This document shows, one piece after another, positions 1 to 64,000 of a stretch of 64,000 bases of DNA. The DNA is taken from NCBI GenBank assembly GCA_965140785.1, contig OZ223519.1, forward strand, positions 192,001-256,000, in the 5' to 3' direction. A program made the position numbers and the translations under genes. A model generated the notes under the pieces. The model saw only the letters and a list, made by a program, of their open reading frames with translations. It was not told the origin of the DNA and did not search any database. The DNA is from an uncultured Ruficoccus sp. (lineage in GTDB: Bacteria; Verrucomicrobiota; Verrucomicrobiia; Opitutales; Cerasicoccaceae). The stretch's first letter is position 1. Each line of letters begins with the position of its first letter.

Positions 1-652
1 CGAAGGTGTGGATAAACTCCTTCGGGCGCAGTCCGGCCACCTGCGCGACCATGCAGGTCAGCAGGGCGTAGGAGGCGATGTTGAAGGGCACGCCCAGGAA
101 CAGGTCCGCGCTGCGCTGATAGAGCTGGCAGCTCAGGCCGCCATCCTGCGAGACGTAAAACTGGAACATCGTGTGGCACGGGGGCAGGGCCATCTTGCCC
201 GCGGCGGCGTTGACGTGGGGCGGCTTGCTCTCGTCGGGCAGGTCGGCCACGTTCCAGGCCGAGACGATGTGGCGGCGGCTGTGCGGCTTGGTTTTCAGGT
301 TTTCGATCAACTCGTCGAGCTGGTTGATCCGGCGTCCGTCCGGGCACTGCCAGCGGGTCCACTGCGCGCCGTAAACGGGCCCGAGGCTGCCGCTCTCGTC
401 CGCCCACTCATTCCAGATGGAGACTTTGTTTTCCTTCAGGTAGCCGATGTTGGTATCGCCTTTGAGGAACCAAAGCAGCTCGTAAACCACTGAGCGCCAA
501 TGGACTTTTTTCGTCGTCAGGAGCGGGAACGACTCCTCCAGGCCGAAGCGGGCCTGGGCGCCGAAAAGACTGCGGGTGCCGACACCGGTGCGGTCCGAGC
601 GGTTCTCGCCCTTGTCCATTACCAGACGCAGCAGATCGAGGTAGCCTTGCAT
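1..652 (-). CDS. thyA: Thymidylate synthase (3' end runs off the window)
   Basis: Not in the ORF track. Manual translation from ATG 652 gives [36 protein letters not shown]...[28 protein letters not shown], the canonical ThyA motifs [15 protein letters not shown] and ELLWFL. Confidence 0.97.
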
Positions 653-821
653 GCGGACAGATTTCTTCCAAAGGCTGGCAAAGTCAATGATCGCATGCGC
701 TTTGGGCCGAATATGCCCGGCGGCATGGAGGGTGGGCCGTCCGGGCTGGGTTTTAGGCCGGTTTTTGCCTCGGTAAATTGCCATCTTGCATTGGCCAGGG
801 CTTTAGGTGATAATAGAGGGT

Positions 822-1484
822 ATGTTTCGTTGGCTCCCCATTGTCTTCCTCTGCCTGGCAACCGCCTTGCCGCTCTCGGCCGGATTGAAAAAAATCAATT
901 ACGGCCAGCGCAGCAAGATCGAGGATCAGAAGGCGGAGGGCTTCGAGGTCAAGCATCCGGAGATGAATACCCAGTTCGGCGGCACTCGTATGGATCTGAC
1001 CGAGTGGCACACGCAGTTCTCCACCCTCGGGCAGAAGAAGTCCACTCTGGTGAGTGGGTCCGACCGTTTCTCCGGGGAGCGGATGGATTTCGACGTGCAG
1101 GAGAAGAAGCTCAAGAACACCGAAATGGCTCCCGGCAACCGTAAGATGGGCCAGGTGCGCAACTGGAATTACGCCATGGAAAACCTCATGGCGAACAAGT
1201 TTCAAGGGAGCGAGATCACTTCTCCGGCCGGTCGTCAGATGCAGCAGTTTATCGACCAAGTGAACCTGCGTGAGGTCAACCGTTTCATGTTCGAGCGCAA
1301 CAAGACCGAGGAGGGCCTCCCGGTCCAGCGCGCCGGTGAAGGATCGCTGGAGGATATCCCGATGCAGCTCCGCGATACCGGCGGCATTCGCACCGTCTCG
1401 CCCGACGACGGCGGTGGCGATCCCAGCCAGCTTTTCCGCAACCCCTTCCAGCGCAACGGCTCCGACACTGATACTTCCGAATAG
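822..1484 (+). CDS. Exported hypothetical protein
   Basis: ATG 822 follows AGAGGG; N-terminus MFRWLPIVFLCLATALPLSA looks like a signal peptide; host-like codon usage; no family recognised. Confidence 0.75.
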   Translation: MFRWLPIVFLCLATALPLSAGLKKINYGQRSKIEDQKAEGFEVKHPEMNTQFGGTRMDLTEWHTQFSTLGQKKSTLVSGSDRFSGERMDFDVQEKKLKNTEMAPGNRKMGQVRNWNYAMENLMANKFQGSEITSPAGRQMQQFIDQVNLREVNRFMFERNKTEEGLPVQRAGEGSLEDIPMQLRDTGGIRTVSPDDGGGDPSQLFRNPFQRNGSDTDTSE

Positions 1485-1600
1485 GGGAGGCGTCCCCTTA
1501 CGGCCCGGGTGAAAGGCCTTGCTTTTTGTTCTTTTGAGTGAGTAGCAACTGCGAGGCTCTTGCCTCCGCGATCACTCCTGCGCCATCCATCTCTACGTCT

Positions 1601-2110
1601 ATGATCGAGCTTGAATACGTCTATGATAAAGCCTACGCCCTCCGCGCATATATGGAGGTGAGTAAGAGCCGGAACCGTGTTCTGATTCCTGCCTACTGGT
1701 TCTTTCTGCTGTTTTATCTGGTCGTCATGGTTTTTGTGACGCTCGGGAATTACCAACAGCGAGATGGCTTTGATACGGGCTATTTTATTCTTATGGGCAT
1801 CCTTGCCTGGCTGCTGCTGGTGCCTTTTTATATTCGGGGTCGAGTCTATTCCAACTTCAAGAAATCTCCGCTTGGCGGCGCCACCGTACGATGGGCTATT
1901 GATGAGACCGGCCTCAGAAATACCGCCGGAAACAGTGAAGGCAAGTTTGCCTGGCCGGATGTTTATCAGGTTCTCGAAAGACGAAAGGGCTTCCTGATCT
2001 TCTCTCAGCCCAACTTCGCTGCCCTCCTCCCGGCCGAGGCCTTCGCCTCCGAAGTCGACAAGGAAAAACTACGTGCATGTGCCCGTGCGGCAGGTAAGCT
2101 CAAGGCGTAG
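1601..2110 (+). CDS. YcxB-like membrane protein
   Basis: Two TM segments followed by IDETGLRNTAGNSEGKFAWPDVYQVLERRKGFLIF...LLPAEAF, typical of the YcxB C-terminal domain. Confidence 0.7.
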   Translation: MIELEYVYDKAYALRAYMEVSKSRNRVLIPAYWFFLLFYLVVMVFVTLGNYQQRDGFDTGYFILMGILAWLLLVPFYIRGRVYSNFKKSPLGGATVRWAIDETGLRNTAGNSEGKFAWPDVYQVLERRKGFLIFSQPNFAALLPAEAFASEVDKEKLRACARAAGKLKA

Positions 2111-2179
2111 GGGCAAACACCCCTAAATGATGCCCATCAAGTTGCCGTGATGACAAAAGCGTGTCACCGTTAGTGCAAG

Positions 2180-3439
2180 ATGCTCAACACGTTGCTGTTT
2201 CTCCGTAACCGCTTGGCCGAGCGCTTGTGGCTAAAGCCCCTGCTGATGTGCCTGTTATCCTTCCTGGGGACGACGGGGGCCTACATCGCCGGGACCTGGT
2301 TTGAGCCCGGTGATGTGCCGGAGATCAGCACGGACACGCTGAAGGTGCTCTTAGGTGTGCTCACCTCTGGCATGCTGGTGATCGCCACCTTCGCCGTGGG
2401 GGCGATGATCTCGGCCTACGCCTCGGCCAGCCGGACGGCCACGCCACGGGCCTTTTCCCTTATCATCGCCGATGACGTTACCCAGAACGCGCTCTCCACT
2501 TTTGTTGGGGCGTTCCTCTTTGCGGTCATCGCCCTGCTGGCCGTGATGAACGGCCTGTACGCGGTGCCCGCCCGCTTCTTCCTGCTGGTGCTGACGCTGG
2601 CTGTCTTCTGGATTGTGGTCATGACCTTTATCCGCTGGGTGGACCGTATCGCCCGCCTGGGGCGGTTGGGCATGACGCTGGATAAAGTCGAGCATGCGAC
2701 CCGTCTGTCGATCCAGCATTACCAGGCGGCCGCTTTTGGCCGAGTGGCGGAGACACGGGGGCAGGGGAGCACGACCGACCTGCGTAAGGAGCGGATCGGC
2801 TATCTCCAACGCGTGGACTGGGACGCGCTCCAGCAGTTGGCTGAGCGTGTTGAGGCGAAGATCAAGGTTCATGCGCTGCCCGGTGCTTTCATCACGCCGG
2901 AAAAGGTCCTGGCCACGCTTTCGCGTTCGTCTGGGGAGGAGCTCCCGGACAAGGAGCTCCGACGGTTTCGGCGGGCCTTCCTTATCGGCGACCAGCGTCT
3001 CTTCGACGAGGACCCGCGCTTCGGCTTCATCGTGCTCTCGGAGATCGCCAGCCGCGCCCTGTCGCCCGCCGTCAATGACCCGGGCACGGCCATCCAGATA
3101 ACGGGGCGGCTGGTCCGGCTCTTTCATAACTGGCGACATCCGGACAAGCAGAGCGAGGCCTACGAGGAGCGCCGCTATGACCGGATCGAGGCCCCCCGTA
3201 TCCGGGTGGAGGACTTGTTCGAGGACGCCTTCGTTGGCATCTCCCGTGACGGGGCCGGCTTCCGCGAGGTCATGATCCGCTTGCAGAAAGCCTTTCACGC
3301 CATCGGTGCGCTCGATGCGGATATGGCGCGGGTCGCCCGGCACCACGCGGGGCAGTCCCTCCTGCGGGCAAAAGAAGCGATGCCGTTCGAGCCCGATTAC
3401 GAGGCCGTGAAAGCCGCCCACGACGGATACGGCCAGTAG
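2180..3439 (+). CDS. DUF2254 family membrane protein
   Basis: N-terminal TM helices with ASASRTATPRA; C-terminal DPRFGFIVLSEIASRALSPAVNDPGTA signature. Confidence 0.9.
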   Translation: MLNTLLFLRNRLAERLWLKPLLMCLLSFLGTTGAYIAGTWFEPGDVPEISTDTLKVLLGVLTSGMLVIATFAVGAMISAYASASRTATPRAFSLIIADDVTQNALSTFVGAFLFAVIALLAVMNGLYAVPARFFLLVLTLAVFWIVVMTFIRWVDRIARLGRLGMTLDKVEHATRLSIQHYQAAAFGRVAETRGQGSTTDLRKERIGYLQRVDWDALQQLAERVEAKIKVHALPGAFITPEKVLATLSRSSGEELPDKELRRFRRAFLIGDQRLFDEDPRFGFIVLSEIASRALSPAVNDPGTAIQITGRLVRLFHNWRHPDKQSEAYEERRYDRIEAPRIRVEDLFEDAFVGISRDGAGFREVMIRLQKAFHAIGALDADMARVARHHAGQSLLRAKEAMPFEPDYEAVKAAHDGYGQ

Positions 3440-3459
3440 CAACGTCCTGGGGCAGAGAT

Positions 3460-3489
3460 AAAAAAGCTGCGCGGAAAAACCCGCGCAGC
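3460..3489 (-). terminator. Intrinsic terminator downstream of the DUF1015 gene
   Basis: GCTGCGCGG/CCGCGCAGC stem followed by a U-tract on the minus strand. Confidence 0.7.
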
Positions 3490-3557
3490 CGATAAAATAT
3501 TTCCTGAATCCAGCACCATCCCGGTGCGCAGCACCGAGGGTCCAGGGCATGCCCGGG

Positions 3558-4769
3558 TCAGAAGGTGTGGATAAAGAGGCCGGAGCGCAGCTTCGGCTCG
3601 AACCACGTGCTTTTGGGGGGCATGATGGCGTTGGCGTCGGCGATGTCGATCAACTGGTCCACCGTCACCGGATAGACCGAGAAGGCCACGCCGCCGCCGT
3701 TGTCCACGAGCTTGACCAACTCCTTCGTGCCGCGGATGCCGCCGATGAAGTCGATCTTCTCGCTGGTGCGGGGGTCGTCAATGTCGAGCAGCGGGGCCAG
3801 GATGTGGTCCTGCAGGCGCGACACGTCGAGTCGGGCGATCGGGTCGTCTTCGCCGCCGGGGAATTTTAAGCCGTACCACTTGCCGTCCAGGTACATGGAG
3901 ACATCGCCGTAGGCGGCGGGCTCGGGACTGGCGCCCGCGGAGACTTCGCACACCTTGGCGATCTCGGCCAGGAGCTGTTCGGGCGTGCGGCCGTTGAGAT
4001 CGTGGACGTAGCGATTGTAGGGCAAGACGTTGAGCTGGTTGCCAGGGAAGGCCACGGCCAGGAACCAGTTGTAGTCTTCCTCACCGGTGTGGGCGGGGTT
4101 GGCCTCGCGGCGCTCGGCCCCGACGCGGGCGGCGCTGGCGCTGCGGTGGTGGCCGTCGGCCACGTAGGTGACCGGGATCTTCTTAAAGGCTTCGATCAGG
4201 GCATCGCCGCCGGGCACGCGCCAGACGGTGTGGACGACTCCGTCGGGAGCGGTGAACTGCACAAAGGGATCGCTCGCAGTGATGGCGTCCACCTCGGCGT
4301 CGATGGCGTCGTCGTCCTTATAGGTGAGGAAGACCGGGCCGGGGTGGGCCGAGAGGGTGCGGTTGAGCGCGGTGCGGTCGTCCTCCTTGGCCTTGCGGGT
4401 CTTTTCGTGCTTCTTGATCAGGTTGTTCTCGTAGTCCTCGATCCGGAAGACCCCGACGATGCCGGTCTGGATGTGCTCGCCCATCTGCTGGCGGTACAGG
4501 TAGAGGCACGGCTCGGACTCGCGCACGAGACCGCCCTCGGCTTCGAGGCGGGTGAGCGCGGCCTTGGCCTGGGCGTACACCTCCGGCGCGTACGGGTTGG
4601 TCTCGTCGGGCAGGTCGATCTCGGCCCGCACCACGTGCAGGAAGCTCAGCGGGTTGCCCGTGGCCAGCTCGCGCGCCTCGGCGGTGTTGACCACGTCGTA
4701 GGGCAGGGAGGCGATTTTCGGGGCCGACTCGGGAGTGGGCCGCAGTCCTTGGAAAGCTCGGATACGCAT
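3558..4769 (-). CDS. DUF1015 family protein
   Basis: MRIRAFQGLRP...IASLPYDVV, IKKHEKTRKAKEDDR, YVADGHHRSASA, IMPPKSTWFEPKLRSGLFIH. Confidence 0.93.
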   Translation of the reverse strand: MRIRAFQGLRPTPESAPKIASLPYDVVNTAEARELATGNPLSFLHVVRAEIDLPDETNPYAPEVYAQAKAALTRLEAEGGLVRESEPCLYLYRQQMGEHIQTGIVGVFRIEDYENNLIKKHEKTRKAKEDDRTALNRTLSAHPGPVFLTYKDDDAIDAEVDAITASDPFVQFTAPDGVVHTVWRVPGGDALIEAFKKIPVTYVADGHHRSASAARVGAERREANPAHTGEEDYNWFLAVAFPGNQLNVLPYNRYVHDLNGRTPEQLLAEIAKVCEVSAGASPEPAAYGDVSMYLDGKWYGLKFPGGEDDPIARLDVSRLQDHILAPLLDIDDPRTSEKIDFIGGIRGTKELVKLVDNGGGVAFSVYPVTVDQLIDIADANAIMPPKSTWFEPKLRSGLFIHTF

Positions 4770-4936
4770 AGGCCGTCCAAGCAAGTGACCCGCGCCCCCC
4801 AAGGCAAGGGAAATTCCCGGCCACGGACGAAACGTTCCGGTGATTTTACCCGCTGCCGTCGTTTTCCATGGCCCGGCTGCATGGATGAAAAACAGCCCTT
4901 TACAGGGGCGGGGATTTCGCTTTCACTTCCGCTCTT

Positions 4937-5245
4937 ATGGCAGGAGTTGGCAAACTACTCAAGCAAGCGAAGAAAATGCAGCAGAAGGTCGAGGCGATCC
5001 AGGAGGAGCTGACCGCGGCCGAGCTGGACATCACCGCCGGGGGCGGCGCCGTCGCCGTCAAGGTCAACGGCCAGGGCGAGTTCCTCGACCTCAAGCTCGA
5101 CCCCGAATTCCTCAAGGAGGACGCCGAGATGGTTCAGGAAACCATCCTCGAAGCCGTCAAGGAAGCCGCCGCCAAGGCCAAGGCCCTCAACGAGGAAAAA
5201 ATGTCCGAGGCCACCGCCGGCTTCCAGATGCCCGGCTTCATGTAG
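4937..5245 (+). CDS. ybaB: YbaB/EbfC nucleoid-associated protein
   Basis: KLLKQAKKMQQK...AGGGAVAVKVNG...LKLDPEFL; lies upstream of recR. Confidence 0.95.
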   Translation: MAGVGKLLKQAKKMQQKVEAIQEELTAAELDITAGGGAVAVKVNGQGEFLDLKLDPEFLKEDAEMVQETILEAVKEAAAKAKALNEEKMSEATAGFQMPGFM

Positions 5246-5309
5246 GCGGGGTGCCCCCGCTGGCAATGAGGGGGCGAGCCCCCTACGCCGCCAGCAAGGC
5301 GGCTACCCC
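5244..5309. repeat. Triple-hairpin GTAG-type REP-like repeat, copy 1
   Basis: Three short stems, two ending in CTAC (GTAG on the minus strand); closely similar copy at 7763-7823. Confidence 0.8.
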
Positions 5310-5390
5310 AAGTGGAATGTCATACACGTTTTCCATCTTGTCTTCAGCATTATCCCTTCAAAAAATGGTGGCTCCAGTTTTGATGCTCCC

Positions 5391-5436
5391 TCAGCGTTTG
5401 TTGAAAAGAGTTGCAACTCTTTTCAACAAACGCTGA
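5391..5436. repeat. 46-bp perfect palindrome
   Basis: TCAGCGTTTGTTGAAAAGAGTTG|CAACTCTTTTCAACAAACGCTGA is its own reverse complement (checked base by base). Confidence 0.95.
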
Positions 5437-5524
5437 CGCGATGCGCAGCATCGAAAGTGCAGGCTTTGCCTGCTGCGGGGCTTGGGGGCGCATAGCCCCC
5501 AATAAACAAAAACAAAACCCTCTT

Positions 5525-6121
5525 ATGTCGGAATCACTGGAAAAGGTGGAGCAGTTGCTCAAGCAGTTACCGGGTCTGGGCTACCGGTCGGCTGAGCGCA
5601 TCGCGCTGCATCTGCTGGTCGAGAAGCCCGAGCGCCTGGAGCCGCTGATCGAGGCGCTCCAGCAGGCCGCCGCCAACCTCCGCCGCTGCCCCATCACCGG
5701 CAACCTGACCGAGTCCGACACCTGCGCCATCTACGCCGACCCGGCCCGTCACCGGGAGGTGACGTGCGTGGTCGAGACCGTGCCTGACCTGCTCGCCATC
5801 GAGCGTTCGGGCGTCTTCCGGGGCGTGTACCACGTGCTCCACGGCAAGCTCTCCCCCCTGCACGGTGTTGGTCCCGGTGACCTGAATTTCGCCAGCCTGC
5901 GCCAGCGGATCGACGACGGCGAGGTGCAGGAAATGATCCTCGCCCTCTCCAACGACATCGAGGGCGAAGCCACCTGCCACTACATCCAGGACGAGCTGCT
6001 GGCCGGGCGCGACGACATCCGCCTCTCCCGTATCGGCTTTGGCCTGCCCAGCGGCGGCGGCATCACCTACGCCGACTCCGCCACCCTCAAAAGCGCCCTC
6101 GACGGACGCCGCGATTTCTAG
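5525..6121 (+). CDS. recR: Recombination mediator RecR
   Basis: LPGLGYRSAERIALHL (HhH), CVVETVPDLLAIERSG, YHVLHGKLSPLHGVGP, EGEATCHYI, SRIGFGLPSGGGITYAD. Confidence 0.97.
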   Translation: MSESLEKVEQLLKQLPGLGYRSAERIALHLLVEKPERLEPLIEALQQAAANLRRCPITGNLTESDTCAIYADPARHREVTCVVETVPDLLAIERSGVFRGVYHVLHGKLSPLHGVGPGDLNFASLRQRIDDGEVQEMILALSNDIEGEATCHYIQDELLAGRDDIRLSRIGFGLPSGGGITYADSATLKSALDGRRDF

Positions 6122-6124
6122 GCC

Positions 6125-6748
6125 ATGAGCCCGGTGTTTTTAACCCTGTTTCTGATCGGAATCACCGTCGAAGGCATCACCGGCGCGCTGGCCGCCGGAC
6201 GCTTGAAGATGGACCTCTTCGGCGTGGTCATGGTGGCCTGCATGACGGCTTTCGGCGGCGGGACTATTCGCAACCTGTGTCTGGGGCATTATCCGATGAT
6301 TTGGATCGCTCACCCCGAGTATGTCGCCCTGGTCGCGGTCGCCGCCCTGCTGACAACCGTGATCGCTCCTTTCATCGACCGGCTTAAATTGCTCTTCCTG
6401 GCCCTCGATGCGCTCGGTTTGTCGGTCTTTACCATCGTCGGGATAAAGGTGGCCTTGTCGATCAGCCCGGACCCATGGGCGGCGATCCTGGCCGGGATGA
6501 TGACCGGCATTTTTGGCGGTGTGATCCGCGACATGCTCTGCAACCGCGTCCCGCTGGTCTTTCACGAGGAGCTCTATGCCGTGGTTTCGCTGGGCGCGGG
6601 GGGGCTTTACCTGTTGCTGTTGCAGTGGGAGACCCACACCGGCGTGGCCAGCGCCGTGACCATTGTCTGTGGCTTCACCGTGCGCATGCTGGCCATCCGC
6701 TACAAGTGGTGCCTGCCCAGCTTCAACTATAGCGTCCCCGGGAAGTGA
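6125..6748 (+). CDS. TRIC/UPF0126 family membrane protein (YadS-like)
   Basis: Duplicated motifs MDLFGV...TAFGGGTIRN and LDALGL...TGIFGGVIRDML; ELYA. Confidence 0.92.
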   Translation: MSPVFLTLFLIGITVEGITGALAAGRLKMDLFGVVMVACMTAFGGGTIRNLCLGHYPMIWIAHPEYVALVAVAALLTTVIAPFIDRLKLLFLALDALGLSVFTIVGIKVALSISPDPWAAILAGMMTGIFGGVIRDMLCNRVPLVFHEELYAVVSLGAGGLYLLLLQWETHTGVASAVTIVCGFTVRMLAIRYKWCLPSFNYSVPGK

Positions 6749-6882
6749 ACGCGCAGCGGCTGCATTGCCAGGCGCGGTTGCCAGGCGTTTTCTGCCCAAC
6801 GGCGGGGTGGACGAGTGCTGGCCGCGAGCGGGCGTGATTCGGGTTGAGGGCGTGCCCCGGTTGTGATACCAACTATCCAGCG

Positions 6883-7680
6883 ATGAAACCCCTGCTCGCG
6901 CTCAGCCTCTTGCTCAATCTCTGCCTGCTCACCGCCCTCGGCTACCTGCTCACGCGCGGTTCGGAAGTCGTCACCGAGACCAAGGAGGTCGTCGTCACCA
7001 AGACCCTCAACCCCAACATCGGGCTGGAGACGCGCATCATTGCGCTGGAGGCGGAGTTGGAGCAGGAGAGAGTCGAGCACCAGGAAGATATTCAGGCGTA
7101 TGCGCAGGAGTTGGCAGAAGCGGATGCCAATATCGCCATGCTGGAAGGAGCGATGCCGAGAGAGCCCCTCCTGGTTGAGGGACCACGGGGCTATGGCAAG
7201 CTGATCGGCCATTATCAACATGGGTTGCTCTTGTTTCATAAGAAATATCCGAAACCACCCGCTCCTGAGAGTGAAGAGTATGTGGAGTACATGGAGGATC
7301 GCAAAGCCCTGAATCCGTTCTTTTTCCTGTACCATGAGGATTTGAAGAGATTGACGCGTTTGCCAGAGTCAAACCCCGATCGACAGGCTTTCATGGCTTC
7401 CAGCGTAGGGGCAACGCTACAGCTGGATGACGCCAAGCAGGAAGAACTGAATACTGTTTTTGCAGGAGCCTATGCACAGTTGCAGGAGGAAGGGCTACTG
7501 GCCGAGAACAGGTACTATTTCTTTTCTTCTGATCGGACCCAAGAAAGACGTCGCAAAGAGATCGAGAAACGGGCTTACGAGCAGACAAGGGCTTTGCTGT
7601 CGGGGGAGCAGTTGGAGATGTTCGACACGTCTTTTCCCGAGAATTTCTTGTTTAGCACCAAAATCATATTTCTTGATTGA
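6883..7680 (+). CDS. Membrane-anchored hypothetical protein with a coiled coil
   Basis: N-terminal hydrophobic anchor MKPLLALSLLLNLCLL, then an acidic coiled-coil segment; no family recognised. Confidence 0.7.
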   Translation: MKPLLALSLLLNLCLLTALGYLLTRGSEVVTETKEVVVTKTLNPNIGLETRIIALEAELEQERVEHQEDIQAYAQELAEADANIAMLEGAMPREPLLVEGPRGYGKLIGHYQHGLLLFHKKYPKPPAPESEEYVEYMEDRKALNPFFFLYHEDLKRLTRLPESNPDRQAFMASSVGATLQLDDAKQEELNTVFAGAYAQLQEEGLLAENRYYFFSSDRTQERRRKEIEKRAYEQTRALLSGEQLEMFDTSFPENFLFSTKIIFLD

Positions 7681-7729
7681 TGGGGGAGCGTATGAGCAGC
7701 GTCCCTCAATCCCATTGCATGTCACCAGC

Positions 7730-7759
7730 AAAAAAAAGCCCGGTCGATTGACCGGGCTT
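7730..7759 (-). terminator. Intrinsic terminator of mdh
   Basis: AAGCCCGGTC/GACCGGGCTT stem with an A8 run on the plus strand (U-tract on minus). Confidence 0.85.
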
Positions 7760-7762
7760 GAA

Positions 7763-7823
7763 AGGCGGAGTGCCTCCGCAGGCAATGAGGGGCTCTGCCC
7801 CTACGCCGCAAAAGCGGCTACCC
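7763..7823. repeat. Triple-hairpin GTAG-type REP-like repeat, copy 2
   Basis: AGGCGGAGTGCCTCCGCAGGCAATGAGGGGCTCTGCCCCTACGCCGCAAAAGCGGCTACCC aligns with 5244-5309. Confidence 0.8.
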
Positions 7824-7827
7824 ACGC

Positions 7828-8814
7828 TTAGGCCAGAGCGGCCATCGCGGTTTCCTTCTCGGAGGTGAGCTCTTCGATGGAGACCTGGATCTTCGCCTTG
7901 GCGAAGTCGTTCAGTTGGATGCCCTTGACCACTTCCCACTTGGAGCCGTCGGACTTGATCGGCAGGGAGGTGATGATGCCTTCGGGAGCGCCGTATTCGC
8001 CCTTGGAGCAGACGCACACGCTGTGGAAGTCGCCGGGAGCGGTCGGGGTGGTCAGGCTGACCACGGTGTCAACGACGGCGTTGGCAGCCGAAGCGGCGGA
8101 GGAGGCCCCGCGGGCTTCGATGATGGCGGCGCCGCGCTTGCCGACGACGGGCAGGAAGGTTTCTTCCAGCCAGGCCTTGTCGGTGATGACTTCGGTGGCG
8201 GGCTTGCCGTTGATCTTCGCGTTGGTGAAGTCGGCGAACATGGTCGGGGAGTGATTGCCCCACACGCACAGGTTCGAGACGGCGCTGACGGGCACGCCGG
8301 CCTTCTGGGCGAGCTGGCTCATGGCGCGGTTTTCGTCCAGGCGGGTCATGGCGAAGAAGCGGTCGTTGGGGACGTCCGGGGCGTTCTGCATGGCGATCAG
8401 GCAGTTCGTGTTGCAGGGGTTGCCCACCACGAGTACGCGCACATCCTTGGCCGCGTTGTCGTTGATGGCCTTGCCCTGGCCGACGAAGATCTTGCCGTTG
8501 ATGCCGAGCAGCTCGGCGCGTTCCATGCCCTTCTTGCGCGGCACGCTGCCCACGAGCAGGGCCCAGTTGACGTCCTTGAAGCCGACGTTCAGGTCGGAGG
8601 TCTGGACGACGTCGGTCAGCAGCGGGAAGGCACAGTCTTCCAGCTCCATGGCGACGCCCTTGAGGGCGTTCATACCGGGCTCAATTTCGATCAGGTTCAG
8701 GGCGACCGGTTGGTCGGGGCCGAACATCTGGCCGGAGGCGATACGGAAGAGAAGAGCGTAGCCGATTTGACCGGCGGCTCCAGTGACAGCGACACGAATG
8801 GGTGCTTTGCTCAT
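7828..8814 (-). CDS. mdh: Malate dehydrogenase (type 2)
   Basis: [70 protein letters not shown]. Confidence 0.98.
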
Positions 8815-8902
8815 GGTTTTGCTTCTGTACGGGTTACCTTTGTAAATGACATTAGTTGCGCTCATTGATAGGTCGGGGTACGATAATGGTTACTGATTCG
8901 AA

Positions 8903-9967
8903 TTAGGCGAGAGAAAAGCGACCTTCCAGTGCGTTAAATGCGGTGCGGATCATTTTCTCGGTCTCGTCCCAGCCCAGGCACGGGTCGGTGATGGAGACAC
9001 CGTAGTCCATTTTTCCGCCGGCGACGATCTTCTGGTTGCCGCCGTTGAGATTGCTCTCGACCATCGCGCCGATAATGCCCTCGTGGCCCTGGCCGATCTG
9101 GCGGATGGCATCAGCCAGGATGGCCGGGTAGCGGGTGTAGTCCTTTTGCGCATTGTCGTGGCTGCAATCTACCATTAGCGCGGGGGCCAGTCCACTGGCC
9201 TTAAGCTTTTTCAAATAGTCGGCGACATGAGTATCGTCGTAGTTGGGGCCGTTCTTGCCGCCGCGCAGGACCAGGTGGCAGTCGGGGTTGCCCTTGGTGG
9301 TGACGGAGGCGGCGCGGCCCTGCTGGTCGATCCCGAGAAAGGTCTGCTCGCGGCTGGCGGCGTTGATGGCGTTGATCGCGGCCTCGATCGAGCCGTCCGT
9401 GCTGTTTTTAAAGCCCAGGGGCATGGACAGGCCGCTGGCCATCTGCCGGTGGGTCTGGCTCTCGGTCGTGCGGGCGCCGATGGCGGACCAGCAGATGAGG
9501 TCGGCGATGTACTGCGGCGTGATCGGGTCGAGCAGCTCGGTGGCGGTGGGCAGGCCCAGGTCGATCACCTCGCGCAGGAACTCCCGCGCCATGCGCAGGC
9601 CGGCGGGGATATTGTAGCTCTTGTCGATGTAGGGGTCCATGATGAGTCCCTTCCAGCCGACGGTCGTGCGCGGTTTCTCAAAGTACACGCGCATCACAAT
9701 CAGGATGCGTTCGCGGACTTCTTCGGAGAGCTTGGCGAGTTTTTCGGCGTACTCGCGCCCGGCCTTGATGTCGTGGATCGAGCAGGGGCCGACGACGAGC
9801 AGCAGGCGCTTGTCGTTGCCAAAAATGATGCGGTGAATCTCGCGCCGGGCGGCGGCGACAAACTCCTGCTGAGCATCCGTGCGGGGGATCTCCTGCAGCA
9901 GTTGGGCCGGGGCGGGAAGCTCCCGCGTGGCGGCGATATTGATGTCGGTGACCTTAGAGGGCTCCAT
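8903..9967 (-). CDS. aroG: DAHP synthase, class I-alpha (AroF/G/H type)
   Basis: VVGPCSIHD, MRVYFEKPRTTVGWKGL, AIGARTTESQTHRQMASGLS, GFKNSTDG, VDCSHDN, YGVSITDPCLGW. Which isoenzyme cannot be determined. Confidence 0.95.
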   Translation of the reverse strand: MEPSKVTDINIAATRELPAPAQLLQEIPRTDAQQEFVAAARREIHRIIFGNDKRLLLVVGPCSIHDIKAGREYAEKLAKLSEEVRERILIVMRVYFEKPRTTVGWKGLIMDPYIDKSYNIPAGLRMAREFLREVIDLGLPTATELLDPITPQYIADLICWSAIGARTTESQTHRQMASGLSMPLGFKNSTDGSIEAAINAINAASREQTFLGIDQQGRAASVTTKGNPDCHLVLRGGKNGPNYDDTHVADYLKKLKASGLAPALMVDCSHDNAQKDYTRYPAILADAIRQIGQGHEGIIGAMVESNLNGGNQKIVAGGKMDYGVSITDPCLGWDETEKMIRTAFNALEGRFSLA

Positions 9968-10077
9968 GGATCTGTATAAAAAACATCATATCACGTTTGA
10001 CGGAGCGGGTCTTTTCAAGGCTATTCTTGTCACAGGCCGGTTAAATCCGGTTCCGCTCCCTTTATTATTTGTCCCTG

Positions 10078-10965
10078 ATGGCCACTCCTCTCACCACTAC
10101 CGTCCAGCCCGCCGCCGTGCTCCGTGTCAGCGGCGAAGACACCCCGACCTACCTCCAAAGCCAGTGCTCCAACGACTTACGGAGCCTGGAGCCCGGTCAC
10201 TGCTGCTACGGCCTGTGGCTCGACCGCAAGGGCAAGGTCTGCGCCGACAGCTTCGTCTTTCTCCTCGGCGCAGAAAACTACCTGCTGGTCAGCTACCACT
10301 GTCCGGCCGAGGCGCTGATTGCCAAGCTGGAGGAGAATATTATCGCCGACGAGGTGGAGATCGAGGATCTGACAGCGAACGCCGAGCTTGTGGTGGAGAT
10401 CGGCTTGCCTGAGGCAGAAATTCCTGCCGCCGGCACATGCGAGCGGGTGGGAGAGGGCGACGCGCCCTCGGCCCTGCGCTTTGCCGGACGGCGTTCCCGG
10501 CTTCCGTGCCGGGAAACGCTCTGGCTCGCTGGCCGTCCCGCCGGCGAGGAAATCGTCCCCACTCTTGATGTGGACGGGCTCGCCTACGAGCGCATCGCGG
10601 CGGGCATCGCCGCCGTCCCGCAGGACATCGGCCCCGGCGACTTGCCGCAGGAGGGCGGCTTGGAGAAGGTTGCAGTCTCTTTTAATAAAGGCTGCTACCT
10701 GGGCCAGGAAGTTATGGCCCGCCTGCACGCCATGGGGCGCACCCAGCGGGCGCTGCACCGCGTCGAGCTGGAAAAACTCCCTGCAGCGCTCCCGGTGGAC
10801 ATTCTTGACCCGACGGGCAAGGCCGTGGGCGAGCTGCGCTCCGCCGCCAGCGGCGACGACTCCGTCATCGGGTTGGCCATGCTGAAAAAACGCGCCCTGG
10901 AAAACGGCGGCCCCTTTTCCCTGGCCGACGGCGCAAACGTGCAAATAGTAGAAGCGCTTGCCTGA
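10078..10965 (+). CDS. ygfZ: Folate-binding protein YgfZ (GcvT-like)
   Basis: VSGEDTPTYLQSQCSND N-terminus and the VSFNKGCYLGQEVMARL signature. Confidence 0.92.
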   Translation: MATPLTTTVQPAAVLRVSGEDTPTYLQSQCSNDLRSLEPGHCCYGLWLDRKGKVCADSFVFLLGAENYLLVSYHCPAEALIAKLEENIIADEVEIEDLTANAELVVEIGLPEAEIPAAGTCERVGEGDAPSALRFAGRRSRLPCRETLWLAGRPAGEEIVPTLDVDGLAYERIAAGIAAVPQDIGPGDLPQEGGLEKVAVSFNKGCYLGQEVMARLHAMGRTQRALHRVELEKLPAALPVDILDPTGKAVGELRSAASGDDSVIGLAMLKKRALENGGPFSLADGANVQIVEALA

Positions 10966-11228
10966 TGGATCAGTCACAGGAATCACTGGTGCAGCTCTGC
11001 CAACGTCTGGGGGCTTCCCCGGAGCAGGCCCGTACCATGGCCCGGCAACTTTGGAAACGCTCCGAGCAGATCGCCCGCGAGCGTAATATCAAGCAGGTTG
11101 AGGCCATGGACCATCTTCTGAGGCTGATGGTCAGGGGGAGGCAGGGGGTAGTTTGGACCGATCCCCCGCCAGAAAAGGCCTCAAACCCCGCCAAACCCTC
11201 AAAAAAACAGGGAATAGACCAAGATTAA
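10965..11228 (+). CDS. Small hypothetical protein translationally coupled to ygfZ
   Basis: TGATG stop/start overlap; helical-looking 87-aa ORF. Confidence 0.7.
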   Translation: MDQSQESLVQLCQRLGASPEQARTMARQLWKRSEQIARERNIKQVEAMDHLLRLMVRGRQGVVWTDPPPEKASNPAKPSKKQGIDQD

Positions 11229-11308
11229 GGTTGACGGTGCGTGGCTCGCATCTACGTAATCACCCTCGTCTTCTCACACCGTAAACATCCAATACAAACT
11301 ATACACAT

Positions 11309-11584
11309 ATGAATAAAGCAGAGCTTGTTATCGAAGTGCAAAAGCAACTCGGTAAAGACACCTCCAAGGCTCAGGCCGAACGCGCCGTTGATGCCTTCCT
11401 CGACGCCGTCAAAAAGGGCGTGAAAAAAGATAAGGCTGTTCAGCTCATCGGTTTCGGTACTTTCTCCGTCACCAAGCGTGCTGCCCGCACCGGCGTCAAC
11501 CCGAAGACCGGTGAAAAGATCAAGATTGCCGCTTCGAAGACTGTTAAGTTCAAGCCGGGCGCCGGTTTGAAGAGCATTCTCTAA
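11309..11584 (+). CDS. hup: HU DNA-binding protein
   Basis: MNKAELV...VQLIGFGTFSVTKRAARTGVNPKTGEKIKIAASKTVKFKPG. Confidence 0.98.
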   Translation: MNKAELVIEVQKQLGKDTSKAQAERAVDAFLDAVKKGVKKDKAVQLIGFGTFSVTKRAARTGVNPKTGEKIKIAASKTVKFKPGAGLKSIL

Positions 11585-11609
11585 TCTGTCCTGCAATTTT
11601 AGACTTGAG

Positions 11610-11640
11610 AAAGCCCGCAGTTACTGCGGGCTTTTTCTTT
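11610..11640 (+). terminator. Intrinsic terminator after the HU gene
   Basis: AAAGCCCGCAG-TTA-CTGCGGGCTTT followed by TTCTTT. Confidence 0.88.
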
Positions 11641-11645
11641 GCATC

Positions 11646-12812
11646 ATGAAAGAAGCCGTAAACCATTTCCACAAGTGCTTCGGGGAAGCGCCCGAGCATG
11701 TTGCTGTCGCACCCGGCAGGCTTGAATTCATCGGCAATCACAACGATTACAACGGCGGCCCCGTCATGGGGCTGGCCGTGGACTGTGTGATGGGCATCGC
11801 CCTGAGCCGCAAGCCCGAGGACACCGCCGAGCTGGTCGATGTAAAACTCGACGGGCGCGTGGTCGTGCCGTTGACGGACCTGAAGCCCGTCCAGGGCACC
11901 GATAGCTGGGTCAACTACCCGCTGGGGGTTTTTCACGTTATGCGCAAGGCCGGGCTCGACCTGCCCGGCGGCTTCCGCATGGCGGTGGCCAGTACGCTGC
12001 CTGCCGGTGCCGGGATGAGCAGCAGCGCGGCTTTCGAGCTCGCCGCCGCTTACGCCTACTCGGCTGCCTTCGGCTTCCAGGCGGACCGCAAGCAGATGGC
12101 CCGCTACGGGCGCCAGGCCGAGAACCAGTTCGTCGGTGTGCCTTGCGGCATTCTCGACCAGGGTGTGAGCGCCTTCGGCGAGGAGAATCACATCGTGAGT
12201 ATCGACTGCAAGACTGAGACCTTCGATCGGGTGCCGATGCCTGCGGGCATCCACTTCTGGGTCTTCAACACGCAGAAAAAACACGCCCTGCTCGACTCCC
12301 TTTACGAGACCCGCCACCGCGAGTGCATGGAGGCCTTTGACATCCTCAAGGTGAAGTACCCTGAGCTCGAGTGCCTGGCCGATACCTCGCTGGCCCAGCT
12401 CGACAGCCTCAGCGAGCAGATGGCGGACAACCTCCTGGCCCGCGCCCGCCACGTCGTGACCGAGACCATGCGCGTGCGCGAAATGGCTTCGGCCCTGCGC
12501 GACGGCGACCTCAAGCGCATGGGCGACCTGCTGCTGGCCTCGCACGCCAGCTCGCGTCACGACTTCGAGAACAGCTGCGACGAACTCGACTTCCTTGTGG
12601 ATGAACTGCGCGAGCTCAATGGCGTTCATGGCGCCCGCTTGACCGGTGGTGGTTTCGGCGGCGCGGTTATGGCCGTGACCGACGGCACTTTCTCCGCGGA
12701 GACCGCGCAGGAAGCCTGTGCCCGTTATCAGGAGCGCTTTGGCCACACCCCGACGATCTTCCACACCCGCTCCGGCGAGGGCGCCCATGTGGTCGAATCG
12801 GCCAAGGCATAG
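11646..12812 (+). CDS. galK: Galactokinase
   Basis: APGRLEFIGNHNDYNGG, LPAGAGMSSSAA (GHMP P-loop), AENQFVGVPCGILDQ, GARLTGGGFGG. Confidence 0.95.
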   Translation: MKEAVNHFHKCFGEAPEHVAVAPGRLEFIGNHNDYNGGPVMGLAVDCVMGIALSRKPEDTAELVDVKLDGRVVVPLTDLKPVQGTDSWVNYPLGVFHVMRKAGLDLPGGFRMAVASTLPAGAGMSSSAAFELAAAYAYSAAFGFQADRKQMARYGRQAENQFVGVPCGILDQGVSAFGEENHIVSIDCKTETFDRVPMPAGIHFWVFNTQKKHALLDSLYETRHRECMEAFDILKVKYPELECLADTSLAQLDSLSEQMADNLLARARHVVTETMRVREMASALRDGDLKRMGDLLLASHASSRHDFENSCDELDFLVDELRELNGVHGARLTGGGFGGAVMAVTDGTFSAETAQEACARYQERFGHTPTIFHTRSGEGAHVVESAKA

Positions 12813-12841
12813 CGCTGGCGAACTCGGTATTTTATATAGCC

Positions 12842-12878
12842 AAAAGGCCGGGCAGTGTTGCCCGGCCTTTTTTTGTTT
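12842..12878. terminator. Bidirectional terminator between galK and the GH4 gene
   Basis: AAAAGGCCGGGCA-GTGT-TGCCCGGCCTTTTTTT between convergent genes. Confidence 0.88.
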
Positions 12879-12905
12879 GTGCGTTTAGCGGAAGCTTTGC
12901 ACGCC

Positions 12906-15086
12906 TTAGACGGCGGCGGCGGTCCGGCTCCAGTTGATCCACAGGAAGTGGCCGCTGGTGTCGGTGTTTTCCACTTTGCCGCTGAGGGTGGCGTGACCGC
13001 CGGAGTGCGCGTCGCCGAGGGCGCTGAGGTTGCAGAGGCAGTCGAAGAGCAGAGCCTCGCCCGCGGTCGGCAGCTTGAGTGCCGCGAGGGGCAGGCGCAG
13101 TTGCGCTTCGTAGTACATCGGGGTTGTGCGCTGGGTGGCGGCGGCACCGGCCAGCGGTTTTCCATCCATGAGCAGCGTGGGTTCTTTCTCGTCCTTTCCA
13201 GCCGGACGCAGGACGACAGTGCGGACTTTTTCCGCGTGCTCGGGATCGGCGAAGTAAAACTGCGTGCAGGAGGCCAAGTGGGGACGGTGAGTATTGGTCC
13301 GGATATCCGAGTCGTTCACCTTCAGCTCGATGAGAAGGTCGTCGCCCTCCTTGCGGAGGGAGCCACTGACGGCGTCGAACCCGGCCAGCTTCATGGCGAA
13401 GCGGGCCTCGCCCTCTTCGGTGATTTCCAGGCACTTGCGCGGGCGCAGGACAGCTCCGACGGCGAGCACCTGAGCGCTCTCGGCATCCAGACTGATCCGG
13501 TATTCGCTGTCGATGGCGGATTGGTTGGTCGCGGTTAGCTCCATCGTTTCGCTTCCGTTGGCCGGAACCTTGAGCGAGACGCTCTCCTCCACGCTGATCC
13601 GTCCGTCCTGCGGAAGCAGTCGGAAGCTGACCTCGACGGCTTCGGCGGTCGGGTTCTCGACGCTGAGGTGCAGCGTGTTCTGCCCGTCGGCTTCGGTGGC
13701 GAAGGCGCCCTTGCCCTCCAGCCGGGCAATGAGCCGATCCCCAATGCCCGCGAAGCCCCGTCCGGTGTTCTTCAGGGTGGGGGTGAACTCCCCGAGGTAA
13801 CCGTCCTTCTGGTGGACCTCGATCAACTCGTCGCACATCGCCCAGATACTATCGAGGGTGAGGGTTGAGGCGGCGTTCGGGTCCATCATGACGGCGTGGT
13901 AAATGTGCTCGCGCTTGCCGGTGAGGGCGGCTTTTACGGTCAGCTCCTGCACGTTGATGTTGCTCATGCACATCGCGGCCAGTTGCGGGGGCAGTTTGCC
14001 GATGCGGACCGGATGCAGGCCGGTGCTGTCCACCAGGCAGGGGACCTCGACATTGCAGTTGTAGGGGAGGTTTTCGATCGTGCCTTTGTTGGGCACATTG
14101 CCGTAAACGGTGCGCGGCTGGCCGCTTTCGCGGGAGTGGATGATGTAGGAGCCGTATTCGTGGGACTGCTCGCCCAGCTCGATGTCACCGTTCTCACCCA
14201 GCAGGTTGGCCTCAGTTTCGTGCCAGGAACTGATAATGGCGTCGCAGCGGCGCAGGTACTCGTCGATCGGAATACCAAAGCGCTCGATCACCTCCTGGCC
14301 GTGATGGATGAAGTACGGCACGTACTCGCTCTGGTGCTCGCTGGACTCAGTCACGTAGTAGCCGGTGCGGCGCATCATCTCGAAACGGACAAGCTCATGC
14401 GTGCGCTCCGGGTCTTCCAACGCCTTGAAGAGTAGTGGGTAGGCGTCCTGGCCCTTGTACTGGAATTTCAGGAAGAACGCCATGTGATTGATCCCGGCCA
14501 CCAGGTAGCTGACGTCCTCGGGCGGCAGGTTGGCGAAGCGGCACAACTGGTTGGCCGTGCCGAAGACCGAGTGGCACAATCCCACGTGCGGGATGCCGAC
14601 GGCTTCCTCGACCGCCCAGCAGTTCATGGCCATCGGGTTGGTGTAGTTGAGAAAAAGGCAGTCGGGCCGGGCGTAGTCGGCGATGTCGCGGGCGATGCCA
14701 TTGATGACCGGGATGGTCCGCAGGGCGCGGAAGACTCCGCCCACGCCGAGCGTGTCGGCAATGGTTTGCCGGAGACCATACTTTTTCGGGATCTCAAAGT
14801 CGTGCACCGTTGAGGGCTTGTAGCCGCCGACCTGGATCGTGCAGATAACGTAGTCCGCGTCGCGGATGGCCGCGCGCTGGTCGAGCGTGGACTCGATGCG
14901 GGCGGGCACGCCGAGTTTTTGCGCGATGCGGCGCATCATAACGTCGGCCACCTTGAGGCGGTCCGGGTCGATGTCCATCAGGCAGATGGTCGCGTCGGCC
15001 AGTTCGGGGAAGCGCAGGATGTCGCTGACAAGGGTCTTGGCGAAGACGACCGAGCCGGCGCCGATGAGGGTGATTTTACGGGTCAT
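12906..15086 (-). CDS. melA: GH4 alpha-galactosidase (MelA-like) with a ~280-aa C-terminal extension
   Basis: KITLIGAGSVVF, DFEIPKKYGLRQTIADTLGVGG, NYTNPMAM, VGLCHSV, AGINHMAF, TESSEHQSEYVP; extra region after WAMCDELIEVH. Confidence 0.9.
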   Translation of the reverse strand: MTRKITLIGAGSVVFAKTLVSDILRFPELADATICLMDIDPDRLKVADVMMRRIAQKLGVPARIESTLDQRAAIRDADYVICTIQVGGYKPSTVHDFEIPKKYGLRQTIADTLGVGGVFRALRTIPVINGIARDIADYARPDCLFLNYTNPMAMNCWAVEEAVGIPHVGLCHSVFGTANQLCRFANLPPEDVSYLVAGINHMAFFLKFQYKGQDAYPLLFKALEDPERTHELVRFEMMRRTGYYVTESSEHQSEYVPYFIHHGQEVIERFGIPIDEYLRRCDAIISSWHETEANLLGENGDIELGEQSHEYGSYIIHSRESGQPRTVYGNVPNKGTIENLPYNCNVEVPCLVDSTGLHPVRIGKLPPQLAAMCMSNINVQELTVKAALTGKREHIYHAVMMDPNAASTLTLDSIWAMCDELIEVHQKDGYLGEFTPTLKNTGRGFAGIGDRLIARLEGKGAFATEADGQNTLHLSVENPTAEAVEVSFRLLPQDGRISVEESVSLKVPANGSETMELTATNQSAIDSEYRISLDAESAQVLAVGAVLRPRKCLEITEEGEARFAMKLAGFDAVSGSLRKEGDDLLIELKVNDSDIRTNTHRPHLASCTQFYFADPEHAEKVRTVVLRPAGKDEKEPTLLMDGKPLAGAAATQRTTPMYYEAQLRLPLAALKLPTAGEALLFDCLCNLSALGDAHSGGHATLSGKVENTDTSGHFLWINWSRTAAAV

Positions 15087-15193
15087 GTTGAGTGGGATGT
15101 GAAGTTCTTGCGGGGAGACTTCGTGGCCGCTCCCCTTTGTTTGGTGATCAGGCGAAGATTACGCCTCGATCAGGCTGTTTATCAAGAAGTCCG

Positions 15194-15220
15194 TTGTGAC
15201 TTAAATCATGCATTTTGTGA
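15194..15220 (-). promoter_or_regulatory. Putative AraC (MelR-like) tandem half-sites upstream of the GH4 gene
   Basis: TTGTGA at 15194 and 15215 (21-bp period) between the divergent GH4 and AraC genes. Confidence 0.5.
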
Positions 15221-15255
15221 TCGACCTGATGTGCGGTTGCTTATTGAGTGGAGGC

Positions 15256-16041
15256 ATGGACCCGCTGATGAAGTGTTTTTTCTACGGGGAAGAGGCCCGG
15301 TCGTCGAGCCGGTACTTCTGGAACAACCGAGGCCGTGAAGCAGTCGAAGGAGGGGTGTGTGTGATTCAGCGGACCATCACCGGCGAGGCTTTTTACCGGG
15401 ACACCCGCGAGCACGTGCGGGTGGGGCGGGGCGAGGCCATGTTATTCAGCCATGGCGAGGACTCCTGCTATGGCTATCCACGGGATGCGACCGAGCCCTA
15501 CCGGCTGGGTTTTCTGGCCCTGTCTGGCGTCGCCGACCTGTTTGCCGCCATCCGTGAGAAGGCCGGCTCGCGCATCGCCCTGTCAGCGCGTTCGGAGGCC
15601 CTGTCTGCTTTTCAGTCCGTGGTGCATCACTATCGGCAGCGGAGCTTTCGGGATCGCTTTCACGAGTCCCAATGCATCTATGAGCTTTTACTCGCGCTCT
15701 TGCGCCAGGCTTGGCAGGGCGATCTGACGCGCGATCCGGTGGCCGCCGCCCACGATCATATCCAGGCCCACTTCTCCGAGCCGTTATCCCAGAAGGAGGT
15801 TGCTGAGCGGGTGGGTCTGAGCCGGGAGCATCTGACGCGGATGTTTAAGCGCCGCTACGGGATTACGCCCGGCCACCTGTGCCACACCTTGCGGATGCAA
15901 AAAGCGCGGGAATTGCTGGAGTTGCAATTCGGCCAGGTTTCCGAAGTTGCTGCCTGTTGCGGCTATACGGACGCTAACAGCTTTGCGCGGGCCTTTAAGA
16001 ACACTACCGGAATATCGCCACAACAGTACCTGCGAGCTTGA
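15256..16041 (+). CDS. AraC family regulator, divergent from GH4
   Basis: GGAGG RBS before ATG 15256; C-terminal LSQKEVAERVGLSREHLTRMFK...VSEVAACCGYTDANSFARAFK...SPQQY. Confidence 0.92.
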   Translation: MDPLMKCFFYGEEARSSSRYFWNNRGREAVEGGVCVIQRTITGEAFYRDTREHVRVGRGEAMLFSHGEDSCYGYPRDATEPYRLGFLALSGVADLFAAIREKAGSRIALSARSEALSAFQSVVHHYRQRSFRDRFHESQCIYELLLALLRQAWQGDLTRDPVAAAHDHIQAHFSEPLSQKEVAERVGLSREHLTRMFKRRYGITPGHLCHTLRMQKARELLELQFGQVSEVAACCGYTDANSFARAFKNTTGISPQQYLRA

Positions 16042-16208
16042 GTGTACTGGATTTCAGCTTTATGTAACAGATATCAGCTTTACTATCTGAGGAGTTGGCT
16101 GATTGAAAATGAAGTTGGTTATTTCATCATAATATAAAATAAACACTCTAGCAGGATGGCCTTCTATAGTTTCGACTTACGGAGACCGCTTCCAGTATAA
16201 CACTTACC

Positions 16209-16825
16209 ATGGAGAACGGCACTATCCCCCCTATGCGTCGAGTGTGTCCGTTATCGGTTTTTGTAGCGATTCTTGTCGGCCTGATCGCGGTCATTGTTCA
16301 TTTCGGCTGGATCTTTCATTCCTATACCCTGGTCCAGATCCTGCCCGGTCTGGCGCCGATGCAGGCGACGACGGCTTTGGGGTTTGTTTTTTTCGCCGGT
16401 GCTCTGTTCTTTCTCTCCATTTCCCCCCTCTGGGATCGCGGGTCCCTGAAAACCTGGTTTAGCCTGGCCCTGCTGATATGGGGGCTGATCAACTTAGCCC
16501 AGCATCTCCTCGGGTTCAATATCGGGGTCGACCACCTGCTCTCCGAACCGTTTGTGGCGGATCGCTCTCCGGCGCCGGGGCGGATGTCCCTGCTGACCAG
16601 CCTCTGTTTCGTCCTGGGTGGGGGGGCGATGACCTTGGCCACCGTACGTAACAAGGGCGTCTGGTGCGAGATTTCCATTTTGATCCTGAGCTGTGCGCTG
16701 GCCGGAATTGCGGGGTCTTCCCTGTTTCGTTACGTGCTGGGTCTTCCCCCGCTGCTGTGGCTGGAGTACCGGCTCTCGGAAATGGCCATCCATACCTCCC
16801 TGGCCTTTTTACTGTTGGCACTGGA

Positions 16826-16829
<4 letters not shown>
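16209..16829 (+). CDS. Multi-TM membrane sensor module (probable N-terminal part of the downstream kinase)
   Basis: Several TM helices with [23 protein letters not shown] and [12 protein letters not shown], motifs of integral-membrane sensory N-termini of kinases and cyclases; stop overlaps the next ATG. Confidence 0.75.
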
Positions 16830-19711
<2,882 letters not shown>

Positions 19712-19815
19712 AGCAAGCCGCCCTCCGTTTTTGTACTTCTTTTCGCTCTACCCGGCCTTCCTGTTCCATCCTTTCCTGCACTGGGTGGGACGTGCCCAAT
19801 CAGGAGGGCCGCGCA

Positions 19816-21684
19816 TCACTTCTCCGTCGGCACGACGATGCCGCGAAGGATGATCTTTTGCGCGAAGATAAAGACCAGCAGTGGCGGGATCGCGGCCAGC
19901 AGGACCGAGGCGTAAACCCCGCCGCTGGAGACCGTCTCGCGGTACTGGTACATCCACACCGGCAGCAACCACATGTCCTGCTCCGGTGCCACGATGATCG
20001 CGAACAGAAACAGCGTGTAGGCGGCGTTGAACGCACTCAGCGCCACCACGGCCAGGATGGGCTTGCTCAGCGCCATCGTGAGGGTGAAAAACATCCGAGC
20101 CTCCGAGGCGCCCTCGATCTGAGCGGCCTCGTAGAGTTCGCGCGGCAGCGAGTCGAAGAAGCCCTTGAGCAAAAAGATGAGGTAGCCATTGGCCACGGTC
20201 GGCAGCAGCAGCCCGGCGAAGGTGTTCATCAGGCTGAGCTTTTGCAGCATGAGAAAGACCGGGATCGTTGTGACCATCGGCGGGAAGGCCATCACCGCCA
20301 TCATCAGGAGCAGCACCTTGTAGCTGCCCGGCAGTTGAAAGCGCGAGAGCGCATAGGCGGCCAGCGGGTTGATCAATACGGCGACCAGCACCGAGAGTGC
20401 GCAGAAGATGACCGTGTTCCACAACACGCGCCCCTCCAGTGCGATGGCATCGATTACGTTGACGAAGTTGCGCGTGGCGAACTGCCAGCGTAGCGCCCCG
20501 GCGTGTTCGTGGGCGTACAGGGCCTCCAGGTCGGCCAGCGGAAGCCAGCTGTATCCAAAATCCGGATACGATTCGCCATACGCCAGCGAAAGACTCTCGG
20601 GCGTACCGTACTTGTCATTGAGCCAGTCGGCCCAGGCGTACTCCGGGCCGGTCAGCGTCCAGCGCTCCGGCCCCACCGTGCGCAGGAACTCCCCGTAGTC
20701 GAGTCGCTCCGCGCCCGATAGGTACTCGCCTGCAGGCAGTGTTATCTCAATAAAATCACCGTAGCCCGTATCGCCCCACTCCTGGTTGAGCTTTCCAATC
20801 TCGCCGTCGTAGCGCTCGGAGAGGAAGCGCTGATACTCCGCCGCGTCCACGCCCTCCAGTGAAACGAAGGATGGGTTCAGCTCCTCCCCGACGAATGCCA
20901 CCCAGGCCGCCCGAAAGTCCGCCTGTTCCACCGGTGGCACACGCCGGGGCAGACGGAACTCGTGCCAGTCTTTCAGGTTCAGCCCGAGCGCGGTGTTGGT
21001 CTTTTCGAGTGTACCGAATTCCGGATACGCGACCTGCGTGAGGAACGCGCCCGAGAGCGAGACCAGGCGGCGTTCGCCCGGCGGCGACTCGCGCAGGAGC
21101 CGGGCGTATTCCTGGTTGAGCGCGTTATCGGGGAAGTCGTAGCGGTTCGAGAGCCACTCGGGAAAGGGCAGGGAGACCTGCGTCCAACTCGTGATGGCCG
21201 CTCCCGTCTCGCGGGCGAACGCCTCCACCTCGCCGTCGAAGCGTGTCTGTACACGCTGGCGCAGTGTGCGCAGGTTGAGCGGGATGGTCAGCATGCCCGA
21301 GGTTCCGGCCAGCCCCTGCCAATGCAGCGGTAAATCGCTTGTCTCGATGAACTCCCGCAGGTCGCGGGCGGCGGTCGCGTTGAGCGACGGCAGCCCGGCC
21401 TGCGCAAAGGCGTAGGCGTGGCTCAGGTGCGCGGCGTTGAGCTCGCCGATGCGCTGCTCGTATTTGTATTCGAGAAATTTCCGCGTGAGCGCATCTTCAC
21501 TGACGAAGTAGCCGGGCACCAGCCCCAGTTCGTTTTCGTCTATCTCACTGCGAAACGACCCCGACACGAGCAGCAGCAGCGGGTAGAGCATCGTCACCGC
21601 CCCCAATGTGAGCAGCACGAAGGTCGCCGCATGGAAAATGCGCCCGGCGGCGGACTTGGATTCGACTGGCGTAAAGATCGGCAT
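19816..21684 (-). CDS. Carbohydrate ABC permease (MalG-like) with a large extracytoplasmic insertion
   Basis: TM1, then a ~340-aa insert, then NTVIF...AAYALSRF and the EAA loop FFDSLPRELYEAAQIEGAS. Confidence 0.9.
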   Translation of the reverse strand: MPIFTPVESKSAAGRIFHAATFVLLTLGAVTMLYPLLLLVSGSFRSEIDENELGLVPGYFVSEDALTRKFLEYKYEQRIGELNAAHLSHAYAFAQAGLPSLNATAARDLREFIETSDLPLHWQGLAGTSGMLTIPLNLRTLRQRVQTRFDGEVEAFARETGAAITSWTQVSLPFPEWLSNRYDFPDNALNQEYARLLRESPPGERRLVSLSGAFLTQVAYPEFGTLEKTNTALGLNLKDWHEFRLPRRVPPVEQADFRAAWVAFVGEELNPSFVSLEGVDAAEYQRFLSERYDGEIGKLNQEWGDTGYGDFIEITLPAGEYLSGAERLDYGEFLRTVGPERWTLTGPEYAWADWLNDKYGTPESLSLAYGESYPDFGYSWLPLADLEALYAHEHAGALRWQFATRNFVNVIDAIALEGRVLWNTVIFCALSVLVAVLINPLAAYALSRFQLPGSYKVLLLMMAVMAFPPMVTTIPVFLMLQKLSLMNTFAGLLLPTVANGYLIFLLKGFFDSLPRELYEAAQIEGASEARMFFTLTMALSKPILAVVALSAFNAAYTLFLFAIIVAPEQDMWLLPVWMYQYRETVSSGGVYASVLLAAIPPLLVFIFAQKIILRGIVVPTEK

Positions 21685-21688
21685 GGCG

Positions 21689-24505
21689 TCAGTTCCCCGT
21701 GCCCCCGGATTTGAATTCCGCGCGGGCCAGCAGGCGCATCTGGTAGGCCGTGAACCCGATCAGGATGCCGCCCATGATCCACGCCATGGCCGTGCCCACT
21801 CCATAGTCCAGGTCCATGAACGTGCGGTAAAAGATGGCCAGCGAGAGCGTGCGCGTGGCTTCGTTGGGACCGCCGCCGGTCATGACCAGGATCTGGTCGG
21901 CCCCGCCCTTGAAGGCTGCCACCAGCGCGGCGATCAGGTTGATCACGATGAGAAACTTCATCCGCGGCAGGGTGATGTAACAGACCTTGTGCCAGAAGTC
22001 CGCCCCGTCGATGGCGGCGGCTTCGTACAACTCGTCCGGGATGCTTTTCAGCCCGGCCAGGTAAATGATGCAGCCCGGTCCGCTCGCTGCCCAGACCGAA
22101 GGGATGATGATGCAGAGCATGGCCATGTCCGGGTCCTGCAGCCAGCGCTGCGGCTCGATCTGGAAACGCCCGGCCAGGCTGCCCAGCACCGCTGCCGCCT
22201 CTCCCCATCCGCCCGCTTGCGCCGCTTGCACGAGCGGGGCCAGCGTCAGCACCGCGAAGCCCAGCCCGACGGCCCACAGGCACAGCTTCAGACCGAGGGG
22301 CATTTCGCTCAGCTTGAAGGGCAGGCCCAGCAGCAGCGCGAGCAGCCCCAGCCAGCAGGCCAGCAGCAGGCCCTTAATCAGCGTGGCCGGGACGGAGCCG
22401 AGCTGGTTGAGCGAAAGCAGGAGCTGGTTGAGCGTACCCGAGGGTGCCGGGTCGTACATCTGCAACCACAGGAACATGACCACGATCCCGACCAGCACCG
22501 AGGGCAGGTAAAAGACCGTGCGGAAAAAGTACTTCGCGAAAGTCGTCGGCACCTCCTGCAGCAGGATGGCCAGCAGGATGGGGGGCCAGAAGCCCAGCCC
22601 GATCATCAGCGCGACGAAGTAAAACTCCCGCCATAGCGCGTCCCAGAAGCGTGGGTCGTAGAGGATGGTGGCGAAGTTGTCCACGCCCACCCAGCGGCTG
22701 GGCAGTACCAGCTCGTAGTCCATGAATGTCAGGGTGGCCCCGCCCAGAATGAGCGGCAGGTACTGCCACAGCAGAATGAGCACAAAGGCCGGGAGCAGCA
22801 GCGCCCAGCCACGCAGCAGGTTACGCCGGTGGCTCTGGCGGCTCAGATCGAGCGACGGACCGGTTTGGCCAAAGCTCCGCCACACCGCCCCGATGCCAAA
22901 GGCGAAGGCCGCGCCCAGCACCGCGAGCACGCCCCCGGCCACGAACCGCCGTTCGCGCATTTCCTCCGGGGGAATTTGCCCGAGAGCGCGGGCGTTGACG
23001 TCGGCTTCGGCGGCTTGGAGCAGGGCTAAAATATTGGCCCGCGCTTCCTCCGGGGACATATTTTGGTAATCGCGTTCAAGTGCCTGGTTGATCGGCTGTG
23101 AGAGCATGCGATAGATGAACTGCGTGCCGCGCCCGTAGGGCTCCGGGACGCCCCCCTCGAGCGCTTCGCGGTAGGTGGCCTTCCAGCCGGGCGGCACACG
23201 GGCCAGCAGCCGTTCGTAGCCGAATTTCTCCAGGAGGTCGGGATTGACGAAGGCCCCGTAGCCACGATCGACAAAGATCTGCGTGCGCAACTGCCGGGCC
23301 TCGTCGCCGGTGACAAACCACAGGTAGCGCATGGCGGCGAGCTGCTGGGCCGGGCTGCTCTCACTGAAGACCCCGAGCATGCGGGCGTTGAGCAGGCTGC
23401 CGCGCTGGCCGTCCGGCCCGGCGGGCAGGGGAGCGATGCCGACCAGTTGCGGGTTGATCGCGGCCAGCATTTGGTCATCGAGCGAGCCGAAGCTCATACT
23501 GACCTGCCCGCGTTTCCAGAGGTTGCTAAAGTCTGGCCGCAGGACCGCTGCCCCTTGGAGGGTCACACCGTCGCGGGTGTAGGGCTCGCGCAGCAGCCGC
23601 CAGAAGTACAGCACCCCCTCGGCCGCGCCGGGCGTGGCGAAGGTGGCCCGCCACTGACCGCTCTTATCCGGTTCCATGGCGCGGGTGCCGTCATTGACCA
23701 GAAACTGGTAGGCCTGGTAGCTGATGCCGTCGCCGGGGCTGAAGGCGAGCGCGTAGCGACGGCGGGCGGGATCGTGCAGTTGCCGGGCGTAGGCCAGGAG
23801 TTCTTCCCAGGTCTGCGGCGGGCGGTTGGGATCGAGCCCGGCGGCCTGAAAGTGGTCCTTGCGGTAAAAGAGCGCCCGCACCAGCGTCGAGGTCGGCAGC
23901 GTCCAGACGTGCTTGCCGCTGAAGCGTCCGCTCAGGTCCTCGCGGTAAACGACCGGCCAGGCCCGCTCGGGCACGCGCTGGCGGATCAGCTCCAGGGCGG
24001 CGGCAGTTGCCTCGGCACTCGGGTCGGCTCGCCAGCGGCCTTGGGCATCGGTTTGGCGGACGGCGGGGTCGTCGCTCAAGACCCGGGCCAGGAGCGTTTC
24101 CAGCGGCAGGAGAAAGCCGTGCTCATTGTAAGTGGCCGACTGGCGGAAGTTGACGTAGATGGCGTTCGCGCCCATTCCGGCGGCGATAGCCATGAGCGAG
24201 CCCGAGTCGCGCGCGTCGTCGATCCCGATCGCGGGCATGGCAAAGGATTGGATACGCACGTCCGGATTTTTATCCAGAAAGGCGCGGACGACTTCCCGCT
24301 TGGCCAGCGCGTCGATGGTGACCTCGCCGGGCTGGGGCAGGTTTTCCACCACGATCGTGACGGGGGGCGCGGGTTCGTCCGATGCGGGAGCAGGACCGCT
24401 CGCCCCCACCGCCGTCAGACCGGCCAAAGCCCCGGTCAAACCAGCCGCCAGCCCACGCAGCCGTCGAAAAAGCGGAAGCCGGTGAGAGGTGCGAAGGGCG
24501 GGCAT
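21689..24505 (-). CDS. Sugar-binding protein fused to a MalF-like ABC permease
   Basis: SBP-like motifs ALFYRKDHFQAAGLDPNRPPQTWEELLAYARQL and GIAPLPAGPDG; C-terminal WVGVDNF, FFRTVFYLPSV, YLAGLKSIPDELYEAAAIDGA, MTGGGPN. Confidence 0.88.
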   Translation of the reverse strand: MPALRTSHRLPLFRRLRGLAAGLTGALAGLTAVGASGPAPASDEPAPPVTIVVENLPQPGEVTIDALAKREVVRAFLDKNPDVRIQSFAMPAIGIDDARDSGSLMAIAAGMGANAIYVNFRQSATYNEHGFLLPLETLLARVLSDDPAVRQTDAQGRWRADPSAEATAAALELIRQRVPERAWPVVYREDLSGRFSGKHVWTLPTSTLVRALFYRKDHFQAAGLDPNRPPQTWEELLAYARQLHDPARRRYALAFSPGDGISYQAYQFLVNDGTRAMEPDKSGQWRATFATPGAAEGVLYFWRLLREPYTRDGVTLQGAAVLRPDFSNLWKRGQVSMSFGSLDDQMLAAINPQLVGIAPLPAGPDGQRGSLLNARMLGVFSESSPAQQLAAMRYLWFVTGDEARQLRTQIFVDRGYGAFVNPDLLEKFGYERLLARVPPGWKATYREALEGGVPEPYGRGTQFIYRMLSQPINQALERDYQNMSPEEARANILALLQAAEADVNARALGQIPPEEMRERRFVAGGVLAVLGAAFAFGIGAVWRSFGQTGPSLDLSRQSHRRNLLRGWALLLPAFVLILLWQYLPLILGGATLTFMDYELVLPSRWVGVDNFATILYDPRFWDALWREFYFVALMIGLGFWPPILLAILLQEVPTTFAKYFFRTVFYLPSVLVGIVVMFLWLQMYDPAPSGTLNQLLLSLNQLGSVPATLIKGLLLACWLGLLALLLGLPFKLSEMPLGLKLCLWAVGLGFAVLTLAPLVQAAQAGGWGEAAAVLGSLAGRFQIEPQRWLQDPDMAMLCIIIPSVWAASGPGCIIYLAGLKSIPDELYEAAAIDGADFWHKVCYITLPRMKFLIVINLIAALVAAFKGGADQILVMTGGGPNEATRTLSLAIFYRTFMDLDYGVGTAMAWIMGGILIGFTAYQMRLLARAEFKSGGTGN

Positions 24506-24703
24506 GAAGGGGAGTTTGGAATATCCGGGCGGGCGGGTAAATCTTGTTATTGCGTCAGCCTCGTGCTTCACCCGGGAATCCGCGGGAACCGCGCAGATTT
24601 AAACCTGTCGTAAGGGATGCTTATTCTTTGTTCTTTGTCTATGAAGGTTGTTGATGGATTGGGCGGCCGAGGGTAGACTCAAGAGGTACTGGAGGTTGAA
24701 GTT

Positions 24704-26125
24704 ATGAATATTGCCACTGAAGTGATTGAGCGGAGCAAGCGCAACTGGTCGCGCCTGCCGAAGGTGCTGGGCCTCTCCCGGCGGGGAGCCACCGGCGAGG
24801 GTAAAAACGGATTGAGCGCGTCCGAGGTCAAGCCGCTGCGCGAGCACATCGAGGCCTGCATCGCTCAGCGTGGCGGCCAGGTTTCCGCCTCGCAGCAGGC
24901 CGCCCGGCTCGCTGCACACTACGGCCAATGGAACGCGGCGGAGAAGTACCGCTTTCTCGAGCTGCTGCTGGACGATTTCGACATCGACGAGGCACAGGTG
25001 CGCGAGGCCATGCAGGCTGCCGGGAATGTCACCGGTGAGGAGCTGCGCAACGCCTGCCCAGCCCTGCGCAAGGCGCTGGTGCCGGCGCGGGCCGAGCTGC
25101 TGCGGCAGTGGACGCTGCTCCCGGCGGGGGTGAAGTTTCTGGTCGATCTGCGCCGTGACGTCTTCGGACTGATGAAGGACGAGCCGCGCTTCAAGCCGCT
25201 GAGCACCGACATCAAGGAACTGCTCGCCTCGCTCTTCAACGTCGGCATCCTCCAGCTCCAATCCATCAACTGGAAGTCCCCGGCCTCCCTGCTGGAAAAA
25301 CTCATCGCCTACGAGGCCGTGCACGAAATCCAGAGTTGGGAGGACTTGAAGAACCGCCTCGACGTGGACCGCCGCTGCTTCGCCTTCTTCCACCCGAACA
25401 TGCCGGAGGAGCCGCTCATCTTTATCGAGGTGGCCCTGTGCAAGGGCGTGGCGGACAATGTCCAGAAACTGCTGGATACCTCCCTGCCCGCGCTTCAGCC
25501 CCAGGGGGCCGACACCGCCGTTTTCTTTTCCATTTCCAACACGCAGAAGGGACTGGCCGGGATTCCCTTCGGCGGCTTCCTCATCAAGCAGGTGGTGGAC
25601 CGCCTCCAGCACGACGTGCCCAGCGTCAAGACCTTCATCACGCTCTCACCCATCCCGGGCTTCCGCAAGTGGGTGGAAGGCGAGGGCGGCTTGTCCGTCC
25701 TGAAGGGACTCGACACGAAAAAGCTCAAGGCCGCCGCACCGGGGCTGGCCGCGCCGGAGAATTTCGCCGAGTATCTGGCCGGGCTCGACTGGGAGCATCC
25801 TGAGTCGATCAGCGAGGAGTTCCGCCTGCTGCTGCGCGGGCTGTGTGCACGCTACCTGACCCAGGCCAAGCGCGGGAACGGACCGACTGCCCTGGACCCG
25901 GTGGCGCACTTCCACCTCAACAACGGCGCCCGCATCGAACAGATCAATTGGGGGGCTAACCTCACCGCCCGCGGCCTGCGCGAATCCTGCGGGCTGATGG
26001 TCAACTACCGCTACAAGCTCGAACGCATTGAGAAGCATCACGAGGACTATCTGCACAAGGGCCGGGTCCACACCTCTTCGATGGTCAAGAGCCTGCGCGC
26101 CAAAGCCGCCGAGGCCAAAGGCTGA
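24704..26125 (+). CDS. matA: Malonyl-CoA decarboxylase
   Basis: YEAVHEI, DRRCFAFFHPNMPEEPLIFIEVAL, FFSISNTQKGLAGI, TLSPIPGF, LDPVAHFHLNNGA, SCGLMVNYRY. Confidence 0.93.
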   Translation: MNIATEVIERSKRNWSRLPKVLGLSRRGATGEGKNGLSASEVKPLREHIEACIAQRGGQVSASQQAARLAAHYGQWNAAEKYRFLELLLDDFDIDEAQVREAMQAAGNVTGEELRNACPALRKALVPARAELLRQWTLLPAGVKFLVDLRRDVFGLMKDEPRFKPLSTDIKELLASLFNVGILQLQSINWKSPASLLEKLIAYEAVHEIQSWEDLKNRLDVDRRCFAFFHPNMPEEPLIFIEVALCKGVADNVQKLLDTSLPALQPQGADTAVFFSISNTQKGLAGIPFGGFLIKQVVDRLQHDVPSVKTFITLSPIPGFRKWVEGEGGLSVLKGLDTKKLKAAAPGLAAPENFAEYLAGLDWEHPESISEEFRLLLRGLCARYLTQAKRGNGPTALDPVAHFHLNNGARIEQINWGANLTARGLRESCGLMVNYRYKLERIEKHHEDYLHKGRVHTSSMVKSLRAKAAEAKG

Positions 26126-26260
26126 CGCTTGAAGGGGCTGGCCGGGCTCCGAAGGCCTGTGTTGTATTTGCCCGGCATGACAGTATTTTTAGATTAAAAT
26201 AGATCTTATAAATGATTAATTGATTTTTTTTATTGTGACGATCATGCCTTTTTAAGGAGA

Positions 26261-26274
26261 AACGTTGCAACGTT
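26261..26274. promoter_or_regulatory. 14-bp perfect palindrome in an AT-rich promoter region
   Basis: AACGTTGCAACGTT ends 27 bp before the GT4 start codon. Confidence 0.4.
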
Positions 26275-26300
26275 AAGGCAACTGGCTATGCTGGTAGAGC

Positions 26301-27653
26301 ATGGCAGATGAAGTTTACCTTAAGCCACCAACCGTAAAACGCGCCAGACGCGCTCAAAAGCGTTCGCGTATCGCCATGGTGTCCACCCATGGGTATGTGG
26401 CCGCCGAACCGCCGCTGGGCTTGCCCGACACCGGCGGTCAGGTCGTGTATGTGCTGGAGCTGGCAAAGAAGCTCGCTCAGCTCGGCTACGAGGTCGATAT
26501 CTGGACGCGCCGCTTCGAGGACCAGCGCGAAGTCGAAAAGGTGGACGACCATGTGCGCATCCTGCGCATGTGCTGCGGCGGCAAGGAGTTCATCCCGAAG
26601 GAATACCTTTACAAGAAGCTGCCGGAGTGGACCGAGAACGCGCTGCGCTACATCCAGAAGAAGAACTACAAGTACGAGTTTATCAATTCCCACTACTGGG
26701 ACGCCGGGCTCGCCGGGCAGCACATGGCCGAGGAGCTGAATGTGCCGCACATCCACACGCCGCACTCGATCGGTACCTGGAAGCAGCGCCTGATGCGCGA
26801 GGACTCCACGGACGATGACGCGCGGCTGGAGGAGGTTTATAACTTTTCACGCCGCATCCATCACGAGTCCACGCTCTACCGCGAGTGCGACATGGTGGTG
26901 GCGACCTCGCCCATCCAGCTCGATATGTTCAAGGCCGACTACGGCCTGCCCGCCGACAAGGTGAAGATGATCCCCCCCGGCTACGACGACAACCGCTTCT
27001 TCCCCGTGAGCGAGGCCAGCCGCATCTCCATTCGCGAGTCCCTCCAGTACGACCCGGACGTCAAAGTCGTCGCCTCCATCGGTCGCCTGGCCCGCAACAA
27101 AGGCTTCGACCTGCTGGTGGACGCCTTCGCGGTGGTCGCTAAACACACGGACAATGTCGTCCTGCGCCTGGCCGTGGGAACCGAGACCGAGCAGACGATG
27201 GAGGACCCGATGCTCAAGGAATTGATCGACAAGATCAAGGGGCATGGTATCCAGGAGCGCGTCATCCTCAGCGGCTCACTCGAGGACCCGGATATGCCCG
27301 ACTTTTACCGGGCCGCCGATGTGTTCTGCCTGCCCAGCCGCTACGAGCCCTTTGGCATGACCGCGATTGAAGCCATGGCCTGCGGCACGCCTACCGTTGT
27401 GACAACCCACGGCGGGCTTTTCCGTACGCTGACTTATGGAATCGACGCGCTCTACGCTGACAGTTTCGACGCCGGGGATTTTGGTTATACGATTCTCAAG
27501 GCGCTGCGCCATCCGGCCATCCACAACCGTCTGGCCTCTAGCGGTGCGCACAAGGTGCGGAGCCTGTTCACCTGGACGGGGATCGCGCAGCAGTTGCTGA
27601 AAATCGTCGAGGGCCGGCACATCCCGCGCCTGGAAGTTACTGAAGCGGGTTGA
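26301..27653 (+). CDS. mfpsA: GT4 sucrose-phosphate-synthase-like glycosyltransferase, most like mannosylfructose-phosphate synthase
   Basis: RIAMVSTHGYVAAEPPLG.PDTGGQVVYVLELA, TRRFEDQ, CGGKEFIPKEYL, FINSHYWDAG, HTPHS, PSRYEPFGMTAIEAMACG. Resembles Agrobacterium MfpsA as recalled; not database-checked. Confidence 0.8.
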   Translation: MADEVYLKPPTVKRARRAQKRSRIAMVSTHGYVAAEPPLGLPDTGGQVVYVLELAKKLAQLGYEVDIWTRRFEDQREVEKVDDHVRILRMCCGGKEFIPKEYLYKKLPEWTENALRYIQKKNYKYEFINSHYWDAGLAGQHMAEELNVPHIHTPHSIGTWKQRLMREDSTDDDARLEEVYNFSRRIHHESTLYRECDMVVATSPIQLDMFKADYGLPADKVKMIPPGYDDNRFFPVSEASRISIRESLQYDPDVKVVASIGRLARNKGFDLLVDAFAVVAKHTDNVVLRLAVGTETEQTMEDPMLKELIDKIKGHGIQERVILSGSLEDPDMPDFYRAADVFCLPSRYEPFGMTAIEAMACGTPTVVTTHGGLFRTLTYGIDALYADSFDAGDFGYTILKALRHPAIHNRLASSGAHKVRSLFTWTGIAQQLLKIVEGRHIPRLEVTEAG

Positions 27654-27743
27654 TCCTCGCCCGATCTTGTCCATAGTTGCGCGTGACCGGTGCGGATGCG
27701 GTCTTGCGTCAGCCGGTTTACGTCACATTCGTTACATCGATTC

Positions 27744-29828
27744 ATGGCTGCACAAAACGATAAGCAAACACCGCCGTTCCGGGTTTTCTGTTCGGATATT
27801 GACGGCACGTTGCTGGGCAAGGCGGACGCCGCGCTCGCCTTCGCTCACACTTGGGAGTCGATCCCGAAAAAGAAGCGCCCCCTGCTGGTGTATAATACCG
27901 GGCGCCTGCTCGACGATGTGCAGCGGCTGATCAAGAAGAAGCGCCTGCCGATTCCGGACTACTGCATCTGCGGCGTGGGCACGGTGATCTACGACTTCAA
28001 GAAGACCGAGTGCATCAAGGCCTTCTCGGTCGTGCTGGAGGAGGGCTGGGACCTGGGCCGGGTGGAGGAAATCGTGCGCGAGTGTATGCCCGCTGCCGGC
28101 CGCCAGCCTGAGCGTTTTCAGACGCCTTTCAAGTCCAGTTGGTACGCCAGTTGTGAAGACAAGGAGCTGGACCACCTCGAGGAGCGCCTCAACGAGGACG
28201 GGCTCTCGACCAACGTCGTGTACTCCAGTGGGCGCGATCTGGACGTGCTGCCCAAGTTCGCGGACAAGGGCAACGCCCTGTCCTGGCTGCTCAAGTTTCT
28301 CAAGATTCCGCGTGAGAAGTGCCTCGTCGCCGGGGACACCGGCAACGACAACGCCATGTTCCTCAAGCGCGGCGTGCGCGGGATCGTCGTCAGCAACGCC
28401 CAGCCGGAGCTGCTGGAGCGCATGCTGGGCCGCGACGAAATCTACCGTGCCGAGGGGTCCTGTGGCGACGGTGTGCTCGAGGGCCTGATCCACTACGGCG
28501 TGATCGACAAGATCGTCGAGGGCGAGCCGGAGGAAGCGCTCAGCCACGTTCCCGAGATTCAGCACTTGATCGAGGAGGAGCACACCAGCCCCCTGAGTGA
28601 GCGCGACATGGACTTTATCCGCGAGGGTTACGAGCGCGCTATCGACGGGATCCGCCGCAACATCACGCCGAAGGGCTTCTCGGCCTGTTCGCTGGAGGAC
28701 AACAACACCCGCGGCACGGATGCCAACTATCGCAGTGTCTGGGCGCGCGACGGCGCGGTCACCATCGTCGGGACGATTGAGCTGGACGACCCGGACATCC
28801 GCGCCTGCCAGCGGGCCACGCTCGAAACGCTCATTGCCTGCATGACGCCGACCGGCCAGATCCCGGCCAATGTCAGTCTCGACACGGGCGAGCCGGATTA
28901 CTCCGGGGTGGGGGGCATCTGCTCCATCGACAGCGGCCTGTGGGTGATCATTGCTTTTGCCGAGTACATCCGGGCGACGCAGGACTTTGACTTTCTGCGC
29001 AGCCACATCGGCGCGCTGCAAAAGGCGATGGACTGGCTCAGTGCCCACGACAGCAACAACGACGCCCTCCTGGAAATTCCCGAGGCCGGGGACTGGACGG
29101 ACCTCTTTGGCCGCAGCTACCATGTGCTCATCGACGAGGTGCTGTGGTTCCGCTCCAATATCGCCTTCGGGCGGCTGATGGAGTACCTGGGCGAGTGGAA
29201 ACGGGCCGGGGACTACCTGCGCTGGGCCGGCTCGATCAAGAAGAAGATTTTTCGCGAATTCTGGCCCTCGGTCAAATCCGCGGGCGACCTCAACTACACT
29301 TTCGCCGACTCGCAGGCCTCGATGGGCGATACCAGCTACCTGCTGGCGCAGATCACGCCCTTCGACCATGACTGGCGCTGCGACATCTACGGCAACGCAC
29401 TGGCGTTTCTGTTCAACGTGATCGACCATGAGCACGCGCAGATCGCCTTCCGCTTCATGTGGGGCTCGGGTGTGAACGAACCCTTCCCGGTGAAAAACCT
29501 CTACCCGCCGGTCGAGTCGGGCGACCCGAACTGGAAGCGCTACTACACGGTCAACCTGCTCAACTTGCCCCAGCACTACCATAACGGCGGCATCTGGCCG
29601 CTGGTCGGTGGCGTCTGGGTACGCTTCCTCAACCGCCTCGGCCTGCGCGAGCTGGCCTGTGAGCAGTTGGTCAAGCTGGCCGAGTTGAACCACGCGGGCG
29701 CCTTTTACGAGTGGGAGTTCAACGAGTGGGCGCACGGCACCACGGGCAAGCCGATGGGCAAGGCCTTCCAGGCCTGGTCGTGCAGCGAGTACATCGCCGC
29801 CTGCCACGAGATAGGCCTCTTCGATTGA
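27744..29828 (+). CDS. Fusion of a HAD-IIB sucrose/mannosylfructose-phosphate phosphatase and a GH100 invertase-like hydrolase
   Basis: N-terminal FCSDIDGTL, YNTGR, DLDVLPKFADKGNAL, VAGDTGND; C-terminal NYRSVWARDG, IDSGLWVII, YHNGGIWP, FQAWS. Confidence 0.85.
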   Translation: MAAQNDKQTPPFRVFCSDIDGTLLGKADAALAFAHTWESIPKKKRPLLVYNTGRLLDDVQRLIKKKRLPIPDYCICGVGTVIYDFKKTECIKAFSVVLEEGWDLGRVEEIVRECMPAAGRQPERFQTPFKSSWYASCEDKELDHLEERLNEDGLSTNVVYSSGRDLDVLPKFADKGNALSWLLKFLKIPREKCLVAGDTGNDNAMFLKRGVRGIVVSNAQPELLERMLGRDEIYRAEGSCGDGVLEGLIHYGVIDKIVEGEPEEALSHVPEIQHLIEEEHTSPLSERDMDFIREGYERAIDGIRRNITPKGFSACSLEDNNTRGTDANYRSVWARDGAVTIVGTIELDDPDIRACQRATLETLIACMTPTGQIPANVSLDTGEPDYSGVGGICSIDSGLWVIIAFAEYIRATQDFDFLRSHIGALQKAMDWLSAHDSNNDALLEIPEAGDWTDLFGRSYHVLIDEVLWFRSNIAFGRLMEYLGEWKRAGDYLRWAGSIKKKIFREFWPSVKSAGDLNYTFADSQASMGDTSYLLAQITPFDHDWRCDIYGNALAFLFNVIDHEHAQIAFRFMWGSGVNEPFPVKNLYPPVESGDPNWKRYYTVNLLNLPQHYHNGGIWPLVGGVWVRFLNRLGLRELACEQLVKLAELNHAGAFYEWEFNEWAHGTTGKPMGKAFQAWSCSEYIAACHEIGLFD

Positions 29829-29835
29829 GCCGGGC

Positions 29836-30705
29836 TCAGGTCCGGGCGACCGTTAAGCGGTACTGGCGGGGCGTCATCCCCATGTGTCGCTTGAAGGTCC
29901 GGATGAAGTAGGAGGGTTCGTTAAACCCGCAGGCCCAGCCGACCTCCGAGATGTTGTACGTGGCCTCCTCCAGCAGGGTGCGCGCCTGGGCGATGCGCTC
30001 CTGCGCGATCCAGGTGGTCAGGGTCAGGCCCCGCTGGCGGTGGAACATGCGCGAGAGGTGGTCGGCGGTGCAGTTGAGAGCTTGGGCGATGCCCGCCACG
30101 GTGAGCGTGGATTCGCTCAGGTGCATGCGCGCGAATTTTTCAGCCTCCGACACCAGCAGGGAGTGGGGCTCCGTGTCCGGCTGGGGGGGCTGGCTCAACT
30201 CCGAGCACACGGCGAGCAGAAACGCCTCCAGCACCGCGTGGCAGTAGGCCTTTCGGTGTTTGCGCGACAGGCTCTCCAGATCGGAAACATCATCCAGGTA
30301 GCGGAAGATGTCATGCCCGCGTCCGCCCTGAAGGTGAAAGCGGTCGTAGCCGGTGATCTGATCGGAAATGTCGGATCGCGCGCGCAGCAGATAGACACCG
30401 TCGTGGGCATTCATGAATACGATAATGCCGTAAGGGGTTTTCTTGTTCCGGGGGGATTCGGCATGGGGGACGCCCCTGGGCATGACGCAGATGTCGCCGG
30501 TATTCAGTTGAAAGGTCTGCCCGGCGCAGTCGAAGTCGGTCGCTCCGCCCGTTTGTATAAAGAGTTCGGGGGTGGCGTGAAAGTGCGAGCGCGGGCGCTT
30601 GCGGTGCAGCTCCCGCCGCTGAGGGATGTGCACCCGCAGCTTCCCGGCGCGAAGCCGTGTCAGGCTATCATGAAGATCCTGACTGTAACGCTGGGCGGAG
30701 GACAT
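29836..30705 (-). CDS. AraC family regulator
   Basis: Cupin HFHATPELF...PRGVPHAE; HTH NISEVGWACGFNEPSYFIRTFKRHMGMTPRQYR. Confidence 0.93.
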   Translation of the reverse strand: MSSAQRYSQDLHDSLTRLRAGKLRVHIPQRRELHRKRPRSHFHATPELFIQTGGATDFDCAGQTFQLNTGDICVMPRGVPHAESPRNKKTPYGIIVFMNAHDGVYLLRARSDISDQITGYDRFHLQGGRGHDIFRYLDDVSDLESLSRKHRKAYCHAVLEAFLLAVCSELSQPPQPDTEPHSLLVSEAEKFARMHLSESTLTVAGIAQALNCTADHLSRMFHRQRGLTLTTWIAQERIAQARTLLEEATYNISEVGWACGFNEPSYFIRTFKRHMGMTPRQYRLTVART

Positions 30706-30868
30706 GGGGAATGTGAAAAATGCGGATGCCGGATTTGTACTATAAAGCTCGAATCAATCTCACTCTGCCCGCTTGTCAAAGCCAAAGAGTCGTGGCACGG
30801 TTTGGGCCATACTTAAAACCCATAACCCCGAGCGCGATGGATGCGCTCGAAACCCGTAGAAAGCGTTT

Positions 30869-31639
30869 ATGAGTTCACCGATCCGAGTCACCGTCTGGGG
30901 CGAATACCGCCACGAGAAGAAGAATCCCAAAGTCGCCGAAATCTACCCCGAGGGCATGCACGAGGCTATCGCCGGTTTTCTGGGCAAAGAGGCGGACCTG
31001 CAAGTGCGCACCGCCACGCTGGACGAGCCCGAGCACGGGCTGGGCGGCTCTGTCCTCGACGAGACCGATGTGCTCGTGTGGTGGGGGCACATGGCCCATG
31101 GAGAGGTTTCAGACGAAATCGTGGCCCAGGTCAAAACACGTGTCCTGGAAGGGATGGGCCTGATCGTGCTGCACTCCGGCCACTACGCCAAAATTTTCAA
31201 AAGCCTGATGGGCACGACCTGCTCGCTCAAGTGGCGCGAATCCACCGACAAGGAGCGCCTCTGGAACCTGATGCCTTCGCACCCGATCATGCAGGGGATC
31301 GGCGATTACTTTGAAATCCCGCAGGAGGAAATGTACGGTGAGCCCTTCGGCATCCCCACGCCGGACGAGTTACTCATGGTCTCCTGGTTCACCGGCGGGG
31401 AAGTCTTCCGCAGCGGGGCCACCTGGTATCGTGGTAACGGCCGGATCTTCTATTTCCGTCCCGGTCACGAGACTTACCCGACCTACCACCAGGCCGAGGT
31501 GCAGACGGTCATCACCAATGCCGTTCGCTGGGCGCGGGCGACGGTTCGCATCGAGGACGTGTGCCCGAATTCGCCCCCGCTCGAACCTCTGCCCGAGGAC
31601 CCCGAAGCCGCTTCACGCCCGACCGAAGGCTTTAAGTAA
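30869..31639 (+). CDS. thuA: ThuA trehalose-utilisation family protein
   Basis: [63 protein letters not shown]. Confidence 0.93.
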
Positions 31640-31723
31640 GCCGGACCGTTGCCGTGGTTTTTATTTGGGGCCTGATCTTTGGAAAGGCCCGGTCCGTTAA
31701 TCCATCTGTATTTTGTTGAGCCC

Positions 31724-32818
31724 ATGAAAAAGACACCCAAACGTTCCGCCCCGGTTCGCCTGGCGGTTATCGGTACCGGCGGCATGGCCAATAACCATGC
31801 CCGCCGCTTCAAGGAAGTCCCCGGCTGCACGCTTGTCGCCGCCGTCGATGTCGTGCGCGAGCGCGTGGAAGCCTTTGCCGGCGAACACGAAATCCCCGAA
31901 GTTTATACCTCGGTCAAGGCCATGCTTGCGGCCGGTACGGTGGACGCGGTCACGATTGTCACGCCCGATCCCTTTCATGCGGAGATTTCGATCCAGTGCC
32001 TGAAGGCGGGCAAGCACGTCCTGTGCGAGAAGCCGCTGGCGGTGAATTATCCTGATGCCCGCCGGATGGTGAACGCCGCCAAAAAGGCCGGCGTAATCAA
32101 CATGGTCAACCTCTCCTACCGCGACATGCCGAGCCTTCAGGCCGTGGCGAAGCTGATCCACAGCGGTAAACTGGGAGACATCCGCCACGTCGAGGCCAGC
32201 TACCTGCAGGCCTGGCTCGCGAGCAAAGTCTGGGGCGACTGGCGGACGACACCGGCCTGGCTCTGGCGCCTCTCCAGCGCCCACGGCAGCAAGGGCGTGC
32301 TGGGTGATGTCGGCGTGCACATCCTGGACTTCGCGACCTTCCCGGTCGGCCCGTTGAAAAACGTTTACTGCAAGCTCAAGACCTTCGACAAGGCCCCCGG
32401 CAACCGCATCGGTGAGTACACGCTCGATGCCAACGACAGCGCCGTGATGACGGTGGAGTTCGCCAACGGCGCACTCGGTTCGATCCACACCACCCGCTGG
32501 GTTGGCGGCCATAAAAACCGCCTCCACCTCAAAATCGCCGGCACCCGTGGCACGGTCGAGATCGACACCGACTGGGGGAACGACATCTATCGCGCCTGCC
32601 TCGGGCGCAATCTGGACAAAGCCGAGTGGCGCGAGCACAAGGCCAAGGCCACGCCGAACAACTACGCCCGTTTCATCCGAAGCATCCGCACGGGCAAGCA
32701 GGATATTCCCGACTTCGCCCGCGGGGCCGAAGTGCAGAAGGTGCTCGACGCCTGCTTTGAGTCGGACGAGCGCCAGGCTCCGGTCACCTTCCGGGGTAAC
32801 TCCCGGGCGAAAAAGTGA
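31724..32818 (+). CDS. Gfo/Idh/MocA oxidoreductase (ThuB-like)
   Basis: LAVIGTGGMA, DAVTIVTPDPFH, GKHVLCEKP, GVLGDVGVHILD. Confidence 0.92.
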   Translation: MKKTPKRSAPVRLAVIGTGGMANNHARRFKEVPGCTLVAAVDVVRERVEAFAGEHEIPEVYTSVKAMLAAGTVDAVTIVTPDPFHAEISIQCLKAGKHVLCEKPLAVNYPDARRMVNAAKKAGVINMVNLSYRDMPSLQAVAKLIHSGKLGDIRHVEASYLQAWLASKVWGDWRTTPAWLWRLSSAHGSKGVLGDVGVHILDFATFPVGPLKNVYCKLKTFDKAPGNRIGEYTLDANDSAVMTVEFANGALGSIHTTRWVGGHKNRLHLKIAGTRGTVEIDTDWGNDIYRACLGRNLDKAEWREHKAKATPNNYARFIRSIRTGKQDIPDFARGAEVQKVLDACFESDERQAPVTFRGNSRAKK

Positions 32819-32836
32819 GCCGCCGCGCGCGCCAGC

Positions 32837-33658
32837 TCAGGCCAGTCCCAGCTTGCGGGTGAATGCCACGAGCGCTTCCTCGTGGGGCTTGAACAGCTCC
32901 ACGGGGCAGTTCGTATCCAAAATATGATACAGGTCGGCCCAGCTTTTCTCCTCCTCGCCGGGGATGATCGGGTGAAAGAAAACGCCGCTTTTTTGGGCGG
33001 CGTGCCAGTCGCCCGGCGAATCGCCGATCGTCAGGACCGTGTGGCCCGCCTCGGTGAGTTGGCGCAGGCATTCGGCCTTGGAGCAGCGCTCCTGGGTGAC
33101 GTAGTCGCTGACGTGCTGGTCGAGTCCGGCCTCTTTCCACTCGGCCATGATGGTGGCACGGTTGGCGGAGGAGACGACGTGGACATCGGCGTGGGCCGAG
33201 ATTTTTTTGATGAACCGGGCCGCGCTGGGAAAGGGCGGTAGCTCGGTATCGAGGGCGGCTACGCGGCGGTTAACCGCCTCGCACCAAGTCAGGGCCTGCT
33301 TCAGGAATGTGTCGTCGGCGCGGGCCAGTTCGGCCTCGATCTTGTCCGGAGAGGGTGAGGTGTGGGTGTGGGCGAGCTGCTCCATCCGCGTGATGTCGGG
33401 CCGCTCGAACCCGGCGGGAAGGTCCGCGTCGGGAAAGGTTCGCCAGAACTCCAGCAGGGCGAGGAAGCGGTTTACGCCCCGGCTGTGGGAAAAGAGGTTG
33501 ATCCGGTCCCACTCGGCTTGCACGGCGGGTTGAACGGCGTCGAGCTGCCAGACCTCGATCAGGGCCGGGCCGAAGCACTGGCGGTGCTTGAGGGACATGT
33601 TGTCGAAGACGCAGCCATCGGAGTCGATGGCCACGGCGTAGGATTGGGAATCGGACAT
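32837..33658 (-). CDS. HAD superfamily hydrolase
   Basis: Motif I AIDSDGCVFD; VVSSA; motif IV IGDSPGD. Confidence 0.88.
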   Translation of the reverse strand: MSDSQSYAVAIDSDGCVFDNMSLKHRQCFGPALIEVWQLDAVQPAVQAEWDRINLFSHSRGVNRFLALLEFWRTFPDADLPAGFERPDITRMEQLAHTHTSPSPDKIEAELARADDTFLKQALTWCEAVNRRVAALDTELPPFPSAARFIKKISAHADVHVVSSANRATIMAEWKEAGLDQHVSDYVTQERCSKAECLRQLTEAGHTVLTIGDSPGDWHAAQKSGVFFHPIIPGEEEKSWADLYHILDTNCPVELFKPHEEALVAFTRKLGLA

Positions 33659-33667
33659 GGGTGTGGG

Positions 33668-34690
33668 TTAGCGGGTGGTTTGGCCCCGGTGAACGGAGGC
33701 GGGCAGAAGGATTTTGACCGGTTTCTCCGGGGTGCCGCGTTCGTTGGCGTAAATGAGGCGTAGCAGTTGCGAGACGGCCTGAGCCCCGGCCCCGACTCCG
33801 TCCTCGACGACGCCGCTGAGGCTCCCGCCGGGCCGGGCCGCGCTGACGCTGGCCAGGGAAATATCCTGGGGCACGCGCAGGCCGGATTCCTCCAGCGCGT
33901 GGAGAATTTCCTGCGGACTGATGCACAGGAGGATGTCGGGCGTGTGGCGGTGGATCCACCGCAGCATCGCTTTGGGGTCGAGCTGGGAATACTTGTGCAG
34001 GGGGACGTGCTCGAGGGCCGAGTTCTCGGCCTGCTGGCGCAGGAAGCAGGCTTCCCACTGGCCACCGATGCGCTGGTCCGAGGGCGTGTGCAGGATCAGG
34101 CCCGGCCGCCGGTAGCCCCAGGCGAGACAGGCATCCAGCAGGAGGCCCATGTTCGCGTAGTGGTTGCTCATGACCTGATGCAGCAGCGGCGTGTGCAGGG
34201 TCGGGCCGATGGCGACGGCGGCGAGGTTTTGCCAGTCCAGTTCGAGCGCGGACTGTTCGGGCGGCAGCGGCGCCACCACCACGCCCATCGTGCCGCGGGC
34301 GCGCAGGATCTGGTCGATCCGGGCCGGGGGCATATCGGCGGTGACTTTGAACTTCTCCAGGCTCAGGCCGTGGCGGGCGGCCTCGTCCCGTGCCCCGCGC
34401 TCGAACTCCGGGTAGATCGGCTCCCGGCGCAGAACCGGTGAGAGCGCCTCGAAGGACAGGTACGCCGCAGTCAGGACCGGTTGTGGCCGACTGTGGCTGC
34501 GGCGGCTCTGCATCAGCGCGGTGACCAGCGGGTTGGGCCGGTAGCCCAGGCTGCGGGCTACGGCCACGACCCGCTCGCGGGTGGCGGTGGAGATGCGCGG
34601 GCTGCCGCGCAGGGCCAGTGACACGGTTGAGGTGTGGACCTGGGCGGCCCGCGCTATGTCGTTCATCGTCACAGATTCCTGCCCGCTCAT
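33668..34690 (-). CDS. LacI family regulator
   Basis: VTMNDIARAAQVHTSTVSLALRGSPRISTATRERV...LGYRPN. Confidence 0.93.
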   Translation of the reverse strand: MSGQESVTMNDIARAAQVHTSTVSLALRGSPRISTATRERVVAVARSLGYRPNPLVTALMQSRRSHSRPQPVLTAAYLSFEALSPVLRREPIYPEFERGARDEAARHGLSLEKFKVTADMPPARIDQILRARGTMGVVVAPLPPEQSALELDWQNLAAVAIGPTLHTPLLHQVMSNHYANMGLLLDACLAWGYRRPGLILHTPSDQRIGGQWEACFLRQQAENSALEHVPLHKYSQLDPKAMLRWIHRHTPDILLCISPQEILHALEESGLRVPQDISLASVSAARPGGSLSGVVEDGVGAGAQAVSQLLRLIYANERGTPEKPVKILLPASVHRGQTTR

Positions 34691-34765
34691 GCCGGTTACT
34701 CTGACAGAAAAACCGGACGTTTAAAGCATGAAGCCCGTCGTAAATACTGGACTAAAAAGCCGAGG

Positions 34766-36469
34766 TCAGGCCCCGGCCTTTCCGTACAGGTGGGCGGCGA
34801 TCTCGTGGATGGATTCCGGGGAGGAGCCGTAGCTGAGCACGACCGTTCCGAAGCTGTCGTCGAGCGACAGGGGCAGATCGGTATTGGTCACGATGACGAC
34901 CGGCTTGGGGCAGGTACGGACGAATTCCTTCACGAACTCGTGCCCGTTGGCCCCGCGGCGGTAGTAAATGTTGGTCATGACGACGACGTCCGCCTCGTCG
35001 AGGCGGTTGGCGATGCGCTCGCGGTCGCCCTCCTCGTAGCTCATCTTGACCTCGACCATGGGAATGTTCGGGCTGTGTTCGAGCATGGACTCCCAGAGCA
35101 GGCCGGGGTGGCACTCCTGGCTGTTGACGTTGATGTGCAGGGTGTTGGCCTGCTCGACCAGCAGGACGCGGGTCTCGGGCTTGAGCGGGAGCAGCCCCTG
35201 CTCGTCGCGCAGGACGGAGGTGGTGCGCTCGGCGGCGTCGCGGGCGATCTCAATGACCTCGGGCGAACGTGCGGGCTGGTCCGCCTCGGCGGCCTCGACC
35301 AGTGCGCCGGTCTCGAAGAGGCCGTACTCGGCCTTGACCTTGAGCACGCGCTCGGCGGCGTCGTTGAGGCGCTCTTCGCTGATGTGGCCGGACTCGACGG
35401 CTTCGACGACCTTGGCATACACCTCGTCCACGAGCTTGCTCTCGTCGCGCAGGAGTATGAGGTCGGTCCCGGCGTTGATGGCCTTGATGACGGCCTCGTG
35501 GACCTCGTACTTTTCCAAAATAGCGCCCATCGTGATGTCGTCCGAGGTAACGGCCCCGGCGAAGCCCAGTTCGCCCTTGAGGAAGTCGGTGATGATCGGC
35601 TTGGAGAGCGAGGCGGGGTCGCCGGAGGGGTCGAGCGCGGGATAAGTCGTGTGCGCGGTCATGATGGAGGGCACGCCTGCGTCAATCAGCTCGCGGAAGG
35701 GCCGGATGTGCTCCTCCAGCGCCTCGCGGTCAAGTTCGACCGTGGGCAGGCCGTGGTGGGCGTCGCCGATGGAGTGGCCGCGACCGGGGAAGTGCTTGGC
35801 AGTGGCAATGGTGCCAGCGCGCTTGAGGCCCTCGAAGATCTTCATCCCGTACTCGATCACGGTGTCGGCGTTGTCGCCGAGGCTGCGGGTGCCGATCTCC
35901 GGGTTGAGCGGGTCGGTGTTGACGTCGAGGATCGGCCAGTGAATCCACTGGCAACCGAGAGCGCCCATCTGCGCGCCTACGGCCCAGCCGACCGAATCAG
36001 CCAGCGCTGGGTCGCCGCTCTGGGCCAGGCCCTTGCTGCTGGGGAAGAAACGCAGCGGGCTGCGGGGGAAGTCCGCGCTGATGTCGCCCTCCATGTCGTA
36101 GGTCACATGCAGCGGAATGGCGGCGGGGTTCGCCAGGGCGGCCTGCTTGAGCCGGTTGAGGAACTCAGCGTACTCGGCGCAGGTGAGGTAGGGCGGAGGG
36201 AGGCCCTTGAGGAAGTCCTTGACCGTGCCGGTCGGGCTGCGCAGAGCCCGGTGGGCGTATTTTTCGCCAACCGCGTAAGGATCATAGTAGGCCGACTTGA
36301 TGCGGAAGTTCATCCCCATGCGGACACCGGCGGGGCGGATGGTGGCGATGCGCTCAAGGATCGCGGGCGTGATCATACTGCCGGTGAAGCCGATGACGAA
36401 GCATTGGCCGACCTTGTCCTGAATGGACATTTTTTCCAGCGTGGCGGAGATATCGGGAGAGGTTTTCAT
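34766..36469 (-). CDS. GH3 NagZ-like beta-N-acetylhexosaminidase (two-domain, no signal peptide)
   Basis: PILDVNTDPLNPEIGTRSLG, KHFPGRGHSIGDAHH, SIMTAH, LGFAGAVTSDDITM, AINAGTDLIL. Confidence 0.88.
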   Translation of the reverse strand: MKTSPDISATLEKMSIQDKVGQCFVIGFTGSMITPAILERIATIRPAGVRMGMNFRIKSAYYDPYAVGEKYAHRALRSPTGTVKDFLKGLPPPYLTCAEYAEFLNRLKQAALANPAAIPLHVTYDMEGDISADFPRSPLRFFPSSKGLAQSGDPALADSVGWAVGAQMGALGCQWIHWPILDVNTDPLNPEIGTRSLGDNADTVIEYGMKIFEGLKRAGTIATAKHFPGRGHSIGDAHHGLPTVELDREALEEHIRPFRELIDAGVPSIMTAHTTYPALDPSGDPASLSKPIITDFLKGELGFAGAVTSDDITMGAILEKYEVHEAVIKAINAGTDLILLRDESKLVDEVYAKVVEAVESGHISEERLNDAAERVLKVKAEYGLFETGALVEAAEADQPARSPEVIEIARDAAERTTSVLRDEQGLLPLKPETRVLLVEQANTLHINVNSQECHPGLLWESMLEHSPNIPMVEVKMSYEEGDRERIANRLDEADVVVMTNIYYRRGANGHEFVKEFVRTCPKPVVIVTNTDLPLSLDDSFGTVVLSYGSSPESIHEIAAHLYGKAGA

Positions 36470-36717
36470 AGTGGTAAACGGAGCTTGAGTTATTTACTCC
36501 ATCCCATGCTGCCGGGGCTTCCTGGACAATGCTCCCTCGGTTCATATCGTTGAATTTGTGGAATATTCCGCCGTCCGAAATTGTAAAAACGATTATTTGC
36601 AGTAGGTTAGGGATACGATTCAGGTAAAAATCACTCACGTGTAAGTTTCACGCTGGACGTCGGCTCAGGGCATGGTTGTATGTCGCTTCGACAGTAGCAG
36701 CTCGGAATTTGCCATCT

Positions 36718-37920
36718 ATGCAATCACAGGAAGTCAAGCAGGTTCAGGACATCTACCGGATGAGTATTCCGGCGTTGTTCGACGCGCTCCTGAAGGAGTC
36801 GGAGGACTGCATATACTTCAAGGACATGAAGTGCCGGTTCGTGTATGTCAGTGACCGGCACGCCCAGAAGTTCGGGGTGAACTCCGTGGACGAGATCGTG
36901 GGCAAGACCGATTTCGATTTTTTTACCGAGGAGCACGCCCGACAGGCTTACGAGGACGAGCAGGAGATCCTGCGCACAGGGAAGCCCCTGATCAATGAGA
37001 CCGAGAAGGAGACCTGGTCCGACGGCAGCATCACCTGGGTAACCTCGACGAAAATCCCCCTGCACCTGAACTCCGGCAAGTTGGTCGGCATTCTGGGTAT
37101 TTCCCGCGACATCACCCGCGAGAAGCTCGCGCAGGACAAGCTGGAAGAGTCCGAGCGGCGGCTGCGGGAAAAGAACCGCATCCTCCAGATCGACTACGAC
37201 AACGCCCGCCGCGTGCAGAGCGCGCTCATCCCCGGCGAATCCCAGCCGTGCAGCTTTCTGGACTATTCAGTTATTTACAATCCGCTGGAGGCGGTCGGCG
37301 GCGACGTGATCAGCTTTCCCGCCGCCCAGCCGGAGGAGTTTATGGTCATCCTCGGGGATGTCTGCGGGCACGGCATCTCCGCGGCGCTCTACACCCTGCT
37401 GGTCAAGCATGTGGCCGACCAGGCCGTGACCAGTTCGCCCGACCACCTGGAGGTGGCGATGGAGCAGGTCCAGAAGGAAATGTCCGATCTGGTGCGCCCG
37501 AACTACGTCACCATGGTGGCCGGACGCATCCGCCGCCAGGATGCGGGTTACGTGCTGGAGGTCGCCCATGCCGGGCATCCCGACATCCTGCACTACGACC
37601 ACAGCCGTCAGCAGGTGGACGTGATCCGCCTCAAGCCGCAGGACGCGATCGGTTTCGTCACCGGGCGCGACCGCTTCGGGCAGAGCTTTGAGCTTTCCGA
37701 GGGGGACCGGCTGCTATTTTACACCGACGGGGTAGTGGAAACCGTCAACGAGTGCGCTGAAGAATTTGAACTCGATCGCCTGGTCAAGGCGTTCGAAGCG
37801 GAGCTTGAGACTCCGATCAAGGACATGGCGGCAGGTATCCACAAGCGCGTCCGTGCCTTCCGGGGTAAAGCTCCCCGTATGGACGACGTCACCCTCATGG
37901 CCGTCGAAATCACCGGGTAG
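36718..37920 (+). CDS. PAS domain plus PP2C/SpoIIE (RsbU-like) phosphatase
   Basis: IYFKD...IVGKTDFDFF...WVTSTKIPL...GISRDIT (PAS-PAC); VGGD, LGDVCGHG, AHAGHP, YTDGVVE, DDVTL. Confidence 0.92.
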   Translation: MQSQEVKQVQDIYRMSIPALFDALLKESEDCIYFKDMKCRFVYVSDRHAQKFGVNSVDEIVGKTDFDFFTEEHARQAYEDEQEILRTGKPLINETEKETWSDGSITWVTSTKIPLHLNSGKLVGILGISRDITREKLAQDKLEESERRLREKNRILQIDYDNARRVQSALIPGESQPCSFLDYSVIYNPLEAVGGDVISFPAAQPEEFMVILGDVCGHGISAALYTLLVKHVADQAVTSSPDHLEVAMEQVQKEMSDLVRPNYVTMVAGRIRRQDAGYVLEVAHAGHPDILHYDHSRQQVDVIRLKPQDAIGFVTGRDRFGQSFELSEGDRLLFYTDGVVETVNECAEEFELDRLVKAFEAELETPIKDMAAGIHKRVRAFRGKAPRMDDVTLMAVEITG

Positions 37921-37928
37921 CACCGGGT

Positions 37929-37960
37929 GGCAATGAGGGGCTGCGGTGTAACCCGCTACC
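37929..37960. repeat. Truncated copy of the REP-like element
   Basis: GGCAATGAGGGGCT...GCGG-TGTAAC-CCGCTACC between convergent genes; shares the GGCAATGAGGGG linker and the CTACC end. Confidence 0.5.
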
Positions 37961-39440
37961 ATTGCGGGAGTTGACCGTCCCACCATCTCGGGTCCTGAAA
38001 GATGAGTCCTTTGTCAGGATCGTCGGGCATTGGCAGGACGGGGTAGGGCTTCCACTGGTCGTCGCTGGCTTCTTCGGTTTGCCCGGTGCCACGCACCCAG
38101 CCCTGGCAATCCTGCCGCAGGCGGGCCAGTTGGGGATGGGCAGGTTCGCGGGAAGCGAGATTAACCTGTTCGAGTGGGTCGGTCTTGAGGTCGAAGAGGT
38201 ACTCCTTCTGGTCCGGGGCGCTGTAGATGTATTTCCACTCCTGATCTACTCCCATGTAGAGTCCTTCTCCGCCCGCGTTGAACTGCGAGTATACGCGTTC
38301 GCGTTGGGCGGAGCCGTCGGCCAGATCGCGCAGGGAAAGTCCATCATGCTGGCCGTCCTCGCTCTTCAGCCCGGCGGCCTGGGTAAAGGTCGGAGCGAAG
38401 TCCACCAGGCTGGCCGGGGTTTCGCAACGGGTACCGGCCTGGAAGCCGTCCGGCCAGCGCACCAGCAGCGGGACACGGGCGGAGACGTCGTGCATGCCAC
38501 GCTTGCCGAAGCAGCCGTAGTCGCCGAGGTATTCTCCGTGGTCGGCGGAGTAGAGGATCAGGGTGTTCTCGAGCTGTCCGGTCTCCTCCAAGGCTTGGAG
38601 GACACGCCCGACTTGCATGTCGATGAAGCTGATGCAGGCGTAGTAGTAAGCCCGCTGGCAGCGCACGAGGTTGAGGTCGATGCCGCCGCGGTCGCGGTAC
38701 TTGGTGCGGTTCTGCTGGCGGTTGATGAAAAAAGTCAGGTCGGCAATGTCCTCCGGGATGCGCGGCAGCGGCATGTCCGGGGCGCGGTAGAGCTTGTGCC
38801 AGGGGACGGGCGGAGCGAAGGGCGGATGCGGGTGGATGAAGCTGCCGTACAGGTACCAGGTCTCGTCGGACGTTTGGCTGTTTTTAATGAAGTCCACCGT
38901 GCGGTCGCCGACCCAGTGGGTCGGGTGTTCGTGGGGCGGCAGGACGCTGGGCTGGGGGACGTAGTACATCTCGCCGCGGATGCCGTGCGGCTCCAGCACC
39001 CAGTCGTAGCCATGCTCGACGAGGCCACGGGCGTAATCGTCATCCTCACGACTGGCTGGGATCTCTTCCTGGTAGTCGCGACTGGCAAAGCCCCGGCCCT
39101 CATACGGATCGGGGGTGAAGTGGCACTTGCCCACGCCGTGGGTGCGGTAACCGGCTTCAGTGAGACGCTCCATGAACGAGGGCTGCTCGCTGTTGGCGGG
39201 CATGGAGTAGCCGTTACGGTAGCAGCCGGTGCGGCCGGGGTAGTGGCCGGTGATCATACAGGCGCGGGCCGGGACGCACTCCGGGCAGGGCGTGTAGGCC
39301 CGGGTGAAGGCCAGCCCCTCGCGGTCGAGCCGGTCGAGGTTCGGCGTCCGGATGAGGGAGTTGCCCAGCGCGCCAATGGTGTCGAAGCGCTGCTGGTCGG
39401 AAAACAGGTGCAGGATATTGAGGGGGCGTTTCTGAGCCAT
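37956..39440 (-). CDS. Formylglycine-dependent (S1) sulfatase, no signal peptide
   Basis: NILHLFSDQQR, TPNLDRL, CVPAR (CxPxR), GKCH, HPHPPF, ADHGEYLGDYG, RVPLLVRWP. Confidence 0.95.
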   Translation of the reverse strand: MAQKRPLNILHLFSDQQRFDTIGALGNSLIRTPNLDRLDREGLAFTRAYTPCPECVPARACMITGHYPGRTGCYRNGYSMPANSEQPSFMERLTEAGYRTHGVGKCHFTPDPYEGRGFASRDYQEEIPASREDDDYARGLVEHGYDWVLEPHGIRGEMYYVPQPSVLPPHEHPTHWVGDRTVDFIKNSQTSDETWYLYGSFIHPHPPFAPPVPWHKLYRAPDMPLPRIPEDIADLTFFINRQQNRTKYRDRGGIDLNLVRCQRAYYYACISFIDMQVGRVLQALEETGQLENTLILYSADHGEYLGDYGCFGKRGMHDVSARVPLLVRWPDGFQAGTRCETPASLVDFAPTFTQAAGLKSEDGQHDGLSLRDLADGSAQRERVYSQFNAGGEGLYMGVDQEWKYIYSAPDQKEYLFDLKTDPLEQVNLASREPAHPQLARLRQDCQGWVRGTGQTEEASDDQWKPYPVLPMPDDPDKGLIFQDPRWWDGQLPQW

Positions 39441-39510
39441 GCTTCCCAGCGTGCGGGAGAACAGGGGAGGAGCGAGCCCGCCGTTGCACAAAGCGGACTT
39501 GGGCTTGCAA

Positions 39511-39530
39511 AAGTCCAAAAAAATGGACTT
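39511..39530. promoter_or_regulatory. Putative IclR-type operator between the divergent sulfatase and regulator genes
   Basis: AAGTCCA-A6-TGGACTT inverted repeat ending 10 bp before the regulator ATG; extra GGACTT half-site at 39495. Confidence 0.55.
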
Positions 39531-39539
39531 AAAGCAAGC

Positions 39540-40325
39540 ATGGGCCAACTGGATCGCGCGTTGACGGTGATGCGGCACCTGCGGGAGCAGGGAGCGGCCC
39601 GCTTTGAGGAGCTGGTCCGCCTGCTCAGCCCCGTCTCGCGCACCACGGTATCGAGCCTGCTGGGCGAGCTGGAGCGCAGGGGTGAGATCGAGCATCGGGG
39701 GCGCTTCTACACCCTTACGCAGGGAAACCTGCTCGCCGCGGGCACGAACATCTACGAGCTGCCGGCGGCGCTCAAGGCGCAGACCCATCCGGTGCTGGAG
39801 GAAGTCTCACGCCGCACCGGCCACGCCAGCGCGCTCTTCGCCCGGGTGGGGGTGATGACGATGAAGATCATGGACGAATTCCGCCCGGAGGGGTCGGACT
39901 GGCAATTCTCGCCCGCCGGGGTGGAGTGGCCGCTGGTGCCCTTTCACGGCTTCGCCAAGGTCTTCCTCGCCCACGCTCGGGAGGACCTCGCCCGTGCCTG
40001 CCATTGGCGCTGGCGGAAGCACCTGCGCCCCGACCTGTGCGAGCAGGATTGGCCCGACTTTCAACGACAGCTCAAGACGATCCGGCGGCATGGCTACGCC
40101 CTGGAGTATCAGGAGGAAATGTCGGCCATCCTGCGGCTGGCGGTGCCGGTCTTTTTATCCGGGCCCGAGCCGGTCTATTTCGCGGTCGGGCTGGTGGCGC
40201 GGTTCATCTACCTGCTGGATATGGAGAGCTGGCTGGGTGTGCTGGACGAGGCCGCTCAAAAACTTCAGCAGACCTTGGAAGGCCGGGTTCCGGCTTTCCG
40301 TTTCGACCTGCAAAAGCGCCCGTGA
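39540..40325 (+). CDS. IclR-like regulator
   Basis: MGQLDRALTVMRHL...VSRTTVSSLLGEL wHTH; HPVLEEVSRRTGHAS; FAKVFLA; LKTIRRHGYALE. Confidence 0.82.
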   Translation: MGQLDRALTVMRHLREQGAARFEELVRLLSPVSRTTVSSLLGELERRGEIEHRGRFYTLTQGNLLAAGTNIYELPAALKAQTHPVLEEVSRRTGHASALFARVGVMTMKIMDEFRPEGSDWQFSPAGVEWPLVPFHGFAKVFLAHAREDLARACHWRWRKHLRPDLCEQDWPDFQRQLKTIRRHGYALEYQEEMSAILRLAVPVFLSGPEPVYFAVGLVARFIYLLDMESWLGVLDEAAQKLQQTLEGRVPAFRFDLQKRP

Positions 40326-40338
40326 ACCTGTTCCGTCC

Positions 40339-43086
40339 TCACTCGCTCTCCGGCACGGAGTCGGGCGTTTTCAGTACGAGTTGGGTTTTTCCGTCAGGGC
40401 TTTGGGTGAAGCTGACCTCTTGGCTCAGACCGTCTTTCTCAATCGTCCAGACAGGGGCGTAGGAGTCGTCGTAAGTGATGGCCACCTCGGCGGTGGCGTC
40501 GCCCTTACCGGGGATGAGCAGGGAATAGTAGTGCATCTGCTCGACCGGGTCGAGGGGGCGCCAAGTCAACCCGAGCGCGCTGCCCAGGCTGCCTTCGCCG
40601 GAGCCGCCCGGATAGTAGGAGTAGCCCAGGTGCATGTAGCCCTGACGCATGGCCAGCTCCAGCACGTCGTCCGACTCGACCCAGAGGGAGAGGTTGGCGC
40701 CGGGGCGCTGAAGCAGCCAGCCGGCGTCCGGCAGCGGCGAAAGCTGGCTCTCCCCGTTGAAGTTGCTCAGCAGGATATTCAGGGAGGGAACCTGCGGCTG
40801 GGACAGCCGGATGGTGTCCTCAATGACGAAGGCGTCTAGCGCCTTGAGATACCACACGGTGCGCAGCATCGATTCCGGGTCGGATTTATAGGAGTCCTTG
40901 GCTTGGCTGGCGACTTTGACCCACGTGTCGTTATCCTCGAATTCCGTGAACTCCGCCACCCGGTCGCGGGTCTGGTTCTCGCCGTCGAGGGCGATGGTGT
41001 TGTGGGTGGTGGTAGCGATGTCCCAGCTCTTGTGGATCGGGTTGCGGTAGCTGGCGCGACCGGGCGCGATGGCCAGGTAATCGCCATGCGCGAAGAGCAG
41101 GAAGGCGTTGCGGTTGGGCCGGTCGTGCGAATAACCGGTTCCGGCGGCGCCGCCGCTGCGTAGCGCGAAGACCGTGTCGTCGCCGAAGTTCCAGCCCGAG
41201 CGGATGATCGCCAGGCCGTTGTCGAAGGTACGGGCCAGCGGTAGGCCCTTTTCCTGCGGCGAGACCGGGGCGGGCAGATCGCCGTTGCTGCGGCTGAGGC
41301 GGAAGCAGAACTCATAGACGTTCATTTTGGTCGAGGGGTGGATCAGGTTTTGGCTGATCCAGGTGCCCAGTCCGTCGTCGTAAATGTAGGCCAGGGATTC
41401 CGACACCAGGCGGGTGAAGGTCGTGCGCCCCTTCGGACCGGTGAGAAAGTCGTCGTCGCCGAAGTTCACGCGCCAGGCGCTGGTGACGCCGTCGTACTCG
41501 CCCTTGATAAAGTAGGTGACCATCCAGTCCAGCGAACCGCGCAGGGACTTGTCCTGGAGCAGTTCCTTGCCGCGCTCCGCGCCAAGGGCCCACCAGCCGA
41601 AGAGAAAACGGGAGAAGCCGTACTCGAAGTAACCCTGAGGCTCGCCGTAGCTGCCGTCCGGCTCGACCGATGTGGTCCAGCGCTCAAGCGTGTCGATGGC
41701 AACCTGCTCAGCCGCCTTGTCCTTTTGGGCAATGGCGCCAATGAGCCCGCCGCTGCCGATGACGGCGAGGAAGTTGTTTTTGTGTTTGCGGCCCGGGCCC
41801 TCCATCCAGCGCAGGGAAGGATCGAGACCCTTCTGCTGGATCATCTTCTGGACATGGGCGTACTCCTCCTGGCTGAAGAGGTCCTGGCACCAGTCCAGGG
41901 AGAGGCTGATACTGCGGGTCATTTCCGCGCACTCAAGCTGCCCGACCGGCCAGGCCGGGTCATAGGTGCGCAGCTCGGAGTGGATCCAGAAGTACGTGGG
42001 CCGGTCGGCCAGATCGAGGATCAACTGTCGAACGAGCTGACCCACATGCTGCTCGCCGGTGGCGGCATACAGCATCGCCAGCCGGGCCAGCCAGGGGCGG
42101 ACGACATAGGTGAAGCGGCTGGCCTCTTCCTCGGCCAGTTCGAAGCGGCCATTCTTGAGGAGCTTGCGTGCTTTTTCTTCGTTGGTTTCCCAGAAATCCT
42201 TCATCGCCGGTTCGGACGCCAGTTGCTCCTCCAGCCGGGCAAAGTCCTTGCGGTCGAATAGAATGCCGTGCTGGAAGGCCGGGTTTTTCACCCGCTCGGG
42301 GTCGATGGTGAAGACCAGGCTGTCGGCATCTTCCACCGGTTCCCAGGTGGGCAGAGTGGGCGCTTCGCCGGTGTCGGGCTCGCCCGGGGCGGGCGTGAAC
42401 CAGCGCGGCATATTGGCCAGGAATTTCTCATCACCCTTGATGGTCAGGCTCTCGAACCACAGTTCGTTGCCCGCATGGGTCGTCGCATAGAGTGTCATCT
42501 GATCGCCGGAGGCCAGGCCCCGGGCGGGGTAGGGGGCGAAGTCCTTCGCTTCGACGCCGTCCACCGACGCGGCGACAAGGGCTCCTTTCTCCGCATTGTA
42601 GGTCAGCGTGACGGTCTGGATTTTGTTCGGGGCAAAGGCTCCGATGGCAACGTCCTTATCCGTCTGCGGGTCGTGCAGGAAGATCGCCTGATTGCTCGCG
42701 CGCAGCTCCCATGCGCCTTTTTTCAGGAACCAGTTCAGGCCCTTGCCGTTCACCGGCACTGCCCCGAGGCGGATTTCGATGGTGGCCTGGGGGAAGGGCG
42801 GCAGGGCCGGGGAAGGAATCTCCAGCACGCTTTTCTCACCTTCCACGTTGGGGATGACCAAACGAGGGGGAGACGCCTGCCCGGTTGCACCCATGCTATC
42901 GTGCAACTGTAGCTTGGCGCTACCCTCGTAGGCCCAACCCTCGGGAGGTGTGTCCGCCGACTCCCAGTCTGCCGCCTCGACGTGCCAGAAGGTCTTGTCG
43001 GGCACATTCGTCTGACCCTGGGCGGGTAAATCGCTCGCCAGGCAGGTGGCCAAGGCAGTGACGACAGGAAGCAGGCGGAGTAACAT
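40339..43086 (-). CDS. Secreted heparinase II/III-like polysaccharide lyase with an N-terminal beta-rich accessory domain
   Basis: Signal peptide MLLRLLPVVTALATCLA; helical region with KNNF, PDGSYGEPQGYFEYG, VNFGDD; beta region GLAIIRSGW, SHDRPNRNAFLL, TTTHNTIALDGENQ. Confidence 0.8.
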   Translation of the reverse strand: MLLRLLPVVTALATCLASDLPAQGQTNVPDKTFWHVEAADWESADTPPEGWAYEGSAKLQLHDSMGATGQASPPRLVIPNVEGEKSVLEIPSPALPPFPQATIEIRLGAVPVNGKGLNWFLKKGAWELRASNQAIFLHDPQTDKDVAIGAFAPNKIQTVTLTYNAEKGALVAASVDGVEAKDFAPYPARGLASGDQMTLYATTHAGNELWFESLTIKGDEKFLANMPRWFTPAPGEPDTGEAPTLPTWEPVEDADSLVFTIDPERVKNPAFQHGILFDRKDFARLEEQLASEPAMKDFWETNEEKARKLLKNGRFELAEEEASRFTYVVRPWLARLAMLYAATGEQHVGQLVRQLILDLADRPTYFWIHSELRTYDPAWPVGQLECAEMTRSISLSLDWCQDLFSQEEYAHVQKMIQQKGLDPSLRWMEGPGRKHKNNFLAVIGSGGLIGAIAQKDKAAEQVAIDTLERWTTSVEPDGSYGEPQGYFEYGFSRFLFGWWALGAERGKELLQDKSLRGSLDWMVTYFIKGEYDGVTSAWRVNFGDDDFLTGPKGRTTFTRLVSESLAYIYDDGLGTWISQNLIHPSTKMNVYEFCFRLSRSNGDLPAPVSPQEKGLPLARTFDNGLAIIRSGWNFGDDTVFALRSGGAAGTGYSHDRPNRNAFLLFAHGDYLAIAPGRASYRNPIHKSWDIATTTHNTIALDGENQTRDRVAEFTEFEDNDTWVKVASQAKDSYKSDPESMLRTVWYLKALDAFVIEDTIRLSQPQVPSLNILLSNFNGESQLSPLPDAGWLLQRPGANLSLWVESDDVLELAMRQGYMHLGYSYYPGGSGEGSLGSALGLTWRPLDPVEQMHYYSLLIPGKGDATAEVAITYDDSYAPVWTIEKDGLSQEVSFTQSPDGKTQLVLKTPDSVPESE

Positions 43087-43212
43087 AATCTTTATCTTCA
43101 AGGGTTGGAATGAACTTAGCGGCCCTTTTCCAGGCATACAACTCCCCCTGCGGCACCGGCGGGCGCCGCTGACAATGGGGAAAGCTGAATGAGCCGCGGC
43201 TAAACCCGGCGT

Positions 43213-44085
43213 CTAGCGACGGGCGCGGAAGCGGCGGCGCAGGAAGGGAATTATGGCCGTCGTGCCAATGAGCAGCAGCAGGGCACTCGAGGAAGGCTCG
43301 GGGACGATCGTCAGGCCACTGACCGAGTACGACCAGGTTTCGTTCGGGCTGTCGTCTTTATTCATCAGTGTATTGAACATGACATGCTGGCTGACATTGG
43401 TCCCGCTGCGGAACTCCAGATTATCGTCACTGGTGAAATTGCCTTCGGTCGAAGTGATCGAGGCACCCCAGCGACGGGCTGCGGAGTCAATCGTGATGTC
43501 GAAGGTATAGACACCCGATTCAACGAAATTGAGACCGGTGTTGATCGACGAATTACCCGACACATCTCCATTTCTCAGGGAGATGGCACTGCTGCTACTG
43601 ATGAGGATACCCCAGGTCTGGGAAGAGCTGCTGGTTGTACCGGTGATGGCGCCTTGAGAGCCAAAAAAACCGATAAAATCATTACTACCGAAGCCGTCCA
43701 GACTGTCGGCCCGGATGGTGAACGAGATCGTATAAACCGAGGGCAGTTCACCGACATCGTAGCCGCGGTTGATTGAACTGCGGTGTTGCTTTACAACGGC
43801 ATTTGAAGTAATCGTAGCCTGCAGGTAGTTGTTGCTGCCAACAATCGGGTTGGCATTGGTGACGGTCGGCGTGAGCGTGGCTTCCTCCGCGTAAGTCTCC
43901 CAAGCCGTCGTCCAGCCGCCCCCGCTGGTGCCGACGAACTGGGTGGAGGGGTTGGAGGTGCCTTCGCCGCCGGAAAAGTCCGCCACGATGTCAGCGTGGA
44001 GGTATGCCGAGCCCATCAGGGTCAGACCAGTTAGGGGCAAGAGGCGGAGCATTCGTGCGAGAGAGAGTTTTTTGTGGGTAAGCAT
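43213..44085 (-). CDS. PEP-CTERM surface protein (Ser/Thr/Gly-rich, beta-sandwich-like)
   Basis: Signal peptide; C-terminus IVPEPSSSALLLLIGTTAIIPFLRRRFRARR. Confidence 0.92.
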   Translation of the reverse strand: MLTHKKLSLARMLRLLPLTGLTLMGSAYLHADIVADFSGGEGTSNPSTQFVGTSGGGWTTAWETYAEEATLTPTVTNANPIVGSNNYLQATITSNAVVKQHRSSINRGYDVGELPSVYTISFTIRADSLDGFGSNDFIGFFGSQGAITGTTSSSSQTWGILISSSSAISLRNGDVSGNSSINTGLNFVESGVYTFDITIDSAARRWGASITSTEGNFTSDDNLEFRSGTNVSQHVMFNTLMNKDDSPNETWSYSVSGLTIVPEPSSSALLLLIGTTAIIPFLRRRFRARR

Positions 44086-44172
44086 GGTTTTCTTGGGTTG
44101 GGTTAGCTGTTTTCGGGCTGGCCTCTTTGACGGCCTGCACGTGGGTAAATGATAGCAATTTCAGGCATTTTT

Positions 44173-44214
44173 GTCTATGTGCCTGAAGTGAGATTCTTTG
44201 TCCTATATTGATCA
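44173..44214 (-). promoter_or_regulatory. Shared operator/promoter copy D (upstream of the PEP-CTERM/lyase unit)
   Basis: Minus strand: TCAATATAGGACAAAG-AATC-TCA...ATAGACA; TAGACA-17 bp-TATCAT. Confidence 0.65.
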
Positions 44215-44468
44215 AAGATACTGCATGTGCGCCGGGGTTGTGCGCAAGCGTGGGGAGGAGACGGGTAAAAGAGTAGGTTGTTGCCGGAAATTGATGCGGG
44301 AACTGCGTCTCATGCTATTCTTACCGTTTGGTATGTCGATGCTAATTCTATTGAATCCAAGGTTCTATAAGAGTTCAGGGCGATCTGGCGTGTTGTGCGT
44401 TCTACTTTATTAGAGGCTGTATATTTGCCTTATATTGACAAAAGTGGAGGGTCGTATTTGTTGGAGGT

Positions 44469-45374
44469 ATGGGACTAGTCCTGTACGAAACCTCGAATCT
44501 CGAGCCCCCACTGGTTTACTCGGATGAGCGCGTTTTTATTGTCCCTCCGCGGGGGCGGGTGACGGTCCCGAACCGCGAATTCAAGATCGTTTATTTCCTC
44601 CGTGCGCAAGGGCGTCTGTGCATCGATACCCATCACACCTATGAGCTTTCGGATGGGGCGTTGGTTGTCTTCCCGCGCGCCTGCAAACACCTTTACGAAA
44701 ACAGCTCACCCGACGGGTCCGCGCAGATCCACGCCTTCCGATTGGCGCTCCAGCCGCGGGAAAAAATCCGCTGCATGAAGGATGTCCGCAAGAAGCATTT
44801 TTTTACGGAAAACTTCTCTCTCCCTCAGATGACCAGTGCTCTGCACGAGCCGGCCATTATCGAAAACATCAACCTTATCCGCCGCGAGGTCGAGCAGAAG
44901 GCATCGGGCTGGGAGCTGGCGGTGAACGCCGCCATCTGGCAATTCCTCGTCTCGGCGGCTCGTGCTTTTCAGACGACTGACCAGCCCGCCAAGAAAACGG
45001 TTTCGACACGCTTTCTCATTGTCAACAAAGCCCGCGAGTACATCCACAAAAATTACCACCGCCCCCTCACGCTGGGAGAGATCGCGCTCTATGTGGACCG
45101 TGGCGAGGAGCACCTCGCCCGCGAGTTCAAAAAGAGCCTGGGCATCACGGTCTTTCAATACCTGCGCCAGACCCGGATCGAGGCCGCGATCAGCCTGATG
45201 GCGGATTCGGCCTATTCGCTGACCCAGATAGCTTCACTGACGGGCTTCAGTACGCTGGCCTTTTTCAGCCGCTGCTTCCGGGAGGCCACCGGTAAGTCGC
45301 CTTCGGCCTACCGATCGGAGCTGGCCAGCCAGTTGATCATGCCCGAGGGCCAGAATCGCTACGAAATGTACTGA
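44469..45374 (+). CDS. AraC family regulator (paralog of 48522-49442)
   Basis: GGAGG RBS; LTLGEIALYVDRGEEHLAREFK...SLTQIASLTGFSTLAFFSRCF...SPSAYR. Confidence 0.93.
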   Translation: MGLVLYETSNLEPPLVYSDERVFIVPPRGRVTVPNREFKIVYFLRAQGRLCIDTHHTYELSDGALVVFPRACKHLYENSSPDGSAQIHAFRLALQPREKIRCMKDVRKKHFFTENFSLPQMTSALHEPAIIENINLIRREVEQKASGWELAVNAAIWQFLVSAARAFQTTDQPAKKTVSTRFLIVNKAREYIHKNYHRPLTLGEIALYVDRGEEHLAREFKKSLGITVFQYLRQTRIEAAISLMADSAYSLTQIASLTGFSTLAFFSRCFREATGKSPSAYRSELASQLIMPEGQNRYEMY

Positions 45375-45392
45375 GCGGCTAGCCGGGATTAT

Positions 45393-45430
45393 GAAATAAA
45401 TCAGGCGTATCCGCTTATGGATACGCCTGA
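45393..45430 (-). terminator. Terminator of the GH88-RraA-dehydrogenase unit
   Basis: 12-bp stem TCAGGCGTATCC/GGATACGCCTGA followed by TTTATTTC on the minus strand. Confidence 0.7.
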
Positions 45431-45475
45431 GGAAATTCGGACGGATATTGTTGGTGGCGAACGCTTGGCGCCCGC

Positions 45476-46459
45476 TCAGGATTCGCTCATGGTTTTGACG
45501 CGATCGAGCGTGAGCGAAGTCTGAGGCTTTTCTCCCCGGAAATAGCGGTCGAACTCATCGGCGAGGAAGTCCCAGCGCTGCTCGAACTCGATCGGGTTGT
45601 TGGCCCGGTGGGGTGTCAGCAGCACGTTATCCCGACCCCGTAGGGGGCTGTGTTCGGGCAGGGGTTCTTCTTCGAAGACATCGAGCGCGAGGTGGATGTT
45701 GCGCGTGGCGGCGGCTTCGGCCATGGCCGCCTCATCCACCATCTTGCCCCGGGCGATGTTTACAAAGAGTGCGCGCTCACCCATGCGGGCGAAGTGCTCG
45801 GCCCCGACGAGGTGGGTCGTCTCGGCGGTATGGCCACCGGAGAGGATGATGATTTCACATTCGGAGAAAATCTCTTCCATCCCGGCGCGGGTGACATTCA
45901 GCTTGGCGGCTTCCTCCTCGGACATGTGGCCGGAGCGTACCCAGATGTCGTCCGTGAAGAGGCGGAAAAGGTCGTAGATGCCGCGTCCGATCAGACCGAA
46001 GCCGATGATGCCGACCCGGCGGTTGTGCAGGATGCGTGAGCGGGGGTACTTGAAGCGCGGCCACGGCTCCGCACTGTTCATGTGGTGATGGTAATTATGG
46101 ATCTCCAACAGGGAACTGAGGACGAGTCCGAGCGTGTACTCGGCCATGGGCCGAGGCCGGGTCGGTCCGGTGTGGATGACGTGTAGTCCTTTTTCAATGG
46201 CATACACATCGTCGATGCTCTGCCGGGTGCCGCCGTAGGTCGTTCCCACGAGCTTCAGACTGTCGCCGGCGTCGATAACTTTTTGCGTGATCACCACCTC
46301 GGGTGTATAGGGCACGATGACGGCCTCATGCCCGGCGATGTTGGCGAGCAGGGAGTCCTCCGTGCAGGTTTCCAGTTCGGTGAGGTCGGCGTGCTTGAGC
46401 AGCCGCTGACGCGCTTCGTCGTCGGCCACTTTGCAGCCAAAAAGGATTTTGGGTTTCAT
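45476..46459 (-). CDS. D-isomer-specific 2-hydroxyacid dehydrogenase
   Basis: MAEYTLGL, VGIIGFGLIG, FVNIARGKMVDE, ALDVFEEEPL, VLLTPHRA. Confidence 0.9.
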   Translation of the reverse strand: MKPKILFGCKVADDEARQRLLKHADLTELETCTEDSLLANIAGHEAVIVPYTPEVVITQKVIDAGDSLKLVGTTYGGTRQSIDDVYAIEKGLHVIHTGPTRPRPMAEYTLGLVLSSLLEIHNYHHHMNSAEPWPRFKYPRSRILHNRRVGIIGFGLIGRGIYDLFRLFTDDIWVRSGHMSEEEAAKLNVTRAGMEEIFSECEIIILSGGHTAETTHLVGAEHFARMGERALFVNIARGKMVDEAAMAEAAATRNIHLALDVFEEEPLPEHSPLRGRDNVLLTPHRANNPIEFEQRWDFLADEFDRYFRGEKPQTSLTLDRVKTMSES

Positions 46460-46611
46460 GGGTCCGTGCTTTTGAGGATGGGTTCGTATGGCGCGCTAGG
46501 AGCACGCTTGTGAGAATGACAGAGTGGCAAGGGAAGGCCCGGCCTGGCGAGGATTTCTCTTCGCGGGCTCACGGGATTCCGTTTGTCCTTGGTGGGGCAA
46601 AGACGCCCGGC

Positions 46612-47337
46612 TCAGAAGTAGCCGCCGCGTTCGACAATTTCGCTGGTCGAGAGGCCGTCCTGTACCCACTTTTTCAGTTCGCCTTCGCTGTTGGCGATTT
46701 CTTCGGCCCGCAACAGCACCTCGTAGGCGATGTCGCGGGGCACGACGATGCATCCGTCGATATCGCCGAAGATAATGTCGCCGGGGAAGATGTCCACCTC
46801 GCCGATGCGGATCGGGGTCTGCCAGCCGCTGATGCGGAAGCGCCCGAGCATGCCGTTGGAGCTGCGGTACTTGACGAAGACGGGGAAATTCTGCGGCAGG
46901 ACGCGGTCGGTGTCACGCACACCGCCGTCAACGATCGCTCCGCGGCAGCCGCGGCGTTTGGCGGCCATGGTCATGACCTCGCCCCACTGGGCGGACTCGT
47001 CGTCGCCGCTGGTGTCCCAGGCGATAACGGACTGCGGGGGGAGCGAGTCGAGCATGCGGGCGCGCTCCTCCATCTCGTCCTTGATCTGCAGGCTTTTGGC
47101 CCCCTTGATCGTGAAGACAGGACCGGCCACCTTCATGGTCTCCCGCAGCGGCATAATGTTGTTGGGCAGGGTCTGGTGCGTGAGGTTCTTTTCGCGCAGC
47201 ACGTCATTGACGGCGGCGGTAAATAACGCCTCGTAGCGTTCGCACAGTTCCTGTTCCGGAATGGGGAAGGCGGTCAGCTCTTTGTCCGCGCGTGCGGCCT
47301 TGAGCTGCGTTAAGTCCATGAGCGGTTGATTGGCCAT
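46612..47337 (-). CDS. RraA family / HMG-CHA class II aldolase-like protein
   Basis: TAAVNDVL, KVAGPVFT, AQWGEVMT, GAIVDGGVRD, IFPGDIIFGDIDGCIVVP. Confidence 0.9.
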   Translation of the reverse strand: MANQPLMDLTQLKAARADKELTAFPIPEQELCERYEALFTAAVNDVLREKNLTHQTLPNNIMPLRETMKVAGPVFTIKGAKSLQIKDEMEERARMLDSLPPQSVIAWDTSGDDESAQWGEVMTMAAKRRGCRGAIVDGGVRDTDRVLPQNFPVFVKYRSSNGMLGRFRISGWQTPIRIGEVDIFPGDIIFGDIDGCIVVPRDIAYEVLLRAEEIANSEGELKKWVQDGLSTSEIVERGGYF

Positions 47338-47361
47338 GATTGGTAAGTGTTGAAAGGGGGA

Positions 47362-48405
47362 TTATTTAATGTCAGTGATGCCGAGCAGGTGTGCCTGGCC
47401 CATTGCCAGGACCACCGGGCCGAAGGCGTGAACGTCGTTGAGTACCGGGGGCGTGGCCTTGTACTCCAGAATGGTTCCCTGACCGGGGCAGAGACAGCCG
47501 CGGCAGGTATGGTAAATGTCGGTGTCGCTACTGATGTAGGCGAGGAGGCCCTTGAGGCCGCGCTCAAAGCGTGCGCGCTCGCTCTCCCCGACGATGCCGG
47601 CGGTGAGGCCCAGTCCGAGCGCATAGAGTATCAGGCCGCTGCCTGAAGTCTCCACGTAGGAGCGGTCGTGGTCCGTCATTTCCTGATGCCAGAGTCCCTG
47701 CTCGTCCTGGAAGTCCGCACAGGCGCGGACGTGATCGAGGTACTGGGCGACGGCTTCCTTTTTATGCGGATGAGCCTCCGGAAGATAGACGGCCAGCTCG
47801 GCCATGGCGAGGGCGCCCCAGCCATTACCACGGCTCCAGTGGTCTTCGGACTGATGACCGGGACCCCGCATATTGCGGCTCTGGTGCAGCAGGCCGTTCT
47901 CCTTTTCGTTGAAAATCCGGACCATCTTGTTCGTTTGCTGAAAGGCTTCCCCGACGTAGTCATCGTTATTCAGCGCCAGACCCGCGAAAAGCAGGAAGGG
48001 AGAAACGGCGAAGGCCACATCGATCCAGATCACGTCCTCACCAGGCAGGCGAGGGTGGGTCAGGATCCCGTTGGGGGTGCGCACGGCGTCGTTGAGGATC
48101 TCGTCCGCGTAAAAGCGGACGGTCTTCTCGGCCTCGGGCAGCAGCCCACGGTAAAGCATCCAGGCTGTGCCGTTACCGCCGCACAGATAGTTGGGGAAAT
48201 TGACGTAAAAGTCCCGTTCGCCCTTCACATAAGGGTCGAACTGCTTCCGCGCTTCGGCGATGAGTTTTTCGTCGCCGGTTTCACTGGCGAGCCGGGCCAG
48301 TCCGTGCAGCGAAACAATGCCCGCGTAGTGGTCGAAGTTTTTATGTACCTCGAGGTGTTTGTGGAAGGCGGACAAGGCCAAGGGTAAGGTGGAAGCCGTT
48401 TTCAT
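47362..48405 (-). CDS. GH88/GH105 unsaturated glycuronyl hydrolase
   Basis: RTPNGILTH, IWIDVAF, NGLLHQ, WSRGNGW, QDEQGLWHQ, YVETSGS, HAFGP; no signal peptide. Start could be 48417. Confidence 0.88.
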   Translation of the reverse strand: MKTASTLPLALSAFHKHLEVHKNFDHYAGIVSLHGLARLASETGDEKLIAEARKQFDPYVKGERDFYVNFPNYLCGGNGTAWMLYRGLLPEAEKTVRFYADEILNDAVRTPNGILTHPRLPGEDVIWIDVAFAVSPFLLFAGLALNNDDYVGEAFQQTNKMVRIFNEKENGLLHQSRNMRGPGHQSEDHWSRGNGWGALAMAELAVYLPEAHPHKKEAVAQYLDHVRACADFQDEQGLWHQEMTDHDRSYVETSGSGLILYALGLGLTAGIVGESERARFERGLKGLLAYISSDTDIYHTCRGCLCPGQGTILEYKATPPVLNDVHAFGPVVLAMGQAHLLGITDIK

Positions 48406-48438
48406 GGAATGCCTCATTAAATCAAAATGCACGCCCCG

Positions 48439-48480
48439 CGTCTATAGTATCGATTGATATATCTTTCACTATTTTGACTT
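48439..48480 (-). promoter_or_regulatory. Shared operator/promoter copy A (upstream of the GH88-RraA-dehydrogenase unit)
   Basis: Minus strand AAGTCAAAATAGTGAAAGATATATCAATCGATACTATAGACG; TAGACG-17 bp-TTTAAT. Confidence 0.75.
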
Positions 48481-48521
48481 GGGTCTTGTTGCCGGGCTGG
48501 GAAATGCGATATGTTTGTTTT

Positions 48522-49442
48522 ATGGGATACAGCTCGCATTCGATGGAGAATCTTGGGCAGCCGTTTCTGATCGCGGACGAAATGGTTTTCTATATCCCGA
48601 AGGGCGGGCAGGTCGTCATCACCAAGGACCAGTTCAAGCTGCTCTTCGTCCTCAAGGGCGAAATCCTGCACGACCTCGATGGGCTGGCAGAGCACACGCT
48701 GCTCAAGGAGGGGGACGTGCTCGTGTGTCCCGGCTTTCGGCAGCATCGGTTTACCAACCCCGACCCTGCCCGCGTGCGCCAGTTGCACGTGATGCGCCTG
48801 TTTCTCGACGGCGAAGCCATCCGCAAGTGCGCCCATCGGCGGGTGCGGCGCCCCGAGAACAACCTCAGCGACTTTGTTTATCACCACTTCAACCGCACTG
48901 TCCAGTTCGTCGGTGGAATTGACGGTGAAATCATTCAGTCGCTCAATGCCCTGCGCCGGGAAACCGAGCAGCGGGGCATCGGCTACCGGCACCGTGCCCG
49001 TTCGCTGTGCACGGACTTGCTCATCTCGGTGGCGCGTAAGCTGGGGGAGTGCGACAAGCAGCAGGAGCCCCGGGGGAAGAACGGGGCGAGTCATCTGGTC
49101 GCGGCCAGCAAGGAGTACATCTTGAAGAATCTTGATGCCAAGCTCACGCTCGGGGAAATCGCCTGGTACGCGGGCAAGGGAGAGGAGCATCTGGCGCGGG
49201 TCTTTAAGCGCGAAACCGGGCAGAGTGTATTCGACTACGTGCGCGAAATGCGGGTCAACCAGGCCAAGACCTACCTGCTGGATTCGTCCCTGAGCCTGAC
49301 GCGTATCGCCGGGTTGTGCGGTTTCTCCTCGCTATCATTTTTCAGCCGTACCTTTAGCGAACTGGTGGGTATCTCCCCCTCGGCCTATCGCCAGCATATC
49401 GAGACCTCGGTCTTGCCGCATCCTGCGGGTCAGGAGGGATAA
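48522..49442 (+). CDS. AraC family regulator (paralog of 44469-45374)
   Basis: LTLGEIAWYAGKGEEHLARVFK...SLTRIAGLCGFSSLSFFSRTF...SPSAYR; start uncertain (48522 or 48543). Confidence 0.92.
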   Translation: MGYSSHSMENLGQPFLIADEMVFYIPKGGQVVITKDQFKLLFVLKGEILHDLDGLAEHTLLKEGDVLVCPGFRQHRFTNPDPARVRQLHVMRLFLDGEAIRKCAHRRVRRPENNLSDFVYHHFNRTVQFVGGIDGEIIQSLNALRRETEQRGIGYRHRARSLCTDLLISVARKLGECDKQQEPRGKNGASHLVAASKEYILKNLDAKLTLGEIAWYAGKGEEHLARVFKRETGQSVFDYVREMRVNQAKTYLLDSSLSLTRIAGLCGFSSLSFFSRTFSELVGISPSAYRQHIETSVLPHPAGQEG

Positions 49443-49507
49443 GAAAAATCGTCCCTTTGCCGGAGGAGAATCCTATGGCTGGTTACTGCCAGGGGATGCC
49501 CGCGGCA

Positions 49508-50254
49508 TTAGGTGCCGGGTATTCCGCGAGGAGCCGTTTCTCGTTTCTGCACGACTTGGTAGTACTTGCGGATACTTGGGGTGGCTCCTGCCTCTCCGTA
49601 TATAAAGACCCAGGCCCGGCGTTGCTTGGGAGAAGCCCAGCGGGACTGGTAGATCATGTTCCATTCGCTGTTGCGGGCATTGGAGGCCATCTGGACATCG
49701 ACGTTCTTTGTGTCAACGTCGGCGAGGGAGACGATGTGATTACGACCGGGCGCGACCTGGAACTTTTCATCGCCCACCCGGATCGCCATCGCGGCCCCGG
49801 TGAGATTGTAGAAGTTAAAGGCATTGGCCGTAAACCCGGACCCGGCATCGGGCAGGGCGAGAATCTTATAGGCCTGCTGCGCTCCGCTGGTGGAAGGCAG
49901 GAAGACCAGCAATAGCCGTTTGACGTTGCGGGGGATGGTGACGGAAGTCTGGAGATCGTAGAGGATTTCGCCTTCCGGGCCGGTACGCTGGGTGTAGAAG
50001 CCCATTTCCGGGGAGCCGCGATAGGTCAGTTCATGACCGGGAGCGCCGTTGGGGATAAAGAGCGAGACGGGCTTGCCTCCATCGAAGTAGAGCAGGTCCT
50101 GAATCGAGCCCTGCCAGGAGAGCGCGTAAAAGGAGACGGAGACGGGCTCCTCTTCCTGCTGGGCATGGGCGAACGGCGTGAGGCTCGCGAGCAGACCAAG
50201 GCTCAGTAGGGCTCTGCGTGCCAGGAGAGAGGGGAGTGAAGTCGTCAGGCTCAT
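49508..50254 (-). CDS. Exported hypothetical protein, partner of the upstream pilin-like gene
   Basis: Signal peptide ending PFAHA-QQ; beta-rich mature region; starts 25 bp after the upstream stop. Confidence 0.78.
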   Translation of the reverse strand: MSLTTSLPSLLARRALLSLGLLASLTPFAHAQQEEEPVSVSFYALSWQGSIQDLLYFDGGKPVSLFIPNGAPGHELTYRGSPEMGFYTQRTGPEGEILYDLQTSVTIPRNVKRLLLVFLPSTSGAQQAYKILALPDAGSGFTANAFNFYNLTGAAMAIRVGDEKFQVAPGRNHIVSLADVDTKNVDVQMASNARNSEWNMIYQSRWASPKQRRAWVFIYGEAGATPSIRKYYQVVQKRETAPRGIPGT

Positions 50255-50279
50255 AGGAAATCGAGAGGGCGTTGGGGGG

Positions 50280-53200
50280 TTAAACATCATCCTCGTGCAG
50301 CCAACGGAAAGAGACGATACGGAATTGACGACCAAAATTCGTGGGCGGCGTGCTAAGCTGAGCCCGTGTAGGGTCGGTGTCGTTGGGCATGACCGGGTCG
50401 GGGACGCGCTGGACGATTGCCTCGCACCAGGCGCGGGCCACCACATGGTCGGTCAGCGGATCGACGCAGTCGCCGTAGGCGCGGATGCGGAAAGTATCCG
50501 AGCGCACGCTCATGAGCGGCCCGAGGACTTGAAGCACGTCCCCTTGCAGAATCCAGCCGGGCATCCCGGTGCCGGGTTTATCCGTGGGGCTGAACACATT
50601 TGCATAAGAATCGGGGATTTTCAGGCTTGTGCCGCTGACCGTGCCGACCAGACCGTTACTAAGAGGGTTGTTGACAGTGGTGTCGAGCGCGGCCTGAAGC
50701 GGGCCGCGGCGCTGCTGGTCCGGGTCGCTGGAGCCGGGCCGGCGGTTGACAAAATCTCCGAGTGAGGAAAAGGGGCCGCGCGTGCGCACTTCTTGAACCA
50801 CGGCGGTTGCCAGCGCCGTCAACTCGTTGTCATTGAGTTTACGGTAGGCGTTCCAGAAGTTCTGTCCGGTTCCGGTGGTGGTGAAGCCATTATTGTAGGG
50901 AAGCGGCGTGCGGAAGAAGATCGCTTCGGTGGCTTCCTCCGCGTTATTGGAGGTGCCCGTCGCGGGGTTGTAAATGGGAACGTCCAGATGGGAGTTGCTG
51001 GCCAGGAAGGCCTTCCAGGCTTCGACCGAGGTGGAGTTCACATTGAAGGAACCTTCGGTCAACTGGAAGGCGGCGGCGACTTCGGCGGTGTCGTCGACGG
51101 TGTCATCAGTCAGGAGCTCGGCCAGGTCGCTGGTGTCGAGTTGGTACCCATCGGGCTCATAGAGGGAGAGGTGCGGATTGGGAAGGGCATTGGTCTTGGA
51201 CTTGATCTCGCCGATCAGATCCTCAGCATCGTCAGGGTCCTGCGGCACAGTGGAGAAGTAGTAGCTATCCCAGATTTCATTGTTGAGCACGTACGACCAG
51301 TCGTAAGCATAATGCGAACGGGTGCTGCTCTCGTCGTAGTTGTGTTGGATGCTGTTGGCGGGGATTTTGGAGAAGATATAGCTGTTGCCGAAAATGTACG
51401 CGGGCTCATGCGCGTACCGACCAAGACCGGCGTGCTGGAAGCTCCCCACGGAGATCAGGGGTTCGCGGGGTACGTGAAAGAGCACGACGGATGTCGCCGG
51501 ATCAGCCATACCGCCACTGACACTTGAATCCCGGGTATTTCCCCAGAAACTGGTATAGCGATCGAAGTTCGCAACTTGCGGCTCCAGGGCTTCGCCGGGT
51601 CCGTATTCGTGCATCGTCCAGCCGGGGATGGTCGCCAATCCTTTATTTCCCCGGAAGGCAGCCTGCTTGCCCGAGTTCATGATCGCCCGGGGGTTGGCTT
51701 CGATTAACTGGCGCTGCGGAGCATCCGTTTGTTCGGTTGTTCGAAGGCTGAAGCTCAGCGCGGCAAGGTCGTGAGCGGAAGCAGTCAGTGTGCTCAGGAA
51801 GTAGGAACTCGGTTGGCTTTTGGGGCGGAGGGTCGAGGAGAACTCCTGATAATAGCCATCCATGATCTGGCTGGTAATGTACTTGTGGTTGTCTCTGCCC
51901 GTCTGCTCAGAAAAATAACCATAAGGCATTCGGGATTTTTCATCGCTGTTATTGGCAGGCTCGTAACTGATTTCGACGGAAATTTCAGGGTCTACGGTAT
52001 CATCTTCTTCCAGAATGATGGTGAGCCGGTTCAATTCATCCTGAGTAAAGCCAAAGCGGTCGCTTTTTTCCTCTGAAGGGACATTTTTTCGCTCGGTATC
52101 CGAAGAATACTTGCAAACGGTTCTGCCCTCCACGCTGGCCCTGTGTATAAACGGGTCCGATGACTGCTTATCCCAGGCGCCTCCTGGACTCGTCATGGAG
52201 GCGTTCACCAGATTGACATAGTAGGCGCCATTTTCATTCCAATTCGCTTCCATTTGGGCGAATTTATCATTAGTGGTTAAATTGGTAAGTATGTAGGGCT
52301 CGTCCAGCGCGTAGTAGCGTGTCTCACCGGGACGCAGATCGGTGTTTTGGCTGATGCGCCAGCGGAACATGGAGCCGGTGGTGTCATCTTCGGGAAGAAC
52401 CTCATGCATGCTGAACTCGACCGAATCTCTCTTGCCATCTTTATCGGTGATCGTGATTTCGATCTTGGGCATGAAGTACCAATTAAAATTGTAAACCTCG
52501 TTGTTCAGTGTGATGTCATAGGGGTTGTACAGGGCGATCAGCGGCTTGAAAAACATGACCGGCTTGTAGACGGCCGTTTTTATCGTGTTGTCCTCATTAT
52601 AGACGCTGTCATCCGGATCCAGCTCATAGCCAAGTGCAATGGCTATCCGGAACATGGAGGTGACGGCGTGAACGGGCTGGTTATATTGATATTGCTCGTC
52701 CTCATCGTGGTAAGTAGAAACGATGGCGGATTTGGAGCCGACATAGGCGGGGAGCGGTGTGGTCACCGGGATGGAGCCGTTGCTAACGTCGTTATACAGA
52801 CGATAGTAAGAGGCGAGAATGCCCCAGTTGGGAGCGCCATAGGGGAAGTCATAGTCATCGTCCACATGGAACGTATAGGGGACGGGCCAGGAGTTACCCG
52901 GATTTTCTTCCGTTGTTGGCGATGCGGTCGGGCCGATGCCGAAGTATGCCTCGAAGGCCCGGTCGCTCTCCAGCAGGTGGGTGAGGTCTTTTTTCAGGCC
53001 GCCGTTTTTGACGTCGGCCTGGACGCCGCGGCCAAAAATTGAAAGGTCGTGGAAGTAACGCTGGTCCAGCCCTTCGGTTACGTCGGCGAGGTTGTCCAAC
53101 TCGCTCAGGGCGGTGAGTTTGGCCAGGGTGGCATTGCTGGGGAGCAGATCGCCGAAGCCGGTGTCCACCGCGGTGAAGCCGGTATAGCGCGGCGCCATCA

Positions 53201-53822
53201 GGTCCGGATCGGTGGCGGCGACATCCGCCGGGACGGAGAGGTTGACGCGTGCCTTGGTGTTTTCTTCGCCGGTCCAGTAGGCATAGTGGCCGGTGTCATT
53301 GACGCTCACCTTGCCGGCGGCGATAAAGTTCGAGTTGGGCGTACCCAGGTCATCGACGGTGCCTTCGCCCACCAGTTGGACCCAATCGGCACCCAGGGTC
53401 ACGTCTCCCTGGCTTTGGGCGACCGTGTTATTCATCCCCTCGGGCAGGGAAACCAGCCAGCCCTTGAAGTCGGCGTCCGTGGCGCCGCCGGTGGAGCCGG
53501 ATTGCCAGACGCCGGTCCAGTATTCCTTATAGGGAGCGGCGGTGGGGTCGATGTTGGCCGGGGCGGTGATGCGCTGGTCCGGGCCGGCCAGCTTCTGGAG
53601 TTGACCGAGCGCGACCTTCAAGCCCATGAGAGCGTTTTGTTCGGCCTCGGCCTGGTCATGGCTGATCTGGGTCGTCGCCGTTTCCATGCGGATGAGGGTG
53701 CTCAGGCTGATCAGCATGAGCATGAGAAAGGCCATCAGCGTCAGTGACAGGACCAGGGCGAAACCCGCTTTTGCCTGGTTCTTGCCGGCAGGCGGGCGAT
53801 TCTTGGAGAAACAACAAGGCAT
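50280..53822 (-). CDS. Giant GspK/PilX-like prepilin-type protein (Verru_Chthon cassette protein A-like)
   Basis: Basic leader then G|FALVLSLTLMAFLMLMLISL (no Glu at +5); AEQNALMGLKVALGQLQKLAGPDQRITA; C-terminal RGPFSSLGDFVNR, LQGDVLQVLGPLMSVRSDTFRIRAYG, AWCEAIVQR, FGRQFRIVSFRWL. Confidence 0.8.
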   Translation of the reverse strand: MPCCFSKNRPPAGKNQAKAGFALVLSLTLMAFLMLMLISLSTLIRMETATTQISHDQAEAEQNALMGLKVALGQLQKLAGPDQRITAPANIDPTAAPYKEYWTGVWQSGSTGGATDADFKGWLVSLPEGMNNTVAQSQGDVTLGADWVQLVGEGTVDDLGTPNSNFIAAGKVSVNDTGHYAYWTGEENTKARVNLSVPADVAATDPDLMAPRYTGFTAVDTGFGDLLPSNATLAKLTALSELDNLADVTEGLDQRYFHDLSIFGRGVQADVKNGGLKKDLTHLLESDRAFEAYFGIGPTASPTTEENPGNSWPVPYTFHVDDDYDFPYGAPNWGILASYYRLYNDVSNGSIPVTTPLPAYVGSKSAIVSTYHDEDEQYQYNQPVHAVTSMFRIAIALGYELDPDDSVYNEDNTIKTAVYKPVMFFKPLIALYNPYDITLNNEVYNFNWYFMPKIEITITDKDGKRDSVEFSMHEVLPEDDTTGSMFRWRISQNTDLRPGETRYYALDEPYILTNLTTNDKFAQMEANWNENGAYYVNLVNASMTSPGGAWDKQSSDPFIHRASVEGRTVCKYSSDTERKNVPSEEKSDRFGFTQDELNRLTIILEEDDTVDPEISVEISYEPANNSDEKSRMPYGYFSEQTGRDNHKYITSQIMDGYYQEFSSTLRPKSQPSSYFLSTLTASAHDLAALSFSLRTTEQTDAPQRQLIEANPRAIMNSGKQAAFRGNKGLATIPGWTMHEYGPGEALEPQVANFDRYTSFWGNTRDSSVSGGMADPATSVVLFHVPREPLISVGSFQHAGLGRYAHEPAYIFGNSYIFSKIPANSIQHNYDESSTRSHYAYDWSYVLNNEIWDSYYFSTVPQDPDDAEDLIGEIKSKTNALPNPHLSLYEPDGYQLDTSDLAELLTDDTVDDTAEVAAAFQLTEGSFNVNSTSVEAWKAFLASNSHLDVPIYNPATGTSNNAEEATEAIFFRTPLPYNNGFTTTGTGQNFWNAYRKLNDNELTALATAVVQEVRTRGPFSSLGDFVNRRPGSSDPDQQRRGPLQAALDTTVNNPLSNGLVGTVSGTSLKIPDSYANVFSPTDKPGTGMPGWILQGDVLQVLGPLMSVRSDTFRIRAYGDCVDPLTDHVVARAWCEAIVQRVPDPVMPNDTDPTRAQLSTPPTNFGRQFRIVSFRWLHEDDV

Positions 53823-53912
53823 GATAATATGAGCCGGGTAAGGGCTAGGGGGGTATGTTTCTATGTTCTTAAATCGGAGTTGTCTTGTCAGGGCTTAAGG
53901 ATTGCTTCTAGA

Positions 53913-53935
53913 TGATATCATTTTCACAAGATTGA
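53913..53935 (-). promoter_or_regulatory. Partial copy E of the shared operator, upstream of the pilin-like gene
   Basis: Minus strand TCAATCTTGTGAAAATGATATCA versus copy A TCAAAATAGTGAAAGATATATCA. Confidence 0.5.
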
Positions 53936-54098
53936 TCCTGGCTGGCTGATCCAGACGAAAGCAACGATGAGAAGGGTAAGGCTCAGGCCGGCCTGGGACA
54001 GCGATGGCAGTTTGGTGGACAGCTCGTAGATTAAGATGTATCCATTCTGTCCTTTACTCCCCGGAAGTTCAAATTTCCATTAGTTCAAACATTTGAGC

Positions 54099-55112
54099 AT
54101 GAAGCGGCGAGTGACCTTAAAACAGATTGCCGAGCGGGCCGGGGTTCACCTTTCCACGGTCTCGATGGCCTTGCGAAATCATCCCCGGATCTCGCAGCAG
54201 ATGCGCACGAAGCTTCAGAAGCTGGCGCAGGAGATGGGCTATGTGCCTGACCCTTCCATGAGCGCGCTGTGCTCTTACCGCAATGCCATCCGCCCGATGG
54301 CGGTGCGCAGTGGATTGGCCTACCTGACGGACATGGACCCGGAGCGGCCCTTTGAGGTTGAGATCTTTGAAAACGCCCGTCGCCGGGCGGCGGAGCTTGG
54401 CTACAACCTGATCGAGTACAACCTGAGCCGCAATTATATGAGCCTGGAGCGCCTGCATTCGATCTGGTGGAACCAGGGCTTGCGGGGCGTTCTCGTCGGT
54501 CCGTTCCGCGGGCAGACCAGCCTGCACGGGACATGGGAACGCTGGCCGGTGGTGGCCGTCGGCTATTCGGTGGAGGAGCCAAGTTTCAACCGCGCCACTG
54601 CCCACCATTTCCAGAATACCCTCTCACACCTGGAGGAACTGCACGCGCGGGCTTACCGTCGGGTGGGCTTGTGTCTGCCGGTTTCGCTGGATGAGCGAAC
54701 GGGCGGACAAATGCACGGGGCCTACCTGCTCGATGCAGAAAAAAACGGCCTCAAGCGCGTGCCCCCGCTTTTTACCCAATGGCCGGTAGACCCCGCGGTT
54801 ATGGACGAATGGGTGCGGCGTCACAAACTGGAGGCGGTCATCGGACATCCCGACCACTACCAGGCGCTCCTGGCGGCGGGATGGGAAGTCCCGCAGCAGA
54901 TCGGTTTTTCCCTGCTGACGATTCTCCATGACGTTCCGGGCTGTGAAGGGCTGGCGGGGTTCGATGCGAAGCCCGGGCAAGTCAGCGTCAACTCGATCGA
55001 TTTTCTCGTTTCGCTTATTCACGAGCAGGCCTGCGGCCTGCTGAGCCCGCCGCGCTTCTATCTGGTCTCGGGAGTTTTTCGCGAGGGTTTTACCGTTCGG
55101 CCCAAGCCGTGA
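54099..55112 (+). CDS. LacI family regulator
   Basis: VTLKQIAERAGVHLSTVSMALRNHPRIS...MGYVPDP. Confidence 0.93.
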   Translation: MKRRVTLKQIAERAGVHLSTVSMALRNHPRISQQMRTKLQKLAQEMGYVPDPSMSALCSYRNAIRPMAVRSGLAYLTDMDPERPFEVEIFENARRRAAELGYNLIEYNLSRNYMSLERLHSIWWNQGLRGVLVGPFRGQTSLHGTWERWPVVAVGYSVEEPSFNRATAHHFQNTLSHLEELHARAYRRVGLCLPVSLDERTGGQMHGAYLLDAEKNGLKRVPPLFTQWPVDPAVMDEWVRRHKLEAVIGHPDHYQALLAAGWEVPQQIGFSLLTILHDVPGCEGLAGFDAKPGQVSVNSIDFLVSLIHEQACGLLSPPRFYLVSGVFREGFTVRPKP

Positions 55113-55318
55113 CTCACCCTTCAAATGATCCCATATCCGGGTGTGTGCGGATTTTTCTGTTGGTTCCGTCATTTGAAGCCTGAGCTCAAAGGTGTTCTCA
55201 GGGGTGACGAAGTCAGCATCGGGATGCTCAATTGTTTGACCTTCGCATGGTTTGTCAGGCGGCGTTCTATGGCTACGATCATAGTCTATCCTATTCGCAA
55301 CCCTAACCCCTACACCTT

Positions 55319-56173
55319 ATGAATCGATTATTCCGCATCCTCTCCCGTCATATTCTCCTGCTGTCTCTGGCCGGTTCGACTTCCTGGGCGGCGACCGACG
55401 TTCTGCTTTCGGAAACCTTTCCTGCCGACAAGCGGCTTGATCAGGACCTGCCCGACACGGCTGCCTGGTACAATAGTTCGAACAGCGGCATCAGCTACAG
55501 CACTGGCAACTTGTCCTCGACGAGCAATCGTTTTTACATGGCTTATTTTACAGATTCGGGCACGGTTGATCTGGCCGTTGGTGAGTCGTTGAGCATTAGT
55601 TTCAGCCTGGCACTGGACACCCCGGACACCAATTACGGTGGCCTGCGCATCGGTATTTTCAATTCAGGTGGCAACCGCATCAGCAGCGACGGCGCCGGGC
55701 TGAATAATCCGCTTTACGATGACTACGTCGGTTACGCATCGATGATGAATGTCAACGCGGGGTCGGCCATGAAGTTTTCCGAACGTAACGCCAATCTGTC
55801 GGAGGCCCTCATTCATAGCGGCACTGCCTACACCTCTTTCAACGAGAAAGGTCTGGGCGATGGAGCCACCTTCACCAGTGGGCAATTTTACGAGGCGGTT
55901 TTCACGCTGACGCGTACGGCCAGCGGTGTCGAAATGTCTGTGGCGATCAGCGGACTTGAGGGCTACTCGGCGACTTATACCGATACGACGAGCGCATTTA
56001 CGTCATTTGACAACTTTGTCATCTACGGGTCCACGAACGCGATGGACGGATATTCCTTGAGCGAGGTTGAAATAACTTATAACTCCATTCCGGAGGCGTC
56101 GACGTCCGGGCTGCTTGTGCTGGCGATCTTCTTACCGCTGCTCGCGCGCTTCCTGCGTCACCGGAGGAACTGA
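55319..56173 (+). CDS. PEP-CTERM-type surface protein (PEA variant)
   Basis: Signal peptide ending TSWA; Ser/Thr-rich; C-terminus SIPEASTSGLLVLAIFLPLLARFLRHRRN. Confidence 0.88.
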   Translation: MNRLFRILSRHILLLSLAGSTSWAATDVLLSETFPADKRLDQDLPDTAAWYNSSNSGISYSTGNLSSTSNRFYMAYFTDSGTVDLAVGESLSISFSLALDTPDTNYGGLRIGIFNSGGNRISSDGAGLNNPLYDDYVGYASMMNVNAGSAMKFSERNANLSEALIHSGTAYTSFNEKGLGDGATFTSGQFYEAVFTLTRTASGVEMSVAISGLEGYSATYTDTTSAFTSFDNFVIYGSTNAMDGYSLSEVEITYNSIPEASTSGLLVLAIFLPLLARFLRHRRN

Positions 56174-56451
56174 TCAACCTTTCTTTCACTATGCGGGATT
56201 TTTCCCGCCCTTCGAAGCGCAGGCGGGCGAGAGTCCTGCCTTTGCCGTACGGAATGGATTGTGCCCATAACGCGTGGCGGATATGTGCGAACTTGACCAA
56301 CAAGAGAATGGCAGCCAGGAGCGAAAGGATGTCAGCGCCCTTCGGCGACGGTCGCTTTTTACACGACCGTGTTCATTCAACGCGTTTGAATAGGCGAACG
56401 CTTCTCATCACTGGGCGAAACTGGTCCAATTGTTTTAAAAGTAATTTGTAA

Positions 56452-57825
56452 ATGAAAATTGGAAATACCCCCCTTGGGCTCGCAGCCCTGTTCACCTTAA
56501 CCTCACTGTGCCCGGCGGCGGACTCTTCGACTTCTCCGGTTCAGGCCTTGCCCGCTGCGGCGACAGCCAAGCCGGAGGCCCAAGCCCCGGCTCAGACGAC
56601 GGACGCGGCCTTTACGAAGATCGCCTCCAGCGCCACCTACGGGTGCCGCCGCCCGCACGGGTACGGGGTGTACGACCCGGAGGTGGACATGACATTCGTC
56701 TGCTGGAACGGCCCCGGCATGAGCGTTTTGGGGAGCTATTACGACCACGTGACGGGCGAATGGGCGCCGGAGCGGGAACTCTGCCACCAGGAGTTTTATA
56801 GCACCTATGACTACCATAATTATCCCAACATGGTGCAGGCTCCGGACGGGCGATTGCTGATCACCTGGACCGATCACAGCACCGACCTGAAACTGGTGCG
56901 CTCGCCCGATCCGCACGACATGGAAGGGGAGTGGGAGTACCAAGTGATCGAGGAGGAAAACAATTGCTACCCCATGATCATTCGAGTCGGCGAGCGGGTG
57001 TATATTTTTTACAGCCAGACCAAGGACATTCACTGGCCGTATCGACCTTTTGGATACGTTTATTCGGATGACAGCGGCAAGACCTGGTCCGAACACATCC
57101 CGGCGATCGACTCGCAGCAGGCGGACCCTGCCCGCATCGACGAGATTTACGCCTTCCACTACAGCGTCCAACCCGCCGACGGCGAGAACCCCGACCGCGT
57201 GCACTTCGTCTGGGTCATGCGCGGCGGCCCCAACGGGCACAACCAGGGCTCCCGTAACGCGTACTTCGCCACCTTCCTCCCGGATACCGGCACCTGGCAG
57301 TCCGCCGACGGGACCGACCTGGGCGAGGAGATCGATCTCGACGAGATGCTGGCCTCCTGTGTGGTGCTGGATACCGGCTCGATGCCGGATGAGCGCCTGA
57401 TCAACCGCATGCTGTGCTCGTATTATGAGGACGGGAATCCCTTCGTTATCTATAACAAGCGCAACGAGTGCTGGCAGGCGACCTGGGAAGATGGCGGCTG
57501 GCAGCATCAGCGACTGGAAGATATTTACGCCAAGGACCTGGAGCGTATGCCCGACGGCAGCCATCGCATCCTCCTCGCGCCCGGCAGCCAGTCCTCGATG
57601 GAAATTCGCGAGCAGCAGCACAAGGGCGGCGAATGGGTGAAAACCTTCGAGCGGGCCGTCCCTTACGCCGACGGAGCCGACCGGACCTGGTCCATGGCCT
57701 TCATCGACGACTCCCGCCCCGAGGTGGATATTCTCATGAGCCAGCTCAAGCTCGGTCAGGAAAAGAAGGACTACAGCGGCCGCTGGCCGGTCTGGACCGT
57801 CGATACTTCCGGCGACTCTGAGTAG
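56452..57825 (+). CDS. Secreted BNR/Asp-box repeat (BNR_4-like) beta-propeller protein
   Basis: Signal peptide and Ala/Pro linker; DYHNYPNM, TDHS, CYPM, Asp-box YSDDSGKTWSE, TWQSADGT. Confidence 0.75.
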   Translation: MKIGNTPLGLAALFTLTSLCPAADSSTSPVQALPAAATAKPEAQAPAQTTDAAFTKIASSATYGCRRPHGYGVYDPEVDMTFVCWNGPGMSVLGSYYDHVTGEWAPERELCHQEFYSTYDYHNYPNMVQAPDGRLLITWTDHSTDLKLVRSPDPHDMEGEWEYQVIEEENNCYPMIIRVGERVYIFYSQTKDIHWPYRPFGYVYSDDSGKTWSEHIPAIDSQQADPARIDEIYAFHYSVQPADGENPDRVHFVWVMRGGPNGHNQGSRNAYFATFLPDTGTWQSADGTDLGEEIDLDEMLASCVVLDTGSMPDERLINRMLCSYYEDGNPFVIYNKRNECWQATWEDGGWQHQRLEDIYAKDLERMPDGSHRILLAPGSQSSMEIREQQHKGGEWVKTFERAVPYADGADRTWSMAFIDDSRPEVDILMSQLKLGQEKKDYSGRWPVWTVDTSGDSE

Positions 57826-57836
57826 GCGGACGACGC

Positions 57837-57878
57837 AAATCAATACAGTGTAAGCGATGTCACTGCCGTGGATAGACA
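57837..57878 (+). promoter_or_regulatory. Shared operator/promoter copy C (upstream of the GPH transporter)
   Basis: AAATCAATACAGTGTAAGCGATGTCACTGCCGTGGATAGACA; TAGACA-17 bp-TAATCT. Confidence 0.7.
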
Positions 57879-58018
57879 GATTGCACGCTGACTGGTAATC
57901 TATTTGCACGCGCCGGGGAAGGTCTCCCCGGCGTTTTAGGAGACTGCTGTGCCCCATGTTGGAGCCTCTGGCAGCGGGGACTCCTGATGTTTGCACTAAC
58001 ACTCTTCGTTACCCATTC

Positions 58019-59443
58019 ATGTCTCGTAAAGCCTTCATACCCGAGTCGGACCGGATTCCGTTTTGGCAGAAAATCGCCTTTGCCTTCGGAGGCAAGATGG
58101 ACTACTTCGCCACCGGCGTGACGGTCAGCATGCTGTGGATGCCGTATTTTAATATCGGCATGAAAATCAACCCGGCGCTGCTCGGGTTGGGCCTGATGAT
58201 CCTGCGAGGTTGGGACGCGATTTCGGACCCGGTGATGGGGAACATCTCCGACAACGCCCGAACGCGCTGGGGCCGCCGCCGACCCTTTATGTTCGTCGGG
58301 GCGATCCTGACGGCGGCGATCTATCCCTTTTTATGGCGGCCGCCGGCTGGATGGAGCGAGTTGGGGATGTTCTTTTACCTGCTTGTCGTCGGATGGCTGT
58401 TTTTCACGAGTTTCACCTGCTGGTCGATGCCCTACTACGGGATGCAACTCGAGCTGACCCCGAACTACGACGAGCGCACCCACCTGACCGCGTGGATGTC
58501 CTTTTTCTCCAAGCTCGTAGTTCTGGGTGGCGGCTGGATTATGGCCATCGTGACCGGGCCGTGGTTCGCCAACCCGGAGACGGGAGAGGCGGATATCGTC
58601 AATGGCGTGAAAACCTGTAGCTGGTTCCTGGCGGGACTGATTGTGGTGGTCGGGCTCATACCGGCCTTGTTTGTCAAAGAGCGTTATTATGAAAAGGAGA
58701 CCAAAACCCAGGCCAAGGACCCCTTCTGGCAGAGCATCCGGGAGACCTTCAAGTGCAAGCCGCTGTGGTTCCTGATCGGGGCCTCATTTTTCCTTTCGCT
58801 GGGCAACTCCTCAGTGGCCAGTCTGGGACAGTACGTTAATATCTATCTGGTCAACGAAGGGCGGCTGGCCGATGCCTCGGTGGTGGACGGCTGGCGCTAC
58901 ACCACCATGGTTGTGGTGGGCATCCTGACCCTGCCGCTGCTGACCTGGCTGAGCGAAAAGTACGACAAGAAGACGCTCGTCATCGCCGTGCTGGTCCTGG
59001 CCATGATCGGACACCTGCTCTACTACTACTGCCTCAACCCGCAGATGCCCTACCTCCAGCTGATACCGGCCACCCTGCAGGCGGGCAGCCTGTCGGCTTT
59101 CTGGATGTTCATGCCCTCCATGAAGGCCGATGTGGCCGACTACGATGAGGTGGACACCCGCCGCCGACGGGAAGGCGCACTCAACGCCTTTTACTCGTGG
59201 TTTATCAAGGCCGCGGGCACCTTCGCGATGGGCATGGGCGGCCTCATGCTGGAGTTTTCCGGTTTCGATGTGATGCTGGCGCAGCAGCCGCCCGAGGTCC
59301 TCGAGCGCATGAAGTGGCTCTTCCTGGTCACCCCGATTCTGATCTGGGGGTTCTCACTCCTGCTGATTCTCAAATACCCGCTTACCCGCGGGAAGGTGTT
59401 CGACATCCGCACCCTGCTCGAGGACCGGCGTGGCAAACTCTGA
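58019..59443 (+). CDS. GPH family (MFS) glycoside:cation symporter
   Basis: WDAISDPVMGNISDNARTRWGRRRPF, ELTPNYDERT, SMKADVADYDE..T.RRREG, KYPLTR. Confidence 0.93.
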   Translation: MSRKAFIPESDRIPFWQKIAFAFGGKMDYFATGVTVSMLWMPYFNIGMKINPALLGLGLMILRGWDAISDPVMGNISDNARTRWGRRRPFMFVGAILTAAIYPFLWRPPAGWSELGMFFYLLVVGWLFFTSFTCWSMPYYGMQLELTPNYDERTHLTAWMSFFSKLVVLGGGWIMAIVTGPWFANPETGEADIVNGVKTCSWFLAGLIVVVGLIPALFVKERYYEKETKTQAKDPFWQSIRETFKCKPLWFLIGASFFLSLGNSSVASLGQYVNIYLVNEGRLADASVVDGWRYTTMVVVGILTLPLLTWLSEKYDKKTLVIAVLVLAMIGHLLYYYCLNPQMPYLQLIPATLQAGSLSAFWMFMPSMKADVADYDEVDTRRRREGALNAFYSWFIKAAGTFAMGMGGLMLEFSGFDVMLAQQPPEVLERMKWLFLVTPILIWGFSLLLILKYPLTRGKVFDIRTLLEDRRGKL

Positions 59444-59515
59444 GCTCCGAAGTACGCCCCGACGAAGCCCCCCTGGTCGTGCCTTAACGCATACCCCGGC
59501 AGTCGCTTGGAGATC

Positions 59516-59557
59516 GAGTCAAGATAGTGCAAGTATAGTCAATCGCGGCTATAGACG
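59516..59557 (+). promoter_or_regulatory. Shared operator/promoter copy B (upstream of the SDR-ADH-kduD unit)
   Basis: GAGTCAAGATAGTGCAAGTATAGTCAATCGCGGCTATAGACG; 31 of 42 positions identical to copy A by hand alignment. Confidence 0.75.
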
Positions 59558-59688
59558 CCCACGGCGCGGATATGCTTAAATGCTTAGGTACTGACGGATC
59601 GTCCTGATGGGCGGAGAATGCCGATTGTCGCTTAGGTCGGTTCCGCGCAGAGCAACCCCGACTTATATCCCGCGAACCCAACTATTTT

Positions 59689-60417
59689 ATGAGTAAGACA
59701 TCCATGCAAGACCGTGTCGTTGTGATCACCGGTGCCGCCGGCGGCTTCGGCCAGGCCCTGGTCAAAGCCCTCGCCCCGCAGGGCACCCGCCTCGCGCTGG
59801 CCGACCTCTCCGAGGAGGCCCTCGGCGAACTCTCGGCCCAGGCCACGAAACTTGGCGCGGCCGAGGTGTTGACCGGCGTGGTCGATGTGACCGAGGAGGC
59901 CAGCGTGGCCGCGTTTTTCACCCAGGTGAAAGACAAATACGGCCGGGCCGACGTGCTGGTCAACCTGCCGGGCATGTCCATCGCCGCGCCTGTGGCGGAG
60001 ATGCCGGTCGAGTCCTACGACAAGATCATCGACGTTAACCTGAAAGGCCTCTTCCTCGCGGCCAAGCACTTCATCCCGCTGGCGCAGGCGGAGCACTCCC
60101 CGCTGATCACCTACATCAGCTCGCAGGCCGCCACCCGGCCCAACCCGAACGCGCCCGTTTACTGCGCGGCCAAGGCCGCCGTCTCGGTCTTCGGTCAGGG
60201 GCTCGCCCTCCAGCTCATGAAGCAGGACATCCGCGTGACCGCGATCAAGCCCGGCCCGGTCAACACCCAGGGCTTCTGGGGCGACCGCCCGGTGCCGCGC
60301 GAGAAGTTCATGCAGACCGACGATGTGGCCGAGGTGATTAACTTTGTGCTGACCCTGCCCGAGCACCTCGTGATGCACGAGGTCAGTTTCGAGTCCTTCG
60401 CCTTCTTCAAGAAGTAG
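59689..60417 (+). CDS. SDR family oxidoreductase
   Basis: VVITGAAGGFG, DVNLKG, YCAAK (YxxxK), PGPVNT. Confidence 0.92.
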   Translation: MSKTSMQDRVVVITGAAGGFGQALVKALAPQGTRLALADLSEEALGELSAQATKLGAAEVLTGVVDVTEEASVAAFFTQVKDKYGRADVLVNLPGMSIAAPVAEMPVESYDKIIDVNLKGLFLAAKHFIPLAQAEHSPLITYISSQAATRPNPNAPVYCAAKAAVSVFGQGLALQLMKQDIRVTAIKPGPVNTQGFWGDRPVPREKFMQTDDVAEVINFVLTLPEHLVMHEVSFESFAFFKK

Positions 60418-60460
60418 GGGCGGGGGCGAAAGCGATTTCCTTTTTTGCCAGGAGCAAACC

Positions 60461-61483
60461 ATGATAGCAGCCTATTACGAGGGTAACAAAACCATGCGCG
60501 TGGGGGAGGGGGCCGTCGTGGCTCCCGGCCCCGGTGAAGTCCGCCTTGATGTCGCCTACTGCGGTATTTGCGGGACGGATACACATATCTACCACGGGGC
60601 GATGGACAAGCGGGTGAAAATGCCGCAGGTCATCGGGCACGAAGCTTCCGCCATCGTGGCCGAAGTGGGCGAGGGTGTGACGGACTTCCGGCCCGGAGAC
60701 GCCGTCGTCGTGCGCCCGCTGGACAACCGCGCAGAGACGCCCGCTGACCGTGGCTACAGCCACATTTGCAAAGATTTGAAATTTATCGGTATCGACTCGC
60801 CCGGCGCTTTTCAGAACTCCTGGACCGTCCCGGCCTTTACCCTGCACAAGGCGCCCGCCGGGACCGATCTGAAGCTGGCCGCCATGTGCGAGCCGCTCGC
60901 GGTGGCCTGCCACGACGTGCGCCTGGGCGAGGTCAAGCCGGGCGAGGTCGCCGTCGTCATGGGCGGCGGTCCCATCGGGATGCTCGTTGCACTGGTGGCC
61001 CGCGAGGCCGGGGCGCAGGTCATCCTCTCCGAGGTCAATCCCTTCCGCTTGAAGTTTGCTCGCGAACTGGGCATCGAGGCGGTGCATCCGGGCGAGACCG
61101 ACCTGGCCGCCCTCTGCGCGGAGAAGTCCGGCGGCAGCGGCGCGGACGTGGTCTTCGAAGTCTCCGGGGCCAAGGCCGCGGCGGCCTCCATGACCGACCT
61201 GCTCGCTATCCGCGGGCGTCTCGTCATCGTCGCCATTTACCCGCAACCGGTGGAGATTAATCTCTTCCACTTTTTCTGGAAGGAAATCCAGATGCGCGGC
61301 GCGCGCGTGTACGAGCCCGAAGACTACGAGAAGGCTCTCCGCCTCATCGCCGCGCAGGCGCTCCCGCTGGAGAAGCTCATCACCTTCGTCAAGCCGCTGG
61401 CCGAGCTGCCGCAGGCCTTCCGCGAACTGGACGAGAACCCGAACGCGATGAAGGTGTTGATCGATTGCCGCGCCGAGGCTTAA
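60461..61483 (+). CDS. Zn-dependent (MDR) sugar-acid dehydrogenase
   Basis: CGICGTDTH, IGHEAS, EPLAVACH, VMGGGPIG, GADVVFEVSG. Confidence 0.9.
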   Translation: MIAAYYEGNKTMRVGEGAVVAPGPGEVRLDVAYCGICGTDTHIYHGAMDKRVKMPQVIGHEASAIVAEVGEGVTDFRPGDAVVVRPLDNRAETPADRGYSHICKDLKFIGIDSPGAFQNSWTVPAFTLHKAPAGTDLKLAAMCEPLAVACHDVRLGEVKPGEVAVVMGGGPIGMLVALVAREAGAQVILSEVNPFRLKFARELGIEAVHPGETDLAALCAEKSGGSGADVVFEVSGAKAAAASMTDLLAIRGRLVIVAIYPQPVEINLFHFFWKEIQMRGARVYEPEDYEKALRLIAAQALPLEKLITFVKPLAELPQAFRELDENPNAMKVLIDCRAEA

Positions 61484-61501
61484 CCTCTACTCCCGTTTCC
61501 C

Positions 61502-62272
61502 ATGTCTATTGAAAAAATGTTTCGTCTGGACGGCAAGACCGCCCTCGTCACCGGCTGCAAACGCGGCATCGGCAAGGCCATCGCCGAAGGGCTGGCCGAG
61601 GCCGGGGCCGACATCATCGGCGTGAGCGCCTCGCTCGAGCCAACCGGCTCGGCGGTGGAGAAATCCGTCACCGAGATCGGAAGGAAGTTCAGCGGCTACG
61701 CGGCGGACTTCTCCGAGCGCAAGGCACTGTATTCATTTATTGATACGGTCAAAAAAGATCACCCGAAGATCGACATACTCGTCAACAACGCCGGGACGAT
61801 CCTGCGCAAGCCCGCCGCCGAGCACCCGGACGAGTACTGGGACAAGGTGATCGAGATCAACCTCAACGCGCAGTTCGTGCTCAGCCGCGAGATCGGCAAA
61901 GACATGGTGGCGCGTGGGAGCGGGAAGATCATTTTTACCGCCTCGCTGCTGACCTTCCAGGGGGGGATCACCGTGCCCGGCTATGCCGCCAGCAAGGGCG
62001 GGATCGGCCAACTGACCAAGGCCCTGGCCAACGAGTGGTCCGGCAAGGGCGTCAACGTCAACGCCATCGCCCCCGGCTACATCGCCACGGACAACACTGA
62101 GGCCTTGCGTAACGACCCGGTCCGCTCCGAGCAGATCCTGGCCCGCATCCCGGCTGGGCGCTGGGGTACGCCGGAGGATTTTAAAGGCCCGGCGATCTTT
62201 CTCGCCTCCGAGGCGGCCTCCTATGTCCACGGCGAGATCCTGACCGTTGATGGCGGCTGGATGGGCCGCTAG
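61502..62272 (+). CDS. kduD: 2-dehydro-3-deoxy-D-gluconate 5-dehydrogenase
   Basis: ALVTGCKRGIG, ASLLTFQGGITVPGYAASKGG, ALANEW, APGYIATDNTEALR, RIPAGRWG, VDGGWMGR. Confidence 0.9.
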   Translation: MSIEKMFRLDGKTALVTGCKRGIGKAIAEGLAEAGADIIGVSASLEPTGSAVEKSVTEIGRKFSGYAADFSERKALYSFIDTVKKDHPKIDILVNNAGTILRKPAAEHPDEYWDKVIEINLNAQFVLSREIGKDMVARGSGKIIFTASLLTFQGGITVPGYAASKGGIGQLTKALANEWSGKGVNVNAIAPGYIATDNTEALRNDPVRSEQILARIPAGRWGTPEDFKGPAIFLASEAASYVHGEILTVDGGWMGR

Positions 62273-62369
62273 TCGCCGTAGCATCGTCTTGGACCCGTGA
62301 TCCTTGGGATCACAGCTGCCACCGCCAAGGCGCTGGTATGATTTCCGCCATAGGAAGTACGCTGAGTGG

Positions 62370-62588
62370 CTATCGCTCAGATGAGCGATTTGTATGAGGG
62401 TTGCGGTTGAGAACCACACAGCGGCTGGCGCACAGGACCAGCCGTTTCCTTGTGGACTGCATTTGCAACTGGCGTGGGTCGGCGACGCCTTGAATCCGGT
62501 GAGGTGTTGGGTGGGGCGGATAGTTTTGCAAAGCGGGCTTGTCGCTCGGCAAGTGAAAGAAGACGAGCTTGCGTAGGAGGGCGTTCAT
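62370..62588 (-). CDS. Possible small protein (72 aa) divergent from the MocR regulator
   Basis: MNALLRKLVFFHLP...; fills the gap and is the only candidate target of the divergent regulator; no family recognised. Confidence 0.35.
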   Translation of the reverse strand: MNALLRKLVFFHLPSDKPALQNYPPHPTPHRIQGVADPRQLQMQSTRKRLVLCASRCVVLNRNPHTNRSSER

Positions 62589-62642
62589 GGTGGGAGAGTA
62601 TGGCATAACTACCCAGCGGTGAAACAGAGGCAGGGGCGGGGA

Positions 62643-62716
62643 ATATCGACCGGTACAGATGGGTAGAATGCATCTGTGCTGGTCGAATATTGAGAAAACT
62701 GTATCTGTACCTGTCT
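62643..62716. promoter_or_regulatory. Putative MocR operator (inverted plus direct repeats)
   Basis: CGACCGGTACAGATG-N9-CATCTGTGCTGGTCG followed by CTGTATCTGTACCTGTCT. Confidence 0.6.
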
Positions 62717-62740
62717 GGGAAATCTGCTAGAGTACTTCCC

Positions 62741-64000
62741 ATGTCGACTGAGACAGCCAGCGGGGAATACCTGTACGAGCGCATCGCCCGGCAGCTGGAT
62801 GTGCAGATCCAGGAGGGCGTTTTCCGGGTCGGGGAGCGCTTGCCGTCGGTGCGCCAACTGTGCGCGAGCGAGCGGGTCAGTCCGGCCAGTGCCATGCAGG
62901 CACTCTCCCTGCTGGAATCGCGTGGGCTGATCGAAGCCCGGCCCAAGTCCGGCTTTTTCGTGCGCAACCGGCGGGCGGACGCCGCACCGAGCCCGAAACC
63001 GACCAGCTGCAAACTCGAGCCGCACATCGTCGGCGTCTCCGGGGTGGTGGCACAGGTGTTTTATCAGGCCGGGGACGACAAGATGGTGCCGCTCGGGGCG
63101 GCCCTTCCGGACCCGCGCCTACTGCCTAACGAACGCCTCTCGCGCTGCCTGGCCCAGCTCGCTCGTTCCGAGCCCGAGTGCCTGGGACGCTACGACATTC
63201 AGGCGGCCCACCCGGAACTACTACGGCAGTTGGTGCGGCGGTTTGCCTCCTATGGCTGCCACGTCCCGCAAGAGGAGATCGTGGTGACTTTCGGGGCGAT
63301 GGAGGCGCTGAACCTGGCCATCCGGGCGGTGACGCGGCCCGGCGATATCGTGGCAGTCGAGTCGCCCTGCTATTTCGGCATCCTCGAGATTCTGGAAAGC
63401 CTCGGCCTGCGCGCCCTGCCGGTGCCCGGCACCTGCGAGGAGGGCATCGATCTGGGCCTGCTGGAGGACGCGATTGAGCGCCACCGGGTCAAGGCTCTCG
63501 TGCTGGTGCCCAGCTTCAACAATCCGAACGGAAGCTGCATGAGTGACGCCCACCGGGAGCGCTTGATAAACCTGCTGGCCGACCACGCGATCCCGCTGGT
63601 GGAGGACGATATTTACGGAGATATCCACTTCGGCCCCGAGCGACCGCGCCCGGTCAAGGCGCTCGACCGCGACGGGCTGGTCCTGTACTGCGGGTCCTTC
63701 TCCAAGACCCTCTCGCCCGGCCTGCGGGTAGGATGGGTGGCGGGGGGCCGTTACGCCGAGCAGGTGCAGCGGCTCAAGTACATCTCGACCATCACCACGC
63801 CGAGCATCAACCAACTCGCCATTGCGCGCTTTCTGGAGTCGGCGGCGATGGACCGGCACCTGCGCACGCTGCGGCAGGCCTTCCGCACGCAGGTGGCGCA
63901 GGTCAGCGAGGCGGTGCTGGAGTCGTTCCCGGCCGGGACGGCGCTCAGCCAGCCGGCGGGCGGCTTTTATCTGTGGGTGCAGTTGCCCGAGCGCGTGGAC
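62741..64000 (+). CDS. MocR/GabR family regulator (GntR wHTH plus PLP aminotransferase-like domain), runs off the window
   Basis: Not in the ORF track. Manual translation: MSTETASGEYLYERIARQL...GERLPSVRQLC...IEARPKSGFFV; later VESPCYFG, FNNPNG, VEDDIYG, GSFSKTLSPGLRVGW. Confidence 0.95.
   Translation, partial: MSTETASGEYLYERIARQLDVQIQEGVFRVGERLPSVRQLCASERVSPASAMQALSLLESRGLIEARPKSGFFVRNRRADAAPSPKPTSCKLEPHIVGVSGVVAQVFYQAGDDKMVPLGAALPDPRLLPNERLSRCLAQLARSEPECLGRYDIQAAHPELLRQLVRRFASYGCHVPQEEIVVTFGAMEALNLAIRAVTRPGDIVAVESPCYFGILEILESLGLRALPVPGTCEEGIDLGLLEDAIERHRVKALVLVPSFNNPNGSCMSDAHRERLINLLADHAIPLVEDDIYGDIHFGPERPRPVKALDRDGLVLYCGSFSKTLSPGLRVGWVAGGRYAEQVQRLKYISTITTPSINQLAIARFLESAAMDRHLRTLRQAFRTQVAQVSEAVLESFPAGTALSQPAGGFYLWVQLPERVD

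Follow-up and report, generated by a model that had tools for sequence, protein, structure and literature searches.

Minor pseudopilins of the GspK class, including XcpX, are by predicted fold the closest described relatives of the protein reported here. GspK is encoded in the gsp operon after gspH, gspI and gspJ, occurs in one copy, and is about 300-380 aa long. The tip of type IVa pili has a related arrangement, in which a cap pilin of the GspK/PilX class carries a Sec-exported non-pilin, PilY1, on top. Another very large Verrucomicrobial protein, of ~1200-1300 aa and with a similar N-terminus, is Verru_Chthon cassette protein A (TIGR02600), which presumably, judging from the names of the models, is accompanied by the prepilin-type proteins B, C and D; no paper naming that cassette was found. 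Polymer capture by a tip pilin, with uptake of the polymer, has a precedent in ComZ. This minor pilin of Thermus thermophilus (PDB 6qvi) has a large domain inserted in the pilin fold, as does the protein studied here.

Pili have been implicated in mucin import by Akkermansia (10.1101/2024.03.27.586211, PMC13174399), and in an Opitutales isolate a PulG-like pseudopilin is encoded in an alginate locus and induced with it (PMC13274419). In the available portions of these sources, pilus-type proteins are thus tied to glycan acquisition (the Akkermansia MUL2 pilus genes amuc_1099-1102, MUL1, and the Opitutales PulG-like protein), but they are small pilins, archaeal-type or PulG-like, together with PilM-like proteins, and those same portions hold no mention of a giant GspK-like protein or of its partner. 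Nor was a description of such a protein found in the literature on Verrucomicrobial pilins and pseudopilins.

The window, which is the whole stretch of DNA that was analysed (64,000 nucleotides, positions 192001-256000 of its contig, from an uncultured Ruficoccus sp.), contains a gene pair of this kind next to a divergent regulator gene. The relevant features, in window coordinates, are as follows.

50280..53822, minus strand: giant GspK-class pseudopilin-like protein, 1180 aa (ORF and translation, AF2 model, structural match)
53586..53822, minus strand: residues 1-79 of the giant, with a short basic leader, a class III-like site (G/FALVL) lacking Glu5, and a long N-terminal helix (sequence, model)
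51513..52244, minus strand: residues 527-770, hypervariable portion of the insertion, with the predicted partner-binding surface (paralog identity, complex model)
50283..51125, minus strand: residues 900-1180, C-terminal half of the GspK-like fold, conserved among paralogs (paralog identity, secondary structure)
49508..50254, minus strand: exported partner, 248 aa, tandem beta-sandwich (translation, AF2 model, downstream conservation)
53823..54092, no strand: divergent intergenic region between the giant and LacI genes, 270 nt, presumed promoters (sequence)
54093..55112, plus strand: gene of a LacI-family regulator, transcribed divergently and a candidate for regulating the pair (Pfam LacI HTH, 3.3e-12)

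The initial annotation described a 1180-aa reading frame with a class III-like signal lacking Glu5, and the ORF and its translation bear this out: the N-terminus reads MPCCFSKNRPPAGKNQAKAG/FALVLSLTLMAF, and position +5 is occupied by Leu instead of Glu. Within the first 110 residues, the motif G-[FYWMLIV]-[ASTG]-[LMIV] is present in 49 of the 62 aligned family members, none of which (0/49) has Glu at +5. The AF2 model of the giant (pLDDT 90.2, pTM 0.89) places the N-terminal helix at residues 21-79, and a hydrophobic N-terminal helix following Gly, without Glu5, is common to the giant and GspK/XcpX. The top structural match of the model was XcpX (5vtm_X, Z 11.4, rmsd 3.0, 218/259 aligned), followed by GspK (3ci0_K, Z 11.3, rmsd 3.2, 241/280 aligned), both spanning model residues 49-1180, while the next chain, the large DNA-uptake pilin ComZ, reached only Z 5.5 (rmsd 3.8, 115 aligned) and FimU was among the weak matches (Z 3.5). 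The fold that the predicted model has in common with GspK/XcpX includes a helical sub-domain carrying a helix-hairpin-helix-like motif. By predicted fold the giant is a GspK-class minor pseudopilin, in agreement with its first assignment, a likeness that was found solely by an exhaustive structure aligner. ComZ, by contrast, is a weak match with a different inserted fold, and its context is DNA instead of glycan.

The giant is 3-4 times larger than GspK, and in the predicted structure ~700 inserted residues, hypervariable in their middle, interrupt the GspK fold. Among the 15 paralogs of the same genome, column identity is 12-18% over residues 500-750 and rises to 41-52% at the C-terminus, the best-conserved part of the protein, as the sequence had seemed to indicate at first reading. 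The C-terminal half consists of the helical sub-domain (988-1103) and terminal strands, according to the secondary structure of the model. Within the insertion, the beta-sandwich region (386-690) gave structural matches of Z up to 4.5; these predicted sandwiches resemble known folds weakly. A Pfam search returned no carbohydrate-binding module (CBM) or lectin family for either the giant or its partner.

Existing family models capture little of this protein. There was no match to NF037980 or to Pfam T2SSK at E up to 0.1, the latter having been proposed initially as a check, and the NF037980 GspK model scored 16-25 bits in 6 of 11 giants tested, against a cut-off of 130. When the giant was compared with the GspK of its own genome by hhalign, the N-terminal helix alone was aligned, with a probability of 6%, and this comparison was set aside. 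Membership of TIGR02600 had also been considered, and did not hold: the giant scored 13.8 bits over positions 1-59 alone of a 1296-position model with a cut-off of 332.3, 9 of the 11 giants tested matched at about 13.8-35 bits, all below 332.3, and the 8 weak N-terminal matches in the whole genome (20.9-39.1 bits) included none above the cut-off. The giant matched nothing in Pfam at E up to 0.1, PilX_N included, and beyond the N-terminus nothing in Pfam or NCBIfam. Foldseek with the whole 1180-residue model found nothing in the PDB at E up to 0.001; its best rows, beta-rich pore-forming proteins (E 0.01, TM 0.03-0.05), were judged to be chance matches, and a helix-hairpin-helix stretch of DNA polymerase III alpha, the top PDB-sequence profile match of the family, was likewise rejected (E at least 2). 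Some database entries of the giant family are named Verru_Chthon cassette protein A, and some JGI entries were automatically named PilX, PilV or PulG. Unlike the Verru_Chthon cassette, the giants have no adjoining B, C and D pilin genes, except at one locus (L110, 1/88), and their conserved partner gene is absent from the definition of the cassette.

The partner also agrees with the earlier description of an exported protein of ~248 aa that follows 25 bp after the giant. It starts at an ATG at position 50254, 25 nt past the stop codon of the giant, has a Sec-type signal (..TPFAHA/QQEEE), and its ORF has a coding score of 58.9 versus 13.0 for the ORF on the opposite strand. It has no Pfam or NCBIfam match. 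The AF2 model (pLDDT 88.7) is a tandem beta-sandwich whose closest fold is the extracellular domain of PepT2 (5a9h, Z 12.7, rmsd 3.5, 168/189 aligned); the predicted fold is a generic one.

The pairing of the two proteins is strict, and the partner is obligate. The genome encodes 15 full-length giants, 14 with an intact partner directly downstream and one with a frameshifted partner, a count that agrees with the idea of paralogous pairs. Among the 3425 proteins of the genome, jackhmmer converged on exactly the 12 called downstream proteins. A profile built from the 12 orthologs alone detected 11 of these, with E no higher than 1.5e-4, and had no further match below E 0.01; the partner family is found exclusively downstream of giants. 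In other Verrucomicrobiota and in Kiritimatiellota, 82 of 88 giants (80 loci) are followed directly by a partner gene. A survey of the phylum, queried with giant residues 900-1180, gave a match in 98 of 401 genomes, and the family comprises 6089 clusters at 50% identity, while a protein atlas search with residues 350-760 returned nothing but unnamed Verrucomicrobiota clusters. The giant differs from GspK in lying outside a gsp operon, in its size of 1180 aa, in its 15 copies, and in always being paired with a Sec-exported partner, which GspK lacks.

Modelling of the pair, which the initial annotation had suggested, predicts that the two proteins bind. Three runs of the complex gave ipSAE values of 0.86, 0.84 and 0.85 against 0.00 for the best of 3 controls, these being measures of model confidence, from alignments built in this analysis, and no measurement of binding; in a benchmark, 116 of 157 solved complexes attained the ipSAE mark, as did 2 of 215 mismatched pairs. 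At least 82% of contacts are common to the runs, in which the partner has a pLDDT of 85 or more. The predicted interface comprises giant residues 527-530, 611-615, 671-686 and 742-770, and falls within the region least conserved among paralogs, so the partner is predicted to dock on the hypervariable part of the insertion. A cap pilin with a Sec-exported non-pilin recalls the type IVa proteins PilX/PilW/PilV/FimU with PilY1, but with the sizes reversed, the pilin being large and the non-pilin small, and neither member of the pair has a PilY1-like or PilX_N family match in Pfam.

The machinery for a filament is encoded elsewhere in the genome, as had been anticipated. A prepilin-motif regular expression gave 60 matches among 3425 gene calls (a few plainly false), 6 of them on contig C48 and none within the window, and there is no T2SSE ATPase on the contig carrying the pair, which confirms that other pilins and an assembly ATPase are not nearby. 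Outside the window, the genome encodes four GspE/PilB-like and three PilT-like ATPases, five secretins and one prepilin peptidase (Peptidase_A24). Four ORFs preceding the secretin gene on contig C34 are PilMNOP-like by position; they have no Pfam match and were left unnamed. A canonical type II secretion system (T2SS) is complete on contig C40 and has its own GspK (374 aa, 107.9 bits), so the giants are not needed to complete that system, and this role was rejected. There is also a single prepilin operon, on contig C18, encoding G, G, H/D-like, I/B-like and J/C-like proteins and no K subunit. It is conserved, likewise without K, in four other genomes, and is single-copy wherever full-length matches exist. 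Co-occurrence suggests a link between the giants and this K-less operon, among genomes that are related and hence non-independent. Fourteen of the 15 giants have no adjoining prepilin-motif gene, one has a 239-aa PulG-like gene ~4 kb away, and in other genomes a prepilin-motif ORF comes within 10 kb of no more than 25 of the 88 giants. At locus L110, H-, I- and J-like genes lie directly upstream of the giant and partner, in the order gspHIJK.

The placement of the pair in a polysaccharide locus was borne out by Pfam searches, which identified GH3, sulfatase, heparinase II/III-like, GH88 and RraA-type aldolase genes in the neighbourhood, together with two AraC regulators, LacI, BNR_4 and MFS_2. 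CAZymes, sulfatases or sugar transporters are found at 14 of the 15 giant loci of the genome, and 13 of the 15 have a LacI HTH gene within 10 kb. The pairs are enriched beside LacI regulators and MFS_2 sugar transporters: 14 of 55 LacI HTH genes and 6 of 12 MFS_2 sugar transporters lie within 10 kb of giants, an area making up 7.5% of the genome (p 4e-5 and 1e-4, respectively, values that treat genes as independent although such loci cluster). SSF transporters are present in other giant loci. Among 17 loci of other species viewed on both flanks (raw counts), 3 have no carbohydrate-related neighbour, and 2 have sugar-type regulators or oxidoreductases alone. Since most pairs are situated inside clusters for the digestion of sugar polymers, they may serve the handling of each polysaccharide, whether by glycan capture or by conferring secretion specificity.

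Our tentative preference, held at slightly less than even weight, is that a filament of the type II secretion or type IV pilus-like kind receives from this pair a locus-specific cap module. The giant would be anchored in the membrane by its N-terminal helix with the prepilin-type site, be processed by the prepilin peptidase, and assemble into the filament, and the Sec-exported partner would dock in the periplasm on the hypervariable insertion, giving a two-protein head. One filament set, made up of the pseudopilins (G, G, H, I and J-like) of the K-less operon, the ATPases, the secretins and the one prepilin peptidase, would serve 15 alternative heads, most of them within sugar-regulated polysaccharide utilisation loci. 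On induction of a locus, its head would be co-induced, join the shared filament as primer or cap, and capture the polysaccharide of that locus, after which retraction or a piston movement of the filament would draw the chain towards the envelope, to be degraded in the periplasm (the 'selfish' mode). Several findings weigh against this view: neither protein matches a CBM or lectin family, the sandwiches of the insertion resemble known folds weakly, the partner fold is generic, the family falls short of the GspK and TIGR02600 sequence models, the T2SS on C40 already has a GspK, and some loci of other species have no carbohydrate-related neighbour.

A role in secretion is rather less probable. 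The GspK-class cap heads would in that case recognise the exported enzymes of their own locus and escort them through the secretin, adapting the type II secretion piston to particular substrates. It counts in favour of this role that the GspK-I-J tip probably contacts T2SS substrates, as do the nearest folds to the giant, which are the T2SS cap proteins XcpX and GspK, the complete T2SS of the genome, and the wealth of signal-peptide-bearing hydrolases and sulfatases at giant loci. In the Opitutales study, T2SS export of alginate lyases is proposed (PMC13274419). However, the T2SS operon already includes a GspK of its own, three PilT-like retraction ATPases suit a retractile filament better than a piston, and recognition of several unrelated enzymes would be demanded of the one head that a locus provides.

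Somewhat less likely again is a role outside any filament, with the giant held in the inner membrane by its helix while it and the partner form a periplasmic complex that binds imported oligosaccharides, and either delivers them to the MFS or SSF transporter encoded nearby or acts as a sensor of them. The strong enrichment of MFS_2 near giants, the occurrence of SSF at other loci, the soluble, periplasmic-type character of the partner, and the scarcity of pilin genes beside most giants are all consistent with this. Against it, the best-conserved part of the giant is the GspK fold in its entirety, helical sub-domain and terminal strands included, and in GspK the terminal strands contact GspI and GspJ; the G/F site is conserved across the family, and the L110 giant lies in an H-I-J-K operon order. 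A more general argument in its favour is that ~50 scattered PulG-like prepilin genes are present in this genome and 67 in Verruconatronum (PMC13274419), which suggests that filaments may not be built from many of the 'pilins' of the phylum.

In type IV pili, the large proteins associated with the tip, PilY1 and PilC, are adhesins. [quoted passage not shown]

The cap-module explanation bears on how Verrucomicrobiota and their relatives, without SusC/D, move large polysaccharides into the periplasm, fucoidan, glycosaminoglycans, alginate and mucin among them. To our knowledge, Verrucomicrobiota and Kiritimatiellota lack SusC/D, in whose place the pair could be hypothesised to stand, and pili have been implicated genetically in such uptake in Akkermansia alone. 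What is new is that a very large family without a Pfam or NCBIfam model now has a predicted fold, that of a GspK-class cap pseudopilin, and an obligate partner whose predicted interface lies on the variable region, as well as a genomic logic in which many heads go with one K-less pilin operon and with loci under sugar regulation. It is a speculative and rather doubtful extension that polysaccharide uptake throughout Verrucomicrobiota and Kiritimatiellota uses one retractile pseudopilus, with a cap swapped for each substrate and the giant and its clasping partner forming the glycan-specific head. If true, exchangeable caps would do for polysaccharides what DNA-uptake pili do for DNA, and would give these phyla a mechanism of 'selfish' uptake into the periplasm. 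Should the heads prove glycan-specific, they would also serve as genomic markers from which substrate range can be predicted. The question is directly testable in cultivable Opitutales.

The region upstream of the giant had been credited with part of a shared operator, at 53913-53935, tying the pair to the regulon, and this could not be reproduced. The 23-mer is present as a single copy in the window at up to 3 mismatches, and none of its 10-mers recurs there on either strand; scans for promoter- and terminator-like sites were at chance level. The intergenic region between the giant and LacI genes does include a 10-bp palindrome, ATGATATCAT, at 53912-53921, with no convincing second copy in the window, where it has 2 matches at up to 2 mismatches, and as many matches were obtained in 14 of 100 shuffles.

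The giant, an 1180-aa protein, and its partner, a small exported protein encoded directly downstream, were located in the window together with a regulator:

50280-53822, minus strand: giant, 1180-aa open reading frame (ORF and translation)
50254 (ATG) to 49508 (end), minus strand: partner, 248 aa, with its ATG 25 nt past the giant's stop (ORF and translation)
54093-55112, plus strand: LacI-family regulator, divergent from the giant-partner pair

In translation, a short basic leader opens the giant and is followed by G/FALVLSLTLMAF, where position +5 is Leu; the partner carries a typical Sec signal (..TPFAHA/QQEEE). Both genes are supported, because their codon-usage scores (trained on long ORFs of the same genome; giant 349.6, partner 58.9) exceed that of a competing opposite-strand ORF (13.0). 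ORFs, translations and coding scores thus agree with the prepilin-like giant and exported partner described in the initial annotation, which had also reported correctly that other pilins and an assembly ATPase are lacking nearby (the window has no prepilin-motif gene and no T2SSE ATPase) and that the pair lies within a polysaccharide locus. Its neighbours include GH3, a sulfatase, a heparinase II/III-like protein, GH88, an RraA-type aldolase, a 2-hydroxyacid dehydrogenase, two AraC regulators, a BNR_4 protein and an MFS_2 transporter, with more sugar genes in the first half of the window. The shared operator claimed at 53913-53935 was not recovered: the 23-mer is unique in the window at ≤3 mismatches, none of its 10-mers recurs there, and no convincing second copy of its inner 10-bp palindrome was found.

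By sequence profile, the giant had no match in Pfam, and its sole NCBIfam match, to TIGR02600 (Verru_Chthon cassette protein A) over residues 20-78, scored 13.8 bits against a cut-off of 332.3, so that membership of this family, suggested at the outset, fails. None of 11 giants tested reached the TIGR02600 or GspK cut-offs, and no TIGR02600 members were found in the genome. Relative to the four-gene Verru_Chthon cassette, the family is a sister type that has the partner gene in place of B, C and D. An AlphaFold2 model built from an alignment of 62 homologs (mean pLDDT 90.2, pTM 0.89) showed a single long N-terminal helix (21-79). Foldseek with the whole chain returned no match, but an exhaustive aligner run against 48,161 chains placed XcpX (5vtm_X; Z 11.4, rmsd 3.0, 218/259 residues aligned) and GspK (3ci0_K; Z 11.3, rmsd 3.2, 241/280) first, both covering model residues 49-1180, with ComZ, a large competence pilin, next at Z 5.5. 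Since the first two matches stand far above all other chains, the giant is, as modelled, a GspK-class cap pseudopilin. The absence of Glu5 noted earlier also holds across the family, where 49 of 62 aligned members have the G/F-A-L site and none of the 49 has Glu at +5. The GspK fold would be made up of about the first 190 and last 280 residues, with some 700 inserted residues between them; these limits come from secondary structure and the profile of conservation rather than from coordinates. Within the insertion, residues 386-690 are modelled as beta-sandwiches with weak matches to known folds (Z ≤4.5). Among the 15 paralogs of the genome, both ends show 41-52% identity per column, and residues 500-750 show 12-18%, with many gaps.

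The giant and its partner form a unit. In the genome (4.36 Mb in 50 contigs, 90.85% complete) there are 15 full-length giants of 1035-1277 aa, besides fragments on contigs C46 and C47. A called signal-peptide protein of 218-270 aa directly follows 12 of them, and two more have an intact partner that is absent from the gene calls, giving 14 intact partners for the count of paralogous pairs that had been proposed. The fifteenth, at L037:11551-12361 on contig C39, downstream of the giant at 150974-154474, is frameshifted; it lies in two frames (ORFs of 193 and 145 aa), is the sole broken partner of the 15, and reflects a frameshift or an assembly error. Of the two giant remnants, the one at C46:236-1357 is N-terminal and lies in an open frame of 487 aa that begins 236 nt from the contig start, and the one at C47:125458-128303 is a C-terminal stretch of 152 aa whose upstream frames are broken. 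A profile built solely on the 12 orthologs detected 11 of the called partners (E ≤1.5e-4) and no other protein below E 0.01, and a jackhmmer search of 3425 proteins from the window's partner converged on exactly the 12 called downstream proteins. The other-species set comprised 80 loci from Verrucomicrobiota and Kiritimatiellota, with relatives encoded by 595 of 612 pattern matches among the matches listed; again among the matches listed, 82 of 88 giants retaining the C-terminus had a partner-profile match directly downstream on the same strand, and one of the six without has just 140 nt of contig remaining. The family is large, as a profile search of 1.84 billion representatives gave 6089 proteins at E ≤0.001 and 3782 at E ≤1e-30, mostly named 'hypothetical protein', with a few automatic names (PilX, PilV, PulG, 'Verru_Chthon cassette protein A').

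A single-sequence search with the partner found 12 relatives in all, the best having locus tags adjacent to orthologs of the giant in the same MAG. Its model (pLDDT 88.7, alignment of 25 sequences) has two beta-sandwich domains, and its best structural match was the extracellular domain of PepT2, which is two-lobed (Z 12.7, rmsd 3.5, 168/189 aligned). For the C-terminal lobe, similar folds are numerous among small sandwiches, such as pneumolysin domain 4, the AlgF C-domain and transthyretin. The modelled fold points to no function. When giant residues 190-900 and partner residues 33-240 were modelled together from custom alignments, ipSAE values of 0.86, 0.84 and 0.85 were obtained, against 0.00 for the best of three controls; among solved complexes, 116 of 157 attain the mark used, as do 2 of 215 mismatched pairs, counts that are approximate when custom alignments are supplied. 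The runs had at least 82% of contacts in common, with partner pLDDT of at least 85. This complex model, an approach put forward initially, supports binding of the partner to the giant. By position, the predicted interface (giant residues 527-530, 611-615, 671-686 and 742-770; partner residues 46-74 and 183-234) falls on the hypervariable part of the giant, which fits the strong divergence of the partner paralogs (14-24% identity).

Filament and secretion genes lie elsewhere in the genome. A complete T2SS operon supplies its own GspG, H, I, J and K, the last of 374 aa. Genes assigned to L, M, D, E and F from their order and length come next, and two of these, GspD and GspE, also match Pfam. Genome totals are four GspE/PilB-like and three PilT-like ATPases, one GspF/PilC-like protein, five secretins and one prepilin peptidase. 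A separate five-gene prepilin operon without K (locus L046, C18:67157-70753) encodes two GspG-like proteins, then D/GspH-like, B/GspI-like and C/GspJ-like proteins, letters that are best guesses because the matches fall below curated cut-offs and mostly cover the N-terminus only. Four further genomes have this operon too, two with five genes and two with three, and at all these loci (L046, L129, L130, L131, L132) no assembly genes adjoin it. In every genome with a full-length match to its J-like protein, that protein occurs once (families f1, f2, f3, f8, f9, f35 and part of f11). Of 401 genomes sampled from the phylum, 98 were found to carry the giant's C-terminal domain (by family, for example, f1 3/3, f3 24/26, f4 20/35, f8 6/6, f11 28/31, f22 0/65). 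A link between giants and the K-less operon may be suggested by this co-occurrence, with the caveat that kin share features. At locus L110, from a MAG, the genes directly upstream of giant and partner are H-, I- and J-like, in gspHIJK order. About 50 scattered genes for PulG-like prepilin proteins of 210-290 aa were also seen in the genome, many near sugar loci, and one (L038:14355-15074) lies 4 kb from a giant; an Opitutales isolate is reported to have 67 PulG-like genes, one of them induced on alginate (PMC13274419).

A locus-specific two-protein head, consisting of a GspK-class cap and a clasping partner, would be borne by a filament common to all loci, and the variable surface of each head would recognise the substrate of its locus. 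ComZ is a precedent for a tip pilin that captures a polymer. That the heads capture glycan for uptake is tentatively favoured because of the PilT-like ATPases, the ComZ precedent, and the literature on pili and pseudopilins in glycan use. Pili of Akkermansia are implicated in mucin import (10.1101/2024.03.27.586211, PMC13174399), and a PulG-like pseudopilin is induced with an alginate locus (PMC13274419). A less probable alternative is that the heads are secretion adaptors for the enzymes of their locus, and slightly less probable again is a membrane-anchored periplasmic binding complex that is never part of a filament. A role in adhesion alone is improbable.

Pfam searches of 134 proteins encoded no more than 8 kb from the other 14 paralogs in the genome identified glycoside hydrolases, lyases, sulfatases, carbohydrate esterases, CBMs or sugar transporters at 13 loci; the fourteenth locus, on a 16-kb contig, showed a split LacI gene only. 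The zone within 10 kb of giants makes up 7.5% of the genome and holds 14 of 55 LacI HTH matches (expected 4.1, binomial p 4e-5) and 6 of 12 MFS_2 matches (expected 0.9, p 1e-4), enrichments that are overstated because the tests take genes as independent; a LacI gene lies within 10 kb of 13 of the 15 giants. Among 20 loci selected from other species (102 of 117 neighbour proteins searched), 17 were covered on both sides: 12 had a hydrolase, sulfatase, carbohydrate esterase or sugar transporter within 3-4 genes, two had sugar-type regulators or oxidoreductases only, and three had no carbohydrate-related neighbour. The expected placement of paralogs beside CAZyme loci therefore stands within the genome but not for every locus covered in other species, and the association is broad, not universal, the other-species figures being raw counts.

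Several further features of these loci were observed. Two secreted proteins in the window (55319-56173, plus strand, 284 aa; 43213-44085, minus strand, 290 aa) lack Pfam matches and have PEP-CTERM-like ends (..IPEAST.., ..VPEPSSS.., then a hydrophobic stretch and an Arg-rich tail). By regular expression there are 83 such proteins in the genome, 12 within 10 kb of giants (p 0.02) and near 11 of the 15; they may be surface glycan-binding proteins of giant loci. Beside another giant-partner pair (L039:63-7104, C50:67862-74903) are genes for a 1016-aa TPR protein, a 380-aa protein, ExbB, ExbD and a proline-rich 400-aa protein, a cluster that might be analogous to the Akkermansia locus for a 'periplasmic protein complex'. 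The window also encodes a 960-aa protein joining SBP_bac_1 (solute-binding) and BPD_transp_1 (ABC permease) domains (21689-24571, minus strand), followed by a 622-aa permease (19816-21684, minus strand), and a comparable long SBP/permease set adjoins another giant (L032). At 26301-29828 (plus strand), a GT4 sucrose-synthase-like glycosyltransferase precedes a 712-aa protein in which a sucrose-6-phosphate phosphatase domain is fused to a GH100/invertase-like domain.
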